Shown here piece by piece: positions 1 through 64,000 of a DNA stretch of 64,000 nucleotides. Position 1 is the stretch's first letter; each line of letters begins with the position of its first letter. The notes under the pieces are model-generated. The model saw nothing but the letters and a program-made list of their open reading frames with translations. It had not been told where the DNA came from and searched no databases. The position numbers and the translations under genes are program-made. This DNA is from Chlamydiales bacterium. GTDB lineage: Bacteria; Chlamydiota; Chlamydiia; Chlamydiales; JACRBE01. The DNA lies in NCBI GenBank assembly GCA_016213235.1, contig JACRBE010000040.1, positions 811 through 64,810 of the forward strand, read 5' to 3'.

Positions 1-758
1 GGTGGTTGCTAGATGCAGGCTCCAACAATTGGAAATTCTTATTTGCACTCTCCGCATTATTTGGTATGAGCAGCGTCATCATGCACTATTTAATGCCAAT
101 CAATGAAAAGAAACCCCTTGTTCAAGAAGAAGATATTTCCCTATCTACATTCTATCAACTCGTTCAACCGTGGAAAGATTGTATTCTTTTTATTAAATCT
201 CGTCCTGATTTTGCCAAGTTTCAATGGGGATTTATGGCAGGTGGCTTTGGAGTCATGATGATGCAACCAGCTCTCCCTTTCTTTTTTAAAGATACTCTAC
301 AATTATCTTATATAGATTTCAGCATTGCACTCACTATTGCCAAGGGGCTTGGAATTGTTGTTTCTTCTCCCCTTTGGACAAGAGCAATTAGCAAACAATC
401 CATCTTAAACGTATCTAGTATTGTTTGTTTAGGTTTTGCCCTGTTCCCTTTATTTATGATTTTTTCTCCCATTCATTTGCTATGGCTTTATGTTGCTTAT
501 TTAATTTATGGAATTGCACAGGGAGGGAGTCATTTAATCTGGCATTTATCTGGTCCGATTTTCTCTAAAGATGAGGAGAGTTCCAGATATAGCGGTGTAA
601 ATGTCATTATGGTAGGTATTCGAGGACTGATTGCTCCCATATTAGGGGGTATTATCAGCCAGTGGATTAGCCCGCTGCTCGTGTTTGTTATTGGTTGCAT
701 CTGTTGTTTATATGGATTTTATTTTTTATATCGACATGCCAATAATCACATACATTAA
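1..758 (+). CDS. MFS-type transporter, C-terminal part (5' end lies outside window)
   Basis: Frame is open to the window edge. Consecutive hydrophobic helices resemble the second half of an MFS permease. Confidence 0.5.
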   Translation, partial: WLLDAGSNNWKFLFALSALFGMSSVIMHYLMPINEKKPLVQEEDISLSTFYQLVQPWKDCILFIKSRPDFAKFQWGFMAGGFGVMMMQPALPFFFKDTLQLSYIDFSIALTIAKGLGIVVSSPLWTRAISKQSILNVSSIVCLGFALFPLFMIFSPIHLLWLYVAYLIYGIAQGGSHLIWHLSGPIFSKDEESSRYSGVNVIMVGIRGLIAPILGGIISQWISPLLVFVIGCICCLYGFYFLYRHANNHIH

Positions 759-2006
759 AATACCCGCCAAAAACCCAAGTAACGCAGGGATGGTTGCTTT
801 TTTTAGATAAGCGATGAAATCTACTTTTTCAAGCCCCATTAATGCTACGCCGGATGCCGATCCTATAACTAAAACACTCCCTCCTGTACCTGCAGCATAT
901 GCAATAAGCATCCACAGATCAGAGTCTATAGGAAATGCAACTAAATCATACATCCCCATTGTGGCAGCCACAAGCGGAACGTTGTCAATAACTGCAGATA
1001 AAAGTCCAATTGCTGTTGCAATGGGTATTACACCTCCTAAATATGTATTCAACAAGACCGCCAGTTTATCAAGAAATTGGCTGACATCCAGTACATCTAC
1101 TGCAAGTAAAATTCCTAAGAAAAACAACATGGTAGGTGCATCAATTCTGGTTAAAACAGAAGGAAGTCTTAAATGCTCTCGGTGATCATATTTAAAATGC
1201 AAAAGATCTGTTACAATCCATAAAATGGCAAGAGCCCCTATCATACCCATAAATGGAGGTAGCCCTGTGGCCCATTTAAACACAGGAACCCCCATTAATC
1301 CAAGTAATCCCACACAAAAAACAAGGTCTGCACCGGGCTCTTTTGGCTCTGTTTTATAGTCTATTTCCGACATAGTATAGTTGCCTTTTGTACGAATTAA
1401 ATAAATACCAAGCGGAACCAACATGCATATAATACTGGGGAGGAATAGTTTTTTTATTATTGCCAATGTGGATAACTGACCATTAATCCATAACATGGTA
1501 GTGGTGATATCTCCAATAGGAGTCCAAGCTCCTCCTGCATTTGCAGCAATAACTACCATACAACCAAGAGCAAGTCTCTCTTTCTGATGAGGTACTATTT
1601 TTTTTAAAATAGAGATCATCACAATAGTAGTAGTCAAGTTATCGAGTATGGCAGACAAGAAAAACGTAAGTAGCGAAACAATAATTAATACTTTTCTTTT
1701 TGATCTTGTATGAATAAGCCTAATAACACTATTAAACCCTTTATGAGAATCGATTGTTTCGACTAACGTCATGGCGCCAAGTAAAAAAAACAAGATCTGA
1801 GCTATATCACCGATATAGTGAGATAAAGCAGAAAGATTCGTTGTATGCGCCGCGCTACCAGATATAAAATAGAGCAGCCAACAAATCACTCCGGTAAAAA
1901 TGGCAACAGCCGTCTTGTTTACTTTTAAATAATGTTCAAAAATAATAATCAGATATCCGATTGCAAAAACAATCAAAATATTCATATTTGCCAGTGATCC
2001 ACTCAT
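726..2006 (-). CDS. nhaD: NhaD/ArsB-superfamily Na+/H+ antiporter
   Basis: 426-aa polytopic membrane protein. The N-terminal GY..I.FEH..VNK region and overall layout resemble NhaD-type ion transporters. Confidence 0.55.
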   Translation of the reverse strand: MSGSLANMNILIVFAIGYLIIIFEHYLKVNKTAVAIFTGVICWLLYFISGSAAHTTNLSALSHYIGDIAQILFFLLGAMTLVETIDSHKGFNSVIRLIHTRSKRKVLIIVSLLTFFLSAILDNLTTTIVMISILKKIVPHQKERLALGCMVVIAANAGGAWTPIGDITTTMLWINGQLSTLAIIKKLFLPSIICMLVPLGIYLIRTKGNYTMSEIDYKTEPKEPGADLVFCVGLLGLMGVPVFKWATGLPPFMGMIGALAILWIVTDLLHFKYDHREHLRLPSVLTRIDAPTMLFFLGILLAVDVLDVSQFLDKLAVLLNTYLGGVIPIATAIGLLSAVIDNVPLVAATMGMYDLVAFPIDSDLWMLIAYAAGTGGSVLVIGSASGVALMGLEKVDFIAYLKKATIPALLGFLAGILMYVIIGMSI

Positions 2007-2031
2007 GTAACCTTATCTCCATTAAAAAATA

Positions 2032-3009
2032 TTATTTTACTCCCGTTTCCACAATGTCATGCAGACAAATCAATCCTACGAGTTTTTTTTCTTCTACTAC
2101 AGGTAGCATCATGACTCTTTTATGTGAATGTTGTTGCATCAGTTTCACTGCATTAAATGCAGGAGCATGAGGATCTATACTAAGAAATGTTGTAGTCATT
2201 AGGCTTCGCATAGGCATGGAAAACACTTTTTCTGCATACTGCTGAATAGATCTTCTTAAATCGCCATCTGTAAAAATACCAAGCAACTTTCCTTGATCAT
2301 CAATGATTAAAATACATCCACATTTTTTATTTGTTAGCTCTATAATGGCATCGCGCAACAAATCATCTGCATAACAAGTTGGTAACTTGTCTTGTTTAAC
2401 CATTAGTTCTTTAACGGAATAAGCAATTTGCAATCCAATGGCGCCTGCAGGATGGTTAAGAGCGTAGGCTTCCAATGAGAACTTTTTTGCTTGCATAATC
2501 GCAGCAATCAAGACATCTCCAAAAATCATTTGGATGGAAGGAGAAGTGGTGGGAGCTAGGTCAAATGGGCAAAGTTCTCGCTCTAGAGGTAAATAAATAG
2601 CAATATCTGCAGTTAATGTTAGAGGGCTGTGCTCATTTGATATCCAGGCAATGACTGTTACATTTCTTTTTTTAACAGCTGGTAGTAGATGCAATATCTC
2701 TTTAGTACTCCCGCTTTTTGAAATCACAATTAATAAATCATCATGATTCAGAACGCCAATATCTCCATGAAGTGCATCTAATGGGTTTAAATATAGTGCT
2801 TTTGTCCCAACAGAAACGAGTGTCATAGCTAGTTTTTGCGCGACAATACCACTTTTTCCTACTCCAGAAAAAACGATGGTGCCTTTGCACTGAACCATTG
2901 CAAAAAAGATTTCATATGCTTTTTTTATATCGATTCCATCGAAAAAAGCATCTATATATTTTTTCTGGCTTTCGAACAGTCTTTTTAAATCAGCGATAGT
3001 TTCCATCAA
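2032..3009 (-). CDS. kdsD: Arabinose-5-phosphate isomerase (KpsF/GutQ family; Kdo pathway)
   Basis: SIS domain (FSGVGKSG, SKSGST) followed by a tandem CBS pair, 325 aa. Confidence 0.85.
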   Translation of the reverse strand: MMETIADLKRLFESQKKYIDAFFDGIDIKKAYEIFFAMVQCKGTIVFSGVGKSGIVAQKLAMTLVSVGTKALYLNPLDALHGDIGVLNHDDLLIVISKSGSTKEILHLLPAVKKRNVTVIAWISNEHSPLTLTADIAIYLPLERELCPFDLAPTTSPSIQMIFGDVLIAAIMQAKKFSLEAYALNHPAGAIGLQIAYSVKELMVKQDKLPTCYADDLLRDAIIELTNKKCGCILIIDDQGKLLGIFTDGDLRRSIQQYAEKVFSMPMRSLMTTTFLSIDPHAPAFNAVKLMQQHSHKRVMMLPVVEEKKLVGLICLHDIVETGVK

Positions 3010-3077
3010 TTTTTCTTGAAGTTAGTAAACAATTCCTATAGATCATAAATTATATATTATTTCTTATTGGAGATGTT

Positions 3078-4526
3078 ATGTCAACTCAAGAGGTTCCAAT
3101 TGCTGTAGCTTACGGAGATGGAATCGGCCCTGAAATAATGGAATCGACATTAAAAATATTGCATGCGGCAAAGGCTCCGATCAGTATTCATACAGTAGAA
3201 ATTGGGGAAAAAGTTTATTTAAACGGGATATCAACCGGTATTGAGCCCAAGACCTGGGATGTTATTCGATCTTGCAGGGCATTTTTAAAAGCACCTATTA
3301 CAACACCGCAAGGCGGTGGATTTAAAAGCTTAAATGTTACCATAAGAACAACGCTCGGGCTCTATGCAAATATACGACCCTGCCCGGCATATGCTCCTTT
3401 TATCGATACAAAACATCCCGATATGAATGTAGTCATTATCAGAGAAAATGAAGAAGACCTATACTCCGGCATTGAATATCGCCTAACGCCACAGGCATTC
3501 GAATCATTAAAACTAATATCAAGACCCGGCAGCGAAAAAATCATTCGTTTTGCCTTTGAGTATGCAAAACAAAATAATAGAAAAAAGGTCTCTTGTTTTA
3601 CAAAAGATAACATCATGAAAATTTCAGATGGTCTTTTTCATAAAGTATTTAATGAAATTGCAATGGAATATCCTGAAATCGAAAGCGAGCATTGGATTAT
3701 TGATATCGGAGCAGCAAAATTAGCAGACACTCCTGAAGATTTTGATGTGATCGTACTCGCCAATTTATATGGGGATATTTTATCCGATGTAGCAGCACAG
3801 ATCTGTGGTTCTATTGGTATGGTTGGTACTTCTAACATTGGTATTCATGGTGCTATGTTTGAGGCAATACACGGTTCAGCACCCGATATTGCCGGTAAGA
3901 ATATTGCTAACCCTTCTGCTCTATTATTAGCTGCAGTACAAATGCTTGTCTATTTAGATCTAAACGAAACTGCTGCATATATTCATAATGCATGGCTAAA
4001 AACAATTGAAGATGGCATTCATACAGGCGATATCTATCATCCAAAAACAAGTCTACAAAAGGTAGGAACACAAGAATTCACCAATGCAGTTATTCAAAGA
4101 CTTGGTAAGGGACCAGCTCACTTTAAAGAAGTATTTTATCATCGAGCCAAGAAAAGTTTTTTCAATCATCATGCGATGAAACAACAACCGACTGTTCGAG
4201 AATTAGTAGGAATAGATATCTTTATTTATAGCGAGCTGGGACAAGAGGCATTTATTAAAAAGATGCTTAACATCAATATAGATGGATTTACTATTGATTT
4301 AATCAGTAATAGAGGCGTTAGAATTTATCCTAATGGACAACCAGAAACGTTTTGCATTGATCAGTATCGCGTGCGGTTTTTATTGAAAGAAAAAGAAGTT
4401 CCTTTTACACAGGCACATCTCATTCACATCCTGAAATTATTAGATAAAAACAAAATTGATATAGTCAAAGTAGTAAATTTATACCAATTCGATGGGGCTC
4501 CGGGATATTCACAGGCTAAAGGATAG
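3078..4526 (+). CDS. icd: Isocitrate dehydrogenase (isocitrate/isopropylmalate DH family) with ~135-aa C-terminal extension
   Basis: Family motifs NLYGDILSD and HGSAPDIAGKNIANP are present. The canonical fold ends near residue 345 and the tail has no motif I recognise. Confidence 0.75.
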   Translation: MSTQEVPIAVAYGDGIGPEIMESTLKILHAAKAPISIHTVEIGEKVYLNGISTGIEPKTWDVIRSCRAFLKAPITTPQGGGFKSLNVTIRTTLGLYANIRPCPAYAPFIDTKHPDMNVVIIRENEEDLYSGIEYRLTPQAFESLKLISRPGSEKIIRFAFEYAKQNNRKKVSCFTKDNIMKISDGLFHKVFNEIAMEYPEIESEHWIIDIGAAKLADTPEDFDVIVLANLYGDILSDVAAQICGSIGMVGTSNIGIHGAMFEAIHGSAPDIAGKNIANPSALLLAAVQMLVYLDLNETAAYIHNAWLKTIEDGIHTGDIYHPKTSLQKVGTQEFTNAVIQRLGKGPAHFKEVFYHRAKKSFFNHHAMKQQPTVRELVGIDIFIYSELGQEAFIKKMLNINIDGFTIDLISNRGVRIYPNGQPETFCIDQYRVRFLLKEKEVPFTQAHLIHILKLLDKNKIDIVKVVNLYQFDGAPGYSQAKG

Positions 4527-5714
4527 CTCAACATTTTCTAAATGTTTTTTTAACGACTCCAAAAAGCCGCACCCATACATACCATCTAACGCACGATGGT
4601 CAAATGTCAAAGAAATGTGAACACAGTCTCGAATACCGATTGTATGATCATCAATTGCAACTGGTGTTTTTTCAATTGCCCCGACCCCGACAATGGCTAC
4701 TTCTGGATATCGAATAATAGGAATGCCTATCTTTGTGCCCGTCATTCCAAAATTAGTCATGGTAATAGTTCCATCACTAACATCTGCTATGGTTAAGGTT
4801 CTTTCTCTTGCCTTAATCGACAGATGAGAAACTGCTTCTGCTATTTCTATTATATTTTTTTTCTCACATCGATGAATAACAGGTATCATGATTGCCTGGT
4901 CTACACTCACGGCTATTCCCAAATTTACATAATGTTTGAGTACAATCGTATCTTTATCTATGGATGAGTTGATAAATGGATATTCCTGGACTGCTCTACC
5001 AATGGCATATGCGATAAATGTCGTGATCGTTAATTTATAACCATATTTTATAAAAAACTTTTCTTTATTTCCCTTTATAAACGCCATAATTCTCGAAATA
5101 TCTACTTCTGTAATAAGCGTAGCGTGTGGCGCTTGGTAAAAGGATTTTACCATATTATCGGCAATTGCTTTTCTCATTTGACTCATCTGAATACGCTCTA
5201 CATCTTGGGAAAATGAAGGAGCAACATGTGGGCAAGGCGAAGCTGTTTGTTTATTGCCTTTTGCCTGAATGTATTTTTCTATATCTTGTTTAGTAAGTCT
5301 ACCTTCTGCCCCTGAACTTTTTATTTTTTCTAGTTCAGCAAAAGAAATTTTATATTCTTTTGCCAGGCGAAGTACTGCAGGAGAATAGTACTCTGACATA
5401 CCAACCCCTTCTTCTTGAACAGGGGCTGAGTGGAGGGGTTTTATTTGACTAGGGGCTGAGCTACTACTTTGTGAGCTGTGAATATAGCACAAAATAGCAT
5501 CGACATCATATTCCGATCCTTCTTGTGCGATTATTTTCGCAATAGTCCCGCTAACAGGCGCTGGTATTTCACTATTTACCTTATCTGTAGAAACCTCAAG
5601 TAAAGGCTCATCGGCATCTACATGATCCCCCTCTTTTTTTAACCACTGGGTAATCGTAGCACTAACAATACTTTCCCCTAATTTGGGCATCTTTACCGGA
5701 AATAATTCTGTCAT
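4509..5714 (-). CDS. 2-oxoacid dehydrogenase E2 component (dihydrolipoamide acyltransferase)
   Basis: Lipoyl domain (EVSTDKV), Ser/Ala/Pro linker, E3-binding segment (PAVLRLAKEY) and catalytic domain with DHRALDG. Confidence 0.85.
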   Translation of the reverse strand: MTELFPVKMPKLGESIVSATITQWLKKEGDHVDADEPLLEVSTDKVNSEIPAPVSGTIAKIIAQEGSEYDVDAILCYIHSSQSSSSAPSQIKPLHSAPVQEEGVGMSEYYSPAVLRLAKEYKISFAELEKIKSSGAEGRLTKQDIEKYIQAKGNKQTASPCPHVAPSFSQDVERIQMSQMRKAIADNMVKSFYQAPHATLITEVDISRIMAFIKGNKEKFFIKYGYKLTITTFIAYAIGRAVQEYPFINSSIDKDTIVLKHYVNLGIAVSVDQAIMIPVIHRCEKKNIIEIAEAVSHLSIKARERTLTIADVSDGTITMTNFGMTGTKIGIPIIRYPEVAIVGVGAIEKTPVAIDDHTIGIRDCVHISLTFDHRALDGMYGCGFLESLKKHLENVELSFSL

Positions 5715-6781
5715 ACTTTCGCCATTTGCTTAAGTTTAGATAATAATTGTTGATAGATTTCTATATGGTATACTACTTGCATTGTTGCTTTCATGCAATA
5801 AATCGGTATACCTAATATTGTAGTAGAAGAGAGTTTAATAAAATCTTTTTCCGTACACACCAAACATGAAGCTCCTCTTTCTTTACTTTTTTTTGCAAAT
5901 TCTACTAAAGCATCCTGGTCTAGCATGCTATGATCTGGCAATAGTTGATAATACACAATAGTCGCATACCCTTCCACTAGTTGAATAAATGACCCGGGAG
6001 ATGCAATAGCACAAAAAAGCGCTACCTGTTTTCCTTGTATTAATTCTACAGCTCCACGATCTAGCGTCATGATGGTTCCTATAATATCAGCCTTTGTATA
6101 CTTCCTAATTTTCTTATGCATTTCTTCAAAAAACAATTTGTTATGCGCTTGATGAATAACAATCAGATCTGCTTCTTTTAAATGCTTGGGAGTTTCTCTA
6201 AGGACACCAACAGGAAGATAATACTGCTCAAAATCATGGTCTGCACCAATCATGACGATATTGTAGTCCTTGATTAATCGATAATGCTGAAATCCATCAT
6301 CTATCACAATCATATTAAAATGTTGGTTATCTATTTGCATTGCTACATCAGACTTGGACTTTCCAACAAAAACATCATAGCTTGGAAATACTGTAGCAAT
6401 CAGTCTTGGTTCATCTCCAAATCTTGCATCTTGCTTATCTACTGTAGCAAATGCTATATCATCGAGCGTGGATCTAAATAACCTACAAATCACTGCTACA
6501 TGTTTCAAATGCAAATCATGTAGTAGCATCATAAGAAAAGGTGTTTTTCCGTTACCGCCTGCCGTGATATTCCCAATGCTAATTAGACAAGTCTTTGTTT
6601 TAACGCGTTTTTTTATTTTAACAGTATATAAAAGCCGATGAATTGTGTTGCCAAGGCGATAGATACCACTTATGTAAAACAATATCATCCACACAACGGA
6701 ATATTGTTGTTTCTGATGTCTCAATACAAAAGACTCTAACTGTAAAAAAAGAGGGTGATTATGAATTTTTTGCAGACACAT
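5711..6781 (-). CDS. lpxK: Tetraacyldisaccharide 4'-kinase
   Basis: N-terminal TM helix and P-loop GNITAGGNGKTPF. Its stop overlaps the E2 start (ATGA at 5711-5714). Confidence 0.8.
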   Translation of the reverse strand: MCLQKIHNHPLFLQLESFVLRHQKQQYSVVWMILFYISGIYRLGNTIHRLLYTVKIKKRVKTKTCLISIGNITAGGNGKTPFLMMLLHDLHLKHVAVICRLFRSTLDDIAFATVDKQDARFGDEPRLIATVFPSYDVFVGKSKSDVAMQIDNQHFNMIVIDDGFQHYRLIKDYNIVMIGADHDFEQYYLPVGVLRETPKHLKEADLIVIHQAHNKLFFEEMHKKIRKYTKADIIGTIMTLDRGAVELIQGKQVALFCAIASPGSFIQLVEGYATIVYYQLLPDHSMLDQDALVEFAKKSKERGASCLVCTEKDFIKLSSTTILGIPIYCMKATMQVVYHIEIYQQLLSKLKQMAKV

Positions 6782-7382
6782 GAGAAGAATAGATTAAAGG
6801 TTCCTGCTGTGGGAATAATTTTTTTTCTACCATTTCAATGATAATATGGATAGCTGCCATATGAGCTTCTTGTATACGATCTGAATTTACAAAACCATCT
6901 ACGATCCACTCTAAATCACACACTCCTTTTAAAGACCCGCCTTGTTTGCCTAAAAAAGCAACTGTTTTGATCTGTTGTTTTTGTGCCGACTGCACAGCAT
7001 AGATAATGTTTTTTGAATTTCCACTTGTTGTTAAACAAATAAGGATATCTTCTTTTTTCCCAAGCGCTTCCACATATCTGGAAAAAACAAATTCAAAACC
7101 AACATCATTACCAACGCAGCTAATATGACTTGGATCTGCAAGAGCAATCGCAGGAAGCGCTTTTCTTTTTGCTCGATAAAAACCGGTAAGTTCTTCTGCA
7201 AAGTGCATGGCATCGCAAAGAGAGCCTCCATTACCGGCGATCAACAACTTACCGCCCATCTGATAACACCTAACAATCGCCTCAGCTACTTCATGAATAA
7301 AGGTAATTGCTTTTTCTTCTGTTAACTTTTGCGCAGCTTTTACAGCTTCCAATGTAGAAAATAAAATCTCTTGCTCTAACAT
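6759..7382 (-). CDS. gmhA: Sedoheptulose-7-phosphate isomerase (SIS domain)
   Basis: GNGGSLCDAMHFAEEL, TTSGNSKN and DRIQEAH motifs are typical of GmhA. Confidence 0.8.
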   Translation of the reverse strand: MLEQEILFSTLEAVKAAQKLTEEKAITFIHEVAEAIVRCYQMGGKLLIAGNGGSLCDAMHFAEELTGFYRAKRKALPAIALADPSHISCVGNDVGFEFVFSRYVEALGKKEDILICLTTSGNSKNIIYAVQSAQKQQIKTVAFLGKQGGSLKGVCDLEWIVDGFVNSDRIQEAHMAAIHIIIEMVEKKLFPQQEPLIYSSHVSAKNS

Positions 7383-7522
7383 GATGTCTATTTTGACTTA
7401 TAAATAATGAAAATAAATATTAATCAAAGATCGGATTATTTTGTATCTTATAGGAAAATTACGCATGAAGTTGATGCAAAAACACCTAAAATACAACTTT
7501 GTAACGTTACAATTAAACGATT

Positions 7523-8422
7523 TTATTTTAAATGCTGAGCATGCTTATGGCTCATATATAAAGTAAGTAAGAGGCTAGCCAGGATAAATAAAGATCCAAT
7601 CAACAGTGATTGTTGTGGCTTTTCATGCCAAATCATCCAATCTAACATGATACCAAATAAAATAGAGATAAACATCACGGGAGCTACTACCACAGTAGAC
7701 GCCTGTTTCAGTGCATAATTGAAAGCAGACTGATAAAAATTTCCGACAAATCCCATTGCTATTAACGCAACAAATGTCTTTAGTGGCGGTGTCTTCCAGT
7801 AAATAATCGCAAGAATAGTGGATAAAATTACTGCGATCACATAAAAATCAAAAATGATTTTTGCACTTGTTGCTGTTTTATTTAGCTGTCGAACGAGTAT
7901 AAAGCTAATACTGGTCAATATACCGCCAAGAAGTGCAAATAAGGCCGGTAGATGCGCAAACCCGTATACAGATGGATTGAGGGAAAAAATAAGACCTACA
8001 AATCCAATACCGATACCAATCATCATATAAACGGATATATGCCTCTTAAATATATACTTTGAAATAATGGGAAGAAATAAGGGATAAGAGGTGCTCAGTA
8101 TGATAACATTGGCAATAGGAATATGTTGCAGTGCGTATAATATACATCCAAAGATGGAAAAGCTAATAAATCCTCTTAGGATCATTAACCATGGTCTAAC
8201 GATTTTAAATAGATCGGGCTCCCCTTTTAAAAAAGGCAAAATAAGAATAAAACCAACAAAGAAGCGGAAAAATAATACAACAGATGCAGAGGTTCCCTCC
8301 ATTGCATACTTTCCAAGCGCTCCTATTATTGCATACATAATAGCTGCAATAAATCCATACCCTACAGCAATATAAATATGTTTTTTGTCTTCCATAAGAT
8401 AGGAAATATCAAAAACAGCCAT
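7523..8422 (-). CDS. EamA/DMT-family transporter
   Basis: 299 aa, about 10 TM helices arranged as two EamA-like repeats. Confidence 0.7.
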   Translation of the reverse strand: MAVFDISYLMEDKKHIYIAVGYGFIAAIMYAIIGALGKYAMEGTSASVVLFFRFFVGFILILPFLKGEPDLFKIVRPWLMILRGFISFSIFGCILYALQHIPIANVIILSTSYPLFLPIISKYIFKRHISVYMMIGIGIGFVGLIFSLNPSVYGFAHLPALFALLGGILTSISFILVRQLNKTATSAKIIFDFYVIAVILSTILAIIYWKTPPLKTFVALIAMGFVGNFYQSAFNYALKQASTVVVAPVMFISILFGIMLDWMIWHEKPQQSLLIGSLFILASLLLTLYMSHKHAQHLK

Positions 8423-8546
8423 TATAGAACAAGTTTTTCTCCATAACGAGGATTCTTGTGTTGTATAATCAAAAACAATTGATCTAGTTACACATGATGC
8501 AAAAGACCTTATTTATTTTTAAATTCCCTATTATAAACGGAGAATA

Positions 8547-8684
8547 ACAACTGCCGATGTTCTCAATACGCAAAAGAACGCGATGGCTAAAATTATAAAA
8601 AAAGAAGTTCATTATGTTTTACCAGTGAAAGAGAATCAAGCCGGCTTATTGGAATCGATTAAGCTCTTATTTACTGAAGCATAG
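8547..8684 (+). pseudogene. ISAs1/IS4-like transposase remnant
   Basis: The frame reads ..TTADVLNTQKNAMAKIIKKEVHYVLPVKENQAGLLESIKLLF*. This resembles the DA..tQ..iA..I...gadYvlavK.NQ core of ISAs1-type DDE transposases. It is only ~45 codons with no flanking ORF. Confidence 0.4.
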
Positions 8685-8720
8685 TAGAGGAACTTTCGAA
8701 TGGTTGAGCTGATGAATTTG

Positions 8721-10865
8721 TTAAAGAGTTGGATCAAATTCATATATGCTATCAAATATATAAGGGCTATCCCGCTCATCTTCTTGCGAACCAAAAAATG
8801 TATCAAGGGCATCTAATGCAGACGTTCTTCTAGATGGATCTGTTTGAAGAAACGATTGAATCACTCTTTTTATTTTTTCCAATTCTTCTAACCCTACCTC
8901 TCTTGAGAGGTTTTCTAATCTTTCCTCAGAAAATTGTTCCATAAATTTCTTTTTTCCAATTTCCATAACATACTGTTGAAGACCCTCTTTCCCCCCTTCA
9001 CCATGATCGCAATGCCATTTCCAGGCTGTTGTAAAATATCTTTGTTCCTCCTGCTCTTCAGGGGACAGTGAAGTGGCACCTATAACGTCATGATGCGGAG
9101 CAGACACGACTTCCATTGTTGCGTCCCCGCGTTCTACTAACTCCTTTCCAAGGTTTACGCAATATTCCTGAAATTGTTTTTTACCATGCAGCACTAACAT
9201 TTTCTCTACTTTTCTTTGTGCAAGCAAAAACAAGAAAGCATCGTCTTTCATTTTTTCGGAAATACCTCTCTCCAGTACACGATCTATTACCGTCTGACCT
9301 ACCTCGCTAATACGCTGCAAAAGAATCTCACCCTCTAACAGACCATATTGAGTTGCAGTACCTCTTAGGCCCTCATTAACACAAATTTCCATAAAAGAGA
9401 GTCCAAACAACATCTCAAATAGTGTAACGCCAAAAGACCAGAGATCATCCGATGTTCTAGACTCCCGCTGATATCTGGTAGTTAAAAATTCTTTCACTCG
9501 GTCAGGAGCTAGACAATGCATGGTATATGACCCCCGATGCTCCTTGGCATCTACAGAGTGTATTGTGTCATGATCAATAAACTTCACATCATATGGAAAA
9601 CAATCGGTTTCACTGCTTCTAGATGATTGGAACAACATGATATTCTCTATCTTAATGTCTCCACTTGCAAGAGGTTCTCTTCTGTCGAAGAATCTCTCAA
9701 CACATTCTTTTCGATTAAACATCTCAAATGAACTTGCTCGGGAACTATCACGCGACCCAACTGACACACTACTTTCACAATACTGTGCGCCTCTAGAATC
9801 TAGATCACTGATTGTTTCACTATCTGACATCGATACTGACACACTTACGTCAGGACTATCTGGGGGAAATTTCTTCTTTACTCTCTTTTTTTCTAAAGAC
9901 TTAATACAATCTTCCCCGGTTTCTTCCTCTACCGGAAAATCCATGGCATCATCATCACCTAAATCGGGCAGAGGATTACGTTGTTTTGATGGTTGTACAC
10001 TGCCCGTTGTCGTGCCATATTCAGCAAATCGTACAGGTCTTTCTTCGGTATAATATCGTTCTATATTACATCTTGCCGGATTGTGCAAAGTTGCCAGGCC
10101 TTGCAATAAGGTTTTTACAATATCTGGAAAATATCTTATTAATCCATTATGTTGTTCTTTATTCAAAACAGCGTCAAGTAACGAAATGCTTCCCCGTTCC
10201 ATATAAACCTGAGAAACGTCCTGGCTGATAAAGTAAATCTTAGCAAATACAGGATGATTTAATTCTAATATTTTTTTACAACCGTCTATCATCTCTCTTG
10301 CTATGCGAGAAGAAGGCAAAAGCTTACTTCCTGGTTCTTTTACCACTAATGAGACGCCATTACAAGTGAATGCTTTCACAACACCCCTCCCTCCTTTTCC
10401 AATGATTCCTTGACAGGCCGATACAATTCCGCGTTCCAGAATATCTTTAATTATTAGAATTAACTGTTTTGGAATAGCATGGGCATAAAAGGGGTTTTCA
10501 TTATGCGGATCAAAATTCTCTTGTATATTTCTTAAATGCAATAGAAAAAACCTTAGCCCATTCAACAAGTTTTCGGACTCAAACATCACTTGACGATGTT
10601 CATCCGCTAGAAGAGTTGCATCCGTTTGACAGATTTTGACCATATGCTCACTCCATAACCTGTTAACTGCCTCTTTTGTTTTTTCAAGTGTCATTCCTGT
10701 TTCTATAATAGATCCATCTAAATTACGCCTTTTTTCTTGATTTATCACAGGAGATTTGAGCAACCGGTCTAATATCCAAACAAAATTTTTTTTAGTACGC
10801 ATTATCGTCGTTTTAAATTCAGAAGTAGGATAGAATGACGTGCCAGGATTTCTTACAGGATCCAT
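8721..10865 (-). CDS. Eukaryotic-like Ser/Thr protein kinase with large low-complexity insertions (candidate secreted effector)
   Basis: Motifs occur in canonical kinase order: G-loop IGKGGRGVVK, VVK lysine, catalytic-loop-like SGDIKIENIM, DHD in place of DFG, APD, DLWSFGVTLFEML and DPSRR. Confidence 0.65.
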   Translation of the reverse strand: MDPVRNPGTSFYPTSEFKTTIMRTKKNFVWILDRLLKSPVINQEKRRNLDGSIIETGMTLEKTKEAVNRLWSEHMVKICQTDATLLADEHRQVMFESENLLNGLRFFLLHLRNIQENFDPHNENPFYAHAIPKQLILIIKDILERGIVSACQGIIGKGGRGVVKAFTCNGVSLVVKEPGSKLLPSSRIAREMIDGCKKILELNHPVFAKIYFISQDVSQVYMERGSISLLDAVLNKEQHNGLIRYFPDIVKTLLQGLATLHNPARCNIERYYTEERPVRFAEYGTTTGSVQPSKQRNPLPDLGDDDAMDFPVEEETGEDCIKSLEKKRVKKKFPPDSPDVSVSVSMSDSETISDLDSRGAQYCESSVSVGSRDSSRASSFEMFNRKECVERFFDRREPLASGDIKIENIMLFQSSRSSETDCFPYDVKFIDHDTIHSVDAKEHRGSYTMHCLAPDRVKEFLTTRYQRESRTSDDLWSFGVTLFEMLFGLSFMEICVNEGLRGTATQYGLLEGEILLQRISEVGQTVIDRVLERGISEKMKDDAFLFLLAQRKVEKMLVLHGKKQFQEYCVNLGKELVERGDATMEVVSAPHHDVIGATSLSPEEQEEQRYFTTAWKWHCDHGEGGKEGLQQYVMEIGKKKFMEQFSEERLENLSREVGLEELEKIKRVIQSFLQTDPSRRTSALDALDTFFGSQEDERDSPYIFDSIYEFDPTL

Positions 10866-11090
10866 AATAGAGACCTTTTAATTTATTTCATTCGATTCTC
10901 TCATGCAGGTATACGCAACCAAAGCGATACCTTTAGCTTTTATAAAAAAATAATTTATCTTAAATAGCGTGAAAACAAATCGATCGTTATTGAATATCAG
11001 GATATTATATTGAATTAACAAAAACATTTACATTCTTTTTATTTCTATATATACATAATTAAATTGAAGAGTTGGAAATTTGGCTTCCAA

Positions 11091-11160
11091 TCGGTAACTT
11101 CTCAAAAACCCATGGTGACCCAATTTGTTTATCTGCCATGAGTTTTTGAGAAGTTACCGA
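11091..11160. repeat. 25-bp inverted repeat (1 mismatch) with 20-bp loop
   Basis: tcggtaacttctcaaaaacccatgg (11091-11115) pairs with ccatgagtttttgagaagttaccga (11136-11160). Confidence 0.9.
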
Positions 11161-11169
11161 AATAAAGCT

Positions 11170-11217
11170 GTATAGTAGAAATAGCCAAGAGAAACGGGCT
11201 GCATACTTTTAACGTGA
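11170..11217 (+). mobile_element. 48-bp fragment of the IS5-family transposase gene seen intact at 52990-53856
   Basis: 44/48 identity with 53658-53705 (gtaYagtagaaatagccaagagaaacg...). Confidence 0.7.
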
Positions 11218-11218
11218 C

Positions 11219-11415
11219 CTATTCAAGATTATATGTTAGCAGTATGTGGGTCACCGGATGCTCAAATTCCATTTGAACATGCATTAGCATCACTTCCGTA
11301 TTGTGATTACTTCCATATTTTTTATCTCCAAGGATAGGACAGCCAATAAAAGCCAGTTGCGCTCTAATCTGATGATACTTTCCTGTAATCAAATCAATTT
11401 TTAGTGTGATGGGAT
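11219..11415 (-). pseudogene. 3' fragment of an RluA-family pseudouridine synthase gene (diverged copy of 13193-13386)
   Basis: ITLKIDLITGKYHQIRAQLAFIGCPILGDKKYGSNHNTEVML.. compares with ITLKIDLITGKYHQIRAQLSFIGCPIVGDKKYGSNHNTEVML.. in the full gene. The N-terminal two thirds are missing. Confidence 0.85.
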
Positions 11416-11423
11416 GCTCATTT

Positions 11424-11476
11424 AAGATAGGAAATATCAAAAACAGCCATTATAGGACAACTGTTTCTCTATAACG
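11424..11476 (-). repeat. Duplicate of the eamA start codon region and its upstream sequence (copy of 8396-8448)
   Basis: 49/53 identity. It includes the ATGGCTGTTTTTGATATTTCCTATCTT start of eamA. Confidence 0.85.
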
Positions 11477-11572
11477 CATAGCTAATAATCTTCAAAAATC
11501 ACCTATAACATTCCTCAACTGTTTTGTATTAAACATGTTATAAAAAAGCAAATTAAAATTGCATTTTTAATC

Positions 11573-11700
11573 AAATCAGCGAAATCTAATGTTTTTTTAT
11601 AGATTCCGCTGATTTGAATAATAAAATCAGCGAAATCTAATGTTTTTTTATAGATTCCGCTGGTTTGAATAACAAAATCAGCGAAATCTATTGATTTTAT
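11573..11700. repeat. 51-bp tandem repeat, about 2.4 copies, each carrying a 14-11-14 palindrome
   Basis: Units start at 11575, 11626 and 11677. The arms are atcagcgaaatcta / tagattccgctgat. Confidence 0.9.
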
Positions 11701-11742
11701 GCATGCAATATCCTATCCTAGGGACAGGAGGTAATACGAATT

Positions 11743-13203
11743 ATGCACAGCTCTATTTTTGGAAGAGAAAGAGAGATTGAAACTCTTACGAGGTTGCTCC
11801 ATTCAACAAAACCCGAGTTTCTTGCTATTTATGGGAGAAGACGAGTTGGTAAAACTTATCTTATCCATGAGTTTTTTAAAGATAAGGGAGTATACTTTTG
11901 TATTACAGGCACTCGCAATAATAGCAAGCAATCGCAGATTCACAAGTTTACCAGAGAATTACAGAACATGTTTCCATCCCAAGACAAAATAAAAGAGCCA
12001 AAGAATTGGGATGATGCTTTATATCTCCTGAAAGACGCTGTAAGTAAAATCGATATTACAAAAAAAGTAATCATTTTTTTCGATGAACTTCCATGGCTTG
12101 CATCTAATCGTTCCGGCTTTTTACCGGCTCTTGAATACTTATGGAACCAACATTTCTCTCGTATGAATAATGTCATTTTAGTTATATGCGGTTCTGCAGC
12201 AAACTGGATCATTAAAAAAGTGATTAATAATAAAGGCGGACTATATGGTCGTCTGAGTGAAATAATAAAATTGCATTCTTTTACATTAACTGAGACACGA
12301 GCATTTCTTCTATCACAACATGTCCAGTTATCTCGCAAACAGTTAGTCGAATGTTACATGTGTATGGGAGGAATTGCCAAATATCTTACCTATATACGAC
12401 CCGGAGAATCTACAGCTCAGATTATTAATCGACTATGCTTTACTCCGCAAGGAACCCTTACAGGTGAATTTAATAACCTTTACCAATCTCTTTTTAATCA
12501 TGCTCAAGTCCATATAGACATTGTTAAAGAGTTAGCAAAACATAAAAGTGGTATTGCAAAGCAACAACTGCTTGACAACTTGCAGATTACTTCAGGAGGA
12601 CAAACTACTTTAATTTTGGAAGAGTTAGAAGAAGCAGGTTTTATCACAGCCTGTCCCGAATTCCAAAAAACCGGTAAAGGTAAACGATTGTGGCTCATTG
12701 ATGAATACTCCTATTTTTATCTCAATTGGATGGAACATGTCAAATGGAGTATCATTTTAGGAAATGATCAGGACTATTGGCTAAAAATGCAAAACGATCC
12801 TCAATGGAAGACTTGGTCAGGATACGCATTTGAGAGCATTTGTTTTAAACATATTGCACAAATTAAAAAATCGCTCGGAATCGCAGCATTGCTTACACGC
12901 GAATCACAATGGGTCTATAAGCCTAAAGATAAATCTGAAAAAGGAGCTCAAATTGATTTAATCATTGATCGTAAAGATGATTGTATCAATTTATGTGAAA
13001 TTAAATTTCATCATGGCACTTTTACCATTGATCGCGATTATGCAAAGGAATTAGAGCATAAAATAAATGTATTTCGAGAGCAGACTAAAACCAGGAAGAC
13101 GATATTTTTGACTCTCATTACCCCTTTTGGACTACATAAAAATGAATATTCCCGTGAACTGGTGCAATGTGAATTAACACTCGATGATTTTTTCAAAGAT
13201 TAA
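11743..13203 (+). CDS. AAA+ ATPase (archaeal-ATPase/DUF234-like) with wHTH-like and PD-(D/E)xK-like C-terminal region
   Basis: Walker A GRRRVGKTY, Walker B IIFFDELPW, and C-terminal IDLIIDR...LCEIKF. Confidence 0.75.
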   Translation: MHSSIFGREREIETLTRLLHSTKPEFLAIYGRRRVGKTYLIHEFFKDKGVYFCITGTRNNSKQSQIHKFTRELQNMFPSQDKIKEPKNWDDALYLLKDAVSKIDITKKVIIFFDELPWLASNRSGFLPALEYLWNQHFSRMNNVILVICGSAANWIIKKVINNKGGLYGRLSEIIKLHSFTLTETRAFLLSQHVQLSRKQLVECYMCMGGIAKYLTYIRPGESTAQIINRLCFTPQGTLTGEFNNLYQSLFNHAQVHIDIVKELAKHKSGIAKQQLLDNLQITSGGQTTLILEELEEAGFITACPEFQKTGKGKRLWLIDEYSYFYLNWMEHVKWSIILGNDQDYWLKMQNDPQWKTWSGYAFESICFKHIAQIKKSLGIAALLTRESQWVYKPKDKSEKGAQIDLIIDRKDDCINLCEIKFHHGTFTIDRDYAKELEHKINVFREQTKTRKTIFLTLITPFGLHKNEYSRELVQCELTLDDFFKD

Positions 13204-13813
13204 ATGTTAGTGGTATATGTGTCACAGGATGCTTAAACTCTATTTGAACATGTTTTAGCATGACTTCTGTATTGTGATTACTTCCATATTTTTTATCTCC
13301 AACAATGGGACACCCGATAAAGGAGAGTTGAGCTCTGATCTGATGATATTTTCCTGTAATCAAATCGATTTTTAATGTGATGGGATTTTCTTTTATTACT
13401 TCGTAATGCAGCACAGCTTCTGTAGCATCTTTTGTTTGATGATTGGAGATAATGGCGTAATGCTCCCCCTTTTGATGAAAATGCCTTAATGTATCTTTTT
13501 TCTTTGGAGGCATTTTTTCTACAATAGCAAGATATGTTTTTTTGATTTTCTTCTCTCGCATCTGCTCATTTAGCCTGGATAATGCTTTTGATGTTCTTGC
13601 AAAAACAACAATCCCTCCTACCGGTTTATCAAGGCGAAAGATCGCATGTAAAAACACACTCTCTTTACCCGATTTTTCTTTTAGATAATCTTTAGCCATA
13701 GTTTCCAAACTGACGGCATGATCTTTCGATGGCTGCGTAGGTATCCCTTTTGGTTTATTAACAACCAGAAGATGATTATCTAGAAAAAGAATGTCTTTGT
13801 CTGACAACTTCAT
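13193..13813 (-). CDS. RluA-family pseudouridine synthase
   Basis: HLLVVNKPKG, catalytic RLDKPVGG and HQIRAQL motifs. The ORF extends to 13843 but Met at 13813 (MKLSDKDILF) is the likelier start. Confidence 0.8.
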   Translation of the reverse strand: MKLSDKDILFLDNHLLVVNKPKGIPTQPSKDHAVSLETMAKDYLKEKSGKESVFLHAIFRLDKPVGGIVVFARTSKALSRLNEQMREKKIKKTYLAIVEKMPPKKKDTLRHFHQKGEHYAIISNHQTKDATEAVLHYEVIKENPITLKIDLITGKYHQIRAQLSFIGCPIVGDKKYGSNHNTEVMLKHVQIEFKHPVTHIPLTFNL

Positions 13814-14594
13814 ACATGAGCACAGTGGTTGCATTAGAAACATTTAAAGAATCTGCTTTTCCGAGCATCGGAATTTTTATCCGGTGCGATGCCTGAGAAA
13901 TCCAAAATACACTAAGGCCAAGCTGCTCTGTGCCAACCAAAATAGCAATAGGTCCTTTCATATTGATATCGTAATAGAGCTCGTCGGTATGGGGTGTTGC
14001 AGCCACAAGATCAATATGATATTTTTTCATGATCGGCATAATCTCCTGGTTACTTAGTTCAAATACAGGAACAGTAAATAGTGTCCCTACACTCGAGCGC
14101 ACTACATTGGGGTTATAGATATCTGTGCATCTATTTGCAACAATAACACCATGACATCCTGTTGCATCTGCAGAGCGTAAAATCGATCCTAAATTACCCG
14201 GTTTTTCAATGGATTCTGCAATGATAAGAAATGGATCTTTTATCTTGGCCAAATAATGATCTAAATCTTTTACGGTTTTATTTTGCACTTTTGCAATCGC
14301 TAAGAGTCCATCGGGACGATCTCTATAGGAAATCTTTGCAAAAACTTCTTTAGTTACTTCAAATTTTTGGGCTTGAATGGAGTCGATTAGGTCATACTCG
14401 TTTTCTCCCAAAAACAAATCTGGAGCATAAAAGAGTTGCGTAAAGGTCCAATTCGCCTCTTTTGCACGCAAACATTCTCGATACCCTTCGATTAAAAAAA
14501 GACCCGTTTCATCGCGATCTTTTTTATTTTTTAACCTGGTAACTGTTTTGATTTTAGGATTATGAATGCTTGTTATGTCCATGATGTGCTCCAT
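13776..14594 (-). CDS. TrmH/SpoU-family RNA 2'-O-methyltransferase
   Basis: SpoU substrate-binding N-domain plus the EKPGNLGSILRS, LVGTEQLGLS and SLNVSNA motifs. Confidence 0.8.
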   Translation of the reverse strand: MEHIMDITSIHNPKIKTVTRLKNKKDRDETGLFLIEGYRECLRAKEANWTFTQLFYAPDLFLGENEYDLIDSIQAQKFEVTKEVFAKISYRDRPDGLLAIAKVQNKTVKDLDHYLAKIKDPFLIIAESIEKPGNLGSILRSADATGCHGVIVANRCTDIYNPNVVRSSVGTLFTVPVFELSNQEIMPIMKKYHIDLVAATPHTDELYYDINMKGPIAILVGTEQLGLSVFWISQASHRIKIPMLGKADSLNVSNATTVLMYEVVRQRHSFSR

Positions 14595-15394
14595 TTTGCA
14601 AAACTACCAGATGGTAATTCATAGGACTCGGAAGATGGTATTGTCATTTCACCAAAAGAGACTCCCTTGCCAAAGTGAACTTCCATTAATTGTTTCAATA
14701 CTAAAGGAGTAAATCCAGGTGTGTGACAGGTAAATAGTACAAATAAGGGACTTGCTACAAGACACTGCTTACATTGTTGCAGCAAGTTATTTACTTCTGT
14801 TTCAAGTGTAAAAATTTCATTATTTGTTCCTCTGCCATAAGTAGGAGGATCCAATATTATCGCATCATACAAGGAATTGCGTTTAATCTCCCGTGCAAGA
14901 AATTTTCTTACATCATCAATAATCCATCTAATTTTGGCATTTTCTAAATGGGAAAGCAGAGCATTCTCCTTTGCCCAAGCAACACTTTTTTTAGAGGCAT
15001 CTACATGACATACTTCTACATTCGATTGCTTTGCAAAAGATAGAGTAGCGCCTCCTGTATAGGCGAATAAATTTAATATTCGAATAGGTTTATTCGTAGG
15101 AAGAGGTAAAGACCAATGCAGCGCGTGCTCAGGAAAAATACCAAGATGGCCGAAATCTGTCATATTGATCTTCAACGAGAGGCCTTGATATTGAATAACC
15201 CAAGTCGTTGGAATTTTTTGACGGAACATCCATTCATTTTTTTCTTCTCTTATAAATGTAGCATGCGCTTTTTTCCATAAAGAGGGATATTGTTGCGGCC
15301 ATACAGCAACTAAAGAAGGTCTTTCTAAGATATACTCCCCAAAACGTTCGAGTTTTTTTAGATTACCACTATCTAAAAGCTCATAATCACTCAT
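14573..15394 (-). CDS. Class I SAM-dependent methyltransferase (RlmI/YwbD-like)
   Basis: LNLFAYTGGATLSFA and ILDPPTYG motifs. Confidence 0.65.
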   Translation of the reverse strand: MSDYELLDSGNLKKLERFGEYILERPSLVAVWPQQYPSLWKKAHATFIREEKNEWMFRQKIPTTWVIQYQGLSLKINMTDFGHLGIFPEHALHWSLPLPTNKPIRILNLFAYTGGATLSFAKQSNVEVCHVDASKKSVAWAKENALLSHLENAKIRWIIDDVRKFLAREIKRNSLYDAIILDPPTYGRGTNNEIFTLETEVNNLLQQCKQCLVASPLFVLFTCHTPGFTPLVLKQLMEVHFGKGVSFGEMTIPSSESYELPSGSFAKWSTSWT

Positions 15395-16610
15395 GGATGA
15401 TCTCCAAGAGGATTTTTGCTAATACCCAATTAATCGTATAGTCAATGATCAACTCTCTCGACCATGAACTTCTTGCAGGCACCAGCTGTGTTTGCAGCTG
15501 ATCTTTTTTGCCAAAACATACCCATACCGTGCCAACAGGTTTTTCTTTGCTGCCACCAGATGGCCCTGCAACGCCGGAAATGGCAATTACAATATCTGGA
15601 TTTAACAGACGGATGATGCCCTGTGCCATCTCAATAACAGATTCTTTACTAACAGAGCCCTGTATATCAAGCGTGTGTTGCTTTACATTTAGAATTTTTG
15701 TTTTAGCCAAATTGGAATATGTGACCATACTTCCTAAAAAATATTTAGAAGCATCTGGTATAGATGTTAATCTTGCTGCAAAGTGTCCACCACTGCAAGA
15801 CTCTGCAAGAGCTAGTGTATATCCATGCTGAATCATTCTATGATGAAACACTTTTGCAAGAGAGCCTTCATCATAAGAATAAATGAATGGAGCAAATTCT
15901 TTTTTTATTTCTTTTACAATTTGATCCAGATATTGTTTATCGCTCTCTTTTGCAACCATTCTAATTGTAACAGAGCCATAAGAAGGATAAATGCCAAAAT
16001 CTACAGTTGCATACTGATGTTGTAATTTTCTCATCAATGGGTCTAGCGTGTTTTCCGGAATCAATCCAACATGCACCTCTTGTGTAACGAGTTTGCTAGA
16101 TACCGGAAATTTTTCTTTGATTACTGGAAGTGCCTCATCCATAAAAATTTGCTTCATCTGTGATGGTACACCCGGCAATGCTATCATCGTCTTTTTCTTT
16201 TCATGGAAAAGAAGTCCGGGAGCAGTACCCCATTTATTGGGTAAAATAGTTGCTTTATCCGGTTGCGTTGCTTGATCTTCGAGTGCAAAAGGAGCGTTGC
16301 CATACCGCTCCTTTAAGTTTTCTAGTAGCCCTGGCATCAACACTTGCTTTGCATGAAAGAGATCACAAAGAACTTCTCTTGTGATATCATCAAAGGTTGG
16401 GCCAAGCCCTCCTGTAATAATAGTAATGTCTGCTTCATTAAAGCTTTGCTGCAGCGTTTCTAAAAGAATGTTCCTTTCATCTTTTACAGCCAGTACTTTA
16501 GTCACTAAATACCCTGCAAGGGTCAGTTCTTTAGATAAAAACTGCGCATTAGTATTTGCAATGGAGCCATATAATAGCTCATTGCCTATAGATATAAGAT
16601 GGATGTTCAT
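15387..16610 (-). CDS. cinA: CinA-family protein (MoCF-binding domain + NMN deamidase domain)
   Basis: IGNELLYG, TGGLGPTFDDIT and C-terminal AESCSGG motifs. Confidence 0.85.
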   Translation of the reverse strand: MNIHLISIGNELLYGSIANTNAQFLSKELTLAGYLVTKVLAVKDERNILLETLQQSFNEADITIITGGLGPTFDDITREVLCDLFHAKQVLMPGLLENLKERYGNAPFALEDQATQPDKATILPNKWGTAPGLLFHEKKKTMIALPGVPSQMKQIFMDEALPVIKEKFPVSSKLVTQEVHVGLIPENTLDPLMRKLQHQYATVDFGIYPSYGSVTIRMVAKESDKQYLDQIVKEIKKEFAPFIYSYDEGSLAKVFHHRMIQHGYTLALAESCSGGHFAARLTSIPDASKYFLGSMVTYSNLAKTKILNVKQHTLDIQGSVSKESVIEMAQGIIRLLNPDIVIAISGVAGPSGGSKEKPVGTVWVCFGKKDQLQTQLVPARSSWSRELIIDYTINWVLAKILLEIIHE

Positions 16611-17263
16611 ATTTTAATTTTGATATGCCCGTTACTTAATCGTTTATAATGATCGATCCATTGTAGCGCATTGCTACCTAATCTTAAATTAGATTGTATC
16701 TCATTCGACTCAAAAATAATTTGTACAGGCTTTGTATTTTTTCTAATCCAGCGCATGATCTCTTTAAACAGCATCCCATTTGGGTAATCTGTTAATCCAT
16801 TTTTTATCTCTTTTGTATCAGGATCTTGAAATGTTTGAGGATACGCAATTTCTACTCCCCAAGGGATTGATTCCTTCCCTATTATCTTTGTTTTAATTTG
16901 CAACTGTTCATCAATGATCCAACTAGCAAGCCTCAATTGTATCATTGGTTGTTTCTGTTTTACGAGCACTCTCGTATCTTGCAATACTTGGAGTGTAAAA
17001 TCTTCTTCACTTTGAGAAAGCGCCACAGAAAAAATTTTTCTATAAGGAGTAAGGTCTATCTGATCTTTTGTAATAAGCGCCTCAATATAAGATTCTACTC
17101 CTTGCATAAATTCTTTTTTTTCGATCCTATATTGATTTTTTTCTGATACGGAAGAGACAACCACTAAAAAAAGAGAAGGAAAACTATCAAAAAAAGATTC
17201 CCAATCTAGCTTATCCATTAAAGCATAAAAAGATAACCATTTGGAAGATAGCGCTAGATTCAC
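16607..17263 (-). CDS. Hypothetical protein
   Basis: 218-aa ORF coupled by 4-nt overlaps to lspA (upstream) and cinA (downstream). No motif recognised. Confidence 0.5.
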   Translation of the reverse strand: MNLALSSKWLSFYALMDKLDWESFFDSFPSLFLVVVSSVSEKNQYRIEKKEFMQGVESYIEALITKDQIDLTPYRKIFSVALSQSEEDFTLQVLQDTRVLVKQKQPMIQLRLASWIIDEQLQIKTKIIGKESIPWGVEIAYPQTFQDPDTKEIKNGLTDYPNGMLFKEIMRWIRKNTKPVQIIFESNEIQSNLRLGSNALQWIDHYKRLSNGHIKIKI

Positions 17264-17838
17264 TTGAAAAACTTAGGTGGATTATTAGGAAGATCGAATT
17301 TAATTGGCTGGCTCATTATTTTTATCGGAGTTTTTCTATTAGCAAGCAGTGTTTGAATCATCAAAATAAAAGCGCCAAGACAAATGCTGGCATCTGCAAC
17401 ATTAAATACAGGGTAAGAATATCCCCAAAAATTGAAATGAATCATATCAACAACATATTCATAAACAAAACAATCAATGATATTACCTACAGCACCGGCA
17501 ATAATCATTACCAAAGGCACTTGTTTGCTCTTATCCTTATTTACAAAAACAAGGTAAATACAAAGAAATAAAATTAATACAGTCCTACCAATTAAAAGTG
17601 AATCAAAATAAGAAGAAAAAAGACCCCAAGCTGTTCCTCTATTTTCGACATAGTTTAATGAAAAATTGATGCCAAAGAAATCTTCAAAAATCCCGATACC
17701 TCCATAAGGATAACTAGGATGCAGCCAATCCATAGCAGGTAAAAATTCTTTTGCTGAAAACTTGGTAATAACGTCGATTAAAATGATACAAACAAACAAG
17801 ATGAACAAGGAACGTTTTTTTGTTTTATTGATCATCAA
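17260..17838 (-). CDS. lspA: Lipoprotein signal peptidase (signal peptidase II)
   Basis: 4-TM protein with the NRGTAWG and FNVAD motifs. Confidence 0.85.
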   Translation of the reverse strand: MMINKTKKRSLFILFVCIILIDVITKFSAKEFLPAMDWLHPSYPYGGIGIFEDFFGINFSLNYVENRGTAWGLFSSYFDSLLIGRTVLILFLCIYLVFVNKDKSKQVPLVMIIAGAVGNIIDCFVYEYVVDMIHFNFWGYSYPVFNVADASICLGAFILMIQTLLANRKTPIKIMSQPIKFDLPNNPPKFFK

Positions 17839-18212
17839 ATTAAGCCTTTTTCATGTTGTTCTTGCGCGCTAACCGTCATCGTTGCGTAAGGTACTGCCTC
17901 TAATCGTTTTTTTGGTATCGGATCTCCAGTCACATCGCACACGCCATAAGTGCCTTCTTCCATTTTTTCAAGGCAACGCTCAATTTGTCGTAAAATAGCG
18001 AGTTCTTTTCCGGAGACTTCTATGCTAATATTTCTAACAAAGTCATCGGTCCCCTCATCTGCTTGATGTTGAGAGTATCCCTTCCCTTCATTTTCTTTTA
18101 CGCTTTCAGAAGTTCCTTCTAGATCTTTGGTTAATTGCCTTTTTAATTTTTCCAGTACCTTTTTAAATCCTTCCATTTCTTGCTTGGAGAGTAAACTTTT
18201 TTTTGTTGCCAT
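17835..18212 (-). CDS. dksA: DksA/TraR-family C4 zinc-finger protein
   Basis: Coiled-coil N-terminus, then the YGVCDVTGDPIPKKRLEAVPYA finger region. Confidence 0.75.
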   Translation of the reverse strand: MATKKSLLSKQEMEGFKKVLEKLKRQLTKDLEGTSESVKENEGKGYSQHQADEGTDDFVRNISIEVSGKELAILRQIERCLEKMEEGTYGVCDVTGDPIPKKRLEAVPYATMTVSAQEQHEKGLI

Positions 18213-18230
18213 GAAAAAACACCTTATTTG

Positions 18231-18677
18231 TTATTCAGAAGCGGTTTGTATCGCATCCATTAATTCATCCATATCCTTGAATCGTTTATATACACAGGCG
18301 AACCGAATATATGCAATAGTATCTAATTTTTTTAGACGATCCATCACAATTTCTCCAATTTCTACCGAATCAATGTCGCGATTATTTTTTTCCATTAATT
18401 GTGCAGCAATATCGGATGCTAAAACCCTAACTTGATCGTAGCTGATTTGCGTGTTTCTACAGGAAGCGGCAATACCATGAATTAATTTGTCCAAGTTAAA
18501 GTCTTCATAGGTACCATTTCTTTTTTTGACTTGAACAGTAAGCTCGATTGTCTCAAAAGTAGTAAATCTTTTTTGACACTTTAGACACTCTCTTCTTCTT
18601 TTAATAGCGTTGGATTCTGGAGCATTTCTAGAATCCGTTACTTTAAATTCACTATGCCCACAAAACGGACACTTCAT
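18231..18677 (-). CDS. nrdR: Transcriptional repressor NrdR
   Basis: [17 protein letters not shown]...[16 protein letters not shown] zinc ribbon plus ATP-cone. The longer ORF to 18779 runs into the tRNA, so Met at 18677 is used. Confidence 0.9.
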
Positions 18678-18698
18678 CGTAGTATTCCTTAAGTTGAA

Positions 18699-18785
18699 CG
18701 GAAAAGGTGGGATTCGAACCCACGATACAATTTCTTGTATACACGCTTTCCAAGCGTGCTCCTTAAGCCACTCGGACACCTTTCC
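18699..18785 (-). tRNA. tRNA-Ser (anticodon GGA)
   Basis: Folds by hand: acceptor GGAAAGG/CTTTTCC, anticodon stem CACGC/GCGTG with loop TTGGAAA, long variable arm, T-arm GTGGG-TTCGAAT-CCCAC. No encoded CCA. Confidence 0.9.
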
Positions 18786-18897
18786 TTAATTTTCAAAAGT
18801 GTAGAATAATCCAGAAGGATACTACATCTGCAAAGGAAATTTTAGCAATCTTTTTATCTAGTAATGAGCAGAAACAAAAAAAGGGACTCTCTTTTTC

Positions 18898-20415
18898 TTA
18901 CCAATCCGAGCTTTGCCAGTCGTCTTCTAAATCAGGAGTGCTTATTGTCATCTCATATGCTTCACGTGTAGCGCTGTGGATAAATTCGCTTTCGATCGTG
19001 ATAGCCCTTTGACTTCCATCATGAGTAGTCGGTTCTATCCGATTGTATTGGGCGTATATCTTATCCGCAACATGCGCATGATATACCTCAAATAAATAAT
19101 CCCGATCTTCATCCTCTTCTAAAGATTTCCTTACCTCAAAGTAATCTTTAACATCTGATTCTTCCCAGGTAAATTCTGTAAATAATTTTTGTTGTTTCCA
19201 GGTAAGCTTTGCCAACTCTACATAAGTATCTAAAGCATACTTTCTAGACAATAAAGGCATCATTCTTATCGTCTCTATCTCTATGGGGATATCTTTCATT
19301 CTATTGTGCAGTAGAGGACTATCCCCCTCTTCTTGCAATCCTGCCGGGACATCTCCAGATTCTGTAGATTCCAGATGCGTTATTATTTTCTCTATCAAAC
19401 CCTCAATAACTACCAATAAAACAGGTTGTATTTTTTCCACATTTCCCTTTAGATCAATCCCCATTGATAGGATTTCCGTCTGTATTTTTTTGCATATATC
19501 ATCTATCCATCCAATGATTGTCTGCATTTCTTCCAGTGTCACGCTATACTTTATCAACTCGTTTACATCCCAAATAGAGATAGATTGTTTTATACGACCG
19601 ATATTCTCTTTAGGCATTGCAATGTTATACAAGTATTGCTTAATCCTATCTATGGTGTCTTTTGTCTTTGCATTCTCTTCTCTCTGTTCACTTGTTATCT
19701 GCATTTCTTCCAGAGTCTCGCTATACTTTATCAACCCGTTTATATCGAGAAAAAAGATCAACTGTTTTATATAAACGATATGCTCTTTAGGCACTTCCAT
19801 GTTATGCAAGTATAGATCAATCCTATCCATGATCTCTTTTCTCTCTGTCACCTCTTCTGTCACGGGTATCTCAGGTGTCTCAGCATCTTGCGTCTCATTT
19901 GTAGTGGCGCTAACATTATCTTCCTCTAGTACAGTACCTTTTTGTTCCAATTCTAGTTCCGATGAATGAGCTAAACATTTATCAGAAGAGAGCACCTTTT
20001 TGGTGGCAGCATCAATATATTGATAGTCTCCATCCTCATAATAAGCATAGGGAAGAGCTAGCTGTGAAATGCTATTGGCAACTAAATAACTGCCGAAAGA
20101 TAATTCAGATAAAGCTACAACATGAAATTCCCTCACATAAAATTCTTTACTACATTCAAAATAATATAATGGGAGTAAGACAATACCGATGATTTTTCTA
20201 ACTACGCCTTCAATCACATTAGCAATACCAAGTACGATTGCCGGAATAACAAAACAGACCCGTTTATATAAAGGCACATCTAGCTCTTCTCTTGAAGTTT
20301 CAGTAAATAAAAATTTACCTTCCTCTTCTGCAGGTTCAACATTGCCTATAATAACAAAACGGAGATCTCGCCAACCAACCAAAGGCTCCGTAACACATTT
20401 ATTTAAAAAATTCAC
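18898..20415 (-). CDS. Lineage-specific hypothetical protein, paralog A (hydrophobic N-terminal hairpin, acidic body, internal 59-aa tandem repeat)
   Basis: The first ~95 aa are about 80% identical to the 20593-21813 product. The C-terminal YALDTY.EL...W.E.(D/E)VK.Y.E.RK block is shared. Confidence 0.6.
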   Translation of the reverse strand: MNFLNKCVTEPLVGWRDLRFVIIGNVEPAEEEGKFLFTETSREELDVPLYKRVCFVIPAIVLGIANVIEGVVRKIIGIVLLPLYYFECSKEFYVREFHVVALSELSFGSYLVANSISQLALPYAYYEDGDYQYIDAATKKVLSSDKCLAHSSELELEQKGTVLEEDNVSATTNETQDAETPEIPVTEEVTERKEIMDRIDLYLHNMEVPKEHIVYIKQLIFFLDINGLIKYSETLEEMQITSEQREENAKTKDTIDRIKQYLYNIAMPKENIGRIKQSISIWDVNELIKYSVTLEEMQTIIGWIDDICKKIQTEILSMGIDLKGNVEKIQPVLLVVIEGLIEKIITHLESTESGDVPAGLQEEGDSPLLHNRMKDIPIEIETIRMMPLLSRKYALDTYVELAKLTWKQQKLFTEFTWEESDVKDYFEVRKSLEEDEDRDYLFEVYHAHVADKIYAQYNRIEPTTHDGSQRAITIESEFIHSATREAYEMTISTPDLEDDWQSSDW

Positions 20416-20539
20416 AAAACACCGAATTAACTATTTAATTTAAACGAACTATACTTGTTTTTATAAAAAAACACAAATCAATAAAAACGTTAATTAAGAA
20501 GGAACTATTAAGAGTTTTTACTTTGCAATCCATAGAAAC

Positions 20540-20564
20540 AAAAAAGGGAGACTCTCTGTCTCCC
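20540..20564 (-). terminator. Rho-independent terminator downstream of paralog B
   Basis: The minus strand reads GGGAGACagagaGTCTCCC followed by TTTTTT. Confidence 0.6.
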
Positions 20565-20592
20565 TTCTGTCTTAACTTAATCTAAACAATAT

Positions 20593-21813
20593 TTATTTAG
20601 ACAGAGGATCAACTACCTCTTCTTCATCTTCTATTCTTGGTAAACTGGTCTCTATTTCTGCATATGCCTGATCGATTATTGCAGATATCTCGCTGGCACC
20701 ACATTCATCCTCCTCTAATTGCTCTTCTATTTTTAGGGCAATTGCCTGGTGAAAGCGTTCCGCATCTTCACTGCTTAAAGTCTTTCTTAATTCAAGGTAA
20801 TGTTTCACCTCGTCTTCTCCCCATGTGCCTCTGGTAAATAATGTTAATCCTTTATCACTCAATGCAGTACTTAGCTCTATATAAGTATCTAAAGCATAGT
20901 TATAAGTCGATAAAGGCATTATTCCTACATCATAAATGTTTATCTCAGCTGTTGCCACTCTATTTTGTGATGGATCATCTGTCACATGTTCCTGTGAACA
21001 TGCTACAATACCAAGAATCTCTTCCTGGCTTGAATTCTCTAGCGCTTCTATTACTCGTTGCATGTAGTCATCAATAACTAGATATATAATCTCTTCCGCT
21101 TTTTTTGCATCCCGAGCCATGTTTTTTCCACCAGCTACCATTCGCATCTGCACTACGGTATATATCAGATCAACGGCTTTAAATATCGTTTCCATTTCCT
21201 CAGATGTGACTTGATGCAATGCTAGCGTAGCCAGATCTTTTTCACGTATGCTCGACCTCCAACAAGCAAGAGTATCATGTGATATCCCGATACTTTCGAA
21301 ATATTCCCCATTCACATTCTCTTCTACTGAAGGATCCTCTTGTTCTGACTCTGCTTCTGATAAAGGGATGAAAAATGGCCCAACATCAAGCGCCTGATCT
21401 GTAGCAGCATCAATATACCGATTCACTCCCTCTTCGTGACAAAAATATGGGAAAGCAAGCTGTATCATACTATTACCAACTAATAAACCTCCCAGATCCA
21501 ATTCGTCTGTTGCTACCATATTGAATTCTCTATTCCAAAATTCTTCACTACATTCAAAGCAAGATAATGGGAATAAAATGGTCCCAATGATTTTTCTAAC
21601 TGCACCTTCAATCAAATTAGCAACACCAAGCATGATTGCTGGAATAACAAAACTGACCCGTTTGTATAAAGGCGCATCTAGTTCTTCTCTTGAAGTTTCA
21701 GTAAATAAAAATTTTTCTTTCTCTTCTGCAGGTTCGACATTGCCTGTAATAACACAATGAAGATCTCTCCAATCAATCAAAGGCTGCGTAACACATTTAT
21801 TTAAAAAATTCAT
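20593..21813 (-). CDS. Lineage-specific hypothetical protein, paralog B
   Basis: It shares the MNFLNKCVT.PL..WRDL N-terminus and the hydrophobic segment FVIPAI.LG.AN.IEG.VRKIIG with paralog A. Confidence 0.6.
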   Translation of the reverse strand: MNFLNKCVTQPLIDWRDLHCVITGNVEPAEEKEKFLFTETSREELDAPLYKRVSFVIPAIMLGVANLIEGAVRKIIGTILFPLSCFECSEEFWNREFNMVATDELDLGGLLVGNSMIQLAFPYFCHEEGVNRYIDAATDQALDVGPFFIPLSEAESEQEDPSVEENVNGEYFESIGISHDTLACWRSSIREKDLATLALHQVTSEEMETIFKAVDLIYTVVQMRMVAGGKNMARDAKKAEEIIYLVIDDYMQRVIEALENSSQEEILGIVACSQEHVTDDPSQNRVATAEINIYDVGIMPLSTYNYALDTYIELSTALSDKGLTLFTRGTWGEDEVKHYLELRKTLSSEDAERFHQAIALKIEEQLEEDECGASEISAIIDQAYAEIETSLPRIEDEEEVVDPLSK

Positions 21814-22114
21814 AAAATACCTATTTTAATTGTTTTATTTTTATCTATTATGCTTATTTTTATAAAAAAATGGAGAAAATATTAACAACTGACAAAATTA
21901 AATAATTTTATATATATAATTAGCTTGTTGTTACAATAAAAATAAAATTACAATTCGACAATCCAAGGAATCATAGAGGAAAAGGCGCCTGTTATAGCTC
22001 TTGCAGATATACAAGATCCTCTCGCACAGTTGGAAACTCTTGAATCCAAAAGAAAATGCCTTTGATAATTGCCTATTATGCTATGATATTCAGAAATTGT
22101 TTTAGGTCATTTTT

Positions 22115-22972
22115 ATGAAGCAATGGGCGCTATCCCTCTTACTGCTATTTACAAGCTGCGGCTCTAATGCACCTCAAAAACCGATTGTGCTGGTTAGCGT
22201 TTCCCCTTACCAAACCATACTAAAAGAAATAGCAGGAGATACGATAGATGTGTTTCCTATTGTACCCGTTGGCTTTAACCCTCATCTGTTTGAACCTAGT
22301 CCCAAAGATGCTATGCGCTGTGAACATGCTACGCTATTATTTGGTATTGGAGAGGTGTTTGAACATAAATTAACCAAGGTAATTTCTCAGGAAAACCCTT
22401 CTTTTGTTTATGTGAATCTAACGCAGTCATTACCATATTTGATTTATGAAGATCACCATCATGAACATGATTCCCATTCTCATGATGCTGCTTATGATGT
22501 CCATATATGGATGGACCCTGTATTGATGTCTATTCAAGTGGATACTATTGAGAAATGCTTAAGTAAGGCCTTTCCCGAACATCAACGGGTCTATGCACAA
22601 AATGCAGAAACATTAAAAAACAGATTAGATCGTTTAAATATTACCTTAAAAGAAATACTTGCTCCTTATGCAAATACCAGCGTTGTACTATCTCACCCCT
22701 CCCTCGCTTATTTTTGTAAGCAATATCATCTCAATCAAATGACACTGGAAATCGAAGGGAAAGAGCCTCTGCCAAAAGAACTCGAACGTATCTTGGGGCA
22801 GATAGAATCCACTTCTGTTCGGTGTGTGTTTGTTCAAGCAGGCTTTAATAATAAAGGAGCCGCGATTGTTGCGGAAAAACTTCATCTTCCTATTTATACC
22901 ATTGACCCTAATGCTCCGGATTACGAAAATAATCTACAAAAGATAGCAAAAGAAATCGCAGGTCTTTCATGA
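22115..22972 (+). CDS. Metal (Zn/Mn) ABC transporter substrate-binding lipoprotein, ZnuA/TroA family
   Basis: Lipobox LLFTSCG, cluster-9 SBP layout, and a His-rich loop HHHEHDSHSHD. Confidence 0.8.
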   Translation: MKQWALSLLLLFTSCGSNAPQKPIVLVSVSPYQTILKEIAGDTIDVFPIVPVGFNPHLFEPSPKDAMRCEHATLLFGIGEVFEHKLTKVISQENPSFVYVNLTQSLPYLIYEDHHHEHDSHSHDAAYDVHIWMDPVLMSIQVDTIEKCLSKAFPEHQRVYAQNAETLKNRLDRLNITLKEILAPYANTSVVLSHPSLAYFCKQYHLNQMTLEIEGKEPLPKELERILGQIESTSVRCVFVQAGFNNKGAAIVAEKLHLPIYTIDPNAPDYENNLQKIAKEIAGLS

Positions 22973-23676
22973 TTTATTTTAACAATGTCTCCTTTAACTA
23001 TTTTCAAGAGCCAGCTCTTAGCAATGTATCATTTACAATCAATCAAAACGAATTTATTGGGATTATTGGACCAAATGGCGGGGGAAAAACAACCTTGCTA
23101 AACTTATTACTTGGATTTCTAACTCCAACAAACGGATCTATTTCTATTCACAAACAGCCCGCATCACTTGCCCGCAAAACGATCGGTTATGTACCACAAA
23201 AAAGATTCTTTGACCTTTCTTTTCCTATATCTGTAATGGAAGTTGTATTAATGGGCGCATTGTCTCATCTCAATCATATGGGACGCTATCCTGCCATAAT
23301 CAAAGAAAAAGCTAAATATCTGCTTGATCAATTTGAGCTCGACACATTGAAAGATCACCCTTTTGGACAATTATCCGGAGGGCAAATGCAAAAAACATTA
23401 ATAGCAAGAGCTTTGATCTCTGATCCTACAATACTAGTGCTAGATGAACCAACAGCTAGCGTAGATCCACATGCGGAAGAAAACTTATATCAGTTGTTGC
23501 TAACATTAAAACACAAGAAAACTATTTTTATTGTTACACATGAAGTCCCCGGAATACTACCACAAGTCGATCGCGTCCTTTACGTAAATAAACAAGCTCA
23601 TTTCATCCCAAAACAAAACGTATGTTCCCACGTTGCGATGGGACTGTATCATGAGCCAGAGAGGAACAATAGATGA
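22969..23676 (+). CDS. Metal ABC transporter ATP-binding protein
   Basis: Walker A GPNGGGKTT, signature LSGGQ, Walker B LVLDEP. Confidence 0.85.
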   Translation: MIYFNNVSFNYFQEPALSNVSFTINQNEFIGIIGPNGGGKTTLLNLLLGFLTPTNGSISIHKQPASLARKTIGYVPQKRFFDLSFPISVMEVVLMGALSHLNHMGRYPAIIKEKAKYLLDQFELDTLKDHPFGQLSGGQMQKTLIARALISDPTILVLDEPTASVDPHAEENLYQLLLTLKHKKTIFIVTHEVPGILPQVDRVLYVNKQAHFIPKQNVCSHVAMGLYHEPERNNR

Positions 23677-24518
23677 TTTCCTATTTTTTACTAATGGCAA
23701 TCTGCGCATCTATTATCGCCTCATTTTCAGCTGGCATCGTTGGCTGCTACGTTGTTGTTAAGCGAATCGTCTTTATCAGTGGTAGCATTGCCCATTCTGT
23801 ACTTGGAGGTATGGGATTGTTTTTATTTTTAAAAAGAAAATATGAATTATCGTTTTTATCCCCTACTTATGGTGCTTTATTAATGGCTATTTTTTCTGCT
23901 ATTTTTATTGGCTGGATTCACTTAAAACATCGACAAAGAGAAGATACTGTCATCGCTGCCATTTGGGCCCTAGGAATGTCTCTCGGGGTGATCTTTGTTT
24001 CGCTAACACCAGGATATAATGTCGATTTAATGAATTTTTTATTTGGTAATATTATTTGGACCTCCACACAAGATTTGTGGTTACTCTTTTTCCTCGATAT
24101 CTTCGTGCTGGTTGTAACATTTTTCTTTCACAAAAAATTTCTTGCTATTTGTTTTGATGAAATACAAGCACAAATGCAAGGTATTAATGTAAAAAAAATT
24201 TATTTCTTACTATTAACACTCATTGCAATTGTTGTGGTGCTCCTCATTCAAGTCATCGGATCCATCCTAGTTATTGCTATGCTATGTATCCCCGCTGCCA
24301 TTGCTAATCAATTTACAAATAGACTCTCTCATATGATGGTTGTTGCCGTTATCGCAAGTAGCATATCGAGCATCCTCGGCACTACTCTAGCCTATGTAGT
24401 TAATTGGCCTCCTGGCTCTACCATTGCGCTGTTTACAACCATCAGTTATCTCCTCATTACCAAGTTAAAACAAATGCTGACAAATCAAGGTTTGACAAAA
24501 CAAATAGGGAACAAATAA
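23673..24518 (+). CDS. Metal ABC transporter permease (ZnuB/TroC-like)
   Basis: 8-9 TM helices. The gene is coupled to the ATPase gene by a 4-nt overlap. Confidence 0.8.
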   Translation: MISYFLLMAICASIIASFSAGIVGCYVVVKRIVFISGSIAHSVLGGMGLFLFLKRKYELSFLSPTYGALLMAIFSAIFIGWIHLKHRQREDTVIAAIWALGMSLGVIFVSLTPGYNVDLMNFLFGNIIWTSTQDLWLLFFLDIFVLVVTFFFHKKFLAICFDEIQAQMQGINVKKIYFLLLTLIAIVVVLLIQVIGSILVIAMLCIPAAIANQFTNRLSHMMVVAVIASSISSILGTTLAYVVNWPPGSTIALFTTISYLLITKLKQMLTNQGLTKQIGNK

Positions 24519-24608
24519 TTTTTATAACCTTATTTCGATTGACTTTTCTTGTTATTTTCTCTAAAATCTCCCCATATTTGAAACTTATCCAAATAGAAAA
24601 GGCAAACT

Positions 24609-24923
24609 ATGTACGCAATTATTGAAACTGGCGGCAAGCAATATCGGATTCAAAAAGGTGATATTATTGACGTAGCATTACTCGGAGACGAAAAAGAAGT
24701 AACATTTTCTTCTGTCCTTCTGATCCAAGATGGTTCTAATATCCAAATGGGAGCTCCTTACGTAGCAAAATCCTCTGTAACCGCACAAGTACTCGGGATT
24801 GTAAAAGGACCAAAGGTAATTTCTTTTAAAATTAAAAAAAGAAAAAACTCTCGTAGAAAAGTAGGACATCGTCAACACTACTCAAGAGTACAGATTACAG
24901 ATATTGTGAAAGGAGAGAAATAA
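24609..24923 (+). CDS. rplU: 50S ribosomal protein L21
   Basis: [18 protein letters not shown]... and ..[11 protein letters not shown]. Confidence 0.95.
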
Positions 24924-25177
24924 TGGCTCATAAGAAAGGTCAAGGATCGACTCGAAATGGACGTGATTCACGCAGTCAGCGCAGAGGAATTAAAGCTTGC
25001 CACGGAGAATTTGTTCGTGCTGGTAACATTTTAGTTCGTCAATGTGGAACACAATGGTATCCTGGTAAAAACACACAATTAGGTAGTGATTATACTATTT
25101 TTGCTCTTGTAGATGGCGTTGTCTCTTTCCGCAAATCCAATAGAACTGTTGTCTCTATTATTCCTGTGAGCGAATAA
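24923..25177 (+). CDS. rpmA: 50S ribosomal protein L27
   Basis: [16 protein letters not shown]... Confidence 0.95.
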
Positions 25178-25178
25178 T

Positions 25179-26192
25179 ATGTTTACCGACGGGGTTAAAC
25201 TAAAACTGGCTGCAGGCAAAGGCGGCAATGGCGTTGTTGCCTTTACAAGGGAGAAGTTTATCCCCAAGGGTGGTCCTTCTGGTGGCAATGGTGGTAAGGG
25301 CGGCAGCATTATCATTAAAAGTTCTCATCATATTTATTCTTTAGATCATTTTAGACATATTTTTCATGTATCTGCTGAAAATGGCGCTCAAGGGGGCTCT
25401 AATTTAAAAACAGGGAAAAATGGAGTAGATCTTATTCTAGAAGTCCCCTGTGGTACGATAGTGAAAGACTCTCATAGCAATGAAATACTAAAAGATTTTA
25501 CTGAACCAAATGACTCTCTTGTAATTTGTAAAGGAGGAGTAGGTGGCAAGGGAAATAACTGTTTTAAATCTCCTACAAATCGCGCTCCTTATCAATCTAC
25601 TTCAGGAAAAATGGGAGAAGAGATCGATGTGATGTTAGACTTAAAATTGATTGCTGATGTTGGCTTTGTTGGGTTTCCAAATGCCGGAAAATCTACCCTT
25701 TTCTCTGCCATGACCACAAAACCGGTGAAAATAGGAAACTATCCCTTTACAACTCTTGTACCTAATATCGGATATATAGAATTTGACGACTATTCTAGGA
25801 TACATCTTGCAGACATCCCCGGAATTATCGAGGATGCCCACAAAGATAAAGGTTTAGGTCTTGCATTTTTAAAGCATATCGAACGAAGTAGCGTCCTCGT
25901 CTATGTCATCGATATGAGCGCAACCGATGGTAGGAGTCCCATCGAGGATTTTTTTACGTTGTATAAAGAGCTCAAATCCTATTTGATCGACCTCACTCAT
26001 AAACCATTCCTCGTGGTCCTCAATCAGATCGACAGATATGAGTCTGAGACCTTGATCAGTGATTTCTATGCGAAATTCCCCTTCGAACATAAGCACCTCT
26101 TTCAATTATCAGCCAAAACTGGCCAGGGTTTATCTTCTTTTATCCAAGCTATGCGCGATATTGCACAAGCGGATGGCAAACGATTTAAATAG
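25179..26192 (+). CDS. obg: GTPase Obg/CgtA
   Basis: Gly-rich Obg fold (GGNGGKGGS), then the G-domain motifs GFPNAGKST and DIPG. Confidence 0.9.
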   Translation: MFTDGVKLKLAAGKGGNGVVAFTREKFIPKGGPSGGNGGKGGSIIIKSSHHIYSLDHFRHIFHVSAENGAQGGSNLKTGKNGVDLILEVPCGTIVKDSHSNEILKDFTEPNDSLVICKGGVGGKGNNCFKSPTNRAPYQSTSGKMGEEIDVMLDLKLIADVGFVGFPNAGKSTLFSAMTTKPVKIGNYPFTTLVPNIGYIEFDDYSRIHLADIPGIIEDAHKDKGLGLAFLKHIERSSVLVYVIDMSATDGRSPIEDFFTLYKELKSYLIDLTHKPFLVVLNQIDRYESETLISDFYAKFPFEHKHLFQLSAKTGQGLSSFIQAMRDIAQADGKRFK

Positions 26193-26764
26193 ACAATGAA
26201 ATGCGTTTCTCACGCTTGAAGCGCCTGTTAGCGACTTTAAAAAGGGGACGATAAACGGAAGATCTTTCATTTTTATTGCTATTATTAGACATATATTCCT
26301 CCTTTATGAATTTGGAAGTCCAAGGCAAGCTAATTGCCCATCTTGTTTTAACTTCCTAACTTTGGTGTAATCCAAAATATGGAATAAAGCAAGGAAAAAT
26401 CGAATTAAACACTTAATTTAACAAATATTGTTTTTATATTTAAACAAACACAACTAACGACAACTAATTTATTTAAAAATTAATTAATTGTCTAATAATG
26501 CGCTTTTTATAAAGAAATATATAAACATTTTTTCAACATTCTTCTCCTGTATCTTGCATAGATCCCTATACCATAATGTGTTATGAATTATAACTCCGAT
26601 TAAACATAATGCCTCTTTCTTGTTGAATAATGGCTTATTATTAAATACTTAACTAAGTAAAAACTTTATTACAATACATAAATAAATTAACACATTTCAA
26701 GTTAATTAGTTAATAACGTATAATATGTGTAATTTTAATTATTACAAATAATAATAGGGGTTTT

Positions 26765-27664
26765 ATGGAAATATTAACTAGTCCCTTAGCAATGGGATCT
26801 TTAAGCCTTTCTGTAGCATTAGATACTATTCCACCTTGCGTAGGAAAAGATGACTTTGGCCACCGACTATTTTTAGTAACAAACGAAAAGGGGCAAGAAA
26901 AAACCCTTTCCATTTTAGCAAAAAAACCAATTACGGGTAATGTAGCCATTGGTGTTTCTGGTTTTTTTACTTTAAATGCTGTTGCAGTTAGAGGAAGAGA
27001 ATCCAAAGAAAATACAGCTGACATTGATACCATCATTATGATTGATAGAAGTATTCGAGTGGAGCATTTTTGGCAACATATGCAAGGAATTATGAGATCG
27101 TCTAGAAGCAAAGAAGAGGTCGTTATCAAAATTATAGCCCTGATAAATGATAATGCTAGATTGTATTTCAGAAATGATCATTCAATTCCTCCTGATGTGG
27201 CAGCAAGATCAATGATAAGCAATTTTATTAATGAAATTCGCGACTCTAAAAGCTGGTTATCCAATGATATTTCCTTTCATAAAGTAAAAAAAATATTTGA
27301 TAACGGTGGTTTTATTTTTAAAAGAATGGATTTATTGGACTTTGAATCTTTTGCAAAGGTTGCTGATAGTATTGCAGATAATGAGCTGTCTATTGACTTT
27401 GCTTATATTTCTAATGTTGCAGAGTATGTGGATCACTCTTCAAAATTTAAATATTTTCTGCGTTCGGTTAGCCATATTACACAACCAGAGACCCTCGTTA
27501 TTCAGACACGACCTCGCCCATGCGTAGCCTGTTGTCCTTTGGTCCAATGTATTAGAAAAACTCATGGGGCACCTGCTAAAGACTTGTTTCTTTCTTCTGT
27601 TAGTGATCCTTGTGGTCATAGATCATTTTTCACAACACCTGAAAACACTGGCAGAACTGCTTAA
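26765..27664 (+). CDS. Orphan hypothetical protein (candidate effector), Cys-rich C-terminus
   Basis: 299-aa ORF preceded by 570 bp of very AT-rich DNA and followed directly by an IS30 remnant. No confident motif. Confidence 0.5.
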   Translation: MEILTSPLAMGSLSLSVALDTIPPCVGKDDFGHRLFLVTNEKGQEKTLSILAKKPITGNVAIGVSGFFTLNAVAVRGRESKENTADIDTIIMIDRSIRVEHFWQHMQGIMRSSRSKEEVVIKIIALINDNARLYFRNDHSIPPDVAARSMISNFINEIRDSKSWLSNDISFHKVKKIFDNGGFIFKRMDLLDFESFAKVADSIADNELSIDFAYISNVAEYVDHSSKFKYFLRSVSHITQPETLVIQTRPRPCVACCPLVQCIRKTHGAPAKDLFLSSVSDPCGHRSFFTTPENTGRTA

Positions 27665-27776
27665 TCATAGACCCTTTCAACCGCGACGTGCAACAAGGTG
27701 AGTAAAAAATAAAATAGGCCAGATGCAAAAAATCTCTTATATGTGGTTTTTACGAAACAACCATATAGGAGACCCT

Positions 27777-27962
27777 ATGGCCAAAGGCTATAGGCACCTG
27801 ACCTATGAGCAAAGGTGCCAAATTTATATTTTAAAAGAAAGCAAAAATTCACCAGCCAAGATTGCAAGAATATTGAAGGTGGATCGTTCTACCATTCATC
27901 GAGAACTGAAACACAATGGCAATATGATACGATATAAACGAGCTTTAAGTGTCTTAATCTGA
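27777..27962 (+). pseudogene. IS30-family transposase, N-terminal HTH fragment only
   Basis: MAKGYRHLTYEQRCQIYILKESKNSPAKIARILKVDRSTIHRELKHNG matches the typical IS30 N-terminus. The catalytic domain is absent. Confidence 0.75.
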
Positions 27963-27981
27963 TCTAAAAACACAACTTTCT

Positions 27982-28107
27982 GAAAATGAAGGATTTGATC
28001 AACTGTACGGAAAAATCGTACAGTTGAAATTACTGGCTCCTGATGGGAAAATGCGCGAGACCGATACCGTCAATACAGAGACTATTTTTCGGATTCTATG
28101 TGTCTAG
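27982..28107 (+). pseudogene. DinD/Bro-N-like gene fragment
   Basis: ..IVQLKLLAPDGKMRETDTVNTETIFRIL.. resembles the DGKmR.TDv.nTe..lRli core of DNA-damage-inducible protein D-like proteins. It spans only 41 codons. Confidence 0.35.
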
Positions 28108-28212
28108 TAAATTATAGCAAGATCAGTTGTTAGTAAATCGAATTTTCTAGACGTTAACTCAATAGAAGTCAGTTTAATCGATGAAAAATAGAAAAAAGAC
28201 CATAATTGCACG

Positions 28213-28629
28213 TTATTTTAAATTCTTTCTTAGAAATATCTTTGAATGCCCGTGCGCGTAATTCTTTAATTCCCCTATTCGTGCATAGCCATTTTTCAAA
28301 TAGAAATCTTCAGCTTGAAAGTCCCAAGTATCCACCAGAGCAAAATCACATCCATTTTTAATAGCTTCTTGCTCCGCTGCATCTAACAATTTTGTGCCGT
28401 ATCCTTGTTTTTGAAGGCTCCCTTCAACCCACAATGTATCAATGTAGATTGATTCTGAATCTAAAAATGCTTGTATCCCGCCAAAAACTTTCCCTAAATC
28501 ATTTTTCAAAAAAATGGAAAACTCTTTATCTCGCTCACCTACTATATTTTCATTGAATGCAATAACACCTTCTTTTACAACGGCGTTATCAGCCTCGGTA
28601 GGTGCATAATCGACGACTACTTTGTACAT
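28213..28629 (-). CDS. GNAT-family N-acetyltransferase
   Basis: 138 aa with motif A QKQGYGTKLL. Confidence 0.8.
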   Translation of the reverse strand: MYKVVVDYAPTEADNAVVKEGVIAFNENIVGERDKEFSIFLKNDLGKVFGGIQAFLDSESIYIDTLWVEGSLQKQGYGTKLLDAAEQEAIKNGCDFALVDTWDFQAEDFYLKNGYARIGELKNYAHGHSKIFLRKNLK

Positions 28630-28724
28630 ATTCTTTCTACTTTGAATATTCGGACTTTAAAACAATTTTTGAGGCACCCGTTTGGGTGATTTAAGGAAAT
28701 CTAGAACTCCGGCAATAGATCGGC

Positions 28725-28760
28725 TGAAAAATTTGGCGAACTCTATTACTAGGGTTCGCC
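28725..28760 (-). terminator. Hairpin plus T-tract downstream of tRNA-Phe
   Basis: The minus strand reads GGCGAACcctagtaatagaGTTCGCC followed by AAATTTTT. Confidence 0.45.
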
Positions 28761-28764
28761 CAAG

Positions 28765-28837
<73 letters not shown>

Positions 28838-28890
28838 TCACGTCGAGAAAAAGCAATAGGATACCTTGAAAAGCGATTAATCGCAATTTT

Positions 28891-30867
28891 TTAATTTTTA
28901 GAAGATATAGAGATCATATCTTTGACAATATTGACCGATTCCTTCATCTGAAGATCTTCTGTACCAAAACTAGGGTGGCTCCCTACTGATGCGTCCCCTT
29001 TCTTAATTTTTTCTACTTCCGCTAAAAACGCCTGAAAGTTTTTATCCGCCTTTAGTCGTTCTTCACTATTTTTTTGTAAACTACCAAGCATATTTTTCCA
29101 TTTCTGTTCTTGTTGTGGAAAATAGTTAGAAAAAAGCTGTCTTGGATCTTTCTGTGAATACTTTTTAATATCATTATCTTGATCTAAAAAAGAAAAACCA
29201 AGCGTATCTCGTGGAAGAGGGTACATTAAATACTGCTCTCCTATATTAAAAGGAGCATACTTAGTAGGAACATGAATATCTGCAATTACCCCATCAATTT
29301 GGGTAGATCTACCGGAAATCGTATAATATCTTCCCACTGTTACTTTAAAAAATGCTTCAGCCCCTTCATCCGTAATATTTTGAATCTGCATCGATCCCTT
29401 ACCATATGTTCTTTCATCGCCTACTATTAGAGCAACACCATAATCTTGAAGTGCCTGAGCGACCACTTCTGCTGCCGATGCAGAAGCTTTTGATGTAAGT
29501 AAAACCAAAGGCCCTTGATAATATAATCTTCCATTAATATCCCGATTGTACTGCACCTCCCCATTGGCATACTTGGAAATAACAATGACCCCTTTTGGAA
29601 TAAAAAGACCAGATACCTTTATAGCCTGCGTTAAAAATCCTCCTGCATTATTTCTTAGATCAATCACGAGTCCCTTTAACTCACCCTGCTGTTTCATCTG
29701 TAAAATAGCATCCCTTAAATCTTTTTCGGCCGTAATACCATTACCATTATCATAAAAAGCACCTAAATCGATCTTACCTATAATACCGCCTTCTACAGCT
29801 TCCGTTGTAAAGGAAAGACGTTCATTTTCCATTACAATAACCTCTTTTTTCAACGTCACCTGAACCGTCTCTTCTGGCTTTTTGCCTACATTACGACGCA
29901 ATACTAGTGTTATTTTCCCATTTGAATGGCTGTTCATTGCATCTAACACCTCTTCAAATGAAAGATCTTGGACATTTTTCCCATTTACCTGAATTAACAC
30001 GTCCCCTTTTTGAATCATCTTACTTTTTGCAGCAGGTCCATTTGGCAGTAAATCTCCAATATATGCCCCTTGTAAGCCCTCTTTAATAACGACGCCAATT
30101 CCCTTAAACTGCTTTTGAAGCGATGCCCTCATCGAAATAGCCTCTTCCGGGCTAAAAAATGCTGTATGTGCATCTAGACTTCTCGCAAAGGACTTTAATA
30201 TTAGCGTAGAAATAATATTATCTTGCTTCTCTTTATTAAATGCTTTTCCCTTATAACTTTGCAAAAGAAAGATACTCTCATAACGTCTATCTTTATGATC
30301 AAATAAAGAGAGTTGTTTTTTGAGCTGATCCGTGGAGAGTACTGTAATTTTTTGATCCATTAACTCTATTTTTATTCGAAAAAGCACTGACTGTTTTATT
30401 CGCTCTTTTAACTCTATGATACTTTTTGCATAATCATTATATTCCGGCATCTGAAACGCATATCCAGAAAATATGTCTTGTTGATTTAAAAGATCTTGAA
30501 ATACCTCTTCCCGAAGTTTTCTTTCTCTTTCTACCGCATGTTGACAAACTTGCAATAGCTGTAAATAAGATTTATAATCATCATTTCTCATCTGTTTAAT
30601 AACATCAATTGCTTCCCCGTCGGATATGTTACTATTTTTCGCTACCTCTTCTTCCAATAAATAGAGCTTGTCTTGGTCAAATTGATCAAAAAAAACAAGA
30701 AACGATCGTTTAATGAGCGTTGGCGTTAACATATGACTATCTACATGATAACGCAGCATTTCCGTTGTGATTTCTTTAATATCTGTGATTTTAAGGGGCC
30801 TTGGATCTCCGTAAAGCTGACAAAAGAAAAAAACCGTAAAAAGAAGATATTTTAATACAGCAGACAA
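28891..30867 (-). CDS. tsp: Tail-specific (C-terminal processing) protease, S41 family
   Basis: Signal peptide, PDZ segment (GDVLIQVNG), and S41 catalytic region (TSKASASAAEV, GKGS). Confidence 0.85.
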   Translation of the reverse strand: MSAVLKYLLFTVFFFCQLYGDPRPLKITDIKEITTEMLRYHVDSHMLTPTLIKRSFLVFFDQFDQDKLYLLEEEVAKNSNISDGEAIDVIKQMRNDDYKSYLQLLQVCQHAVERERKLREEVFQDLLNQQDIFSGYAFQMPEYNDYAKSIIELKERIKQSVLFRIKIELMDQKITVLSTDQLKKQLSLFDHKDRRYESIFLLQSYKGKAFNKEKQDNIISTLILKSFARSLDAHTAFFSPEEAISMRASLQKQFKGIGVVIKEGLQGAYIGDLLPNGPAAKSKMIQKGDVLIQVNGKNVQDLSFEEVLDAMNSHSNGKITLVLRRNVGKKPEETVQVTLKKEVIVMENERLSFTTEAVEGGIIGKIDLGAFYDNGNGITAEKDLRDAILQMKQQGELKGLVIDLRNNAGGFLTQAIKVSGLFIPKGVIVISKYANGEVQYNRDINGRLYYQGPLVLLTSKASASAAEVVAQALQDYGVALIVGDERTYGKGSMQIQNITDEGAEAFFKVTVGRYYTISGRSTQIDGVIADIHVPTKYAPFNIGEQYLMYPLPRDTLGFSFLDQDNDIKKYSQKDPRQLFSNYFPQQEQKWKNMLGSLQKNSEERLKADKNFQAFLAEVEKIKKGDASVGSHPSFGTEDLQMKESVNIVKDMISISSKN

Positions 30868-31200
30868 AGGGGCCTCTATTATTATTCTTTATAATAATGA
30901 GTAATAAAAATTTTAATTATTAAAATAAAGCTAAAACTTAATTAAATTATATAAAATTAACAAACCAAATGTGCATTATCAAAAAATATAATCCTGCTAC
31001 CTTATGATAATAAGAAGGTTGTTGAGCAATCCGCCTTTTTTATCTGATCTTGAGATGTGTTATGGATCATTTTTTATAATCCCTATCCATCTATGCTGAT
31101 TCAATAGATAAACTTTTCCTTGTGTGATCGTTAAATCTTTTTTATAAACGATGCAAAAGAACATTTTTTACATCTTTTTCTAAGAAATTTTTCCTAGTTC

Positions 31201-31229
31201 TTGTGAATTAATTCCAAAAAAGCTAAAAT
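31201..31229 (+). promoter_or_regulatory. Candidate sigma-70-type promoter of the rpsL operon
   Basis: TTGTGA, a 17-nt spacer, then TAAAAT, about 80 nt upstream of the rpsL ATG. Confidence 0.35.
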
Positions 31230-31308
31230 TTCCCCCATTGGCAATTTTTTGTTCCTTCTATTTTGAATCAGGAAGGATTACCCAATTTTATTAAGGAGAA
31301 AACCTCGG

Positions 31309-31680
31309 ATGCCAACTATTAATCAGTTAGTCAAGCAAGCTCGCAAAGATAAAGTGAGACGAAGCAAATCCCCGGCATTAAGTGAATGCCCACAAAGACG
31401 AGGGGTTTGCCTACAAGTTAAAACTAAAACACCAAAAAAACCAAACTCAGCTCTCCGTAAAGTAGCTTGGGTCAGACTATCCAATGGTCAAGAAGTGATT
31501 GCCTACATCGGTGGTGAAGGTCATAACCTCCAAGAGCACAGTATCGTACTTGTGCGTGGTGGAAGGGTAAAAGACTTGCCTGGTGTGAGATATCATATTG
31601 TTCGCGGTACACTAGATTGCGCCGCTGTAAAAGACCGTAAACAACGTCGATCCAAATATGGAGCGAAGAAACCGAAGTAG
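31309..31680 (+). CDS. rpsL: 30S ribosomal protein S12
   Basis: [10 protein letters not shown]...[12 protein letters not shown]. Confidence 0.97.
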
Positions 31681-31698
31681 TAACCAAGGACTATAAGC

Positions 31699-32172
31699 AT
31701 GTCAAGAAGGCACAGAGCCCAAAGGCGACAAATTGATCCAGATGAAAAGTATAATAATGAAGCTGTGGCTAAATTTATTAATCGTGTGATGATGCACGGT
31801 AAAAAATCGATAGCAACACGAATCGTGTACTCTGCTATCGATAAGTTTTCTAAACGAATTAATACAGAAACACCACTAGAAGCCTTTGAACAAGCTCTTG
31901 AAAATGCAAAACCTCACCTAGAGGTAAAATCTCGCAGAATCGGAGGCGCTACTTACCAGGTTCCTGTAGAAATTCCTACAGATCGCAGAATCTCTTTAGC
32001 TATGAAATGGATCATTTCTCACGCTAAAGCAAAAGCAGGAAGATCAATGGTCGATGGACTTGCATTAGAGCTTGCTGATTGCTACAGCAATCAAGGCTCC
32101 ACAATCAAGAAAAAAGATGACGTGCATCGTATGGCGGAAGCTAACAAAGCCTTTGCTCATTATAAATGGTAA
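31699..32172 (+). CDS. rpsG: 30S ribosomal protein S7
   Basis: MSRRHRAQRR... and GGATYQVPVE. Confidence 0.97.
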   Translation: MSRRHRAQRRQIDPDEKYNNEAVAKFINRVMMHGKKSIATRIVYSAIDKFSKRINTETPLEAFEQALENAKPHLEVKSRRIGGATYQVPVEIPTDRRISLAMKWIISHAKAKAGRSMVDGLALELADCYSNQGSTIKKKDDVHRMAEANKAFAHYKW

Positions 32173-32190
32173 TTTTAAGGATACAACCGA

Positions 32191-34281
32191 ATGGCTGAAA
32201 GAGACCCGAAAGATTGTTTAAGTAAAGTGCGTAATATTGGGATTATGGCCCATATTGACGCAGGAAAAACTACAGTAACAGAAAGAATTTTATTTTATAC
32301 TGGAAGATCTCATAAAATCGGAGAAGTTCATGAAGGCGCCGCGACAATGGACTTCATGGAGCAGGAGAAAGAACGTGGTATCACTATTACTTCTGCTGCA
32401 ACTACTGTGTATTGGAAAGAGAGCAAAATCAACATCATAGACACTCCAGGACACGTTGACTTTACTATAGAAGTCGAGAGATCCTTGCGTGTATTAGATG
32501 GTGCTGTAGCTGTATTTAGTGCAGTAGACGGCGTTCAACCTCAGTCAGAAACGGTATGGCGACAAGCTGATAAATATAACGTGCCTCGTATTGCATTTAT
32601 CAATAAAATGGACCGAGTTGGTGCTGATTACTTCATGTGTATTGATAGCATCAAAAAGAAACTCGGGGCTAATGCTGTTGCTCTCCAATACCCTGTTGGT
32701 AGCGAAAATGACTTTAAAGGAATGATAGATTTAGTCAACATGAAAGCTTATATGTTTCACGATGAGACAATGGGCGCTGCATATGATCTAGAAGCAATTC
32801 CTGCCGACTTAAAAGAAATCTGTGGAAAATTAAGAGCTCAGCTATTAGAAGAACTAGCTACTATCGATGAAGACAATGAAGTCTTCATGACGAAAGTTCT
32901 GGATGCTCCCGAAACTTTGACAGAAGATGAAATTCATGCTGTTATTAGAAAAGGTGTATGCAACAACACTCTGTACCCTGTACTGTGTGGAACAGCTTTT
33001 AAAAATAAAGGGATCCAACCACTACTAGATGCTGTTGTAAAATGGATGCCTTCTCCACTCGATCGTGGTCTTATCCGCGGCATCAACATCAAAACTAATG
33101 AAGACATGGCAATTCAGCCAGATGATAAGAGCCCTCTTGCAGCTCTTGCTTTTAAAGTAATGTCAGACCCTTATGTTGGAAGACTTACCTTTATCAGAAT
33201 TTATGCCGGAACATTAGAAAAAGGTGTTGCGCTTTTAAATACGACAAAAGATAGAAGAGAACGTGTTTCTAGATTGCTAGAAATGCACGCCAACCAACGA
33301 AAAGATCGTGATGTATTCTTTACTGGTGATATCGCAGCTTGCATCGGATTAAAATATTCTACAACTGGAGATACTCTTTGTGCTGAAAACAATCCTCTAT
33401 TACTTGAAAGAATGGAATTCCCGGAGCCTGTTATTTCCATGGCTATTGAACCAAAATCTAAAGGTGATAGAGAAAAATTAGCGATGGCGCTATCTTCTCT
33501 TTCAGAGGAAGATCCAACGTTTAGAGTATATACCAATGAAGAAACTGGGCAAACCATCATTGCCGGTATGGGTGAATTGCACCTTGAGATCTTAAAAGAT
33601 CGTATGTTCAGAGAATTCAGTGTAGATGCTAACGTGGGGGCTCCTCAAGTATCTTATAAAGAGACCATCACTACCCCTGCTAAAACAGAAACGAAATATA
33701 TCAAACAATCTGGCGGTCGTGGTCAATATGCTCACGTTTGTCTAGAGATCTATCCGAATGAAAAAGGCAAGGGTAACGAAGTAGAAAGTAAAATCGTGGG
33801 AGGCACTATTCCTAGAGAATATATTCCTGCGGTTATTAAAGGTGTTCAAGAAGGTCTTAATACTGGAGTACTTGCTGGTTATAACTTAGTTGATATCAAG
33901 GTAGATATCGTTTTTGGTTCTTATCATGAAGTCGACTCTAGTGAGATGGCATTTAAAATTTGTGGTTCTATGGCCGTTAAAGAAGCTGCTAAAAAAGCAC
34001 AGCCTATTATTCTTGAACCAATTATGAAAGTAAACGTTACAACTCCTGAGGACTTCATTGGTGATGTAATGGGTGATATTAACCGTAGACGTGGAAGAAT
34101 CTTAAATCAAACTAATCTTCGTACAGTGGCTATTGTAGATTGCGAAGTACCACTTAGTGAAATGTTTGGATATTCTACAACACTCCGTTCTTTAAGTTCA
34201 GGACGAGCTACCTATACAATGGAACCTTCTCACTTTGAAAAAGTACCTAATAAGGTCCAAGAAGAGATTGTAAAAAAATAA
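32191..34281 (+). CDS. fusA: Elongation factor G
   Basis: [22 protein letters not shown] and NKMDR motifs, 696 aa. Confidence 0.97.
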
Positions 34282-34300
34282 AAAAAGAGCAAGTTAATTT

Positions 34301-34618
34301 ATGGCAAAACAAGAAAGAAAAAAAATACGCATTCGATTAAAGGGTTATGATCAAAGACTTCTTGATCGATCTACTGCTGACATCGTTGAGACAGCAAAAA
34401 GAACAGGTGCCAGAGTAATTGGACCTATTCCTTTGCCAACAAGACGAGAGATTTTTACAGTTCTTCGTTCTCCTCATGTGGACAGAAAATCTCGTGAACA
34501 ATTTGAAATGAGAACTCATCTTCGTATGTTGGATATTTTAGACCCGACTGTTGATACAATCGATAAACTCAAAGTGCTTCCAGTTCCTGCTGGTGTTGAT
34601 ATCAAAATCAAAGCATAA
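34301..34618 (+). CDS. rpsJ: 30S ribosomal protein S10
   Basis: [14 protein letters not shown]...GPIPLPT...[13 protein letters not shown]. Confidence 0.97.
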
Positions 34619-34647
34619 GCGTTTCGGTTTATCTTTTTTATAAAATT

Positions 34648-34686
34648 AAAAACCTCTTCACTTTACATGAAGGGGTTTTTTCTTTT
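34648..34686 (+). terminator. Rho-independent terminator after rpsJ
   Basis: aaaaaCCTCTTCActttacaTGAAGGGGtttttttc. Confidence 0.7.
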
Positions 34687-34744
34687 TATTGACGAAAAAA
34701 GAAATATGCTACAAATGAAAGTTAAGTCTTTCTGGATTGATATC

Positions 34745-35956
34745 ATGAAACACAACACGCGTAATATCCGCATTTTATATTTGTTTCCAATTTTGCTTAT
34801 TTTATATGAATTCTCTATTAACATGTCCAACGATATGTATTTGCCTGCTCTTATTGTATTAACAAAAGAATTCGATGTTTCTAGCCATATTATTCAACTT
34901 ACTATTGTAGCATGGCTTCTTGGTTCTGCATCGATTCAGCTCATTTTAGGCCCTGTATCAGATAAACATGGCAGGCGTCCGGTTTTTTTCCTAGGTGGTG
35001 TCATTTTCCTTATTTCTACGATTGTCTGCGCTTTAGCCCCATCTATCATCATATTAATCATTGCTAGGTTTTTTCAGGGCATGGCAGTCTCTTGTTTGAT
35101 GGTAGCAGGATATGCCTCTATTCATGAAATTTTTGAAGATAAAACATCTATTCGCATTTTATCTTGGATGGGATCTGCTGCTATTTGCGCTCCAATTATT
35201 GGCCCTATTCTTGGTGGATATATACTGTATTTCAGTACTTGGAGAATGATTTTTATTTTGCTGTTTCTCCTATCATTTCTTACATTAATTGCTCTTTGGA
35301 AAGTAATGCCGGAAAGTAATTTAGATTCTAATGAAAAATCACTGGCACCAAAAAAATTATTGCATAGCTATCTCAATATTTTTTTAAATAAAAAATTTAT
35401 GACAAAAGCTTTACCTACAGGATGTTTGTATAGCGGGATTATCATTTGGATTACAGCAGCTCCCTTTATTATCATGGACCTCTTTCAAATACCGGAACAA
35501 TATTTTGGATTTACTCAAGTACCAATCTTTTTAGGATATATAGTTGGAGCTAGCATCATGCGTGTAATGTTAGATCGTTTTAATATCTCTTTCTTAGGAC
35601 TTCTTGGAATTACAGTATCTATCATTAGCGCGTTAATTTTATTGCTGCTTACACTAGACCATTCTAATTCTATCTGGTACTTAATTCTACCCATGGTCGG
35701 ATATACCTTTGGCTGTGGATTTGCCAATGCTCCTATGACAAAAGCTGCGTTTGCCTCTACAGATGAAGACATCGGTGCGGTAACGGCTTTTTTTTATCTG
35801 AAACTAGCAGGACTTGGAGCGCTAGGGAGCTTGATTGTTAGTATCGTTTACACACACACCATACTTCCTATCAGCATTTTGCTCTTTGTTGTTTCTCTTA
35901 TTGCGTGGACCATTCATGTATTTACCCATCTTTTTGCATCCTCAAAAGAACTATAA
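34745..35956 (+). CDS. MFS multidrug-type transporter (Bcr/CflA-like)
   Basis: 12-TM profile with the DMYLPAL and DKHGRRP motifs. The start is uncertain (34706, 34715 or 34745). The ORF-track start at 34667 lies inside the rpsJ terminator. Confidence 0.75.
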   Translation: MKHNTRNIRILYLFPILLILYEFSINMSNDMYLPALIVLTKEFDVSSHIIQLTIVAWLLGSASIQLILGPVSDKHGRRPVFFLGGVIFLISTIVCALAPSIIILIIARFFQGMAVSCLMVAGYASIHEIFEDKTSIRILSWMGSAAICAPIIGPILGGYILYFSTWRMIFILLFLLSFLTLIALWKVMPESNLDSNEKSLAPKKLLHSYLNIFLNKKFMTKALPTGCLYSGIIIWITAAPFIIMDLFQIPEQYFGFTQVPIFLGYIVGASIMRVMLDRFNISFLGLLGITVSIISALILLLLTLDHSNSIWYLILPMVGYTFGCGFANAPMTKAAFASTDEDIGAVTAFFYLKLAGLGALGSLIVSIVYTHTILPISILLFVVSLIAWTIHVFTHLFASSKEL

Positions 35957-37072
35957 ATACAGTCCTTTTAAGAATCGCAGCGCACTTACTATTTCTATTC
36001 CTGATTCTATTTTTTCTCGTTTTAATTCTTTTACTATTTGAATTGCAGGTAATTGATATTTTTCATGAAAATATTTAAGCCCCGGATTTAATTGATGATC
36101 CGAATGTTTTACTTCTATGATCTTTTCGACCTGATCATTATATACAAGAGCAAAATCCACTTCCTGTCTCTCTTTTGTATGCAAATAATGAAGAACATAT
36201 GTTTGTGCTTCATAATCTATTTTTGCCAGCACATGTTTTAATAAACAGCCAGCAATAAAATTCTCTAATTTAATACCATCATCTCCTTGTACTAGGCCTG
36301 TATCAAAAAAATAAATTTTTGGTTCTTTAAGTAAACTACGGGCAATATTATTTGAAAAAGGAGTGATGCGGAAGACAATATAAAGAGCCTCTAAAATTTG
36401 GATATATTTTTTTACCGTATTAGGAGAAATAGCAACATCTTGCGCTATGGATGTATAAGAAATAGGTGATCCTACTCGTTTTCTTAATAGCTCAAAAACA
36501 AGCCGAATTGCATTTAAATTTTGAATGTTTTCAAAATCAAGAACATCTTCCCGTAGTAAACTGTCCACATATTGTAGCCTCCATCTATTAGCATCTACTA
36601 ACTCTTCCGCCAGAAATGGTTCCGGAAAACCACCTCGCTCCAAAAATCGATCTATCGTATACTCAATATCTACCCTATCACACTCTGCAGGAGAAAAAGG
36701 CATCAATCGATGTAAAAAGTATCTACCTGCAAGTGAATCCCCTACCTGATTAAAAATCTCAAGACGAGCACTACCTGTCACAAGTATTTTTTGATGCTCT
36801 GATTTCGTATCATAAATCCCTTTTAAATAGTTTTTCCACTCAGGCATTTTATGTATTTCATCGAGAATGATTAATTCTACTGAAGGAATCCAGGCTTCTT
36901 GCAAGATGAGTTTTCGATCCTCTAATCTATCATAATTCAAATAGATAGAAGACTCAAATTCCTTTGCTATAGCTTTAGCTAATGTGGTTTTACCAACTTG
37001 GCGAGGACCTGCCAGTAATACCATTTTTTTTCTTAAATCACGTAAAATTGCGGCTTTTTGATATCTTTCCAT
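35951..37072 (-). CDS. AAA+ ATPase (AAA_14/DUF4143-like) with HTH and PD-(D/E)xK-like motif
   Basis: Walker A GPRQVGKTT, Walker B LIILDEIH, HTH-like SIAQDVAISPNTVKKYIQILE, and C-terminal EVDFALV...IIEVKHSD. Confidence 0.8.
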   Translation of the reverse strand: MERYQKAAILRDLRKKMVLLAGPRQVGKTTLAKAIAKEFESSIYLNYDRLEDRKLILQEAWIPSVELIILDEIHKMPEWKNYLKGIYDTKSEHQKILVTGSARLEIFNQVGDSLAGRYFLHRLMPFSPAECDRVDIEYTIDRFLERGGFPEPFLAEELVDANRWRLQYVDSLLREDVLDFENIQNLNAIRLVFELLRKRVGSPISYTSIAQDVAISPNTVKKYIQILEALYIVFRITPFSNNIARSLLKEPKIYFFDTGLVQGDDGIKLENFIAGCLLKHVLAKIDYEAQTYVLHYLHTKERQEVDFALVYNDQVEKIIEVKHSDHQLNPGLKYFHEKYQLPAIQIVKELKREKIESGIEIVSALRFLKGLYL

Positions 37073-37076
37073 ATTT

Positions 37077-37138
37077 GACTATTTTGCATCGCTTTGCAAA
37101 AAAGTCAAGACTATTTTGCATTTCATTGCATAATAGTC
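37077..37138. promoter_or_regulatory. Two tandem 12-6-12 palindromes immediately upstream of the 35951-37072 ATPase start codon
   Basis: gactattttgca-tcgctt-tgcaaaaaagtc (37077-37106) and gactattttgca-tttcat-tgcataatagtc (37109-37138). Each has one arm mismatch. Confidence 0.6.
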
Positions 37139-37234
37139 ATATTAAAAAATATTTTAATCGTTGGCTATAAGTAACTAGGGATTTTTTTACTAACTGGTTA
37201 TTCGTATCATTTGTAACGTTGTAAAAAGTCTTTT

Positions 37235-38554
37235 CTAATTGTTATCTGGTGAAATCTCCATGGGAAATCGATTCATATAATAAAGAGGATAATTGCAGAG
37301 ATTTCCATCTTTTTTTAGGTTCATTAAAGACGATCTGGAAAGTACAGGGGAATGGTATTTTTCTTGATACACTAAAAGGCTCTTTTTCTTTGTCGAAGTA
37401 CCTGATTTTACCTCCAATGGAAAAATTCTCCCCTCTTTTTCCAAGAGAAAGTCAACTTCCGCTTCTCTTTCGCTTGTCCAATAATAAAGTGGATTTTCAT
37501 CAGCCGCTTTCAAAGCCTGAGCAACATAATTTTCCGTGAATGAGCCCTTGAACTCCACAAAAAACAGATCTCCCTCCACGATCACACGGGCAGGCAGCCG
37601 ACACATGGCACCAAGCAATCCAACATCAAGAAGATAAACCTTAAATGCCTCACGATCACCATAACTTTTTAAAGGCAATTTGGGTGTAGAAACCTGGTAA
37701 GCCTTATAAATTAATTCTGCGTCCACAAGCCATTGCAAAGATTCTTCATAATCCCTTGCACGAGCACTTTTTTTAATAGCGGAAAAAACAAACTTCTTGT
37801 TTTCTTTCCCCAGATGAATAGGAATAGAATCCCATATTTGAGTAATTTTTATGACAAGCGAAGGAGGCGCATGTTTTGCAAAATCATGGACGTATGCCTT
37901 GAGAATATCTTCTTGTATTTCTCGTACCATATTGAGATCTTTTGTCTGTACATAACGCAGCACAGGTTTAGGCATCCCCCCAACATAGAAATAAATTTTA
38001 AGTAATTCCAATAATTGCTGATGATGTGCCTCAGCAATTGGCTCAAAGGTTTTAATCTCTTCCAATAGAGTTCTTAACATAGGCCTGCCTATCGCATCAA
38101 GAAATTCAAAAAAGGTCATTGGAAAAAGGTGGCAAAAATGCACTTTCCCTACTGGGAAACCTCTAGCACCGGATAATTTAACACCCAGTAATGACCCGGC
38201 AGCAACTACTGAATACTCTGGAGCCTGTTCACAAAAATATTTCAAACTTGTTAAAGCATGAGGGCACTCTTGAATTTCATCGAAAATAATCAATGTTGTA
38301 GCTGGATCTATTTTCATTTCCAAATGAATACCAAGATCTCGCAAAATACGATCCGGATTAAGATCCGGTTCAAAAAAAGTCTTGCAGGCTGGCATTTCTT
38401 CGAAATTTATATAGCAGCAATTTTTATATTCCTGAAAACCAAATTCTTTTAAGAGATAGGTCTTTCCCACCTGCCGGGCGCCCTGAACCAAAAGTGGTTG
38501 GCGGTCAGGATCTTTTTTCCATAAAAGTAATTGTTTATAAAGGTCTCTTTTCAT
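37235..38554 (-). CDS. AAA+ ATPase (AAA_14/DUF4143-like) with PD-(D/E)xK-like motif
   Basis: Walker A GARQVGKTY, Walker B LIIFDEIQ, and C-terminal EVDFLLEKEGRIFPLEVKSG. Confidence 0.8.
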   Translation of the reverse strand: MKRDLYKQLLLWKKDPDRQPLLVQGARQVGKTYLLKEFGFQEYKNCCYINFEEMPACKTFFEPDLNPDRILRDLGIHLEMKIDPATTLIIFDEIQECPHALTSLKYFCEQAPEYSVVAAGSLLGVKLSGARGFPVGKVHFCHLFPMTFFEFLDAIGRPMLRTLLEEIKTFEPIAEAHHQQLLELLKIYFYVGGMPKPVLRYVQTKDLNMVREIQEDILKAYVHDFAKHAPPSLVIKITQIWDSIPIHLGKENKKFVFSAIKKSARARDYEESLQWLVDAELIYKAYQVSTPKLPLKSYGDREAFKVYLLDVGLLGAMCRLPARVIVEGDLFFVEFKGSFTENYVAQALKAADENPLYYWTSEREAEVDFLLEKEGRIFPLEVKSGTSTKKKSLLVYQEKYHSPVLSRSSLMNLKKDGNLCNYPLYYMNRFPMEISPDNN

Positions 38555-38580
38555 ATCTTCAATATAGCAAACCCATGCTT

Positions 38581-38670
38581 TTCCCTGTATAAAAAGTGTT
38601 GTTTTTCACAATATTCCCTGTATAAAATGTGAAATTTTTCACAATATTCACAGGGAATAATGTGAAATCA
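38581..38670. promoter_or_regulatory. 33-bp direct repeat x2 plus a partial, partly inverted third unit upstream of the 37235-38554 ATPase
   Basis: ttccctgtataaaaagtgttgtttttcacaata and ttccctgtataaaatgtgaaatttttcacaata (29/33), then ttcacagggaataatgtgaaatcac. The region contains the gtgaaatttttcac near-palindrome. Confidence 0.6.
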
Positions 38671-38785
38671 CTCCCGAATATTTGTGGGAATAAACGCTAA
38701 ACCGCTTGATTTAAAAGCTTTACGATGTAAAAAACCAAAAAACCCATACTATCAATTCTTCTATAATATGGTTTGTATTTCTTTT

Positions 38786-39130
38786 CTAATTGTTATTATC
38801 CGGGAAAAGATCATCACTATAGATTGCTTGATATGGCGGTGGATTATCAAACCTTACATACTTACCAACAACTTTACCATCAGAAACAACTAGAAAATAT
38901 TTTCTTTGCTGAATAACTTGAGGACCTTTGGTCACCCTTTCTACATATTCATACACTTGTTGTTTTTTCCCAATAGAACGAATTTCTACCGGAGGACCAA
39001 ACTCCTGCTCAATCGTAGCGATCGGTGTTCCTGTAGAAATATCAGAAAATCGATCCTGCGTCATTACCGAATAACGACTGCACCCGAATAAAAAAACACC
39101 TGCTAATAGGGCTAATAATACTCTTTTCAC
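38786..39130 (-). CDS. Small outer-membrane lipoprotein, BamE/SmpA_OmlA-like
   Basis: A GTG start at 39130 sits 7 nt after AGGAG. It gives MKRVLLALLAGVFLFGC with a lipobox. The mature part resembles the BamE fold pattern. Confidence 0.55.
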   Translation of the reverse strand: MKRVLLALLAGVFLFGCSRYSVMTQDRFSDISTGTPIATIEQEFGPPVEIRSIGKKQQVYEYVERVTKGPQVIQQRKYFLVVSDGKVVGKYVRFDNPPPYQAIYSDDLFPDNNN

Positions 39131-39134
39131 TCTT

Positions 39135-39587
39135 CTACTCCTGCTTGGTCTGTTTCCAAATTTTTCCTTGTATAAGCGTTTTAAACTCGTCGCCTGTTGC
39201 ATATTCTCCTTTCATTTCACAAGAGCCATCTTGTTGTAATTGGTAATATTCATACCCCTCAAAACCAAGATCGTTATCTCTAAATTCCCACCCAATAAAA
39301 CCATCATCTATTATCCCTTCGCCAAAAACTTTTCCCCAAGCTTGATTTTCTAGCTCTACTTCGAATCTCTTCCCATCAAAATTAGAAAATAAATATTGAT
39401 TTAACATGATATCCGTATGTCCAGCTACTTGTATTTCTTGTGTAGCATCGACTTCTAATAGATCAGGGTCTCCTGTAGTTGATTTCCATCTTGTATAAAA
39501 TACAAGCACCTCTTCTACATTGGATAATTGGATGCTACCTTCTCCTATCCAATTTCCTCCTGAAAATAAAAATTTATGCGTAAACAT
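39135..39587 (-). CDS. Hypothetical protein (150 aa), translationally coupled to rodA
   Basis: The MFTHKF start overlaps the rodA stop as TAATG (39585-39589). The longer ORF to 39713 lies inside rodA. Confidence 0.55.
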   Translation of the reverse strand: MFTHKFLFSGGNWIGEGSIQLSNVEEVLVFYTRWKSTTGDPDLLEVDATQEIQVAGHTDIMLNQYLFSNFDGKRFEVELENQAWGKVFGEGIIDDGFIGWEFRDNDLGFEGYEYYQLQQDGSCEMKGEYATGDEFKTLIQGKIWKQTKQE

Positions 39588-40708
39588 TAAAACATATACC
39601 TTCTTGTATAAATACTTTGTAATATTCCCAACGCTATCATCGTTACCAACACAGAAGACCCCCCATAAGTAACTAAAATAAGTGGGACCCCTGTAATGGG
39701 TAAAAAGCCGCACATCATACCAACATTAATAATAACATGCATAGCTAAGTATATACCAAATCCAGCAGAAAGCAAACGACCAAATAAATCTTTTGCTACT
39801 GCTACTACTTGAAAACTAAAGTAAATTAATGTAAAAAAAAGCCCAAGCAACACAGTAGCCCCTACTAACCCAAATTCTTCTGCAAATGCACAAAATACAG
39901 AGTCAGTATGTGCAAAGGGAAGCCATTTTTTTCCTGTAAACTCACTTTTACACCACCCACTACCAAAAACACTACCAAGAGCTATCGCTGTTTGCCCAGC
40001 TTTTTGATGGTAGGTATTTGGGTTCAATCTTTCGTACTGATATTCTTTCAAGAATTTTGTTGCAACAGGTTTAAATTCATCATGTGGGATCACATTAGAA
40101 AACATTAAAAAAACAAATACCAATCCTAATATCCCTATAATGTTCATAATCCACATGACCTCTTTTCTAATATTCCCAAGATAAAATATCCCCAGTGTAA
40201 TAGGATATAATATCATGGCAGAACCAAGATCTGGTTGTTTTAAGATAAGAATAAAAGGTATTAACACAATCACTCCTGCAATGATCGCTGTTTTCCATGT
40301 ATACGCATTATGTTGATTTTTTTCTAAAAACCAGCTGAGGGTAATGATAACAATAATCTTACCAAATTCTGATGGTTGAAGAGCAAATGAAATAAGTGGG
40401 AAACGATACCAACGATGTACATGTTGAATCGGATCGGTAAAAAACAGACCTATTAAGAGCAGTAAAATAAACACATACGTCACAGGAGCATATTGTTTTA
40501 ATTTTCTATAATCAAAACACACAAAAAACATATATACGATAAACCCAATACCAAATGCCCGTAACTGTCCTTTTACATAACGAGTCATGAGCTCTTTTCC
40601 ATCCGTTGTAGCAGAGGAAATAATACATAAACTAATGATCATAATACAAACGATAATAGGCAGCGTTTTGAAATCAAGTTTTCTTAAAAATTTCGCATCA
40701 AACATCAA
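39587..40708 (-). CDS. rodA: SEDS-family peptidoglycan polymerase (RodA/FtsW)
   Basis: 373 aa, about 10 TM helices, with QPSEFGK and C-terminal GGSS motifs. It is divergent from birA, as I recall for chlamydial rodA. Confidence 0.8.
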   Translation of the reverse strand: MMFDAKFLRKLDFKTLPIIVCIMIISLCIISSATTDGKELMTRYVKGQLRAFGIGFIVYMFFVCFDYRKLKQYAPVTYVFILLLLIGLFFTDPIQHVHRWYRFPLISFALQPSEFGKIIVIITLSWFLEKNQHNAYTWKTAIIAGVIVLIPFILILKQPDLGSAMILYPITLGIFYLGNIRKEVMWIMNIIGILGLVFVFLMFSNVIPHDEFKPVATKFLKEYQYERLNPNTYHQKAGQTAIALGSVFGSGWCKSEFTGKKWLPFAHTDSVFCAFAEEFGLVGATVLLGLFFTLIYFSFQVVAVAKDLFGRLLSAGFGIYLAMHVIINVGMMCGFLPITGVPLILVTYGGSSVLVTMIALGILQSIYTRRYMF

Positions 40709-40767
40709 AAAACCTTATTACAACTAATTTCACATCATATACAATTATCCTTTTTTCCTTTACAAAC

Positions 40768-41523
40768 TTGACAATTGAGGATGCTATGGAATGGAATTTC
40801 GAGCACATACACTTACAAAGCGTGCTTTCAACAAATACTTGGTGTAAGGAAAATATTACAAAACTAGACAATAGAAAAATCTATTTAGTGTCTACAGATC
40901 AGCAAACGCAAGGCAAAGGCCAGCATGGGAAAAGCTGGTTTTCTCCACCAAGCAGTAATATTTGCATGAGCTTTTGTTTCAAATTACCTTCTAAAATAAA
41001 TGTTACCAATATCCCTCAGATATTGTCTATTAGCTGTGTGAAGTTACTAGAAAAATATCATATACCCCCTCAGATTAAGTGGCCTAATGATGTTCTAATT
41101 GATGGAGAAAAGATAGCTGGTATTTTATGCGAGATATCGGATGATAAATGTATTGTTGGTATTGGTGTTAATATTAACATGACACAAACAGAAGCCTCTA
41201 CAATAGATCAGCCGGCAACTTCTCTTTTTATTCTTTCAGGACAAACCCATATCATACCCAGTCTCATCAACGACTTAAAAGATATCTTTTTAAAAGACCT
41301 CTCCTTATTTTTAGAATCGGGATTTGCTCCTTTTCATGATTTTTACACCTTTCATCTCGCTTACTTAGGGCAAGAGATCCTTTGGAAACATGATAATACA
41401 GAAACCAAAGGAGTGCTAAGAACTGTACTTGCTGATGGATGTTTAGAACTGCTGGAAGAAAACCAGACTCATACGAAAATTAGTTATGGGCAGCTAAGAC
41501 CTATCTGTGCATCACAAACATAA
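40768..41523 (+). CDS. birA: Biotin-[acetyl-CoA-carboxylase] ligase (class I, no HTH)
   Basis: QTQGKGQHGKSW and KWPNDVLIDGEKIAGIL motifs. The start may instead be the ATG at 40786. Confidence 0.85.
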   Translation: MTIEDAMEWNFEHIHLQSVLSTNTWCKENITKLDNRKIYLVSTDQQTQGKGQHGKSWFSPPSSNICMSFCFKLPSKINVTNIPQILSISCVKLLEKYHIPPQIKWPNDVLIDGEKIAGILCEISDDKCIVGIGVNINMTQTEASTIDQPATSLFILSGQTHIIPSLINDLKDIFLKDLSLFLESGFAPFHDFYTFHLAYLGQEILWKHDNTETKGVLRTVLADGCLELLEENQTHTKISYGQLRPICASQT

Positions 41524-41594
41524 TGTCATTTATTTTCTAACTATTAAGAAAATAATAGAATTATAATTATCACATCAAAAATAATAGGTATAAC

Positions 41595-42200
41595 ATGGAT
41601 GTAGTAACAAGTACATTAATAGATATATATGAACAACGGCATGATACGTATTACGGCATCGCAACTTCCTTACACGCGCAATACACCAGTATTGAAGCTC
41701 AGATGCCACGAGTATTTGATACTATCATCGATAAGCCTTTTAGTACCTTGGCAGGAAAAGTTGATTTCCTTGCTATTAACGTCATTGAACAACTCACTCT
41801 TTATGTGTTTCTCATTGGCACTTCTGATTTAGATTTTTCTGATCAAGTTGCCTATCCTTATACCACTCCTGTAAAACCAATGCAAAAAGTAGTCTCAACT
41901 AAATTTTCTGAAATGGATCCTCATTTATATCGCTGTCCTACAATGGATAAAGAGAGGTTTGTTAAAATATCTCATTGTTTACATACACGTTATTTTCCTC
42001 AAATACGAGATTTATTTGTTCCCTCTATCTCCTTAGTTAAAGTATTGCATCGCTTAGATGACAGTGTCATCTTGGATGCAAAAACAGTAAAAGCGATTCG
42101 TCATGGGATATCAGAATCAATAGATACTGTTGTTCCTTATCTATTAAATGACGTTTTTTTAACAGCTAAAGCACATTATAGAGATTGTACAAGGTGTTAA
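41595..42200 (+). CDS. Hypothetical protein
   Basis: 201-aa ORF with no motif recognised. Confidence 0.45.
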   Translation: MDVVTSTLIDIYEQRHDTYYGIATSLHAQYTSIEAQMPRVFDTIIDKPFSTLAGKVDFLAINVIEQLTLYVFLIGTSDLDFSDQVAYPYTTPVKPMQKVVSTKFSEMDPHLYRCPTMDKERFVKISHCLHTRYFPQIRDLFVPSISLVKVLHRLDDSVILDAKTVKAIRHGISESIDTVVPYLLNDVFLTAKAHYRDCTRC

Positions 42201-42203
42201 TGT

Positions 42204-42995
42204 TTAAACGGGGTGTTGTTCTTGGTGAAATGTCAAAGTAGACAGATCTGCAACCACTTGAATTGCAGGATGCACTTTTGCTTTTAAGATTTGTTCAATT
42301 GCCGATAGTGTTGTTCCTGTAGCAGAATAGCAGCTAGTACAGCTTCCTTGATAACTAATGGTGATGCTAAAAGCTTCTATTTTAGCAATCGTTACACCAC
42401 CAGCATCTAGTTCTATATAGGGACGAATTTCTTGGTCAATGATCTCATGAATGATGATATGTTTCTGTTCTTCGGATAACTCTCCAAAATTAGGATAACG
42501 ATGCTCTTGCTCTCCACCATGGGAAAAAGGAGATGGTGGCACATATGTTTCTGCAAAAGGAATATCTTCACACTGCTCTAATGCATTATCAAGAGCAGAA
42601 ATAGCCATATTCATCAGAAAATAAATTTGATGAGGGAACGTAGCGGTTTGTTCTTTAATCTCTTTTTCAATCAGATCTGCAGATACTCTTCTTGCCTGAT
42701 CATAATTTTTTCGAATAGCTAGCTCAGAGAGTATTTCTGCGCTACCAAGCAGCGCGGAATCTCCAAATAATTGATACTTGATATCTGCAATGACCCCATC
42801 ACTTTCATCGATTAACACATAAAAACGGATAAAATACCCATCTTTAATATCTCCCTCTTGTCCAACGACAAGGCGCATTTCTTCCGATAAAACATCTTCT
42901 TTAGCAATTACTCCCATATAACTAGGAGAAAGAATTTTTTGTTTTAATTTTTTTGTGTAAAAATGCCAGTAGTGCAATTTAAAAGGAGTTGTCAT
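42204..42995 (-). CDS. NifU-like Fe-S cluster assembly protein (N-terminal IscU-like region + C-terminal Nfu domain)
   Basis: The C-terminal IRPYIELDAGGV...GSCTSCYSATGTL motif is typical of the NifU C-domain. Confidence 0.7.
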   Translation of the reverse strand: MTTPFKLHYWHFYTKKLKQKILSPSYMGVIAKEDVLSEEMRLVVGQEGDIKDGYFIRFYVLIDESDGVIADIKYQLFGDSALLGSAEILSELAIRKNYDQARRVSADLIEKEIKEQTATFPHQIYFLMNMAISALDNALEQCEDIPFAETYVPPSPFSHGGEQEHRYPNFGELSEEQKHIIIHEIIDQEIRPYIELDAGGVTIAKIEAFSITISYQGSCTSCYSATGTTLSAIEQILKAKVHPAIQVVADLSTLTFHQEQHPV

Positions 42996-44145
42996 GTACT
43001 AGCTCCTGATAAATTTCATCGGAAAACAACTGATATTTTTTTGAAATAGCTACTAAAGCATCAATTAATAAATCAACATCCTCTTTTGTGTGCTCAGCTG
43101 TAAAACAGACACTCACTGCTGTTTTAGCAGCAATAGAGCCAATCCCTGTAGACTCCAAAATATGCTCTAGTCTCTGTGTTTGACCACCGCCAAAGCTTAC
43201 AAAAATTTCTTGTTGTGATAGCAAAAAAGCAAGGAGTTGCCCATGCATATGTGGCAAGCCAAAACAACTGATATGACATACTCTTGAAAGTGGCTTATGA
43301 AATGTTTTTGCACCTAATTTTTCTACGATTGCTTTTTCAAAATAGTTTCTTAAACTCGCGACCTCAATGCTAACTTCATCTTGCTGTTGATATTTTTCCT
43401 TTAAAGCAGCATGCATAGCAAAAAAACCAGCTATATGAAGGGGTCCTCCTCGAAAACATCCTTCTATAGGAGATGGGATAAGAGGCGTTATCTTGTGGTA
43501 ATGTTGAATAATTAAACCACCACTGCCAATAGTGCTACCTATTCTAGACCCCTCAAACGTAATAAAATCTGCCCCTATCTCCTTTAATGCAATCATATAG
43601 CTACCTATGCAGGTAGTTATATCTACATGCAAAAGAATATGCTGCTGTTTGCAATACTCGGCAATCTCCCTAATGGGCTGTATCACGCCGGTTAATCGAT
43701 TTGCCAGTGATAGTGATAACAGACAAGATTTAGGTGTTACATACATTTTCAACAGCTCTACCGTTAATATCCCCTGTGAATTTAGTGGGATTTGCACAGT
43801 ATTGACCTCTAATGATTCGTATTTTTCCAGTGATAAAATAGTGTCTGCGTCTTCTATTGTGGTAGTTAAGATTTGGTTTTTTCCAAGACTTGAAATGTAA
43901 TCGATAAAAACACTTTGCAGCACATGTGCAATACCTTCGCTAGAAGAGGATGTTAAAATAAATGTTGCATCAGGACCAAGGCCTAGCATCTCATGAATTT
44001 CTTCATGCGACCTGTTATATGCAGCAATAAGTGAGCTATCTTGCTGATAGGGAGCATCCATCGAATATACATTCATATATCGAAGATAAGTATCTCTTAC
44101 ATTATTACTAATAACTGATTTTAATTGATGATCAAAATACAACAT
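42979..44145 (-). CDS. Class V aminotransferase / cysteine desulfurase-like (NifS/IscS-related)
   Basis: The length and layout fit the class V fold, and it sits upstream of the nifU-like gene. Met at 44145 (MLYFDHQ) avoids overlap with gpmA. Confidence 0.65.
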   Translation of the reverse strand: MLYFDHQLKSVISNNVRDTYLRYMNVYSMDAPYQQDSSLIAAYNRSHEEIHEMLGLGPDATFILTSSSSEGIAHVLQSVFIDYISSLGKNQILTTTIEDADTILSLEKYESLEVNTVQIPLNSQGILTVELLKMYVTPKSCLLSLSLANRLTGVIQPIREIAEYCKQQHILLHVDITTCIGSYMIALKEIGADFITFEGSRIGSTIGSGGLIIQHYHKITPLIPSPIEGCFRGGPLHIAGFFAMHAALKEKYQQQDEVSIEVASLRNYFEKAIVEKLGAKTFHKPLSRVCHISCFGLPHMHGQLLAFLLSQQEIFVSFGGGQTQRLEHILESTGIGSIAAKTAVSVCFTAEHTKEDVDLLIDALVAISKKYQLFSDEIYQELVHDNSF

Positions 44146-44147
44146 AA

Positions 44148-44846
44148 TTAATGATAAATACTCACACAATGTTCCAAAGATTCTTTATAAAATTTTCCGT
44201 CTTTATATACATAACAAAGCGCCCTTCCTGTTGGGATCTCAAAATGAAGAATATCTTCATCGCTTATTTCCTCAATAAACTTCACAATCGAGCGCAAGGA
44301 ATTACCATGTGCTGAAATAAGCACATTATTCCCTTTAACTAAATAAGGTATTGTTACTTTTTCAAAGTAGGGTATTGTTCGTTCATAAGTCATTTTTAAA
44401 CTCTCTCCATTTGGTGGTGAAACATCAAAGCTTCTTCTCCAAATTCTCACCTGCTCCGCTCCAAATTCTTCTGCTGTTTCTTCCTTATTCTTACCTTGCA
44501 ATTCCCCATACATTCTTTCATTTAGCTCTTTTGCAATATAAACAGGAATGACTTCCTTTTCTGTTTTTTTGCTATAAATTTTAGACCATTTTTCTCTTGG
44601 ATGGATGACAACCGGTGTTTTACTCAACGAGTGCTGGCTCATCATTAAAAATGCAGTCATCTGCGCTCTTACCAAGTTAGATGAGAATATAACATCTATT
44701 GGAATATCTTTAAGAGCTTGACCAAGATCAATTGCTTCTCGAATGCCTTGGTTACTCAGAGGGATATCCACCCATCCTGTAAATAAATTTTTTTTATTCC
44801 AATCAGATTGTCCATGCCTTACTAAAATTAAAATCGATTCTTTCAT
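44148..44846 (-). CDS. gpmA: 2,3-bisphosphoglycerate-dependent phosphoglycerate mutase
   Basis: LVRHGQSDWNKKNLFTGW and SAHGNSLR motifs. Confidence 0.9.
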   Translation of the reverse strand: MKESILILVRHGQSDWNKKNLFTGWVDIPLSNQGIREAIDLGQALKDIPIDVIFSSNLVRAQMTAFLMMSQHSLSKTPVVIHPREKWSKIYSKKTEKEVIPVYIAKELNERMYGELQGKNKEETAEEFGAEQVRIWRRSFDVSPPNGESLKMTYERTIPYFEKVTIPYLVKGNNVLISAHGNSLRSIVKFIEEISDEDILHFEIPTGRALCYVYKDGKFYKESLEHCVSIYH

Positions 44847-44881
44847 AGGTCCATCATTATAAGTTATCTGGATGTTTTTTG

Positions 44882-46252
44882 TTAAAAGGTTATTCCTATT
44901 TGAGTACCTAGTACTAATGCATTCGGAATATTACCAAGCCCACGTGGATTAATAATATATTGAACATCTGGAGTGATGTAAAACCATTTATTTAACTGCA
45001 ACCAATACGTAGCTTCTATCACCATTTCAAAATTTTGCGGAATATTACCAAATCTTCCAGGGATACCTAAATTTTTTGCTTGTTGCTCTGCGCTGCGCAA
45101 ATCATCGCTATAGCTTCCATACATAAAGGCAAGTGATACAGAATCCTCTTCCCTAGATGGAATCAATCCCCTATAGGTAGCACCTGCTGTAAAAAAAACA
45201 GGGAATAGCGCTATGTCCTCAGGAGCAAATAGAAGCGCAATAAATGGAGTTAATCCGGTGGTAGAAAGAGACCCATCCGGATGATATACCATTTGGTCAA
45301 ATAAAAAATAATACCCATAATTCCCTCGTTGCTCGCCGCCAAGAAACTTATCCCAAACGCCTGACACATAATAATATCCAACTTTATAGTTGCCTGGCAA
45401 TCCACTGTTTGCTGCACCTTGGTTAATTAACACTTTCCACTCTGTAATGTATTCGACCCCATTTGTATTATCAAATGTAAAATTACATCCATGATATTTG
45501 TTTTCTCGAATGATCGTATTGGCGTTATAAACTCCAAATTTCATCTCAAACCAGCTAAATGGCTGTATTCTTAAGTATGCTCCCCATGTTGTAAATGGGT
45601 ATGCAGTTGTCACCGTGCTGCCCCCATCTGGTGGAGACTGCGTATTAAAAAGAATGCCAACAGGATTTCCATCGATTGCATTGCTAACAAAATGGGAATA
45701 AATCGGAGATTGTAAGAACGTATCCCCTTCACTTAATCTTCCCAAACGAATTGTTATCGCATCATTAAAAATACTTTGTTGCACATACAAATCACAAAGG
45801 CGAAAATTTTCGCCCCCATATACTTCTGCCACGTTAAACTGGTTGCCAATCATATCTGCTGACAAGTTGTTTCCAAACCGCCACGAAATAGATGTATATA
45901 ATAACATTCCTTTAATGCTTGCTATCCTGTCCATGTCAAGAGTCAGGTCAGCTCCCCAAGAGCTAGCCTGTTCAAACCCTTGAGTTTTACCTCCTATAGG
46001 GTTACCCAGGACATCGCTCACAAAGCTAGAAGTAATAGTCACTCCAGAATCGACCAGACTCTCCCTTGCTCCGCCCCAATCCCCCGTAAAATATTTTCTT
46101 TCCCAAAAGCCTTGATTCATTTTGTTTTGACTTTCATCATAATAGTCTTGAGCATCCAGATAACGATCATAAGACGTACTAGAATAATTTGAATCTGCGC
46201 TAAAAGCTGCCGTTGTAAAACAAAAAATTAACCATAATAGAGTCAATAACAT
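44882..46252 (-). CDS. OprB-family carbohydrate-selective porin
   Basis: Signal peptide, an N-terminal LTGDWGG-like motif (FTGDWGGARESL), a beta-rich body and a terminal Phe. Confidence 0.7.
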   Translation of the reverse strand: MLLTLLWLIFCFTTAAFSADSNYSSTSYDRYLDAQDYYDESQNKMNQGFWERKYFTGDWGGARESLVDSGVTITSSFVSDVLGNPIGGKTQGFEQASSWGADLTLDMDRIASIKGMLLYTSISWRFGNNLSADMIGNQFNVAEVYGGENFRLCDLYVQQSIFNDAITIRLGRLSEGDTFLQSPIYSHFVSNAIDGNPVGILFNTQSPPDGGSTVTTAYPFTTWGAYLRIQPFSWFEMKFGVYNANTIIRENKYHGCNFTFDNTNGVEYITEWKVLINQGAANSGLPGNYKVGYYYVSGVWDKFLGGEQRGNYGYYFLFDQMVYHPDGSLSTTGLTPFIALLFAPEDIALFPVFFTAGATYRGLIPSREEDSVSLAFMYGSYSDDLRSAEQQAKNLGIPGRFGNIPQNFEMVIEATYWLQLNKWFYITPDVQYIINPRGLGNIPNALVLGTQIGITF

Positions 46253-46342
46253 CTTGAATTACCCCTATTGATGAATTCGATTGAAATTAAGCGAATATTC
46301 AAAGATAATATTTGGGTAATATAAAATATAGGTTTTTCTCTT

Positions 46343-47035
46343 ATGGCCGTGCAACGACTTGCAAAAATACTCGCCCAAGCTGGACTCGCTTCCAGAAGAT
46401 CTTGTGAGGATCTTATCTTTGCCGGTAGAGTTAAGCTAAATAATACCGTGGTATATCTACCTCAGACAATGGTAAACCCTTCCCAGGATACTATCTGTGT
46501 GGACCATAAACCAATTGCGTTAGAAAAAAAAGTTTATTTGATTTTTAATAAACCAAAAGGCTACATCTGTTCCAATGTCCCTGATCGCAGAACCATCTAT
46601 CGATTTTTCACTGATATAGAGCAGAGATTGTTTAGCATAGGAAGATTGGATAAGGACACAGAAGGATTGCTTATTCTTACCAATGATGGATTATTTGCTC
46701 AAAATATCATCCATCCTTCCAAAAATATTTTAAAAGAGTATATTGTAAAAACAAATAAAGAAATTTCTGACGATCATTTAAAGACCATTTCTAAAGGCAC
46801 CCTCATTGAAAATGTATTTATTCGCCCTCAGAGTGTAGAAAAGATACGCAAAGGAACCTTACGTATTACCATTAGTGAAGGGAAAAAACATGAAGTAAGA
46901 AAATTGGTAGAGTGTGCTGATTTAAAAATATATGCATTAAAAAGGACCAGAATCGGTGGGCTACATCTTGGATTATTACCTATAGGTGCATTTAGAGAAT
47001 TAACAGAAAAAGAAAAACTTTTAGTTTTTCAATAA
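46343..47035 (+). CDS. RsuA/RluB-family pseudouridine synthase
   Basis: S4 domain (RLAKILAQAGLASRR) and catalytic GRLDKDTEGLL. Confidence 0.85.
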   Translation: MAVQRLAKILAQAGLASRRSCEDLIFAGRVKLNNTVVYLPQTMVNPSQDTICVDHKPIALEKKVYLIFNKPKGYICSNVPDRRTIYRFFTDIEQRLFSIGRLDKDTEGLLILTNDGLFAQNIIHPSKNILKEYIVKTNKEISDDHLKTISKGTLIENVFIRPQSVEKIRKGTLRITISEGKKHEVRKLVECADLKIYALKRTRIGGLHLGLLPIGAFRELTEKEKLLVFQ

Positions 47036-47054
47036 TTAACTTATACTGCAAATT

Positions 47055-47729
47055 ATGTTAACTATAGCAAAACTGTTTGGAAAATCTCCTTTTGGCCATC
47101 TGCAAAATCACATGCATAAGGTCACCGCTTGCATGAAAAAACTTGAAGACTTGTTCAGATTACTTGTAGAAGAAAAATTTCAAGATATCGAAGATACCGT
47201 GATACAATTATCTAAACTGGAACATGAAGCAGATCTTTGTAAAAATGATATTCGAAATAATTTACCTAAAAGTCTTTATTTGCCGGTTGATCGCTCTCAG
47301 TTTTTAGAAATTTTATCTATTCAAGATTCTTTAGCAGATAAAGCAGAAGAAATCGGCAATTTAATGTTGCTAAAACCAGTAAAATCATTTCCAAAAGAAT
47401 TACAATCTTCTTTTACCGAATTTGTAAATAAAAACATGGAAGCCTTTTGGGAAGCTAGAAATATCATTAAAGAGTTAACTGAACTAATTGAGTCCTCTTT
47501 TGGTGGACAAGAAGCAGAAAAAGTCAAAGAAATGGTAGATAAAACAGCATATATCGAATATGAATCCGACTGTTTAAAACGCCAAGTTCTAAAAACTTTT
47601 TTTGCCATAGCAGATAAACTACCTTATCCATCCTTTTATTTGTGGATGAGATTAATAGAAGAAATAGGTGCTGTTTCTCATATTGCAGAAAAATTGGCAC
47701 ATCGAATTCGTCAAATGATAGAAACATGA
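47055..47729 (+). CDS. DUF47/PhoU-like phosphate-transport regulator
   Basis: 224-aa helical protein. Its stop overlaps the pit start (ATGA at 47726-47729). Confidence 0.75.
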   Translation: MLTIAKLFGKSPFGHLQNHMHKVTACMKKLEDLFRLLVEEKFQDIEDTVIQLSKLEHEADLCKNDIRNNLPKSLYLPVDRSQFLEILSIQDSLADKAEEIGNLMLLKPVKSFPKELQSSFTEFVNKNMEAFWEARNIIKELTELIESSFGGQEAEKVKEMVDKTAYIEYESDCLKRQVLKTFFAIADKLPYPSFYLWMRLIEEIGAVSHIAEKLAHRIRQMIET

Positions 47730-49174
47730 TTGGAATAGATACATTTCTTATCATTCTTGTGCTCATTGTTGGCTTTTATATGTCGTGGAACATTGGAGCT
47801 AATGATGTTGCCAATGCAATGGGCACGTCCGTTGGGTCCAAAGCTCTAACATTAAAAAAAGCTGTTATCATTGCTGCTATTTTAGAGTTTTCCGGAGCAA
47901 TGCTAATTGGGTCTAATGTTACTGAAACTATGCAAAGCGGGTTGATTAAAGTAGAATACTTCATGACAGACCCCGGACAACTTGTCATTGGTATGATCGC
48001 AGCACTGCTTGCCACTGCTGTTTGGTTGCAAATTGCCTCTTATTGTGGATGGCCAGTCTCTACGACTCATGCTATTGTTGGATCGATTGTTGGCTTTGGC
48101 GTAATCATTGGCGGAGTGGATGCCATTCATTGGAAAGAAATAGCAATTGTAGCCGTAAGTTGGGTATTATCTCCTCTCTTAAGCGGTCTTATTTCTTATT
48201 TAATGTTCACCGTGGTTCAAAGACAAGTTCTTTTCTCGCTCAATCCCATATTATCTGCCAAACGTTTAGCTCCTATTTTTTTATGTATTGTTATGACTGT
48301 TTTTTGTATAGGAACAGGTCTTAATGGAATGGATAACTTAGAGATCATGATCCCTTCGATTTGGGTGATTATTTTTGCAGCAGCTATTGGTATTATCGCC
48401 GCTCTGATTGCAAAAAATCTGTTGAATAGAACACAACTGCCTAACATGGTTCCTTCTACTGGTAGTTTAAGGGGTGAATCACAGATTATCAGTTTAAACA
48501 AAGCGATTAGACATTTACAAAAAGTAAAAATCACCTCTTCCGGAGATGTACGGCAAATGGTAGGAGATTCTATTTTATCTCTTACAACTGCTGTAAATAA
48601 AATTAAGGACAAAATTAATGCAAAACCATTGCAAGCATCTGATTATCGCGCAGTAGAAGGTATTTTTTCCTATTTACAAATTATCAGTGCCTGCTTTGTC
48701 GCATTTGCTCATGGCGCTAATGATGTTGCCAATGCAATTGGCCCTGTTGCCAGCGTTGTAGAAATTATTTCCAATCCTTATCAGATGTCTTCTTCTGCTG
48801 TCGTTTCTAATTGGATTTTAGCCCTCGGTGGGGTTGGTATTGTCGTCGGTCTTGCAACATGGGGATGGAGAGTGATTGAAACTATCGGAACGAAAATCAC
48901 AGAACTGACCCCCTCTCGTGGTTTTTGTGCTGAATTTGGCGCGGCTACTACTATATTAGTTGCCTCTAAAATGGGGCTTCCTATTTCTACAACACACTGT
49001 ATAGTTGGAGCTGTTCTTGGCATCGGACTTGCCAAAGGTATATCCGCTATTAACCTAAGAATGGTCAGGGACATCGTATTATCATGGATTATTACCATAC
49101 CCTCTAGCGCCATAACGTCTATTGCTTTTTATTACATTATTAAGACTTTAATAGGTCCTTTCTCTTTAAGTTAG
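47726..49174 (+). CDS. pit: PiT-family inorganic phosphate transporter
   Basis: A duplicated GANDVANA signature occurs in both the N- and C-terminal halves. Confidence 0.9.
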   Translation: MIGIDTFLIILVLIVGFYMSWNIGANDVANAMGTSVGSKALTLKKAVIIAAILEFSGAMLIGSNVTETMQSGLIKVEYFMTDPGQLVIGMIAALLATAVWLQIASYCGWPVSTTHAIVGSIVGFGVIIGGVDAIHWKEIAIVAVSWVLSPLLSGLISYLMFTVVQRQVLFSLNPILSAKRLAPIFLCIVMTVFCIGTGLNGMDNLEIMIPSIWVIIFAAAIGIIAALIAKNLLNRTQLPNMVPSTGSLRGESQIISLNKAIRHLQKVKITSSGDVRQMVGDSILSLTTAVNKIKDKINAKPLQASDYRAVEGIFSYLQIISACFVAFAHGANDVANAIGPVASVVEIISNPYQMSSSAVVSNWILALGGVGIVVGLATWGWRVIETIGTKITELTPSRGFCAEFGAATTILVASKMGLPISTTHCIVGAVLGIGLAKGISAINLRMVRDIVLSWIITIPSSAITSIAFYYIIKTLIGPFSLS

Positions 49175-49439
49175 TTTGATATTATCAGTTTTTTCATACA
49201 CCTTTCTAATCAATAAATAATTAAAATAACAAAGACACAAGTTGTTAATTTTAAAATAGATACACTATTTATATGAAGAGAGCCAACGCATTAAACAGCT
49301 AATAATCAACTATATGCGAATATAATTTGCTGTGTTTTTATCTTATTCACATCTAATTATTTATATTATTATATAAAATTAATATTAATTTTTTTAATAA
49401 AATGAATTATAATTAATATTATAATCAATTGGCAATAAT

Positions 49440-49766
49440 ATGACAAAAATACATCCTGACCAACCTCCTATGAGAGATCCCATTTCCTCAAGAGACTGGG
49501 TCTATGATAACAAGAAAGGGAAACTTCAAATCACTCTTAAAGGTAAAACTAAAGAATTTACAGTCACTCATGAACGTCCATTAACAAGTCCCCGTCTCTC
49601 TTTTTTATCCTTTTTTCATAATAAGCAAAAAGATTATGTGGAAATTTCTCTAGAAGGAAAAGTCCACTATTTACAGTTTACAAGAGATAAAAAAGAACCT
49701 CCGGAAAAAATGGCAAGCAGAATACAAGTTCTTCATGTTATAGGGCTTCTGCCAAAAAAACCTTAA
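49440..49766 (+). CDS. Small orphan hypothetical protein
   Basis: 108-aa ORF isolated in a 775-bp AT-rich spacer. Confidence 0.35.
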   Translation: MTKIHPDQPPMRDPISSRDWVYDNKKGKLQITLKGKTKEFTVTHERPLTSPRLSFLSFFHNKQKDYVEISLEGKVHYLQFTRDKKEPPEKMASRIQVLHVIGLLPKKP

Positions 49767-49949
49767 GTAGCATTAGCGCCAAACCAAATTTCCTTTATAT
49801 TCACCCACCCGGGGACATGTTTAGCCCAGTTAGGCAATGTACTAAAGTGACAAAAAAATAAAATTAAATTTTTATTGATACAAATATAAATAAAAAACCT
49901 TGCACTCTCTTTGTACCTTGGCTTATATAAGCATAAAAGTAGCTAAGGT

Positions 49950-52532
49950 ATGCCCATGTCTGATTCAATCGCACCTCATGTCGAGATTACTATTGATAAA
50001 ATCAAGCACTATCTCATTACTTTTTTAGGTAAAACTCTAGATGAAGCCGATGATGATGAATTTTATACGGCACTAAGTTGGGCTCTTCGTGAAGAGATTA
50101 TGATCAATTGGGCTGCAACAAACCATACAGTCAAAAAGACAAAATGCCGAAAATTATATTATCTCTCAATGGAGTATATGCCTGGCAGATTACTAGGTAA
50201 CAACCTTACTAATATTTGCCATGTCGATCTAGTAAAACGGGTAATCAAAGTAATCGGCAAGGATTATGGCTCTATTTTAAAGCTAGAACCTGAAATGGGG
50301 ATTGGAAATGGGGGTCTTGGAAGGTTAGCCTCCTGTTTTTTAGACTCTCTTGCAACAAAAAAATATCCGGCCATGGGATATGGAATGCGATATCAGTATG
50401 GTATTTTTGAACAAGAGCTATGGTGTGGCGTACAAGTCGAAAGACCTGATTGTTGGCTTTTATTTAATAATCCATGGTCCTTTAGAAGAGATGCCAATGC
50501 TGTAACCGTTCATTTTGGAGGAGAGGTCATCCTCGGAAAAAACAGAGAAGAAGAAGATATTTTTCACTTAAAAAATTATGATGAAGTAAGGGCTCTTCCT
50601 TATGATTTCCCTGTTGTTGGGTATAGTAAAACGCATGACTTCCCTGTTTTAACACTCAGGCTATGGTCCACAAAAGAATCTCCTCGAAATTTTCAATTAC
50701 AAAAATATAACGCCGGTCAATTAGATGAGGCTGCTGAAAACACTTCCCTCACTGATGTCCTTTATCCTAATGACAATAATGAAATGGGCAAGCGCGTACG
50801 ATTGAAGCAAGAATTTTTACTAGCTTCAGCTTCTATACAAGATATTATCAAACAACATATTAGCATATTTGGATCCATTGATGAATTTGCAGATAAGGTC
50901 CGAATACAAATTAATGATACACATCCTACTTTGATTATTCCTGAGCTCATTCGTATTTTAATGAAAACATATGATCTATCTTTTGATGAATCTTTAGATA
51001 TTACAAGAACTGTCTGCAGTTATACCAATCATACGATATTAAAAGAGGCTCTTGAAGAGTGGAATCAAACGAGAATGGAAAACCTATTGCCAAGGCAATA
51101 TAAAATATTACAGAGAATCGATCAAAAACTAAGAAAAGAAGTGCAAGCCAAGTATCCAAATGATAAAGACAAAGAAACTCGAATGTCTATTATTGATCAT
51201 GGCCAGGTAAAAATGGGTAATTTAGCTGTTTATGCTACCCATAAGGTCAATGGTGTTGCAAAACTGCATTCAGAAATTGTAAAAAGCTCTTTATTTCGAG
51301 ACTTTTCTCAATTTTTTCCTCAAAAATTTACCAACGTTACTAATGGTGTTACACAGCGTAGATGGCTTCTTTACTGCAACCCCAAGCTTGCAGAATTCCT
51401 AACTAAGAGAATCGGTGATGAGTGGATTACAAATTTTCAACAAATTAAAAATATAGAAAAATTTGCAACAGATGCTACTGCTCAAAAAGAATTTTTAGCC
51501 ATTAAAACAGAAAACAAAAAAAATCTGATAAATTTTTTAAAATCAGAAAGGAAACGACATGCTTGCGCCGAAATGGATATTGCAAATCATTCTTTTTTAG
51601 ATGAAACGGCTCTATTTGATGTACATATCAAACGTATTCATGAATATAAACGACAGCTCATGAATGCACTCCATATTTTGATGATATACTTAGATGCTAA
51701 AGAGAATCACACTCAGCGCCTTATTCCCCGTTTATGGATTTTTGGTGGGAAGGCAGCACCTGGTTATGAGATGGCAAAAAACATTATTCGTTTTATTTAC
51801 TGTTTGGCAAGAACCATTGCGAAAGATGATGCGGTAAATAATCAAATGCGTGTTGTCTATGTAGAAAATTATAATGTCTCTAAAGCAGAGGTCATCATTC
51901 CTGCAGCTGATTTGTCAGAGCAGATCTCTTGCGCTGGTATGGAGGCTTCTGGTACAGGAAATATGAAATTATCCATTAATGGCGCATTAACCATTGCTAC
52001 AGATGACGGGGCAAATGTTGAAATGAGAGAATCGATTACTAGTAATTGGTGGCCTTTTCTATTTGGAGCTAGCGCAAAAGAAAATGAAGAAGATCGCATC
52101 AATCATAGATATAACCCATCTGCCATGTGTGAGCAATATCCAAAAATGAAACGAGCGCTGCAAGTGCTGATTGATCATTCCTTAGTAGAAAATGAGGTAG
52201 AACATCAAGCATTAGAAAGCATTTATCGCTCTTTAATGGAAGGAGCCAATTGGAGATCTGCCGATTACTATTTTGTTTTGAAAGACTTAATGCCATATTA
52301 TGAAATGCAACAGAAAGTAGAACAACTATATATCGATCACCAGAAATGGGCAGAATATGCTATTCATAATATAGCTGGCATGGGGCCTTTTTCTACAGAT
52401 GTCTCCATTCAACATTATGCAGAAGATATTTGGGAGCTAGGGCCTTCTGAACTTGATATGCTGCAACTAAAACGGATCCGTAAAGAATTCTCGGAACATG
52501 ATAAATGTAGAATTATTGGCACAGAAGAATAA
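49950..52532 (+). CDS. glgP: Glycogen phosphorylase
   Basis: 860 aa with the EASGTGNMK pyridoxal-phosphate site and GNGGLGRLA. Confidence 0.95.
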   Translation: MPMSDSIAPHVEITIDKIKHYLITFLGKTLDEADDDEFYTALSWALREEIMINWAATNHTVKKTKCRKLYYLSMEYMPGRLLGNNLTNICHVDLVKRVIKVIGKDYGSILKLEPEMGIGNGGLGRLASCFLDSLATKKYPAMGYGMRYQYGIFEQELWCGVQVERPDCWLLFNNPWSFRRDANAVTVHFGGEVILGKNREEEDIFHLKNYDEVRALPYDFPVVGYSKTHDFPVLTLRLWSTKESPRNFQLQKYNAGQLDEAAENTSLTDVLYPNDNNEMGKRVRLKQEFLLASASIQDIIKQHISIFGSIDEFADKVRIQINDTHPTLIIPELIRILMKTYDLSFDESLDITRTVCSYTNHTILKEALEEWNQTRMENLLPRQYKILQRIDQKLRKEVQAKYPNDKDKETRMSIIDHGQVKMGNLAVYATHKVNGVAKLHSEIVKSSLFRDFSQFFPQKFTNVTNGVTQRRWLLYCNPKLAEFLTKRIGDEWITNFQQIKNIEKFATDATAQKEFLAIKTENKKNLINFLKSERKRHACAEMDIANHSFLDETALFDVHIKRIHEYKRQLMNALHILMIYLDAKENHTQRLIPRLWIFGGKAAPGYEMAKNIIRFIYCLARTIAKDDAVNNQMRVVYVENYNVSKAEVIIPAADLSEQISCAGMEASGTGNMKLSINGALTIATDDGANVEMRESITSNWWPFLFGASAKENEEDRINHRYNPSAMCEQYPKMKRALQVLIDHSLVENEVEHQALESIYRSLMEGANWRSADYYFVLKDLMPYYEMQQKVEQLYIDHQKWAEYAIHNIAGMGPFSTDVSIQHYAEDIWELGPSELDMLQLKRIRKEFSEHDKCRIIGTEE

Positions 52533-52607
52533 TCTATTACATATATCGCAGGCAGTAATTAATGAATTACAGTTTTATCTGTATTTAGCCAGAAAACCGG
52601 TAGAGCT

Positions 52608-52989
52608 ATAGAGTAGACTGGCCTTAGCCAGCCCCTCATCAAACCGTACGTGCGGGTTTCCCGCATACGGCTTTCACATAAACGTCACATAGATTTCCTT
52701 ACAAACGCCCGCCTTGACAAGGTAAATAATCCTAGCTTCTTAAGAACTTCATGCCAGTTCTGTCCTTCAGGTCTCTTGTATCTTCGTTGAGATCTTCTTT
52801 GTAGGAAGTTTATCAAGCGCTGTTCGGTATACCAATTGATCTTTTCAAATGCATCGCTTGGTGTTCCTTTATTGAAGTAGCTTCCCCATCCTTTAAGAAA
52901 TCTGTTTACGCTACTTATTACATCCTTAATGGGTATACACCCACGTGTAGGACTAGTTAGCTCTCTTATTCTTGCTCTTGCACATTTAA
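52608..52989 (-). mobile_element. Group II intron, 3'-terminal remnant (end of maturase ORF, domain V, domain VI)
   Basis: Domain V is AAGCCGTATGCGGGAAACCCGCACGTACGGTTT (52641-52674, minus strand). Domain VI is a hairpin with a bulged A about 7 nt from the inferred 3' end (..TCTACTCTAT, ending at 52608). Confidence 0.8.
52685..52989 (-). pseudogene. Group II intron reverse transcriptase/maturase, C-terminal (X/maturase) part only
   Basis: ..ARIRELTS...VNRFLKGWGSYFNKG...INWYTEQRL.. is present. The RT domains are missing. Confidence 0.75.
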
Positions 52990-53043
52990 GAACCTGTTTA
53001 AAATCTTTTGAATCATGTATAAGAATTACTTTCAAAAATCTTT

Positions 53044-53388
53044 TTGGAGGTAATGATGAGCCACTTTTATCCGAGCGATGTCTCTCGTGAACAATTTAGT
53101 GAAATCAAGCCAATGCTTGAGTCTGTACGCAAGAAAACTCGTCCTAGAATTGTTGATCTTTATGATATTTTTTGTGGGGTTTTGTATGTTTTAAAAAGCG
53201 GTTGTCAATGGCGTATGTTACCAAAAGAATACCCTAAATGGGAATTATGCTATTATTACTTCAGTCTTTGGAAACAAAAAGACCATCAAAGCTCTGAAAG
53301 TATCCTCGAAAAAGTTTTAAAAAAAAATGGTTGGAGAGGTTCGACAAAACAGTGGTCGGAAAGAGAAAACCGGTTTTATCATAGTTGA
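53044..53388 (+). CDS. IS5-family transposase orfA (N-terminal DNA-binding part)
   Basis: ..IFCGVLYVLKSGCQWRMLPKEYP.. is typical of the family. The frame ends shortly after the A9 run at 53319-53327. Confidence 0.8.
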   Translation: MEVMMSHFYPSDVSREQFSEIKPMLESVRKKTRPRIVDLYDIFCGVLYVLKSGCQWRMLPKEYPKWELCYYYFSLWKQKDHQSSESILEKVLKKNGWRGSTKQWSERENRFYHS

Positions 53389-53848
53389 TGAACAAAGCGT
53401 TAAAAATACAGATACAGCTGAAAGCAAAGGTTATGATGCAGGGAAAAAGATATCCGGAATAAAACGTCATATAGCAGTAGACACTCAGGGATTACCTCAT
53501 GCAATTCATATAACCACTGCAAATGTGACGGATAGAAATGGAGCTATAGAAGCATGTTTATTGAACAAAAGCTCTTTATCCGATGTGAAAAACGTATTAG
53601 CGGATGGAGGATACTCCGGGGAAAATTTTTTAAATAGTGTTCAGGAAATATTAGGGTGTACAGTAGAAATAGCCAAGAGAAACGAGCTACATACTTTTAA
53701 AGTGATTCCTAAAAGATGGGTAGTAGAGCGCTCCTTCGCCTGGTTAGAGAAGTGTCGCAGGCTATGGAAAAACTGCGAAAGAAAGCTTAACACAAGTCTG
53801 AACATGGTGGTTCTAGCTTTTGCAGTCCTTCTTTTAAGGAGATTTTAA
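53327..53848 (+). CDS. IS5-family transposase orfB (DDE catalytic part), +1 frame relative to orfA
   Basis: IIVDEQSVKNT..., KKISGIKRHIAVDTQGLP, ADGGYSG and VVERSFAWLEKCRRL motifs. Confidence 0.8.
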   Translation: MVGEVRQNSGRKEKTGFIIVDEQSVKNTDTAESKGYDAGKKISGIKRHIAVDTQGLPHAIHITTANVTDRNGAIEACLLNKSSLSDVKNVLADGGYSGENFLNSVQEILGCTVEIAKRNELHTFKVIPKRWVVERSFAWLEKCRRLWKNCERKLNTSLNMVVLAFAVLLLRRF

Positions 53849-53860
53849 ACAGGCTCTTAA

Positions 53861-54059
53861 TGTATTTCCTAATGGTTTTTTCGGAGGCTTGACCAGTAGT
53901 GGATACAAAATAGCCATCAGTCCAACATGTGCACTCTTTCCAAAAGTGTCTTTTGAGCATCTGAGGAAATTGCTTCCATACTGAGATAGTAGATTCCTGT
54001 TTAAGCTTTCCAACTATTTGCAAAGCACTGATTCCAGGAGACGAATCGATCAAATAATA
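53861..54059 (-). pseudogene. IS200/IS605-family TnpA (Y1 transposase) fragment
   Basis: ..GKLKQESTISVWKQFPQMLKRHFWKECTCWTDGYFVSTTGQASEKTIRKYIK resembles the C-terminal half of TnpA. The N-terminal half and the extreme C-terminus are missing. Confidence 0.7.
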
Positions 54060-54061
54060 TG

Positions 54062-54814
54062 CTATATTCCAACATTCCACTTTTTTGCCAGTTGCCGGTA
54101 AACGCCTTTTTCTTTTAATTGCCTCATACTTTGATTGAAAAAGTCTACTGTTTTAGATGATCCTTTTAAGCTAACTATTCGCAGTCCTTGAGGTAATATA
54201 GGATCTCCTACAATCTTTAACGAACCACTATATAAGTCTTGTACATAGGAAATAGCAGGGATAATATCTACAATAACTGCATCATACTTACCCATTTCCA
54301 GATCAGTAAGCGCTTGAGGAATAGCTTTGTACATTCGTACACTGATGGATATGTCTCTAGAAATTTTCAATGCAGCTTCCGATCCCTCTTCTACCGCAAC
54401 AATTTTATCATTCAAATCTTTATAGCCTGTAATAGTTGACTGAGTAGGAACAATAATAACAGGTCCTGTTGGCAATATAACATCAGAAAAAAGATAGGTG
54501 TTTTCATTCAACACCCTTGGTTGCATGGATGAGACAACTGCTTCATAAGAATTTGTTTCCAATCCATTAAGAAGATCGTCCCAAGAACGGTTAACGCTAG
54601 AGATTGTACGTTTGTTTGTTTTTGCCATCTCTTGAAATAACTCATTGAAAAATGCAAACACGTTTATATCTTTTTTATCTAGATTCAAGGGATAAAACGT
54701 AGGATCTATTCCAATGCGAAAGTCTGGTTTTTGACTAGATGAACATCCAAACAAACAGCTCAGTAGTACAACAAAAACACCAAACAGTCGTTGTCTAGTT
54801 ATCTTTCCTTTCAT
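54062..54814 (-). CDS. Amino-acid ABC transporter substrate-binding lipoprotein (family 3 SBP, ArtJ-like)
   Basis: Lipobox LFGCSSS and a periplasmic-binding type 3 layout. Confidence 0.7.
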   Translation of the reverse strand: MKGKITRQRLFGVFVVLLSCLFGCSSSQKPDFRIGIDPTFYPLNLDKKDINVFAFFNELFQEMAKTNKRTISSVNRSWDDLLNGLETNSYEAVVSSMQPRVLNENTYLFSDVILPTGPVIIVPTQSTITGYKDLNDKIVAVEEGSEAALKISRDISISVRMYKAIPQALTDLEMGKYDAVIVDIIPAISYVQDLYSGSLKIVGDPILPQGLRIVSLKGSSKTVDFFNQSMRQLKEKGVYRQLAKKWNVGI

Positions 54815-54830
54815 ATTTACCCTATTATTT

Positions 54831-55541
54831 TTAATTCTCTATCAAATTGGTCAGTTGATCAATGATATGCAGAATGATCCCCTGCTCTGCTTTATTAAAT
54901 TTTTTTCCGCTTCTAGTCAAATAATTAGTTATAGTTGCGATTTTTTTTATCATTCTCTCTTGCTGCTCTGATTTTCTTTTATCGTCTTCTTTTAACGGAA
55001 ATTTCTCTTGTATCGTTTCGATAATCTCATCATGCGTTTGCCCAGCATAAGACTCAATGACAGAAATTTTATCTTTTACATCCCCTTTTCTGGATGCAAG
55101 CATATAACTTGTTTTTGCCGGCATTGATTTTAATTTCTGCTTTAATTGATCATCCGGCAACTCTTGATATAATTCATAAAAAGCAAGTGCATTATATGCT
55201 GTTTTTATGCTGCCAAAAGCAAATGTTATCCATTTAGTAAATAATTTTTCACGAGTAGGATACTTGTGAAAAATCATTTTTACTTTTTGCACTCGTTCCC
55301 CTACTAAAATAATGCCCTGTTTTTGAATAGAGCGAACCTCAGAAGTGAGCTGGGAGAGTTCTTTCAAATCTCCTTCTACAATCAACGGTATCATTTCTTT
55401 TAATCGAAGGGTATCTTCTACACTAAGCGCATCAATTTCAAATAATGATCGGAAACTATTCATGGGCACAAGAGGTGCAATCGTAGAGCTTTTTGGCGTA
55501 TTTTTTAAAAATGCTTTTGCAATATCATTCATGCTTTTCAT
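54831..55541 (-). CDS. pGP6-D-like protein (homolog of the chlamydial plasmid protein)
   Basis: SIQKQGIILVGERV, TAYNALAFYELYQELP and YMLASRKGDVKDKI closely recall pGP6-D as I remember it. It is coupled to parA by an ATGA overlap. Confidence 0.7.
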   Translation of the reverse strand: MKSMNDIAKAFLKNTPKSSTIAPLVPMNSFRSLFEIDALSVEDTLRLKEMIPLIVEGDLKELSQLTSEVRSIQKQGIILVGERVQKVKMIFHKYPTREKLFTKWITFAFGSIKTAYNALAFYELYQELPDDQLKQKLKSMPAKTSYMLASRKGDVKDKISVIESYAGQTHDEIIETIQEKFPLKEDDKRKSEQQERMIKKIATITNYLTRSGKKFNKAEQGIILHIIDQLTNLIEN

Positions 55542-56314
55542 ACAAATGATCCCTCTTGCACCATCAATCGATGAAGAAACTCTTGCGAAAGGGCGTAATA
55601 ATCTTCAGAAGCTCTTGCTGTAGGATGTATATCCATAATCGGCTTTCCCTCCAAAATAGAGCGAGAAACACGAATATCTCTCCGTATTTTTGTTTGAAAT
55701 ACTTTGTCTGGAAAGGAGTGTTCGATTGCTTGTAAATATGCCTGGTTAGTAGATCCCCTCTCATCCCAAAACGTTAAAATAACCCCAAGCAAGGTGAGTA
55801 GATGATTTTCTTTGATATGATCATGGTATTCTTTAAGACGGTTGAGCGCTAAGATGCTATAAGGCTCCGGTATTGCACAAATAACTGAATAATTTGCAGC
55901 AAATAATGCACTTTGTGTAAGCCATCCAAGACTTGGGGGCGTATCAATTAAGATATAGTCATAATCAAGACCTTTTAATGCTTTTCTCAATCTTTCATGA
56001 CCATATAGATCTGTTACAATTTCTGTAGTTGACTCTATCCCATCTAAATAAACATTAGCAGGTGCGATATCTAATAACTCAATAGAGGTTTTACGAATGA
56101 CATCCTGTATTTTTCTTTTTCCCTGCAGTACAAGACCAATGGTTTCTTCCTGATCGACGCCAAGCCCTAGCCCTGCACTTAAATTGGCCTGAGCATCAAA
56201 ATCAATCAATAATATTTTCTTGTGAAAAAACTTGGCCAAGCAGGCGCCAAGATGCAAAGTGGAAGAAGTTTTCGCTGTTCCACCTTTAAAACTACAAAAT
56301 GTTACAACATCCAT
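55538..56314 (-). CDS. parA: ParA/Soj-family partition ATPase
   Basis: Deviant Walker A SFKGGTAKTS and Walker B YILIDTPPS. Confidence 0.85.
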   Translation of the reverse strand: MDVVTFCSFKGGTAKTSSTLHLGACLAKFFHKKILLIDFDAQANLSAGLGLGVDQEETIGLVLQGKRKIQDVIRKTSIELLDIAPANVYLDGIESTTEIVTDLYGHERLRKALKGLDYDYILIDTPPSLGWLTQSALFAANYSVICAIPEPYSILALNRLKEYHDHIKENHLLTLLGVILTFWDERGSTNQAYLQAIEHSFPDKVFQTKIRRDIRVSRSILEGKPIMDIHPTARASEDYYALSQEFLHRLMVQEGSFV

Positions 56315-56417
56315 ACTTAACCATGCAACGTTACAATTTTAGTGTGCTCCTGATATTATTAAAGATCCTCATTTTTTTCATTGTACAATTATTGTATACT
56401 TGCAAAGTAGTTTAAAA

Positions 56418-57485
56418 ATGACGATCTTGTTGATGAAAAATAAACTGGTTGTTTTTCTTCTTTTTATTTTAAAACCACTCTTGCCAAAACCGCAAAGATC
56501 ATGTCGCTGCCTTGTAATTTCTACTACGGGACTTGGTGATAGCATATGGGCAAGCGGTGTTTTACAAGCAATAAAAGAAAAAAATTCTCATCTACAAATC
56601 GATTTATTGACATCTCCTATCGGATATCAAATTTTTCAACACACCAAGCTGCTACATCGTGTTTATACACTAAAAAATCGGCGATTTTTTAGCTTTATTC
56701 CCCTCTTTTTTGCTCTTATCAAGAATCATTATGAATCTATACTTGTTTTTCATGCTTCTCAACGCGCAACATTCATACTAGCAAAATTACTGCGACCCAT
56801 GCATTTAATTGGGACAAAAGGATTAAACAAAGGGCTTGATTACTTATTTACCGATCTAGCGCATTTTTATCATGTTCATGAAATAGAAAGACGCTATTTA
56901 ATAGCAGAAAAATTAGTAGGGCCTCTCATAAGAAAGCCACTTGTTCTCTCTTCTCATCCTTTATTAAAAAAAACGATAGAAGAAAAACTAAAACAGTTCT
57001 TTGCTATCGAGAGATTGAATTACATTATTATTCAGCCAAGTGCAAAAGATAGATTCAAATACTGGCCACTCGAGTTCTTCCAACAACTTATTTGCAAGTT
57101 AAGGGAGACCTATTCTCTTCCGATTCTAATTAATGGGAGCCCTGATGAACTATCTTATACAAAACAGCTGGAAACAACTGGTGTTTATTCTATTGCAGGA
57201 TTATTTTCCTTAAGGGAAATCATGCAGCTCATAAAAAAAGCAAAGCTAATGATTACCAATGATACCGGACCTATGCATATAGCATTTGCCTATGAAACTC
57301 CTACGGTGGCTCTCTTTTGTCCGACCAATCCTTTGATATGTGGCCCCTATCTTTCTAAGAATTACAAAATCATTTATAAACAACCTACATGCTTGCCATG
57401 TATAACAAAAAAATGCAAAGACCCCTTTTGTATGAGACAAATTCAACCAGATGAGATCTTGCAGGCTGCTAAAGGATTGCTGTGA
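56418..57485 (+). CDS. Glycosyltransferase family 9 (LPS heptosyltransferase-like)
   Basis: GLGDSIW near the N-terminus and C-terminal NDTGPMHIA. The ORF track starts at a TTG at 56400. Confidence 0.75.
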   Translation: MTILLMKNKLVVFLLFILKPLLPKPQRSCRCLVISTTGLGDSIWASGVLQAIKEKNSHLQIDLLTSPIGYQIFQHTKLLHRVYTLKNRRFFSFIPLFFALIKNHYESILVFHASQRATFILAKLLRPMHLIGTKGLNKGLDYLFTDLAHFYHVHEIERRYLIAEKLVGPLIRKPLVLSSHPLLKKTIEEKLKQFFAIERLNYIIIQPSAKDRFKYWPLEFFQQLICKLRETYSLPILINGSPDELSYTKQLETTGVYSIAGLFSLREIMQLIKKAKLMITNDTGPMHIAFAYETPTVALFCPTNPLICGPYLSKNYKIIYKQPTCLPCITKKCKDPFCMRQIQPDEILQAAKGLL

Positions 57486-58432
57486 AAGTTTGTACTATTA
57501 TTGTTAATTGGAATAACAAAAAAGATACTATCGAATGCTTGCACTCGCTTGCAAAGGTTACCTATCCCAATCACACAGCCATTGTAGTAGATAACGGATC
57601 GACAGACGATTCCTTTGCAACACTCTCTTCCCTATTTCCACAATATATCCATCTTGCCACTAATCAAAATCTGGGATTTGCCGGAGGGAATAATGTTGGT
57701 ATAAAACACGCCATTACTCTCCATGCCGATGCTATCATTTTACTCAACAATGATACGGTCGTTCACCCCGAGTTTATTGAAGGCTTTATCACCCATCATT
57801 ATGCAAATACAAATGCAATTTTAGGAGGTAAAATCTATCAATACCAACATAAGGAGCTACTAGACCATTTAGGAGGAAATTGGGATATAACTAGTCTAAA
57901 TTATAGTTTATTTGCAAAAAATGCTAATGGGAATTTAGCCGTTTTTGACCATCCCACCATATTAGATTATGTTGTAGGATGCTGCATGTTTATCCCTACC
58001 TTTGTTGTTCAAACTATAGGACTATTAGATGAACAATTTTTTCTCTTATGGGAAGAGGCAGATTTCTGCATGCGTGCAAAAAAAGCCGGGGTTCAAAGTA
58101 TTTATTGTCCGGGTGCCGTTATTTGGCATAAAGGATCCCAATCTTTTACCGGTGGATCCGCTCATATGATGTATTACTGGTGGCGCAATCGCATTTTATG
58201 GATGAAAAAAAACCTTTCAAAACAAGAATTTATCTATTTTCTTATCATAAAAATCTTTCCTGCATGGCTTAAATTGCATAAAAGGATATTTTTTTTACGC
58301 ATAAGAAATCTAATATCTAACACAGAAAAAACCAAAAAAGAAATCAAACAATATACTGCCTGTATTCAAGGAGGATTGGATGCTTTTCGTGGTAGATATG
58401 GCATCGGTCCAAATTGGATCACAAAAAAATAA
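57482..58432 (+). CDS. Glycosyltransferase family 2
   Basis: IIVNWNN, VVDNGSTD, NLGFAGGNN and LLNNDT motifs. Confidence 0.85.
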   Translation: MKVCTIIVNWNNKKDTIECLHSLAKVTYPNHTAIVVDNGSTDDSFATLSSLFPQYIHLATNQNLGFAGGNNVGIKHAITLHADAIILLNNDTVVHPEFIEGFITHHYANTNAILGGKIYQYQHKELLDHLGGNWDITSLNYSLFAKNANGNLAVFDHPTILDYVVGCCMFIPTFVVQTIGLLDEQFFLLWEEADFCMRAKKAGVQSIYCPGAVIWHKGSQSFTGGSAHMMYYWWRNRILWMKKNLSKQEFIYFLIIKIFPAWLKLHKRIFFLRIRNLISNTEKTKKEIKQYTACIQGGLDAFRGRYGIGPNWITKK

Positions 58433-58523
58433 ATCAACTATTGATTAAAAAAAAGTTTTTTGAAACAAATAGACTTCTTATATAAAGAGAATAAGATCAT
58501 CGGATGATAGGTTGTTTGTAAGT

Positions 58524-59441
58524 ATGGAAAAACTAAAAAAAATCGTAGCTTTTGCAAGTTTTATTTTGATTGTGGCATTTTTTACAGGATGTGATAAAAA
58601 CCAGCAAGTTGTCTCTCAAGTGGATGAAAGAGATGCAAATATTATTATTGTGTTTTTATCCTCTAAGGGAATTCCTGCTACCAAGCAAATGGTGGCAAGT
58701 GGTGGAATGGCAGGAGAAAACACTGCTCCTAAGTTTAATATCTCTGTGACCGACTCCCAGGCAATTGATGCTATGGCGCTCCTTAATCAAAACGGCCTTC
58801 CTCGTAAACAAGGGACTAATTTACTTGATTTATTTGCCAAACAGGGCCTTATGTCTTCCGATAAAGAAGAAACCATTCGATATCAAGCTGGGCTAGAACA
58901 ACAAATTACGAATACTATCTTATTGATTGATGGAGTAATTGATGCAAAAGTACAACTCTCTTTCCCTCCTGAAGCAACGGGGCTGGTCGCTACTGCACCT
59001 ACGAGAACAACAGCCGCTGTATATGTAAAACATCAAGGCATCATTGATGATCCAAATATTCATCTGGAAAATAAAATCAAACGATTGGTGTCCGGTAGCG
59101 TAAACGGTCTTGATATCAATGATGTAACAGTAGTATCTGATCGTTCTAGATTTACAGACATTACTGTAAGTGATGATGGAGAAATAACAGGTCCAGGCAA
59201 AGAATATATTAGTATCTGGTCGATTGTAATGAGCAAACAATCAGCACTACGCTTCCGTTTTATTTTCTTTATTATCTCACTATTTACTATCTTTTTTGCA
59301 ATTAGTTTTGGATGGCTGATTTGGAAATTTTATCCATTACTCAAACGAAAAGGATTAAAAGAACTACTGAGTCCAATGCCTATCGTAGATGAGAAGAAAC
59401 CTGGGCAAAAAAACGAAGAAAACACACCTCCCGGTAGATAA
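58524..59441 (+). CDS. sctJ: Type III secretion inner-membrane ring lipoprotein SctJ (CdsJ/YscJ)
   Basis: Lipobox FFTGC, YscJ/HrcJ-type periplasmic domain and a C-terminal TM helix. The ATG at 58524 is preferred over the TTG at 58512. Confidence 0.85.
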   Translation: MEKLKKIVAFASFILIVAFFTGCDKNQQVVSQVDERDANIIIVFLSSKGIPATKQMVASGGMAGENTAPKFNISVTDSQAIDAMALLNQNGLPRKQGTNLLDLFAKQGLMSSDKEETIRYQAGLEQQITNTILLIDGVIDAKVQLSFPPEATGLVATAPTRTTAAVYVKHQGIIDDPNIHLENKIKRLVSGSVNGLDINDVTVVSDRSRFTDITVSDDGEITGPGKEYISIWSIVMSKQSALRFRFIFFIISLFTIFFAISFGWLIWKFYPLLKRKGLKELLSPMPIVDEKKPGQKNEENTPPGR

Positions 59442-60319
59442 TGGGTAATGAATATAAAGCAGCAATTATCAGAAGCCTGATTACCTATCATGTTTCTGAA
59501 TATCAAGAAGAATTGCTCCACTATTTTTCTGATAGTTTGCAAAAACAAGTTATTGCAGCAGAACCTTTATCACAAAGTCCAATTAGCTCCCACTTGTCAT
59601 TATCTGATTTTTTATCAAATATAGACATCAGCTGGTTAAAACCTTTCTTTGAAAATAAAACAAAAACAGATCAAGGTATTTATCTTAGTGCACTACCTGA
59701 AAATCTCAGTAGCGCACTTGCAATAGAGTTTCAAGTCTCTCCATCCCATTCTATGAAAAAGCAGCTAGCTTCGTTTTTTCTATTAAATGTTTATGACTTT
59801 CTTATGGATAACAATACTCCCTTTCCCATTGATGCTCTTCCTGCCTCTCCTTTAAATGCTCTTGTTCATTTTAATATATTGCAAATGAAACAATATGTAC
59901 GAGTATTAAGCTTGTTTGATGTAGCTGCAGAATTAAAACACATCATTCACTCCTCGTTATTAAAAGAAATTGAAAAAGAATTTTCTGATGCAGAGAAAAA
60001 TTTGATACGCCAATTTTCTAAAAGAACAGACTTACTTAAATTCCCACCACTTAAACTACAAAACTGGACAGGTAATATAGAGGAATTTACTAACGTATTA
60101 TTCCAACGAGGCTTAAATCGTCTAGCAAAAGGATTATACGGATCTTCTTCTAGTCTTATTTGGTATATTAAACACAAACTCCCTCAAAACCATGCAAAAA
60201 CAATTGATGTTTTTTTAACAGAAATAAAAGATAAAAAAATTCACGATATCTTATTAAAACAACTAAATGAGTGCATTGATATCATACAAAGTCTACCTAC
60301 AGGAGACATCCACGAATGA
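59441..60319 (+). CDS. Hypothetical protein in the SctK position of the chlamydial T3SS operon
   Basis: The call rests on position between sctJ and sctL and on overlapping start/stop codons. No motif recognised. Confidence 0.5.
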   Translation: MGNEYKAAIIRSLITYHVSEYQEELLHYFSDSLQKQVIAAEPLSQSPISSHLSLSDFLSNIDISWLKPFFENKTKTDQGIYLSALPENLSSALAIEFQVSPSHSMKKQLASFFLLNVYDFLMDNNTPFPIDALPASPLNALVHFNILQMKQYVRVLSLFDVAAELKHIIHSSLLKEIEKEFSDAEKNLIRQFSKRTDLLKFPPLKLQNWTGNIEEFTNVLFQRGLNRLAKGLYGSSSSLIWYIKHKLPQNHAKTIDVFLTEIKDKKIHDILLKQLNECIDIIQSLPTGDIHE

Positions 60320-60942
60320 AATTGTTTTCCTTAATTAAATCCGGGACTATTCATTTTAGCAAGAAAACCAAAATTATCCCGCAAAAAGAATATAGCACTC
60401 TTCTAAAAGCTCAAGATATTGTAAAACAGGCTGAGGAAGATGCACTGCAATTGTTAAACGAAACAAAAGAAGAGTGTGATCTACTTAGGAAAAAAGCAAA
60501 AGAAACAGGGCTGCAAAATGGTCTTGACCAATTTAACCAACAATTGCTTTTTATGAGTCAACAGATCAAACAGTTACGTCTTGAACTGCAACAGCAAGTT
60601 CTCCCTTTAGCATTAAAAACAGCGAAAAAAATCGTTGGAGAAGAATTGTCCATTAATCCTGAAACAATTGTAAATATTGTACAACAAGTCATTCGTCCTA
60701 TTACGCAATGTCACAATGTCAAGATTTTCGTACATAAAGGCGATATGGGACTACTCGAAAATAAAAAAAATGATCTCAAAAACCTTTTTGAACGTTTGGA
60801 AACTTTTTCTATTGAAGAACGCTCCGATATTGATGCGGGTAGTTGCATTATAGAAACAGAAGTTGGTATCATCAATGCCACATTAGATAATCAATGGCGT
60901 GCACTCGAAGCGGCTTTTGAAAGCTTTGCAAAGAAAAAGTAG
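60316..60942 (+). CDS. sctL: Type III secretion stator protein SctL (CdsL/YscL, FliH-like)
   Basis: 208 aa with a coiled-coil N-half, a FliH/YscL-like C-half, and the expected operon position. Confidence 0.75.
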   Translation: MKLFSLIKSGTIHFSKKTKIIPQKEYSTLLKAQDIVKQAEEDALQLLNETKEECDLLRKKAKETGLQNGLDQFNQQLLFMSQQIKQLRLELQQQVLPLALKTAKKIVGEELSINPETIVNIVQQVIRPITQCHNVKIFVHKGDMGLLENKKNDLKNLFERLETFSIEERSDIDAGSCIIETEVGIINATLDNQWRALEAAFESFAKKK

Positions 60943-60951
60943 AGAGTAAAT

Positions 60952-61734
60952 ATGTTAATAAATCGTCGCTTAAGCTTCCTTTCCTGTTTAATTTTTTTAG
61001 TGCTCGCTTGTTCTAACTTATTTGCGGAGTCTGCTACAGGAGGCATCCCAAGCCCTGATAACCTCAATCAGCCAAGCATCATTACAAAAATGACTGTACT
61101 CGCAGGGCTCGCTGTTCTTCCCTTTGCTATTATGCTACTTACCTCCTTTTTAAAGTTTGTCGTTGTATTATCTTTACTTAGAAACGCAATCGGGGTACAA
61201 CAAACACCTCCAAACCAAGCGCTTAACGGTATTGCACTTATTATGACTATCTATGTCATGTTCCCCACAGGACTTATGATGTATCAAGAAGGAAAAACTG
61301 CAATTGATAGTCAACCTCCTCAGGCTCTATTTTCCGATGATGCTGCTTTTTATATGCTGAATGTCATTAATGCAACAAAAGAACCTTTGAGAGAGTTCCT
61401 GATAAAAAACACCTCCGCTAAACATGTTAAATATTTTTATCAGTTAGCATATAATAAATTTCCCGACCCATTCAAAACTAATTTACAACCAACTGATTAC
61501 CTCGTTGTTGTCCCTGCTTTTATCCTTTCACAAATTAAAAGTGCTTTTGAAGTCGGTGTATTAATTTATCTACCTTTTTTTATCATTGACCTTGTAACTT
61601 CTAATATTTTGCTAGCAATGGGGATGATGATGCTTTCTCCACTTACTATAGCTCTTCCATTAAAGTTGCTATTACTTGTCATGGTAGATGGATGGACTCT
61701 TATCGTTCAGGGATTGACTTTATCATTTAGGTAA
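60952..61734 (+). CDS. sctR: Type III secretion export apparatus protein SctR (FliP family)
   Basis: LLTSFLKFVVVLSLLRNAIGVQQTPPNQ is the FliP/YscR signature region. Confidence 0.9.
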   Translation: MLINRRLSFLSCLIFLVLACSNLFAESATGGIPSPDNLNQPSIITKMTVLAGLAVLPFAIMLLTSFLKFVVVLSLLRNAIGVQQTPPNQALNGIALIMTIYVMFPTGLMMYQEGKTAIDSQPPQALFSDDAAFYMLNVINATKEPLREFLIKNTSAKHVKYFYQLAYNKFPDPFKTNLQPTDYLVVVPAFILSQIKSAFEVGVLIYLPFFIIDLVTSNILLAMGMMMLSPLTIALPLKLLLLVMVDGWTLIVQGLTLSFR

Positions 61735-61739
61735 TAATT

Positions 61740-62006
61740 ATGTTCGATGCAGAAATTTATCAGTTATCCTATCAAGCTCTTTTCCTTATTTTGATTTTAT
61801 CAGGCCCTCCCATCATTATTAGTATGATATTTGGGTTAGTAGTTGCCATCTTTCAGGCTGCTACACAAATTCAAGAGCAAACACTCTCCTTCACCGTAAA
61901 ATTAGTTGCTGTTATTTTTACAATTTTACTTATGGGCGGATTTCTATCTGCAGAAATTATGTCTTATACACTGAATATTTTTGAAAACTTTTATAAGTGG
62001 CGCTAG
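61740..62006 (+). CDS. sctS: Type III secretion export apparatus protein SctS (FliQ family)
   Basis: 88-aa two-TM protein with AATQIQEQTL. Confidence 0.9.
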   Translation: MFDAEIYQLSYQALFLILILSGPPIIISMIFGLVVAIFQAATQIQEQTLSFTVKLVAVIFTILLMGGFLSAEIMSYTLNIFENFYKWR

Positions 62007-62009
62007 ATC

Positions 62010-62852
62010 ATGGCTCCCGATTTTATCCAATTATTACTTGAAATGAAGGGAATGACCCCAAATTCCTTGCTCGCTTTTTACCTTCTTATCTTTTTTCGTT
62101 TAGCGCCTATTGCAGCCTTTACTCCTTTTTTTGGAGCAAAAATTATTCCAACTATTTCACGTGCAGGACTTGCATTTTTTTTGAGTATTGTATTCCTCCC
62201 TACAGCTATTGCTTCTTCTACCACCATGCTCGATCTTAATTTTGCTTTTTGCGCATACTCACTAAAAGAGCTATTAATTGGAACAGCTTTAGCGTTTTTC
62301 AGCCATATTCCTTTTTTTGTTGTTGAATCAGCAGGATCGATTATTGACTACCAACGAGGAGCATCTCAAATGATGTCCCAAGATCCTACCTTAAAAGTGC
62401 AAGCCTCTTCGATTGGTATTATGTACAACTACTTGCTAATTGTTATTTTCTTTGCCATGGATGGCCCTCTTTACTTTTTGGATGCTATTTCTTTATCGTT
62501 TGATGTTCTACCCGTTGATGGTATTGTCCCCTCTATCTTCTTTCGCTATCAAAACCCATTTTGGCAAGCATCTCTTGAAACAATGCACTATCTATTTAAA
62601 ATGTCTATTCAAATGGCAGCTCCGGCCATCGTTGCCGTATTAATGGCCGAAACATTTTTAGGTATTGCCAACCGTTTGGCACCTCAAGTGCAAATTGCAT
62701 TCTTGGGAATGCCTCTAAAATCCCTTCTGGCTATCATTGTCATCTGGATCGGATGGACTGTTATTTTAAAAGCATTTGGAGAACAAGCTCTATCTTACGT
62801 TGAACAACTCACTATTATAATTAAACAATTCCCCATGTATGGTAAAAGTTAA
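62010..62852 (+). CDS. sctT: Type III secretion export apparatus protein SctT (FliR family)
   Basis: 280 aa, 6-7 TM helices, in the position after sctS. Confidence 0.85.
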   Translation: MAPDFIQLLLEMKGMTPNSLLAFYLLIFFRLAPIAAFTPFFGAKIIPTISRAGLAFFLSIVFLPTAIASSTTMLDLNFAFCAYSLKELLIGTALAFFSHIPFFVVESAGSIIDYQRGASQMMSQDPTLKVQASSIGIMYNYLLIVIFFAMDGPLYFLDAISLSFDVLPVDGIVPSIFFRYQNPFWQASLETMHYLFKMSIQMAAPAIVAVLMAETFLGIANRLAPQVQIAFLGMPLKSLLAIIVIWIGWTVILKAFGEQALSYVEQLTIIIKQFPMYGKS

Positions 62853-62909
62853 ATTGACAGTATAAGGGCGTCTTTCCTATTGTAACTTAAATAAAACCCC
62901 CTTTTTATT

Positions 62910-63899
62910 ATGAAGAAAATTAGTTGTGCATTTTTCTGTTGTGTCTCTTGTATAGTATTCGGAAATGAAATCCTACCAGCCAAAGAACTTCCCTTAGAAG
63001 ATGCTTATGGTATAGGTGTTGATACGGCTTTTATTTACTGGATTGCAAAAGAAGAGGGATTAAGCTACGCCACAAGTGGTTTTGCACTACCACCTGGAAC
63101 ATCTTCAATACCTCCAGGGACAACAAATACTCCCTCCTTTAAATTTGGCACTGGATTTAAAGCAGGTCTTGATTTTTTCTTTGCACATGATAATTGGATC
63201 GTTTCTACAACTTACACCTGGCTTAAAAATGGTTATAATCAAAAAACAAATCATGTAACAGACTCTTTATATTATGCAAATTTCGTATTCGACCTTAATG
63301 ACATACCGCACATAGTTGATGTCGCATCAGCAAAATGGAAAATTCAACATAACAATTTAACACTGGACCTCGGTAGAGAAACCATGCTGAGCCGCTATTT
63401 CAGTAACTATTCATTTATTGGACTAAATGGCGCATGGAATACCCAACACTATATTGTTAAGTATATTGATTTTCTTGGTAACTTTACTTCTGAAACGCTT
63501 ATTTCAATGGCTCAACACTTTTCCGGAATCGGGCTTAGAGCTGGTTCTAACTTGAATTTTTTCATGTCACCACATTGGATATTATTCGCCTCCTTTTCAT
63601 TTTCAGAATTATGGAGTGACTTTGATGTCACTCAAAAATATCGCACTCCTACACAGCCAAATGATCCGTGGATTGCATCTTTAAAAAATGCCATTTCTGC
63701 ACTCAAACCTGTGTTTACGTGGGATATGGGGTTAAAATGGGAAGCTCCTGCAAAAGATGACCTTTATGCATTTTTAATGCAAATAGGTTGGGAACAACAA
63801 ATATGGTTTAGTCAAAACCAATTCAGAAACGTGTGGAATAGCGTTTCCGGTGATCTTACTTTTCAAGGATTAACCGTTAAATTCGAACTGTTATTTTAA
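62910..63899 (+). CDS. MOMP-like outer-membrane beta-barrel protein (chlamydial/Legionella MOMP family)
   Basis: Cys-rich signal peptide, an FIYWIAKEEGLSYA-type N-terminal motif, alternating beta pattern and a terminal Phe (..VKFELLF). Confidence 0.6.
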   Translation: MKKISCAFFCCVSCIVFGNEILPAKELPLEDAYGIGVDTAFIYWIAKEEGLSYATSGFALPPGTSSIPPGTTNTPSFKFGTGFKAGLDFFFAHDNWIVSTTYTWLKNGYNQKTNHVTDSLYYANFVFDLNDIPHIVDVASAKWKIQHNNLTLDLGRETMLSRYFSNYSFIGLNGAWNTQHYIVKYIDFLGNFTSETLISMAQHFSGIGLRAGSNLNFFMSPHWILFASFSFSELWSDFDVTQKYRTPTQPNDPWIASLKNAISALKPVFTWDMGLKWEAPAKDDLYAFLMQIGWEQQIWFSQNQFRNVWNSVSGDLTFQGLTVKFELLF

Positions 63900-64000
63900 T
63901 TTTTCCAATATTCGAGTAGTGAAAAAATATCGCTTCAGATGCGATCTTAGGGCCTATTTTTATTTTCCAAAAAATAAAAATAAAAAATATTCACAAAATA

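Follow-up and report, generated by a model that had tools for sequence, protein, structure and literature searches.

Putative autoregulated ATPase-nuclease cassettes with private promoter palindromes in a Chlamydiales bacterium

Background

The 64-kb window of a Chlamydiales genome analyzed here (the whole stretch of DNA under study) carries three genes, designated A, B and C, that encode ATPases with a nuclease-like C-terminus, each downstream of a different repeat array. What are these genes, and do the arrays serve them? Their protein families, PDC-S01 and PDC-S27, were previously reported as ATPase and PD-(D/E)xK fusions with a candidate role in defence (PMC3424549, PMC12988326, bioRxiv 10.1101/2024.01.29.577857), and both C-terminal domains (DUF4143 and DUF234) were assigned to the PD-(D/E)xK superfamily in 2012. 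The searched literature on PDC-S01 and PDC-S27 describes no cognate operator arrays, autoregulation or leaderless promoters. We propose that the three loci are probably self-contained, negatively autoregulated single-gene cassettes encoding ATP-dependent PD-(D/E)xK nucleases of PDC-S01 (A and B) and PDC-S27 (C). The kind of protein is already known; the cis element and the autoregulatory architecture are newly documented.

Results

Three genes from two known families

The open reading frames of the preliminary description were confirmed in the window, as were their Walker A, Walker B and C-terminal motifs with a conserved E…D…ExK core. Gene A (35951..37072, minus strand) encodes a 373-aa AAA_14 + DUF4143 protein with Walker A GPRQVGKT (36986-37009), Walker B LIILDEI (36854-36874), a wHTH (about 36380-36493) whose recognition-helix residue N218 is encoded at 36419-36421, and the nuclease motifs EVDF (36152-36163) and EVK (36107-36115). 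Gene B (37235..38554, minus strand) encodes a 439-aa protein of the same domain pair, with Walker A GARQVGKT (38459-38482), Walker B LIIFDEI (38273-38293), TENYVA (37520-37537), EVDF (37448-37459) and EVK (37406-37414); it belongs to another PDC-S01 subfamily than A, with about 24% identity over A residues 165-373. Gene C (11743..13203, plus strand) encodes a 486-aa ATPase_2 (PF01637) + DUF234-like protein with Walker A GRRRVGKT (11833-11856), Walker B IIFFDEL (12070-12090), FESIC (12829-12843), QIDL (12949-12960) and EIK (12997-13005).

In Pfam searches, A and B matched AAA_14 and DUF4143 (E 1e-26 to 4e-37) and C matched ATPase_2 (E 4e-20). Full-length PADLOC HMMs placed A (6e-59) and B (2e-169) in PDC-S01 and C (3e-182) in PDC-S27, and the earlier label of orphan genes is therefore wrong. 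The idea of one shared architecture stands insofar as all three proteins combine an NTPase, a wHTH and a PD-(D/E)xK domain, but C derives from a different Pfam pair than A and B; profile-profile alignment found AAA_14/DUF4143 and ATPase_2/DUF234 to be collinear (E=6.7e-5).

A structure check of the C-terminal region, which had been read as a nuclease core, found both the nuclease fold and the catalytic residues. An alpha-beta-beta-beta-alpha-beta core was visible in AF2 models, and the top Foldseek neighbours of the A and C nuclease domains were all PD-(D/E)xK nucleases (McrC, EcoT38I, DdmD and Bax1; AF1548, NucS/EndoMS, Cas4-like, MspJI and SduA), at weak E-values (best 7e-4 and 1.5e-3). These predictions back the assignment weakly; the E/D/ExK residues are invariant or near-invariant across the alignments. 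The wHTH region of A was modelled at low confidence (pLDDT <50, residues 165-250).

Promoter-operator arrays

The promoter-operator of gene A (37077..37138, with the repeat extending to 37139; minus strand) consists of two 32-nt units, a distal palindrome P1 (37109-37138) and a proximal palindrome P2 (37077-37106), both of 12-6-12 geometry and of the form GACTATTTTGCA-N6-TGCAAAAAAGTC. A -35 TTGACT (37103-37108) and a -10 CAAAAT (37081-37086) lie on the same strand, and the ATG follows P2 by 4 nt. The double palindrome is kept at 77 of 81 gene-A loci (the window and 80 orthologues of 67-80% identity) in unrelated neighbourhoods, and similarity among these loci begins exactly at P1 and ends at the stop codon. 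Their common promoter form is TTGACT-16 nt-CAwAAT inside the double palindrome, with TTGACT present in 50/76 loci and CAAAAT, CATAAT or CAGAAT in 73/76. The distance from P2 to the ATG is 3-4 nt in 69/77 loci, a proximity of palindrome and -10 to the start codon that implies a leaderless mRNA for gene A; four loci with a 13-25 nt gap have a purine-rich, SD-like stretch there (GGAGG or similar). Two of six distant plasmid-borne relatives have no start-proximal palindrome, and not every family member thus has the feature.

Upstream of gene B, the array (38561..38667, minus strand) comprises three palindromic units of the 33-nt type, TTTCACA..ATTCCCTG/CAGGGAAT..TGTGAAA, of which two are 33-nt tandem copies (38581-38613 and 38614-38646) and the third is an inverted copy (38637-38667), together with a -10 TATATT (38561-38566) located 6 nt before the ATG. 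Arrays of this type are kept in nine loci in nine different contexts, and in 8/8 of the loci TAnnAT lies at a spacing of exactly 6 nt upstream of the ATG; in distant relatives the boxes are altered.

The gene C array (11568..11700, plus strand) contains 2.5 tandem units of 51 nt, with five 12-nt boxes (TCAGCGrAATCT) of alternating orientation starting at 11576, 11601, 11627, 11652 and 11678, and a GGAGG ribosome-binding site lies between the array and the ATG. Such arrays are kept in about 10 orthologous loci and are altered in relatives at the 51-55% level. The cassette is flanked on both sides by copies of the 3' end of an RluA-like pseudouridine synthase gene, one diverged (11215..11424, minus strand; 84.8% over 210 nt) and its partner (13185-13395) inside the intact gene at 13193-13843, and the pair looks like an insertion scar.

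The arrays belong to their genes

The claim that each gene has private repeats holds: within the 64-kb window each motif was found only at its own gene, with two matches for A (0.0 expected by chance), five for C (0.7) and three for B (0.3). The genes next to A in the window (MFS, RodA, B and a lipoprotein) were found at none of the 80 orthologue loci, rpsJ was about 5 kb from gene A in one of the 80, and 503 neighbouring ORFs fell into 422 clusters, among which no consistently adjoining recombinase was found. By this synteny, strict core conservation is absent. In silico, array and gene are inherited together across unrelated contexts.

Covariation of a recognition-helix residue with the operator

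Position 218 of the gene A protein opens the HTH recognition helix, and the residue there varies in step with operator bases 8-10 (N with G, T with C, H with TT). T218 accompanies C at position 10 in 4/5 loci, against 0/71 otherwise (p=3.9e-6), and H218 accompanies TT at positions 8-9 in 7/7 loci, against 10/63 otherwise (p=1.6e-5). About 12 independent changes were placed on the tree, where the closest relatives of the variant loci carry N218; the variant loci are 13 in all, a small number, phylogenetically scattered. All four half-sites covary equally and without a G-U bias, as expected for recognition by a protein. This covariation is strong in-silico evidence that the gene A protein would bind its own operator. 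Together with the conservation of the arrays across contexts, it supports the self-regulation suggested in the preliminary description, and most likely each cassette protein binds the palindromes of its own promoter and keeps its own level low. Because the operator overlaps the promoter, and on that ground only, we infer repression rather than activation. The nuclease would probably be under ATP control. One hint of inducible expression comes from Thermus thermophilus, where TT_P0211 (AAA_14+DUF4143) rose 6.6-fold when both plasmid and Argonaute were present (PMC4406477).

Discussion

The defence or selfish function proposed earlier is at most a candidate one: a representative of each family, PDC-S01 and PDC-S27, failed to protect E. 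coli B from T4, T5 or T7 (PMC12881386 / bioRxiv 10.1101/2024.09.26.614923), and gene A does not resemble a typical defence-island gene. It could instead be a Chlamydiota housekeeping factor for DNA transactions (repair, replication restart or chromosome maintenance), a reading that we regard as somewhat unlikely and yet the most serious of the alternatives. Its orthologues (67-80% identity) occur in at least 80 species-level genomes across chlamydial families, its conservation is close to that of rpsJ (75.7%), and its identity values match or exceed those of adjacent housekeeping genes, with which they correlate among closely related genomes (r=0.61). Its neighbours are mostly housekeeping genes (gyrB, ABC-F, PhoH-like), and it lies near fusA-rpsJ in three genomes. 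Gene A evolves slowly, at a lower rate than the genes around it, and close relatives inherit it in the same place. Slower evolution than the neighbours and a mostly housekeeping setting are unusual for a defence gene. However, its micro-synteny is not conserved at deeper levels, one copy resides on a Rhabdochlamydia plasmid adjoining an IS630 element and an integrase, and family members occur on 554 plasmids. Relatives adjoin BrxC/D fragments, toxin-antitoxin genes, restriction enzymes and other paralogues, and the family models were themselves derived from genes within BREX, DISARM or type I R-M loci.

For the arrays, the improbable reading that fares best makes them structured nucleic-acid elements instead of operators: an extended hairpin, a cruciform, or a site for recombination or mobility (of the dif/attC-like 12-6-12 type, or an IS200/IS605-type hairpin). 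Such an element would account for the movement of a single gene between loci; the 12-6-12 geometry is similar to that of tyrosine-recombinase core sites, single-strand folding of the arrays gave z-scores of -5 to -7, and a 210-nt target duplication brackets the C cassette. In 18/77 gene-A loci (0.8 expected) the two 6-nt spacers, in P1 and P2, are exact reverse complements of each other, with at least 14 different spacer sequences among those 18, and in two loci (L082 and L080) the arms match better between palindromes than within them. Yet the spacers are unmatched in two thirds of loci, including the window (5/6 spacer mismatches), and this bimodal distribution is explained better by occasional templated homogenisation of a quasi-palindrome than by constant selection. 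The equal, unbiased half-site covariation (no G-U versus C-A bias) also argues against it, as does the lack of a consistently adjacent recombinase; both palindromes lie on one side of gene A with no partner site past the stop codon, the arrays have no Rfam match, and the palindromes would be outside the mRNA if transcription starts at the ATG.

Still less probable is that the palindromes are sites for a host regulator and the genes ordinary members of its regulon. The B array does contain a TGTGA-N6-TCACA core with the classical geometry of CRP-type (CRP/FNR) sites, but each of the three paralogues in the genome has a motif unrelated to the others and confined to that gene, the motifs move with the gene across Chlamydiota families and onto a plasmid, the A operator covaries with A's own recognition helix, and boxes are correspondingly altered in more distant paralogues. 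It is hardly credible that the cassettes represent ORC/Cdc6-like initiators beside iterons, left over from replicon origins or partition sites: like archaeal Orc1/Cdc6 with ORB repeats they place an AAA+ module and a winged helix beside multiple inverted repeats next to their own gene, with weak Pfam matches to RuvB_N, Rad17, NB-ARC and Hda, but a conserved promoter lies 3-7 nt from the start codon and shares its DNA with the arrays, the protein includes a fused domain with a conserved nuclease active site, three different, unrelated cassettes occupy variable chromosomal positions within 64 kb, and neither adjacent replicon genes nor signs of origin function were seen.

Autoregulated cassettes of this kind would resemble several known systems. 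PDC-S01 (AAA_14 + DUF4143; COG1373) and PDC-S27 (ATPase_2/PF01637 + DUF234; COG1672) have the same single-gene ATPase and PD-(D/E)xK architecture (PMC12988326, PMC3424549); these families are very common, with a defence role that is a candidate one and negative in the one test found, whereas the window copies lie among housekeeping genes and not inside BREX, DISARM or R-M loci. An HTH protein acting on palindromic operators arranged in tandem across its own promoter, with a nuclease or toxin kept at a safe level, recalls the controller (C) proteins of R-M systems and autoregulated toxin-antitoxin and abortive-infection promoters. Several R-M C-protein genes are transcribed as leaderless mRNAs. 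Unlike these systems, the cassettes unite the DNA-binding domain, ATPase and nuclease in one polypeptide without a separate methylase, antitoxin or controller gene, and their proteins have no sequence similarity to C proteins. An NTPase switch joined to a restriction-like effector is also found in McrBC, DdmDE, Avs/STAND with Mrr-like effectors, Shedu SduA and Lamassu LmuA, the top structural neighbours of the nuclease-domain models, but the likeness is at the level of fold only (13-16% identity, E 7e-4 or weaker), the cassette ATPase is of a different clade, and a sensor domain or partner protein is absent. A sequence-specific wHTH aimed at its own promoter is not known from that group.

Conclusions

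In the mechanism that we propose, each protein joins a P-loop ATPase resembling ORC/Cdc6 or STAND to a winged helix for DNA binding and, at the C-terminus, a restriction-endonuclease-like domain whose E...D...ExK site is intact, and each cassette brings along a promoter of the sigma-70 type. In A and B, the -35/-10 hexamers lie inside or directly past two to three palindromic operator copies, and a -10 only 6-7 nt before the ATG would make the mRNA leaderless. Bound to the palindromes, probably in the form of dimers occupying neighbouring sites at a spacing of one to three helical turns, the wHTH would occlude RNA polymerase, so that a potentially toxic nuclease is held at a low and buffered level. 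The likeliest role, which we put forward tentatively and at slightly less than even confidence, would be a defence against invading DNA by triggered DNA degradation, or else a function resembling addiction.

Results

Two known families with a predicted nuclease domain

The three open reading frames that the preliminary description had singled out are all present: gene A (35951-37072, minus strand, 373 aa), gene B (37235-38554, minus strand, 439 aa) and gene C (11743-13203, plus strand, 486 aa). The motifs they were said to share were also recovered, namely the Walker A motif G.R.VGKT, the Walker B motif hhhhDE and, towards the C-terminus, the paired (V/I)D(F/L)...E(V/I)K motif. Walker A (as GxxxxGK[ST]) and Walker B occur in all three proteins and are nearly invariant among homologues. 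The genes had been called orphans, but they belong to known families of phage defence candidates (PDCs). Searches with PADLOC-DB HMMs gave full-length matches to PDC-S01 for gene A (PDLC04789, 5.8e-59) and gene B (PDLC04786, 2.4e-169), and to PDC-S27 for gene C (PDLC04984, 3.4e-182). In Pfam, AAA_14 and DUF4143 scored well over their gathering scores in both A (97 and 97.5 bits) and B (91.6 and 128 bits). Gene C exceeded the gathering score for ATPase_2 (PF01637, 73 bits) and was slightly sub-threshold for DUF234 (20.2 bits vs. a cut-off of 22.5). An NCBIfam search of the three proteins found no specific family. The single architecture first ascribed to the genes holds, although C falls in a different family from A and B: in profile-profile alignment (E = 6.7e-5), the A/B and C families are collinear over the stretch between the P-loop and the ExK motif.

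DUF4143/COG1373 and DUF234/COG1672 were both assigned to the PD-(D/E)xK superfamily in 2012 (PMC3424549). AlphaFold2 models were generated for the C-terminal parts only (A, residues 165-373; C, residues 301-486), and both contain an alpha-beta-beta-beta-alpha-beta (H-E-E-E-H-E) core, with a pLDDT of 70-95 in the core region. The mean pLDDT of the A model is 61, yet it reaches 70-88 across the last ~110 residues; that of the C model is 77. Foldseek neighbours in the PDB were McrC, EcoT38I, BstEII, DdmD, Bax1, SfsA and MspJI for A, and AF1548, NucS/EndoMS, Cas4-like ACE1, MspJI, SfsA and SduA for C. The best matches are exclusively PD-(D/E)xK nucleases; their E-values are weak (7e-4 to 1e-2, the best being 1.5e-3 for A and 7e-4 for C), but the theme is uniform. 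Putative catalytic residues are E270, D306 and E320-x-K322 in A, E341, D368 and E381-x-K383 in B, and E364, D405 and E419-x-K421 in C, and alignments of 33 and 34 sequences show these positions to be invariant or conserved to no less than 90%. PDB sequence searches returned nothing informative for A or B, with no solved structure of any relative; the matches to C were limited to the archaeal Walker ATPase 2qen and weak hits to TnsC. The fold modelled for A and C and the residues retained in all three agree with the nuclease-like C-terminus read from the motifs.

Repeat arrays are inherited with their genes

The array of gene A (37077-37139) consists of two 32-nt units, each a 12-6-12 palindrome of the form GACTATTTTGCA-N6-TGCAAAAAAGTC, and ends 4 nt 5' of the ATG; the distal palindrome is termed P1, the proximal one P2, and a 12-nt arm a half-site. 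The array of gene B (38581-38667) has two tandem 33-nt units and a third, inverted copy, and that of gene C (11568-11700) has 2.5 units of 51 nt, which amount to five 12-nt boxes TCAGCGrAATCT in alternating orientation. These arrays had been described as private to their genes, and pattern searches of the 64-kb window indeed placed each motif at its own gene only (chance expectation 0.0, 0.7 and 0.3 matches for A, B and C, respectively).

A scan for relatives of gene A, taking one genome per species, yielded 413, and the best 80 of the 413 were used as orthologues. They are 67-80% identical to A and come nearly all from Chlamydiota MAGs (Parachlamydiaceae, Simkaniaceae, Rhabdochlamydiaceae, Waddliaceae and Anoxychlamydiales). 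The window and the best 80 of 413 relatives make 81 loci; in 77 of them, a P1-P2 element lies directly 5' of the ATG, with the consensus GACTwTTyyGCA-N6-TGCrrAAwAGTC-T-TGACTwTTyyGCA-N6-TGCAwAATAGTC. Similarity among the loci starts exactly at the first GACT and stops at the stop codon. The neighbours found in the window (MFS, RodA, B and the lipoprotein) accompany none of the 80 orthologues, rpsJ lies ~5 kb off in one, and the 503 ORFs next to the orthologues fall into 422 clusters. Among A orthologues, 49% have an inverted repeat no further than 25 nt from the start, vs. 3.2% of control ORFs; this criterion was applied to A only, as the B and C arrays sit further upstream.

The same linkage was seen for the other two genes. 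Nine B-type loci occupy nine different contexts, and all nine keep an array in which a 33-nt palindromic unit, TCACA-ATTCCCnGGGAAT-TGTGA, occurs two or three times. Among the genes next to these loci are the sucA operon, a TPS haemagglutinin, mfd, chorismate synthase, a second paralogue with BrxC/D fragments, and an ATPase_2 gene with ParE/RelB. Relatives of B at 57% identity have the same array layout with altered boxes. A CRP-type site in the B array was rejected because the motif moves with the gene and differs in these 57%-identity relatives. Orthologues of C (65-76% identity) keep the TCAGCGrAATCT...AGATTyCGCTG repeats, and relatives at 51-55% identity carry analogous arrays with the other boxes CTCGCCAAATCT, CCGCGAAAA and TTGGCTAnATAT. 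Among plasmid-borne relatives that are 29-33% identical, a single palindrome touches the start codon in three of six (Thiothrix, Emticicia and Granulicella).

Covariation between the recognition helix and the operator

Four A loci have aberrant half-sites with ..CCA/TGG.. in place of ..GCA/TGC... We aligned 76 A proteins and sought columns that split these four loci from the others. Only four columns did so, the cleanest being residue 218, which opens the predicted recognition helix (S-P-N-T-V-K-K-Y) of A. With N218 (63 loci), half-site position 10 is G in essentially all half-sites. With T218 (five loci), position 10 is C in 4/5 vs. 0/71 other loci (Fisher p = 3.9e-6), and the single S218 locus has A there. 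With H218 (seven loci), T replaces C at positions 8-9 in 7/7 vs. 10/63 loci (p = 1.6e-5). Variant residues at 218 have about 12 separate origins on a neighbour-joining tree, and their closest relatives are N218 loci: L061 (H218) shares 90-91% identity with L023 and L027 (N218, with CC/CT operators), and L042 (T218) is 87% identical to L044 (N218). The four half-sites of a locus covary about equally (z ~4.4-5, lower for the arm with the -10), and G-U is not favoured over C-A among half-site mismatches, a pattern that fits recognition by one protein and not a particular hairpin. Together, the covariation at residue 218 and the inheritance of the arrays with their genes provide strong computational evidence that the cassette's own winged-helix domain (wHTH) reads its own operator.

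Promoter layout and predicted leaderless transcripts

P2 holds TTGACT in 50 of 76 A loci, and 16 nt past it CAAAAT, CATAAT or CAGAAT follows in 73 of 76. The P2 arm carrying this -10 is much less variable than the matching arm of P1. The ATG lies 3-4 nt past the palindrome in 69 of 77 loci, ~7 nt past the -10, and there is therefore no space for a Shine-Dalgarno sequence at most A loci; the four loci with a gap of 13-25 nt all have a purine-rich, Shine-Dalgarno-like stretch (GGAGG or similar) within it. B-type loci have TAnnAT exactly 6 nt 5' of the ATG (8/8), and gene C has a conventional GGAGG site. From this spacing, the mRNAs of A and B are predicted to be leaderless. Such genes are given wrong starts by annotation pipelines: for the copy of A on a Rhabdochlamydia plasmid (locus L100), the PGAP/RefSeq start is M17, 48 nt downstream of the predicted ATG, probably because the true ATG is without a Shine-Dalgarno sequence.

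As the operator covers both the -35 and the -10, negative autoregulation is the natural reading, and we infer that the wHTH of A, bound there, would repress its own promoter. The earlier proposal of self-regulated ATPase-nuclease modules is supported in this form and sharpened by array-gene co-inheritance and the covariation of residue 218 with the operator.

Other readings of the arrays

The 6-nt spacers of the two A palindromes vary freely between genomes. Exact reverse complementarity between the proximal and distal spacers is nonetheless seen in 18 of 77 loci (0.8 expected), which hold at least 14 different spacer sequences, and spacer pairs with no more than one mismatch occur in 24 loci (3.4 expected); the remaining pairs, including that of the window, look random. 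P1 and P2 could accordingly be read as the arms of one long hairpin, a minor rival to the operator reading: the complementarity is real and above expectation, but it is confined to ~25-30% of loci and is bimodal. The bimodality suggests episodic homogenisation of a quasi-palindrome, e.g. by template switching, and not steady selection for a long hairpin. Selection for a cruciform or hairpin in a subset of loci may alternatively have caused the complementary spacers.

A structured RNA was rejected, as no array had an Rfam match in searches at all three, the A palindromes showed no G-U (wobble) or strand bias, and the half-sites covary equally; the strong folding z-scores of the arrays are trivial for palindromes. 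A recombination hairpin of the Xer/dif, attC or IS200/IS605 type, which entails flanking sites or a recombinase and strand-specific structure, does not match the A loci, where both palindromes are 5' of the gene, nothing is conserved past the stop codon and no recurrent recombinase neighbour was found among the orthologues. Orc1/Cdc6-type origin repeats are contradicted by three cassettes in 64 kb, by positions that differ between genomes and by repeats lying over a promoter that is 3-7 nt away from the ATG.

Accessory or core status and the probable insertion of gene C

Evidence on whether gene A is accessory or core is mixed. Its position is unconserved at depth among the orthologue loci, and the plasmid copy (NZ_CP075588.1, Ca. 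Rhabdochlamydia oedothoracis, 6001-7122, 75% identity) adjoins IS630 transposase genes and a site-specific integrase. Between genomes related closely enough to have common neighbours, A is passed on at the same site; its identity rises and falls with that of the genes around it (r = 0.61) and is usually higher than theirs, and its conservation is about that of ribosomal protein S10. It lies near fusA-rpsJ in the window and in loci L042 and L031, at differing micro-positions. Gene A is not like a rapidly evolving island gene, and for this reason a housekeeping role is retained as a serious, if less likely, rival on function.

For gene C, there is direct evidence of insertion. A direct duplication of 210 nt (84.8% identity) of the 3' end of the RluA-like pseudouridine synthase gene (11215-11424 and 13185-13395) brackets gene C and its array; of the two copies, the upstream one forms a 73-aa ORF fragment (11219-11440). 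The duplication resembles a scar left by the cassette's insertion through a Campbell-type or homology-assisted event. Orthologues of C in other contigs were in no case adjacent to rluA. Just upstream of the rluA fragment is a 714-aa ORF (8721-10865, minus strand) with a protein-kinase-like middle and acidic, serine-rich inserts.

Genomic context and the defence hypothesis

In the window, the cassettes neighbour rpsJ, an MFS transporter, RodA and RluA. Placement in or beside known defence systems was not found: most genes flanking the 80 A-orthologue loci have housekeeping functions, and only some relatives adjoin BrxC/D fragments, toxin-antitoxin genes or restriction enzymes. Family members tend to neighbour one another, and the A-B tandem of the window fits this tendency. 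One relative locus (L006, 4464-7344) holds two divergent AAA_14-DUF4143 genes, each with its own distinct repeat pair at 33-34-nt spacing, followed by BrxC/BrxD fragments; another (L110, 1451-4302) has an ATPase_2 gene directly 5' of an AAA_14-DUF4143 gene, followed by ParE/RelB. A search of a phage collection gave just 16 weak matches, with nothing suggesting a phage origin.

PDC-S01 is reported to rank fourth in frequency among prokaryotic defence-type genes, with ~39,000 instances in a single survey that counted ~8,000 of PDC-S27 (PMC12988326). The PDC models were built on genes that lie within BREX, DISARM and type I restriction-modification loci, and stand for defence candidates (bioRxiv 10.1101/2024.01.29.577857). 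In the single test that our search found, eight candidates were assayed in E. coli B against T4, T5 and T7, and four failed to protect, among them one PDC-S01 and one PDC-S27 representative (PMC12881386 / bioRxiv 10.1101/2024.09.26.614923). In T. thermophilus, TT_P0211 (AAA_14+DUF4143) is reported to go up 6.6-fold only when plasmid DNA and Argonaute are both present (PMC4406477, Table 1), which hints that family members respond transcriptionally to foreign DNA. Our literature search on PDC-S01 and PDC-S27 turned up no account of their mechanism or regulation, and no full-length structure that had been solved.

Other features of the window

A group II intron match in Rfam (52608-52675, minus strand, 55.7 bits, domain V/VI region) lies just past the glycogen phosphorylase gene, with no adjoining reverse-transcriptase ORF of at least 150 aa, and is followed by a 173-aa DDE-transposase-like ORF (53327-53848, plus strand); the region 52608-53848 is probably a decayed mobile-element patch. 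Downstream of rodA, a 192-aa ORF (39135-39713, minus strand) overlaps the RodA ORF (39587-40708, minus strand) by 127 nt and also overlaps a 138-aa putative lipoprotein ORF (38786-39202). The GTG/TTG starts listed mechanically for these ORFs are probably too far upstream.

Discussion

Earlier literature already covers the gene families, their assignment as nucleases and the defence hypothesis. The operator arrays, the covariation of recognition helix and operator, and the leaderless promoter layout appear undescribed in the literature searched.

A broader, family-wide reading, which we regard as quite improbable, is that the wHTH of PDC-S01 and PDC-S27 acts beyond autorepression and that the specificity of the ATPase-nuclease co-evolves with the array as a self-address. 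The array at the cassette's own promoter would serve as a nucleation or sensing site. Incoming DNA with related sites would titrate the protein, or infection would disturb operator occupancy, and either event would lead to de-repression and nuclease activation. In that case, the recurrent spacers that are perfect reverse complements would be a mark of cruciform or hairpin extrusion, and the Holliday-junction-resolvase-like nuclease domain could recognise the extruded structure. If true, each cassette would be a one-gene, operator-coupled immunity or exclusion switch.

The proposed autoregulatory operator offers a first concrete, testable handle on PDC-S01: an operator-promoter of 61 bp, a contact predicted between residue 218 and bases 8-10 of the half-site, and a predicted leaderless transcript. 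One PDC-S01 subfamily is widespread in environmental Chlamydiota and evolves slowly, unlike a typical fast-moving island gene. This bears on how far automated "candidate defence" labels can be trusted in obligate intracellular bacteria.
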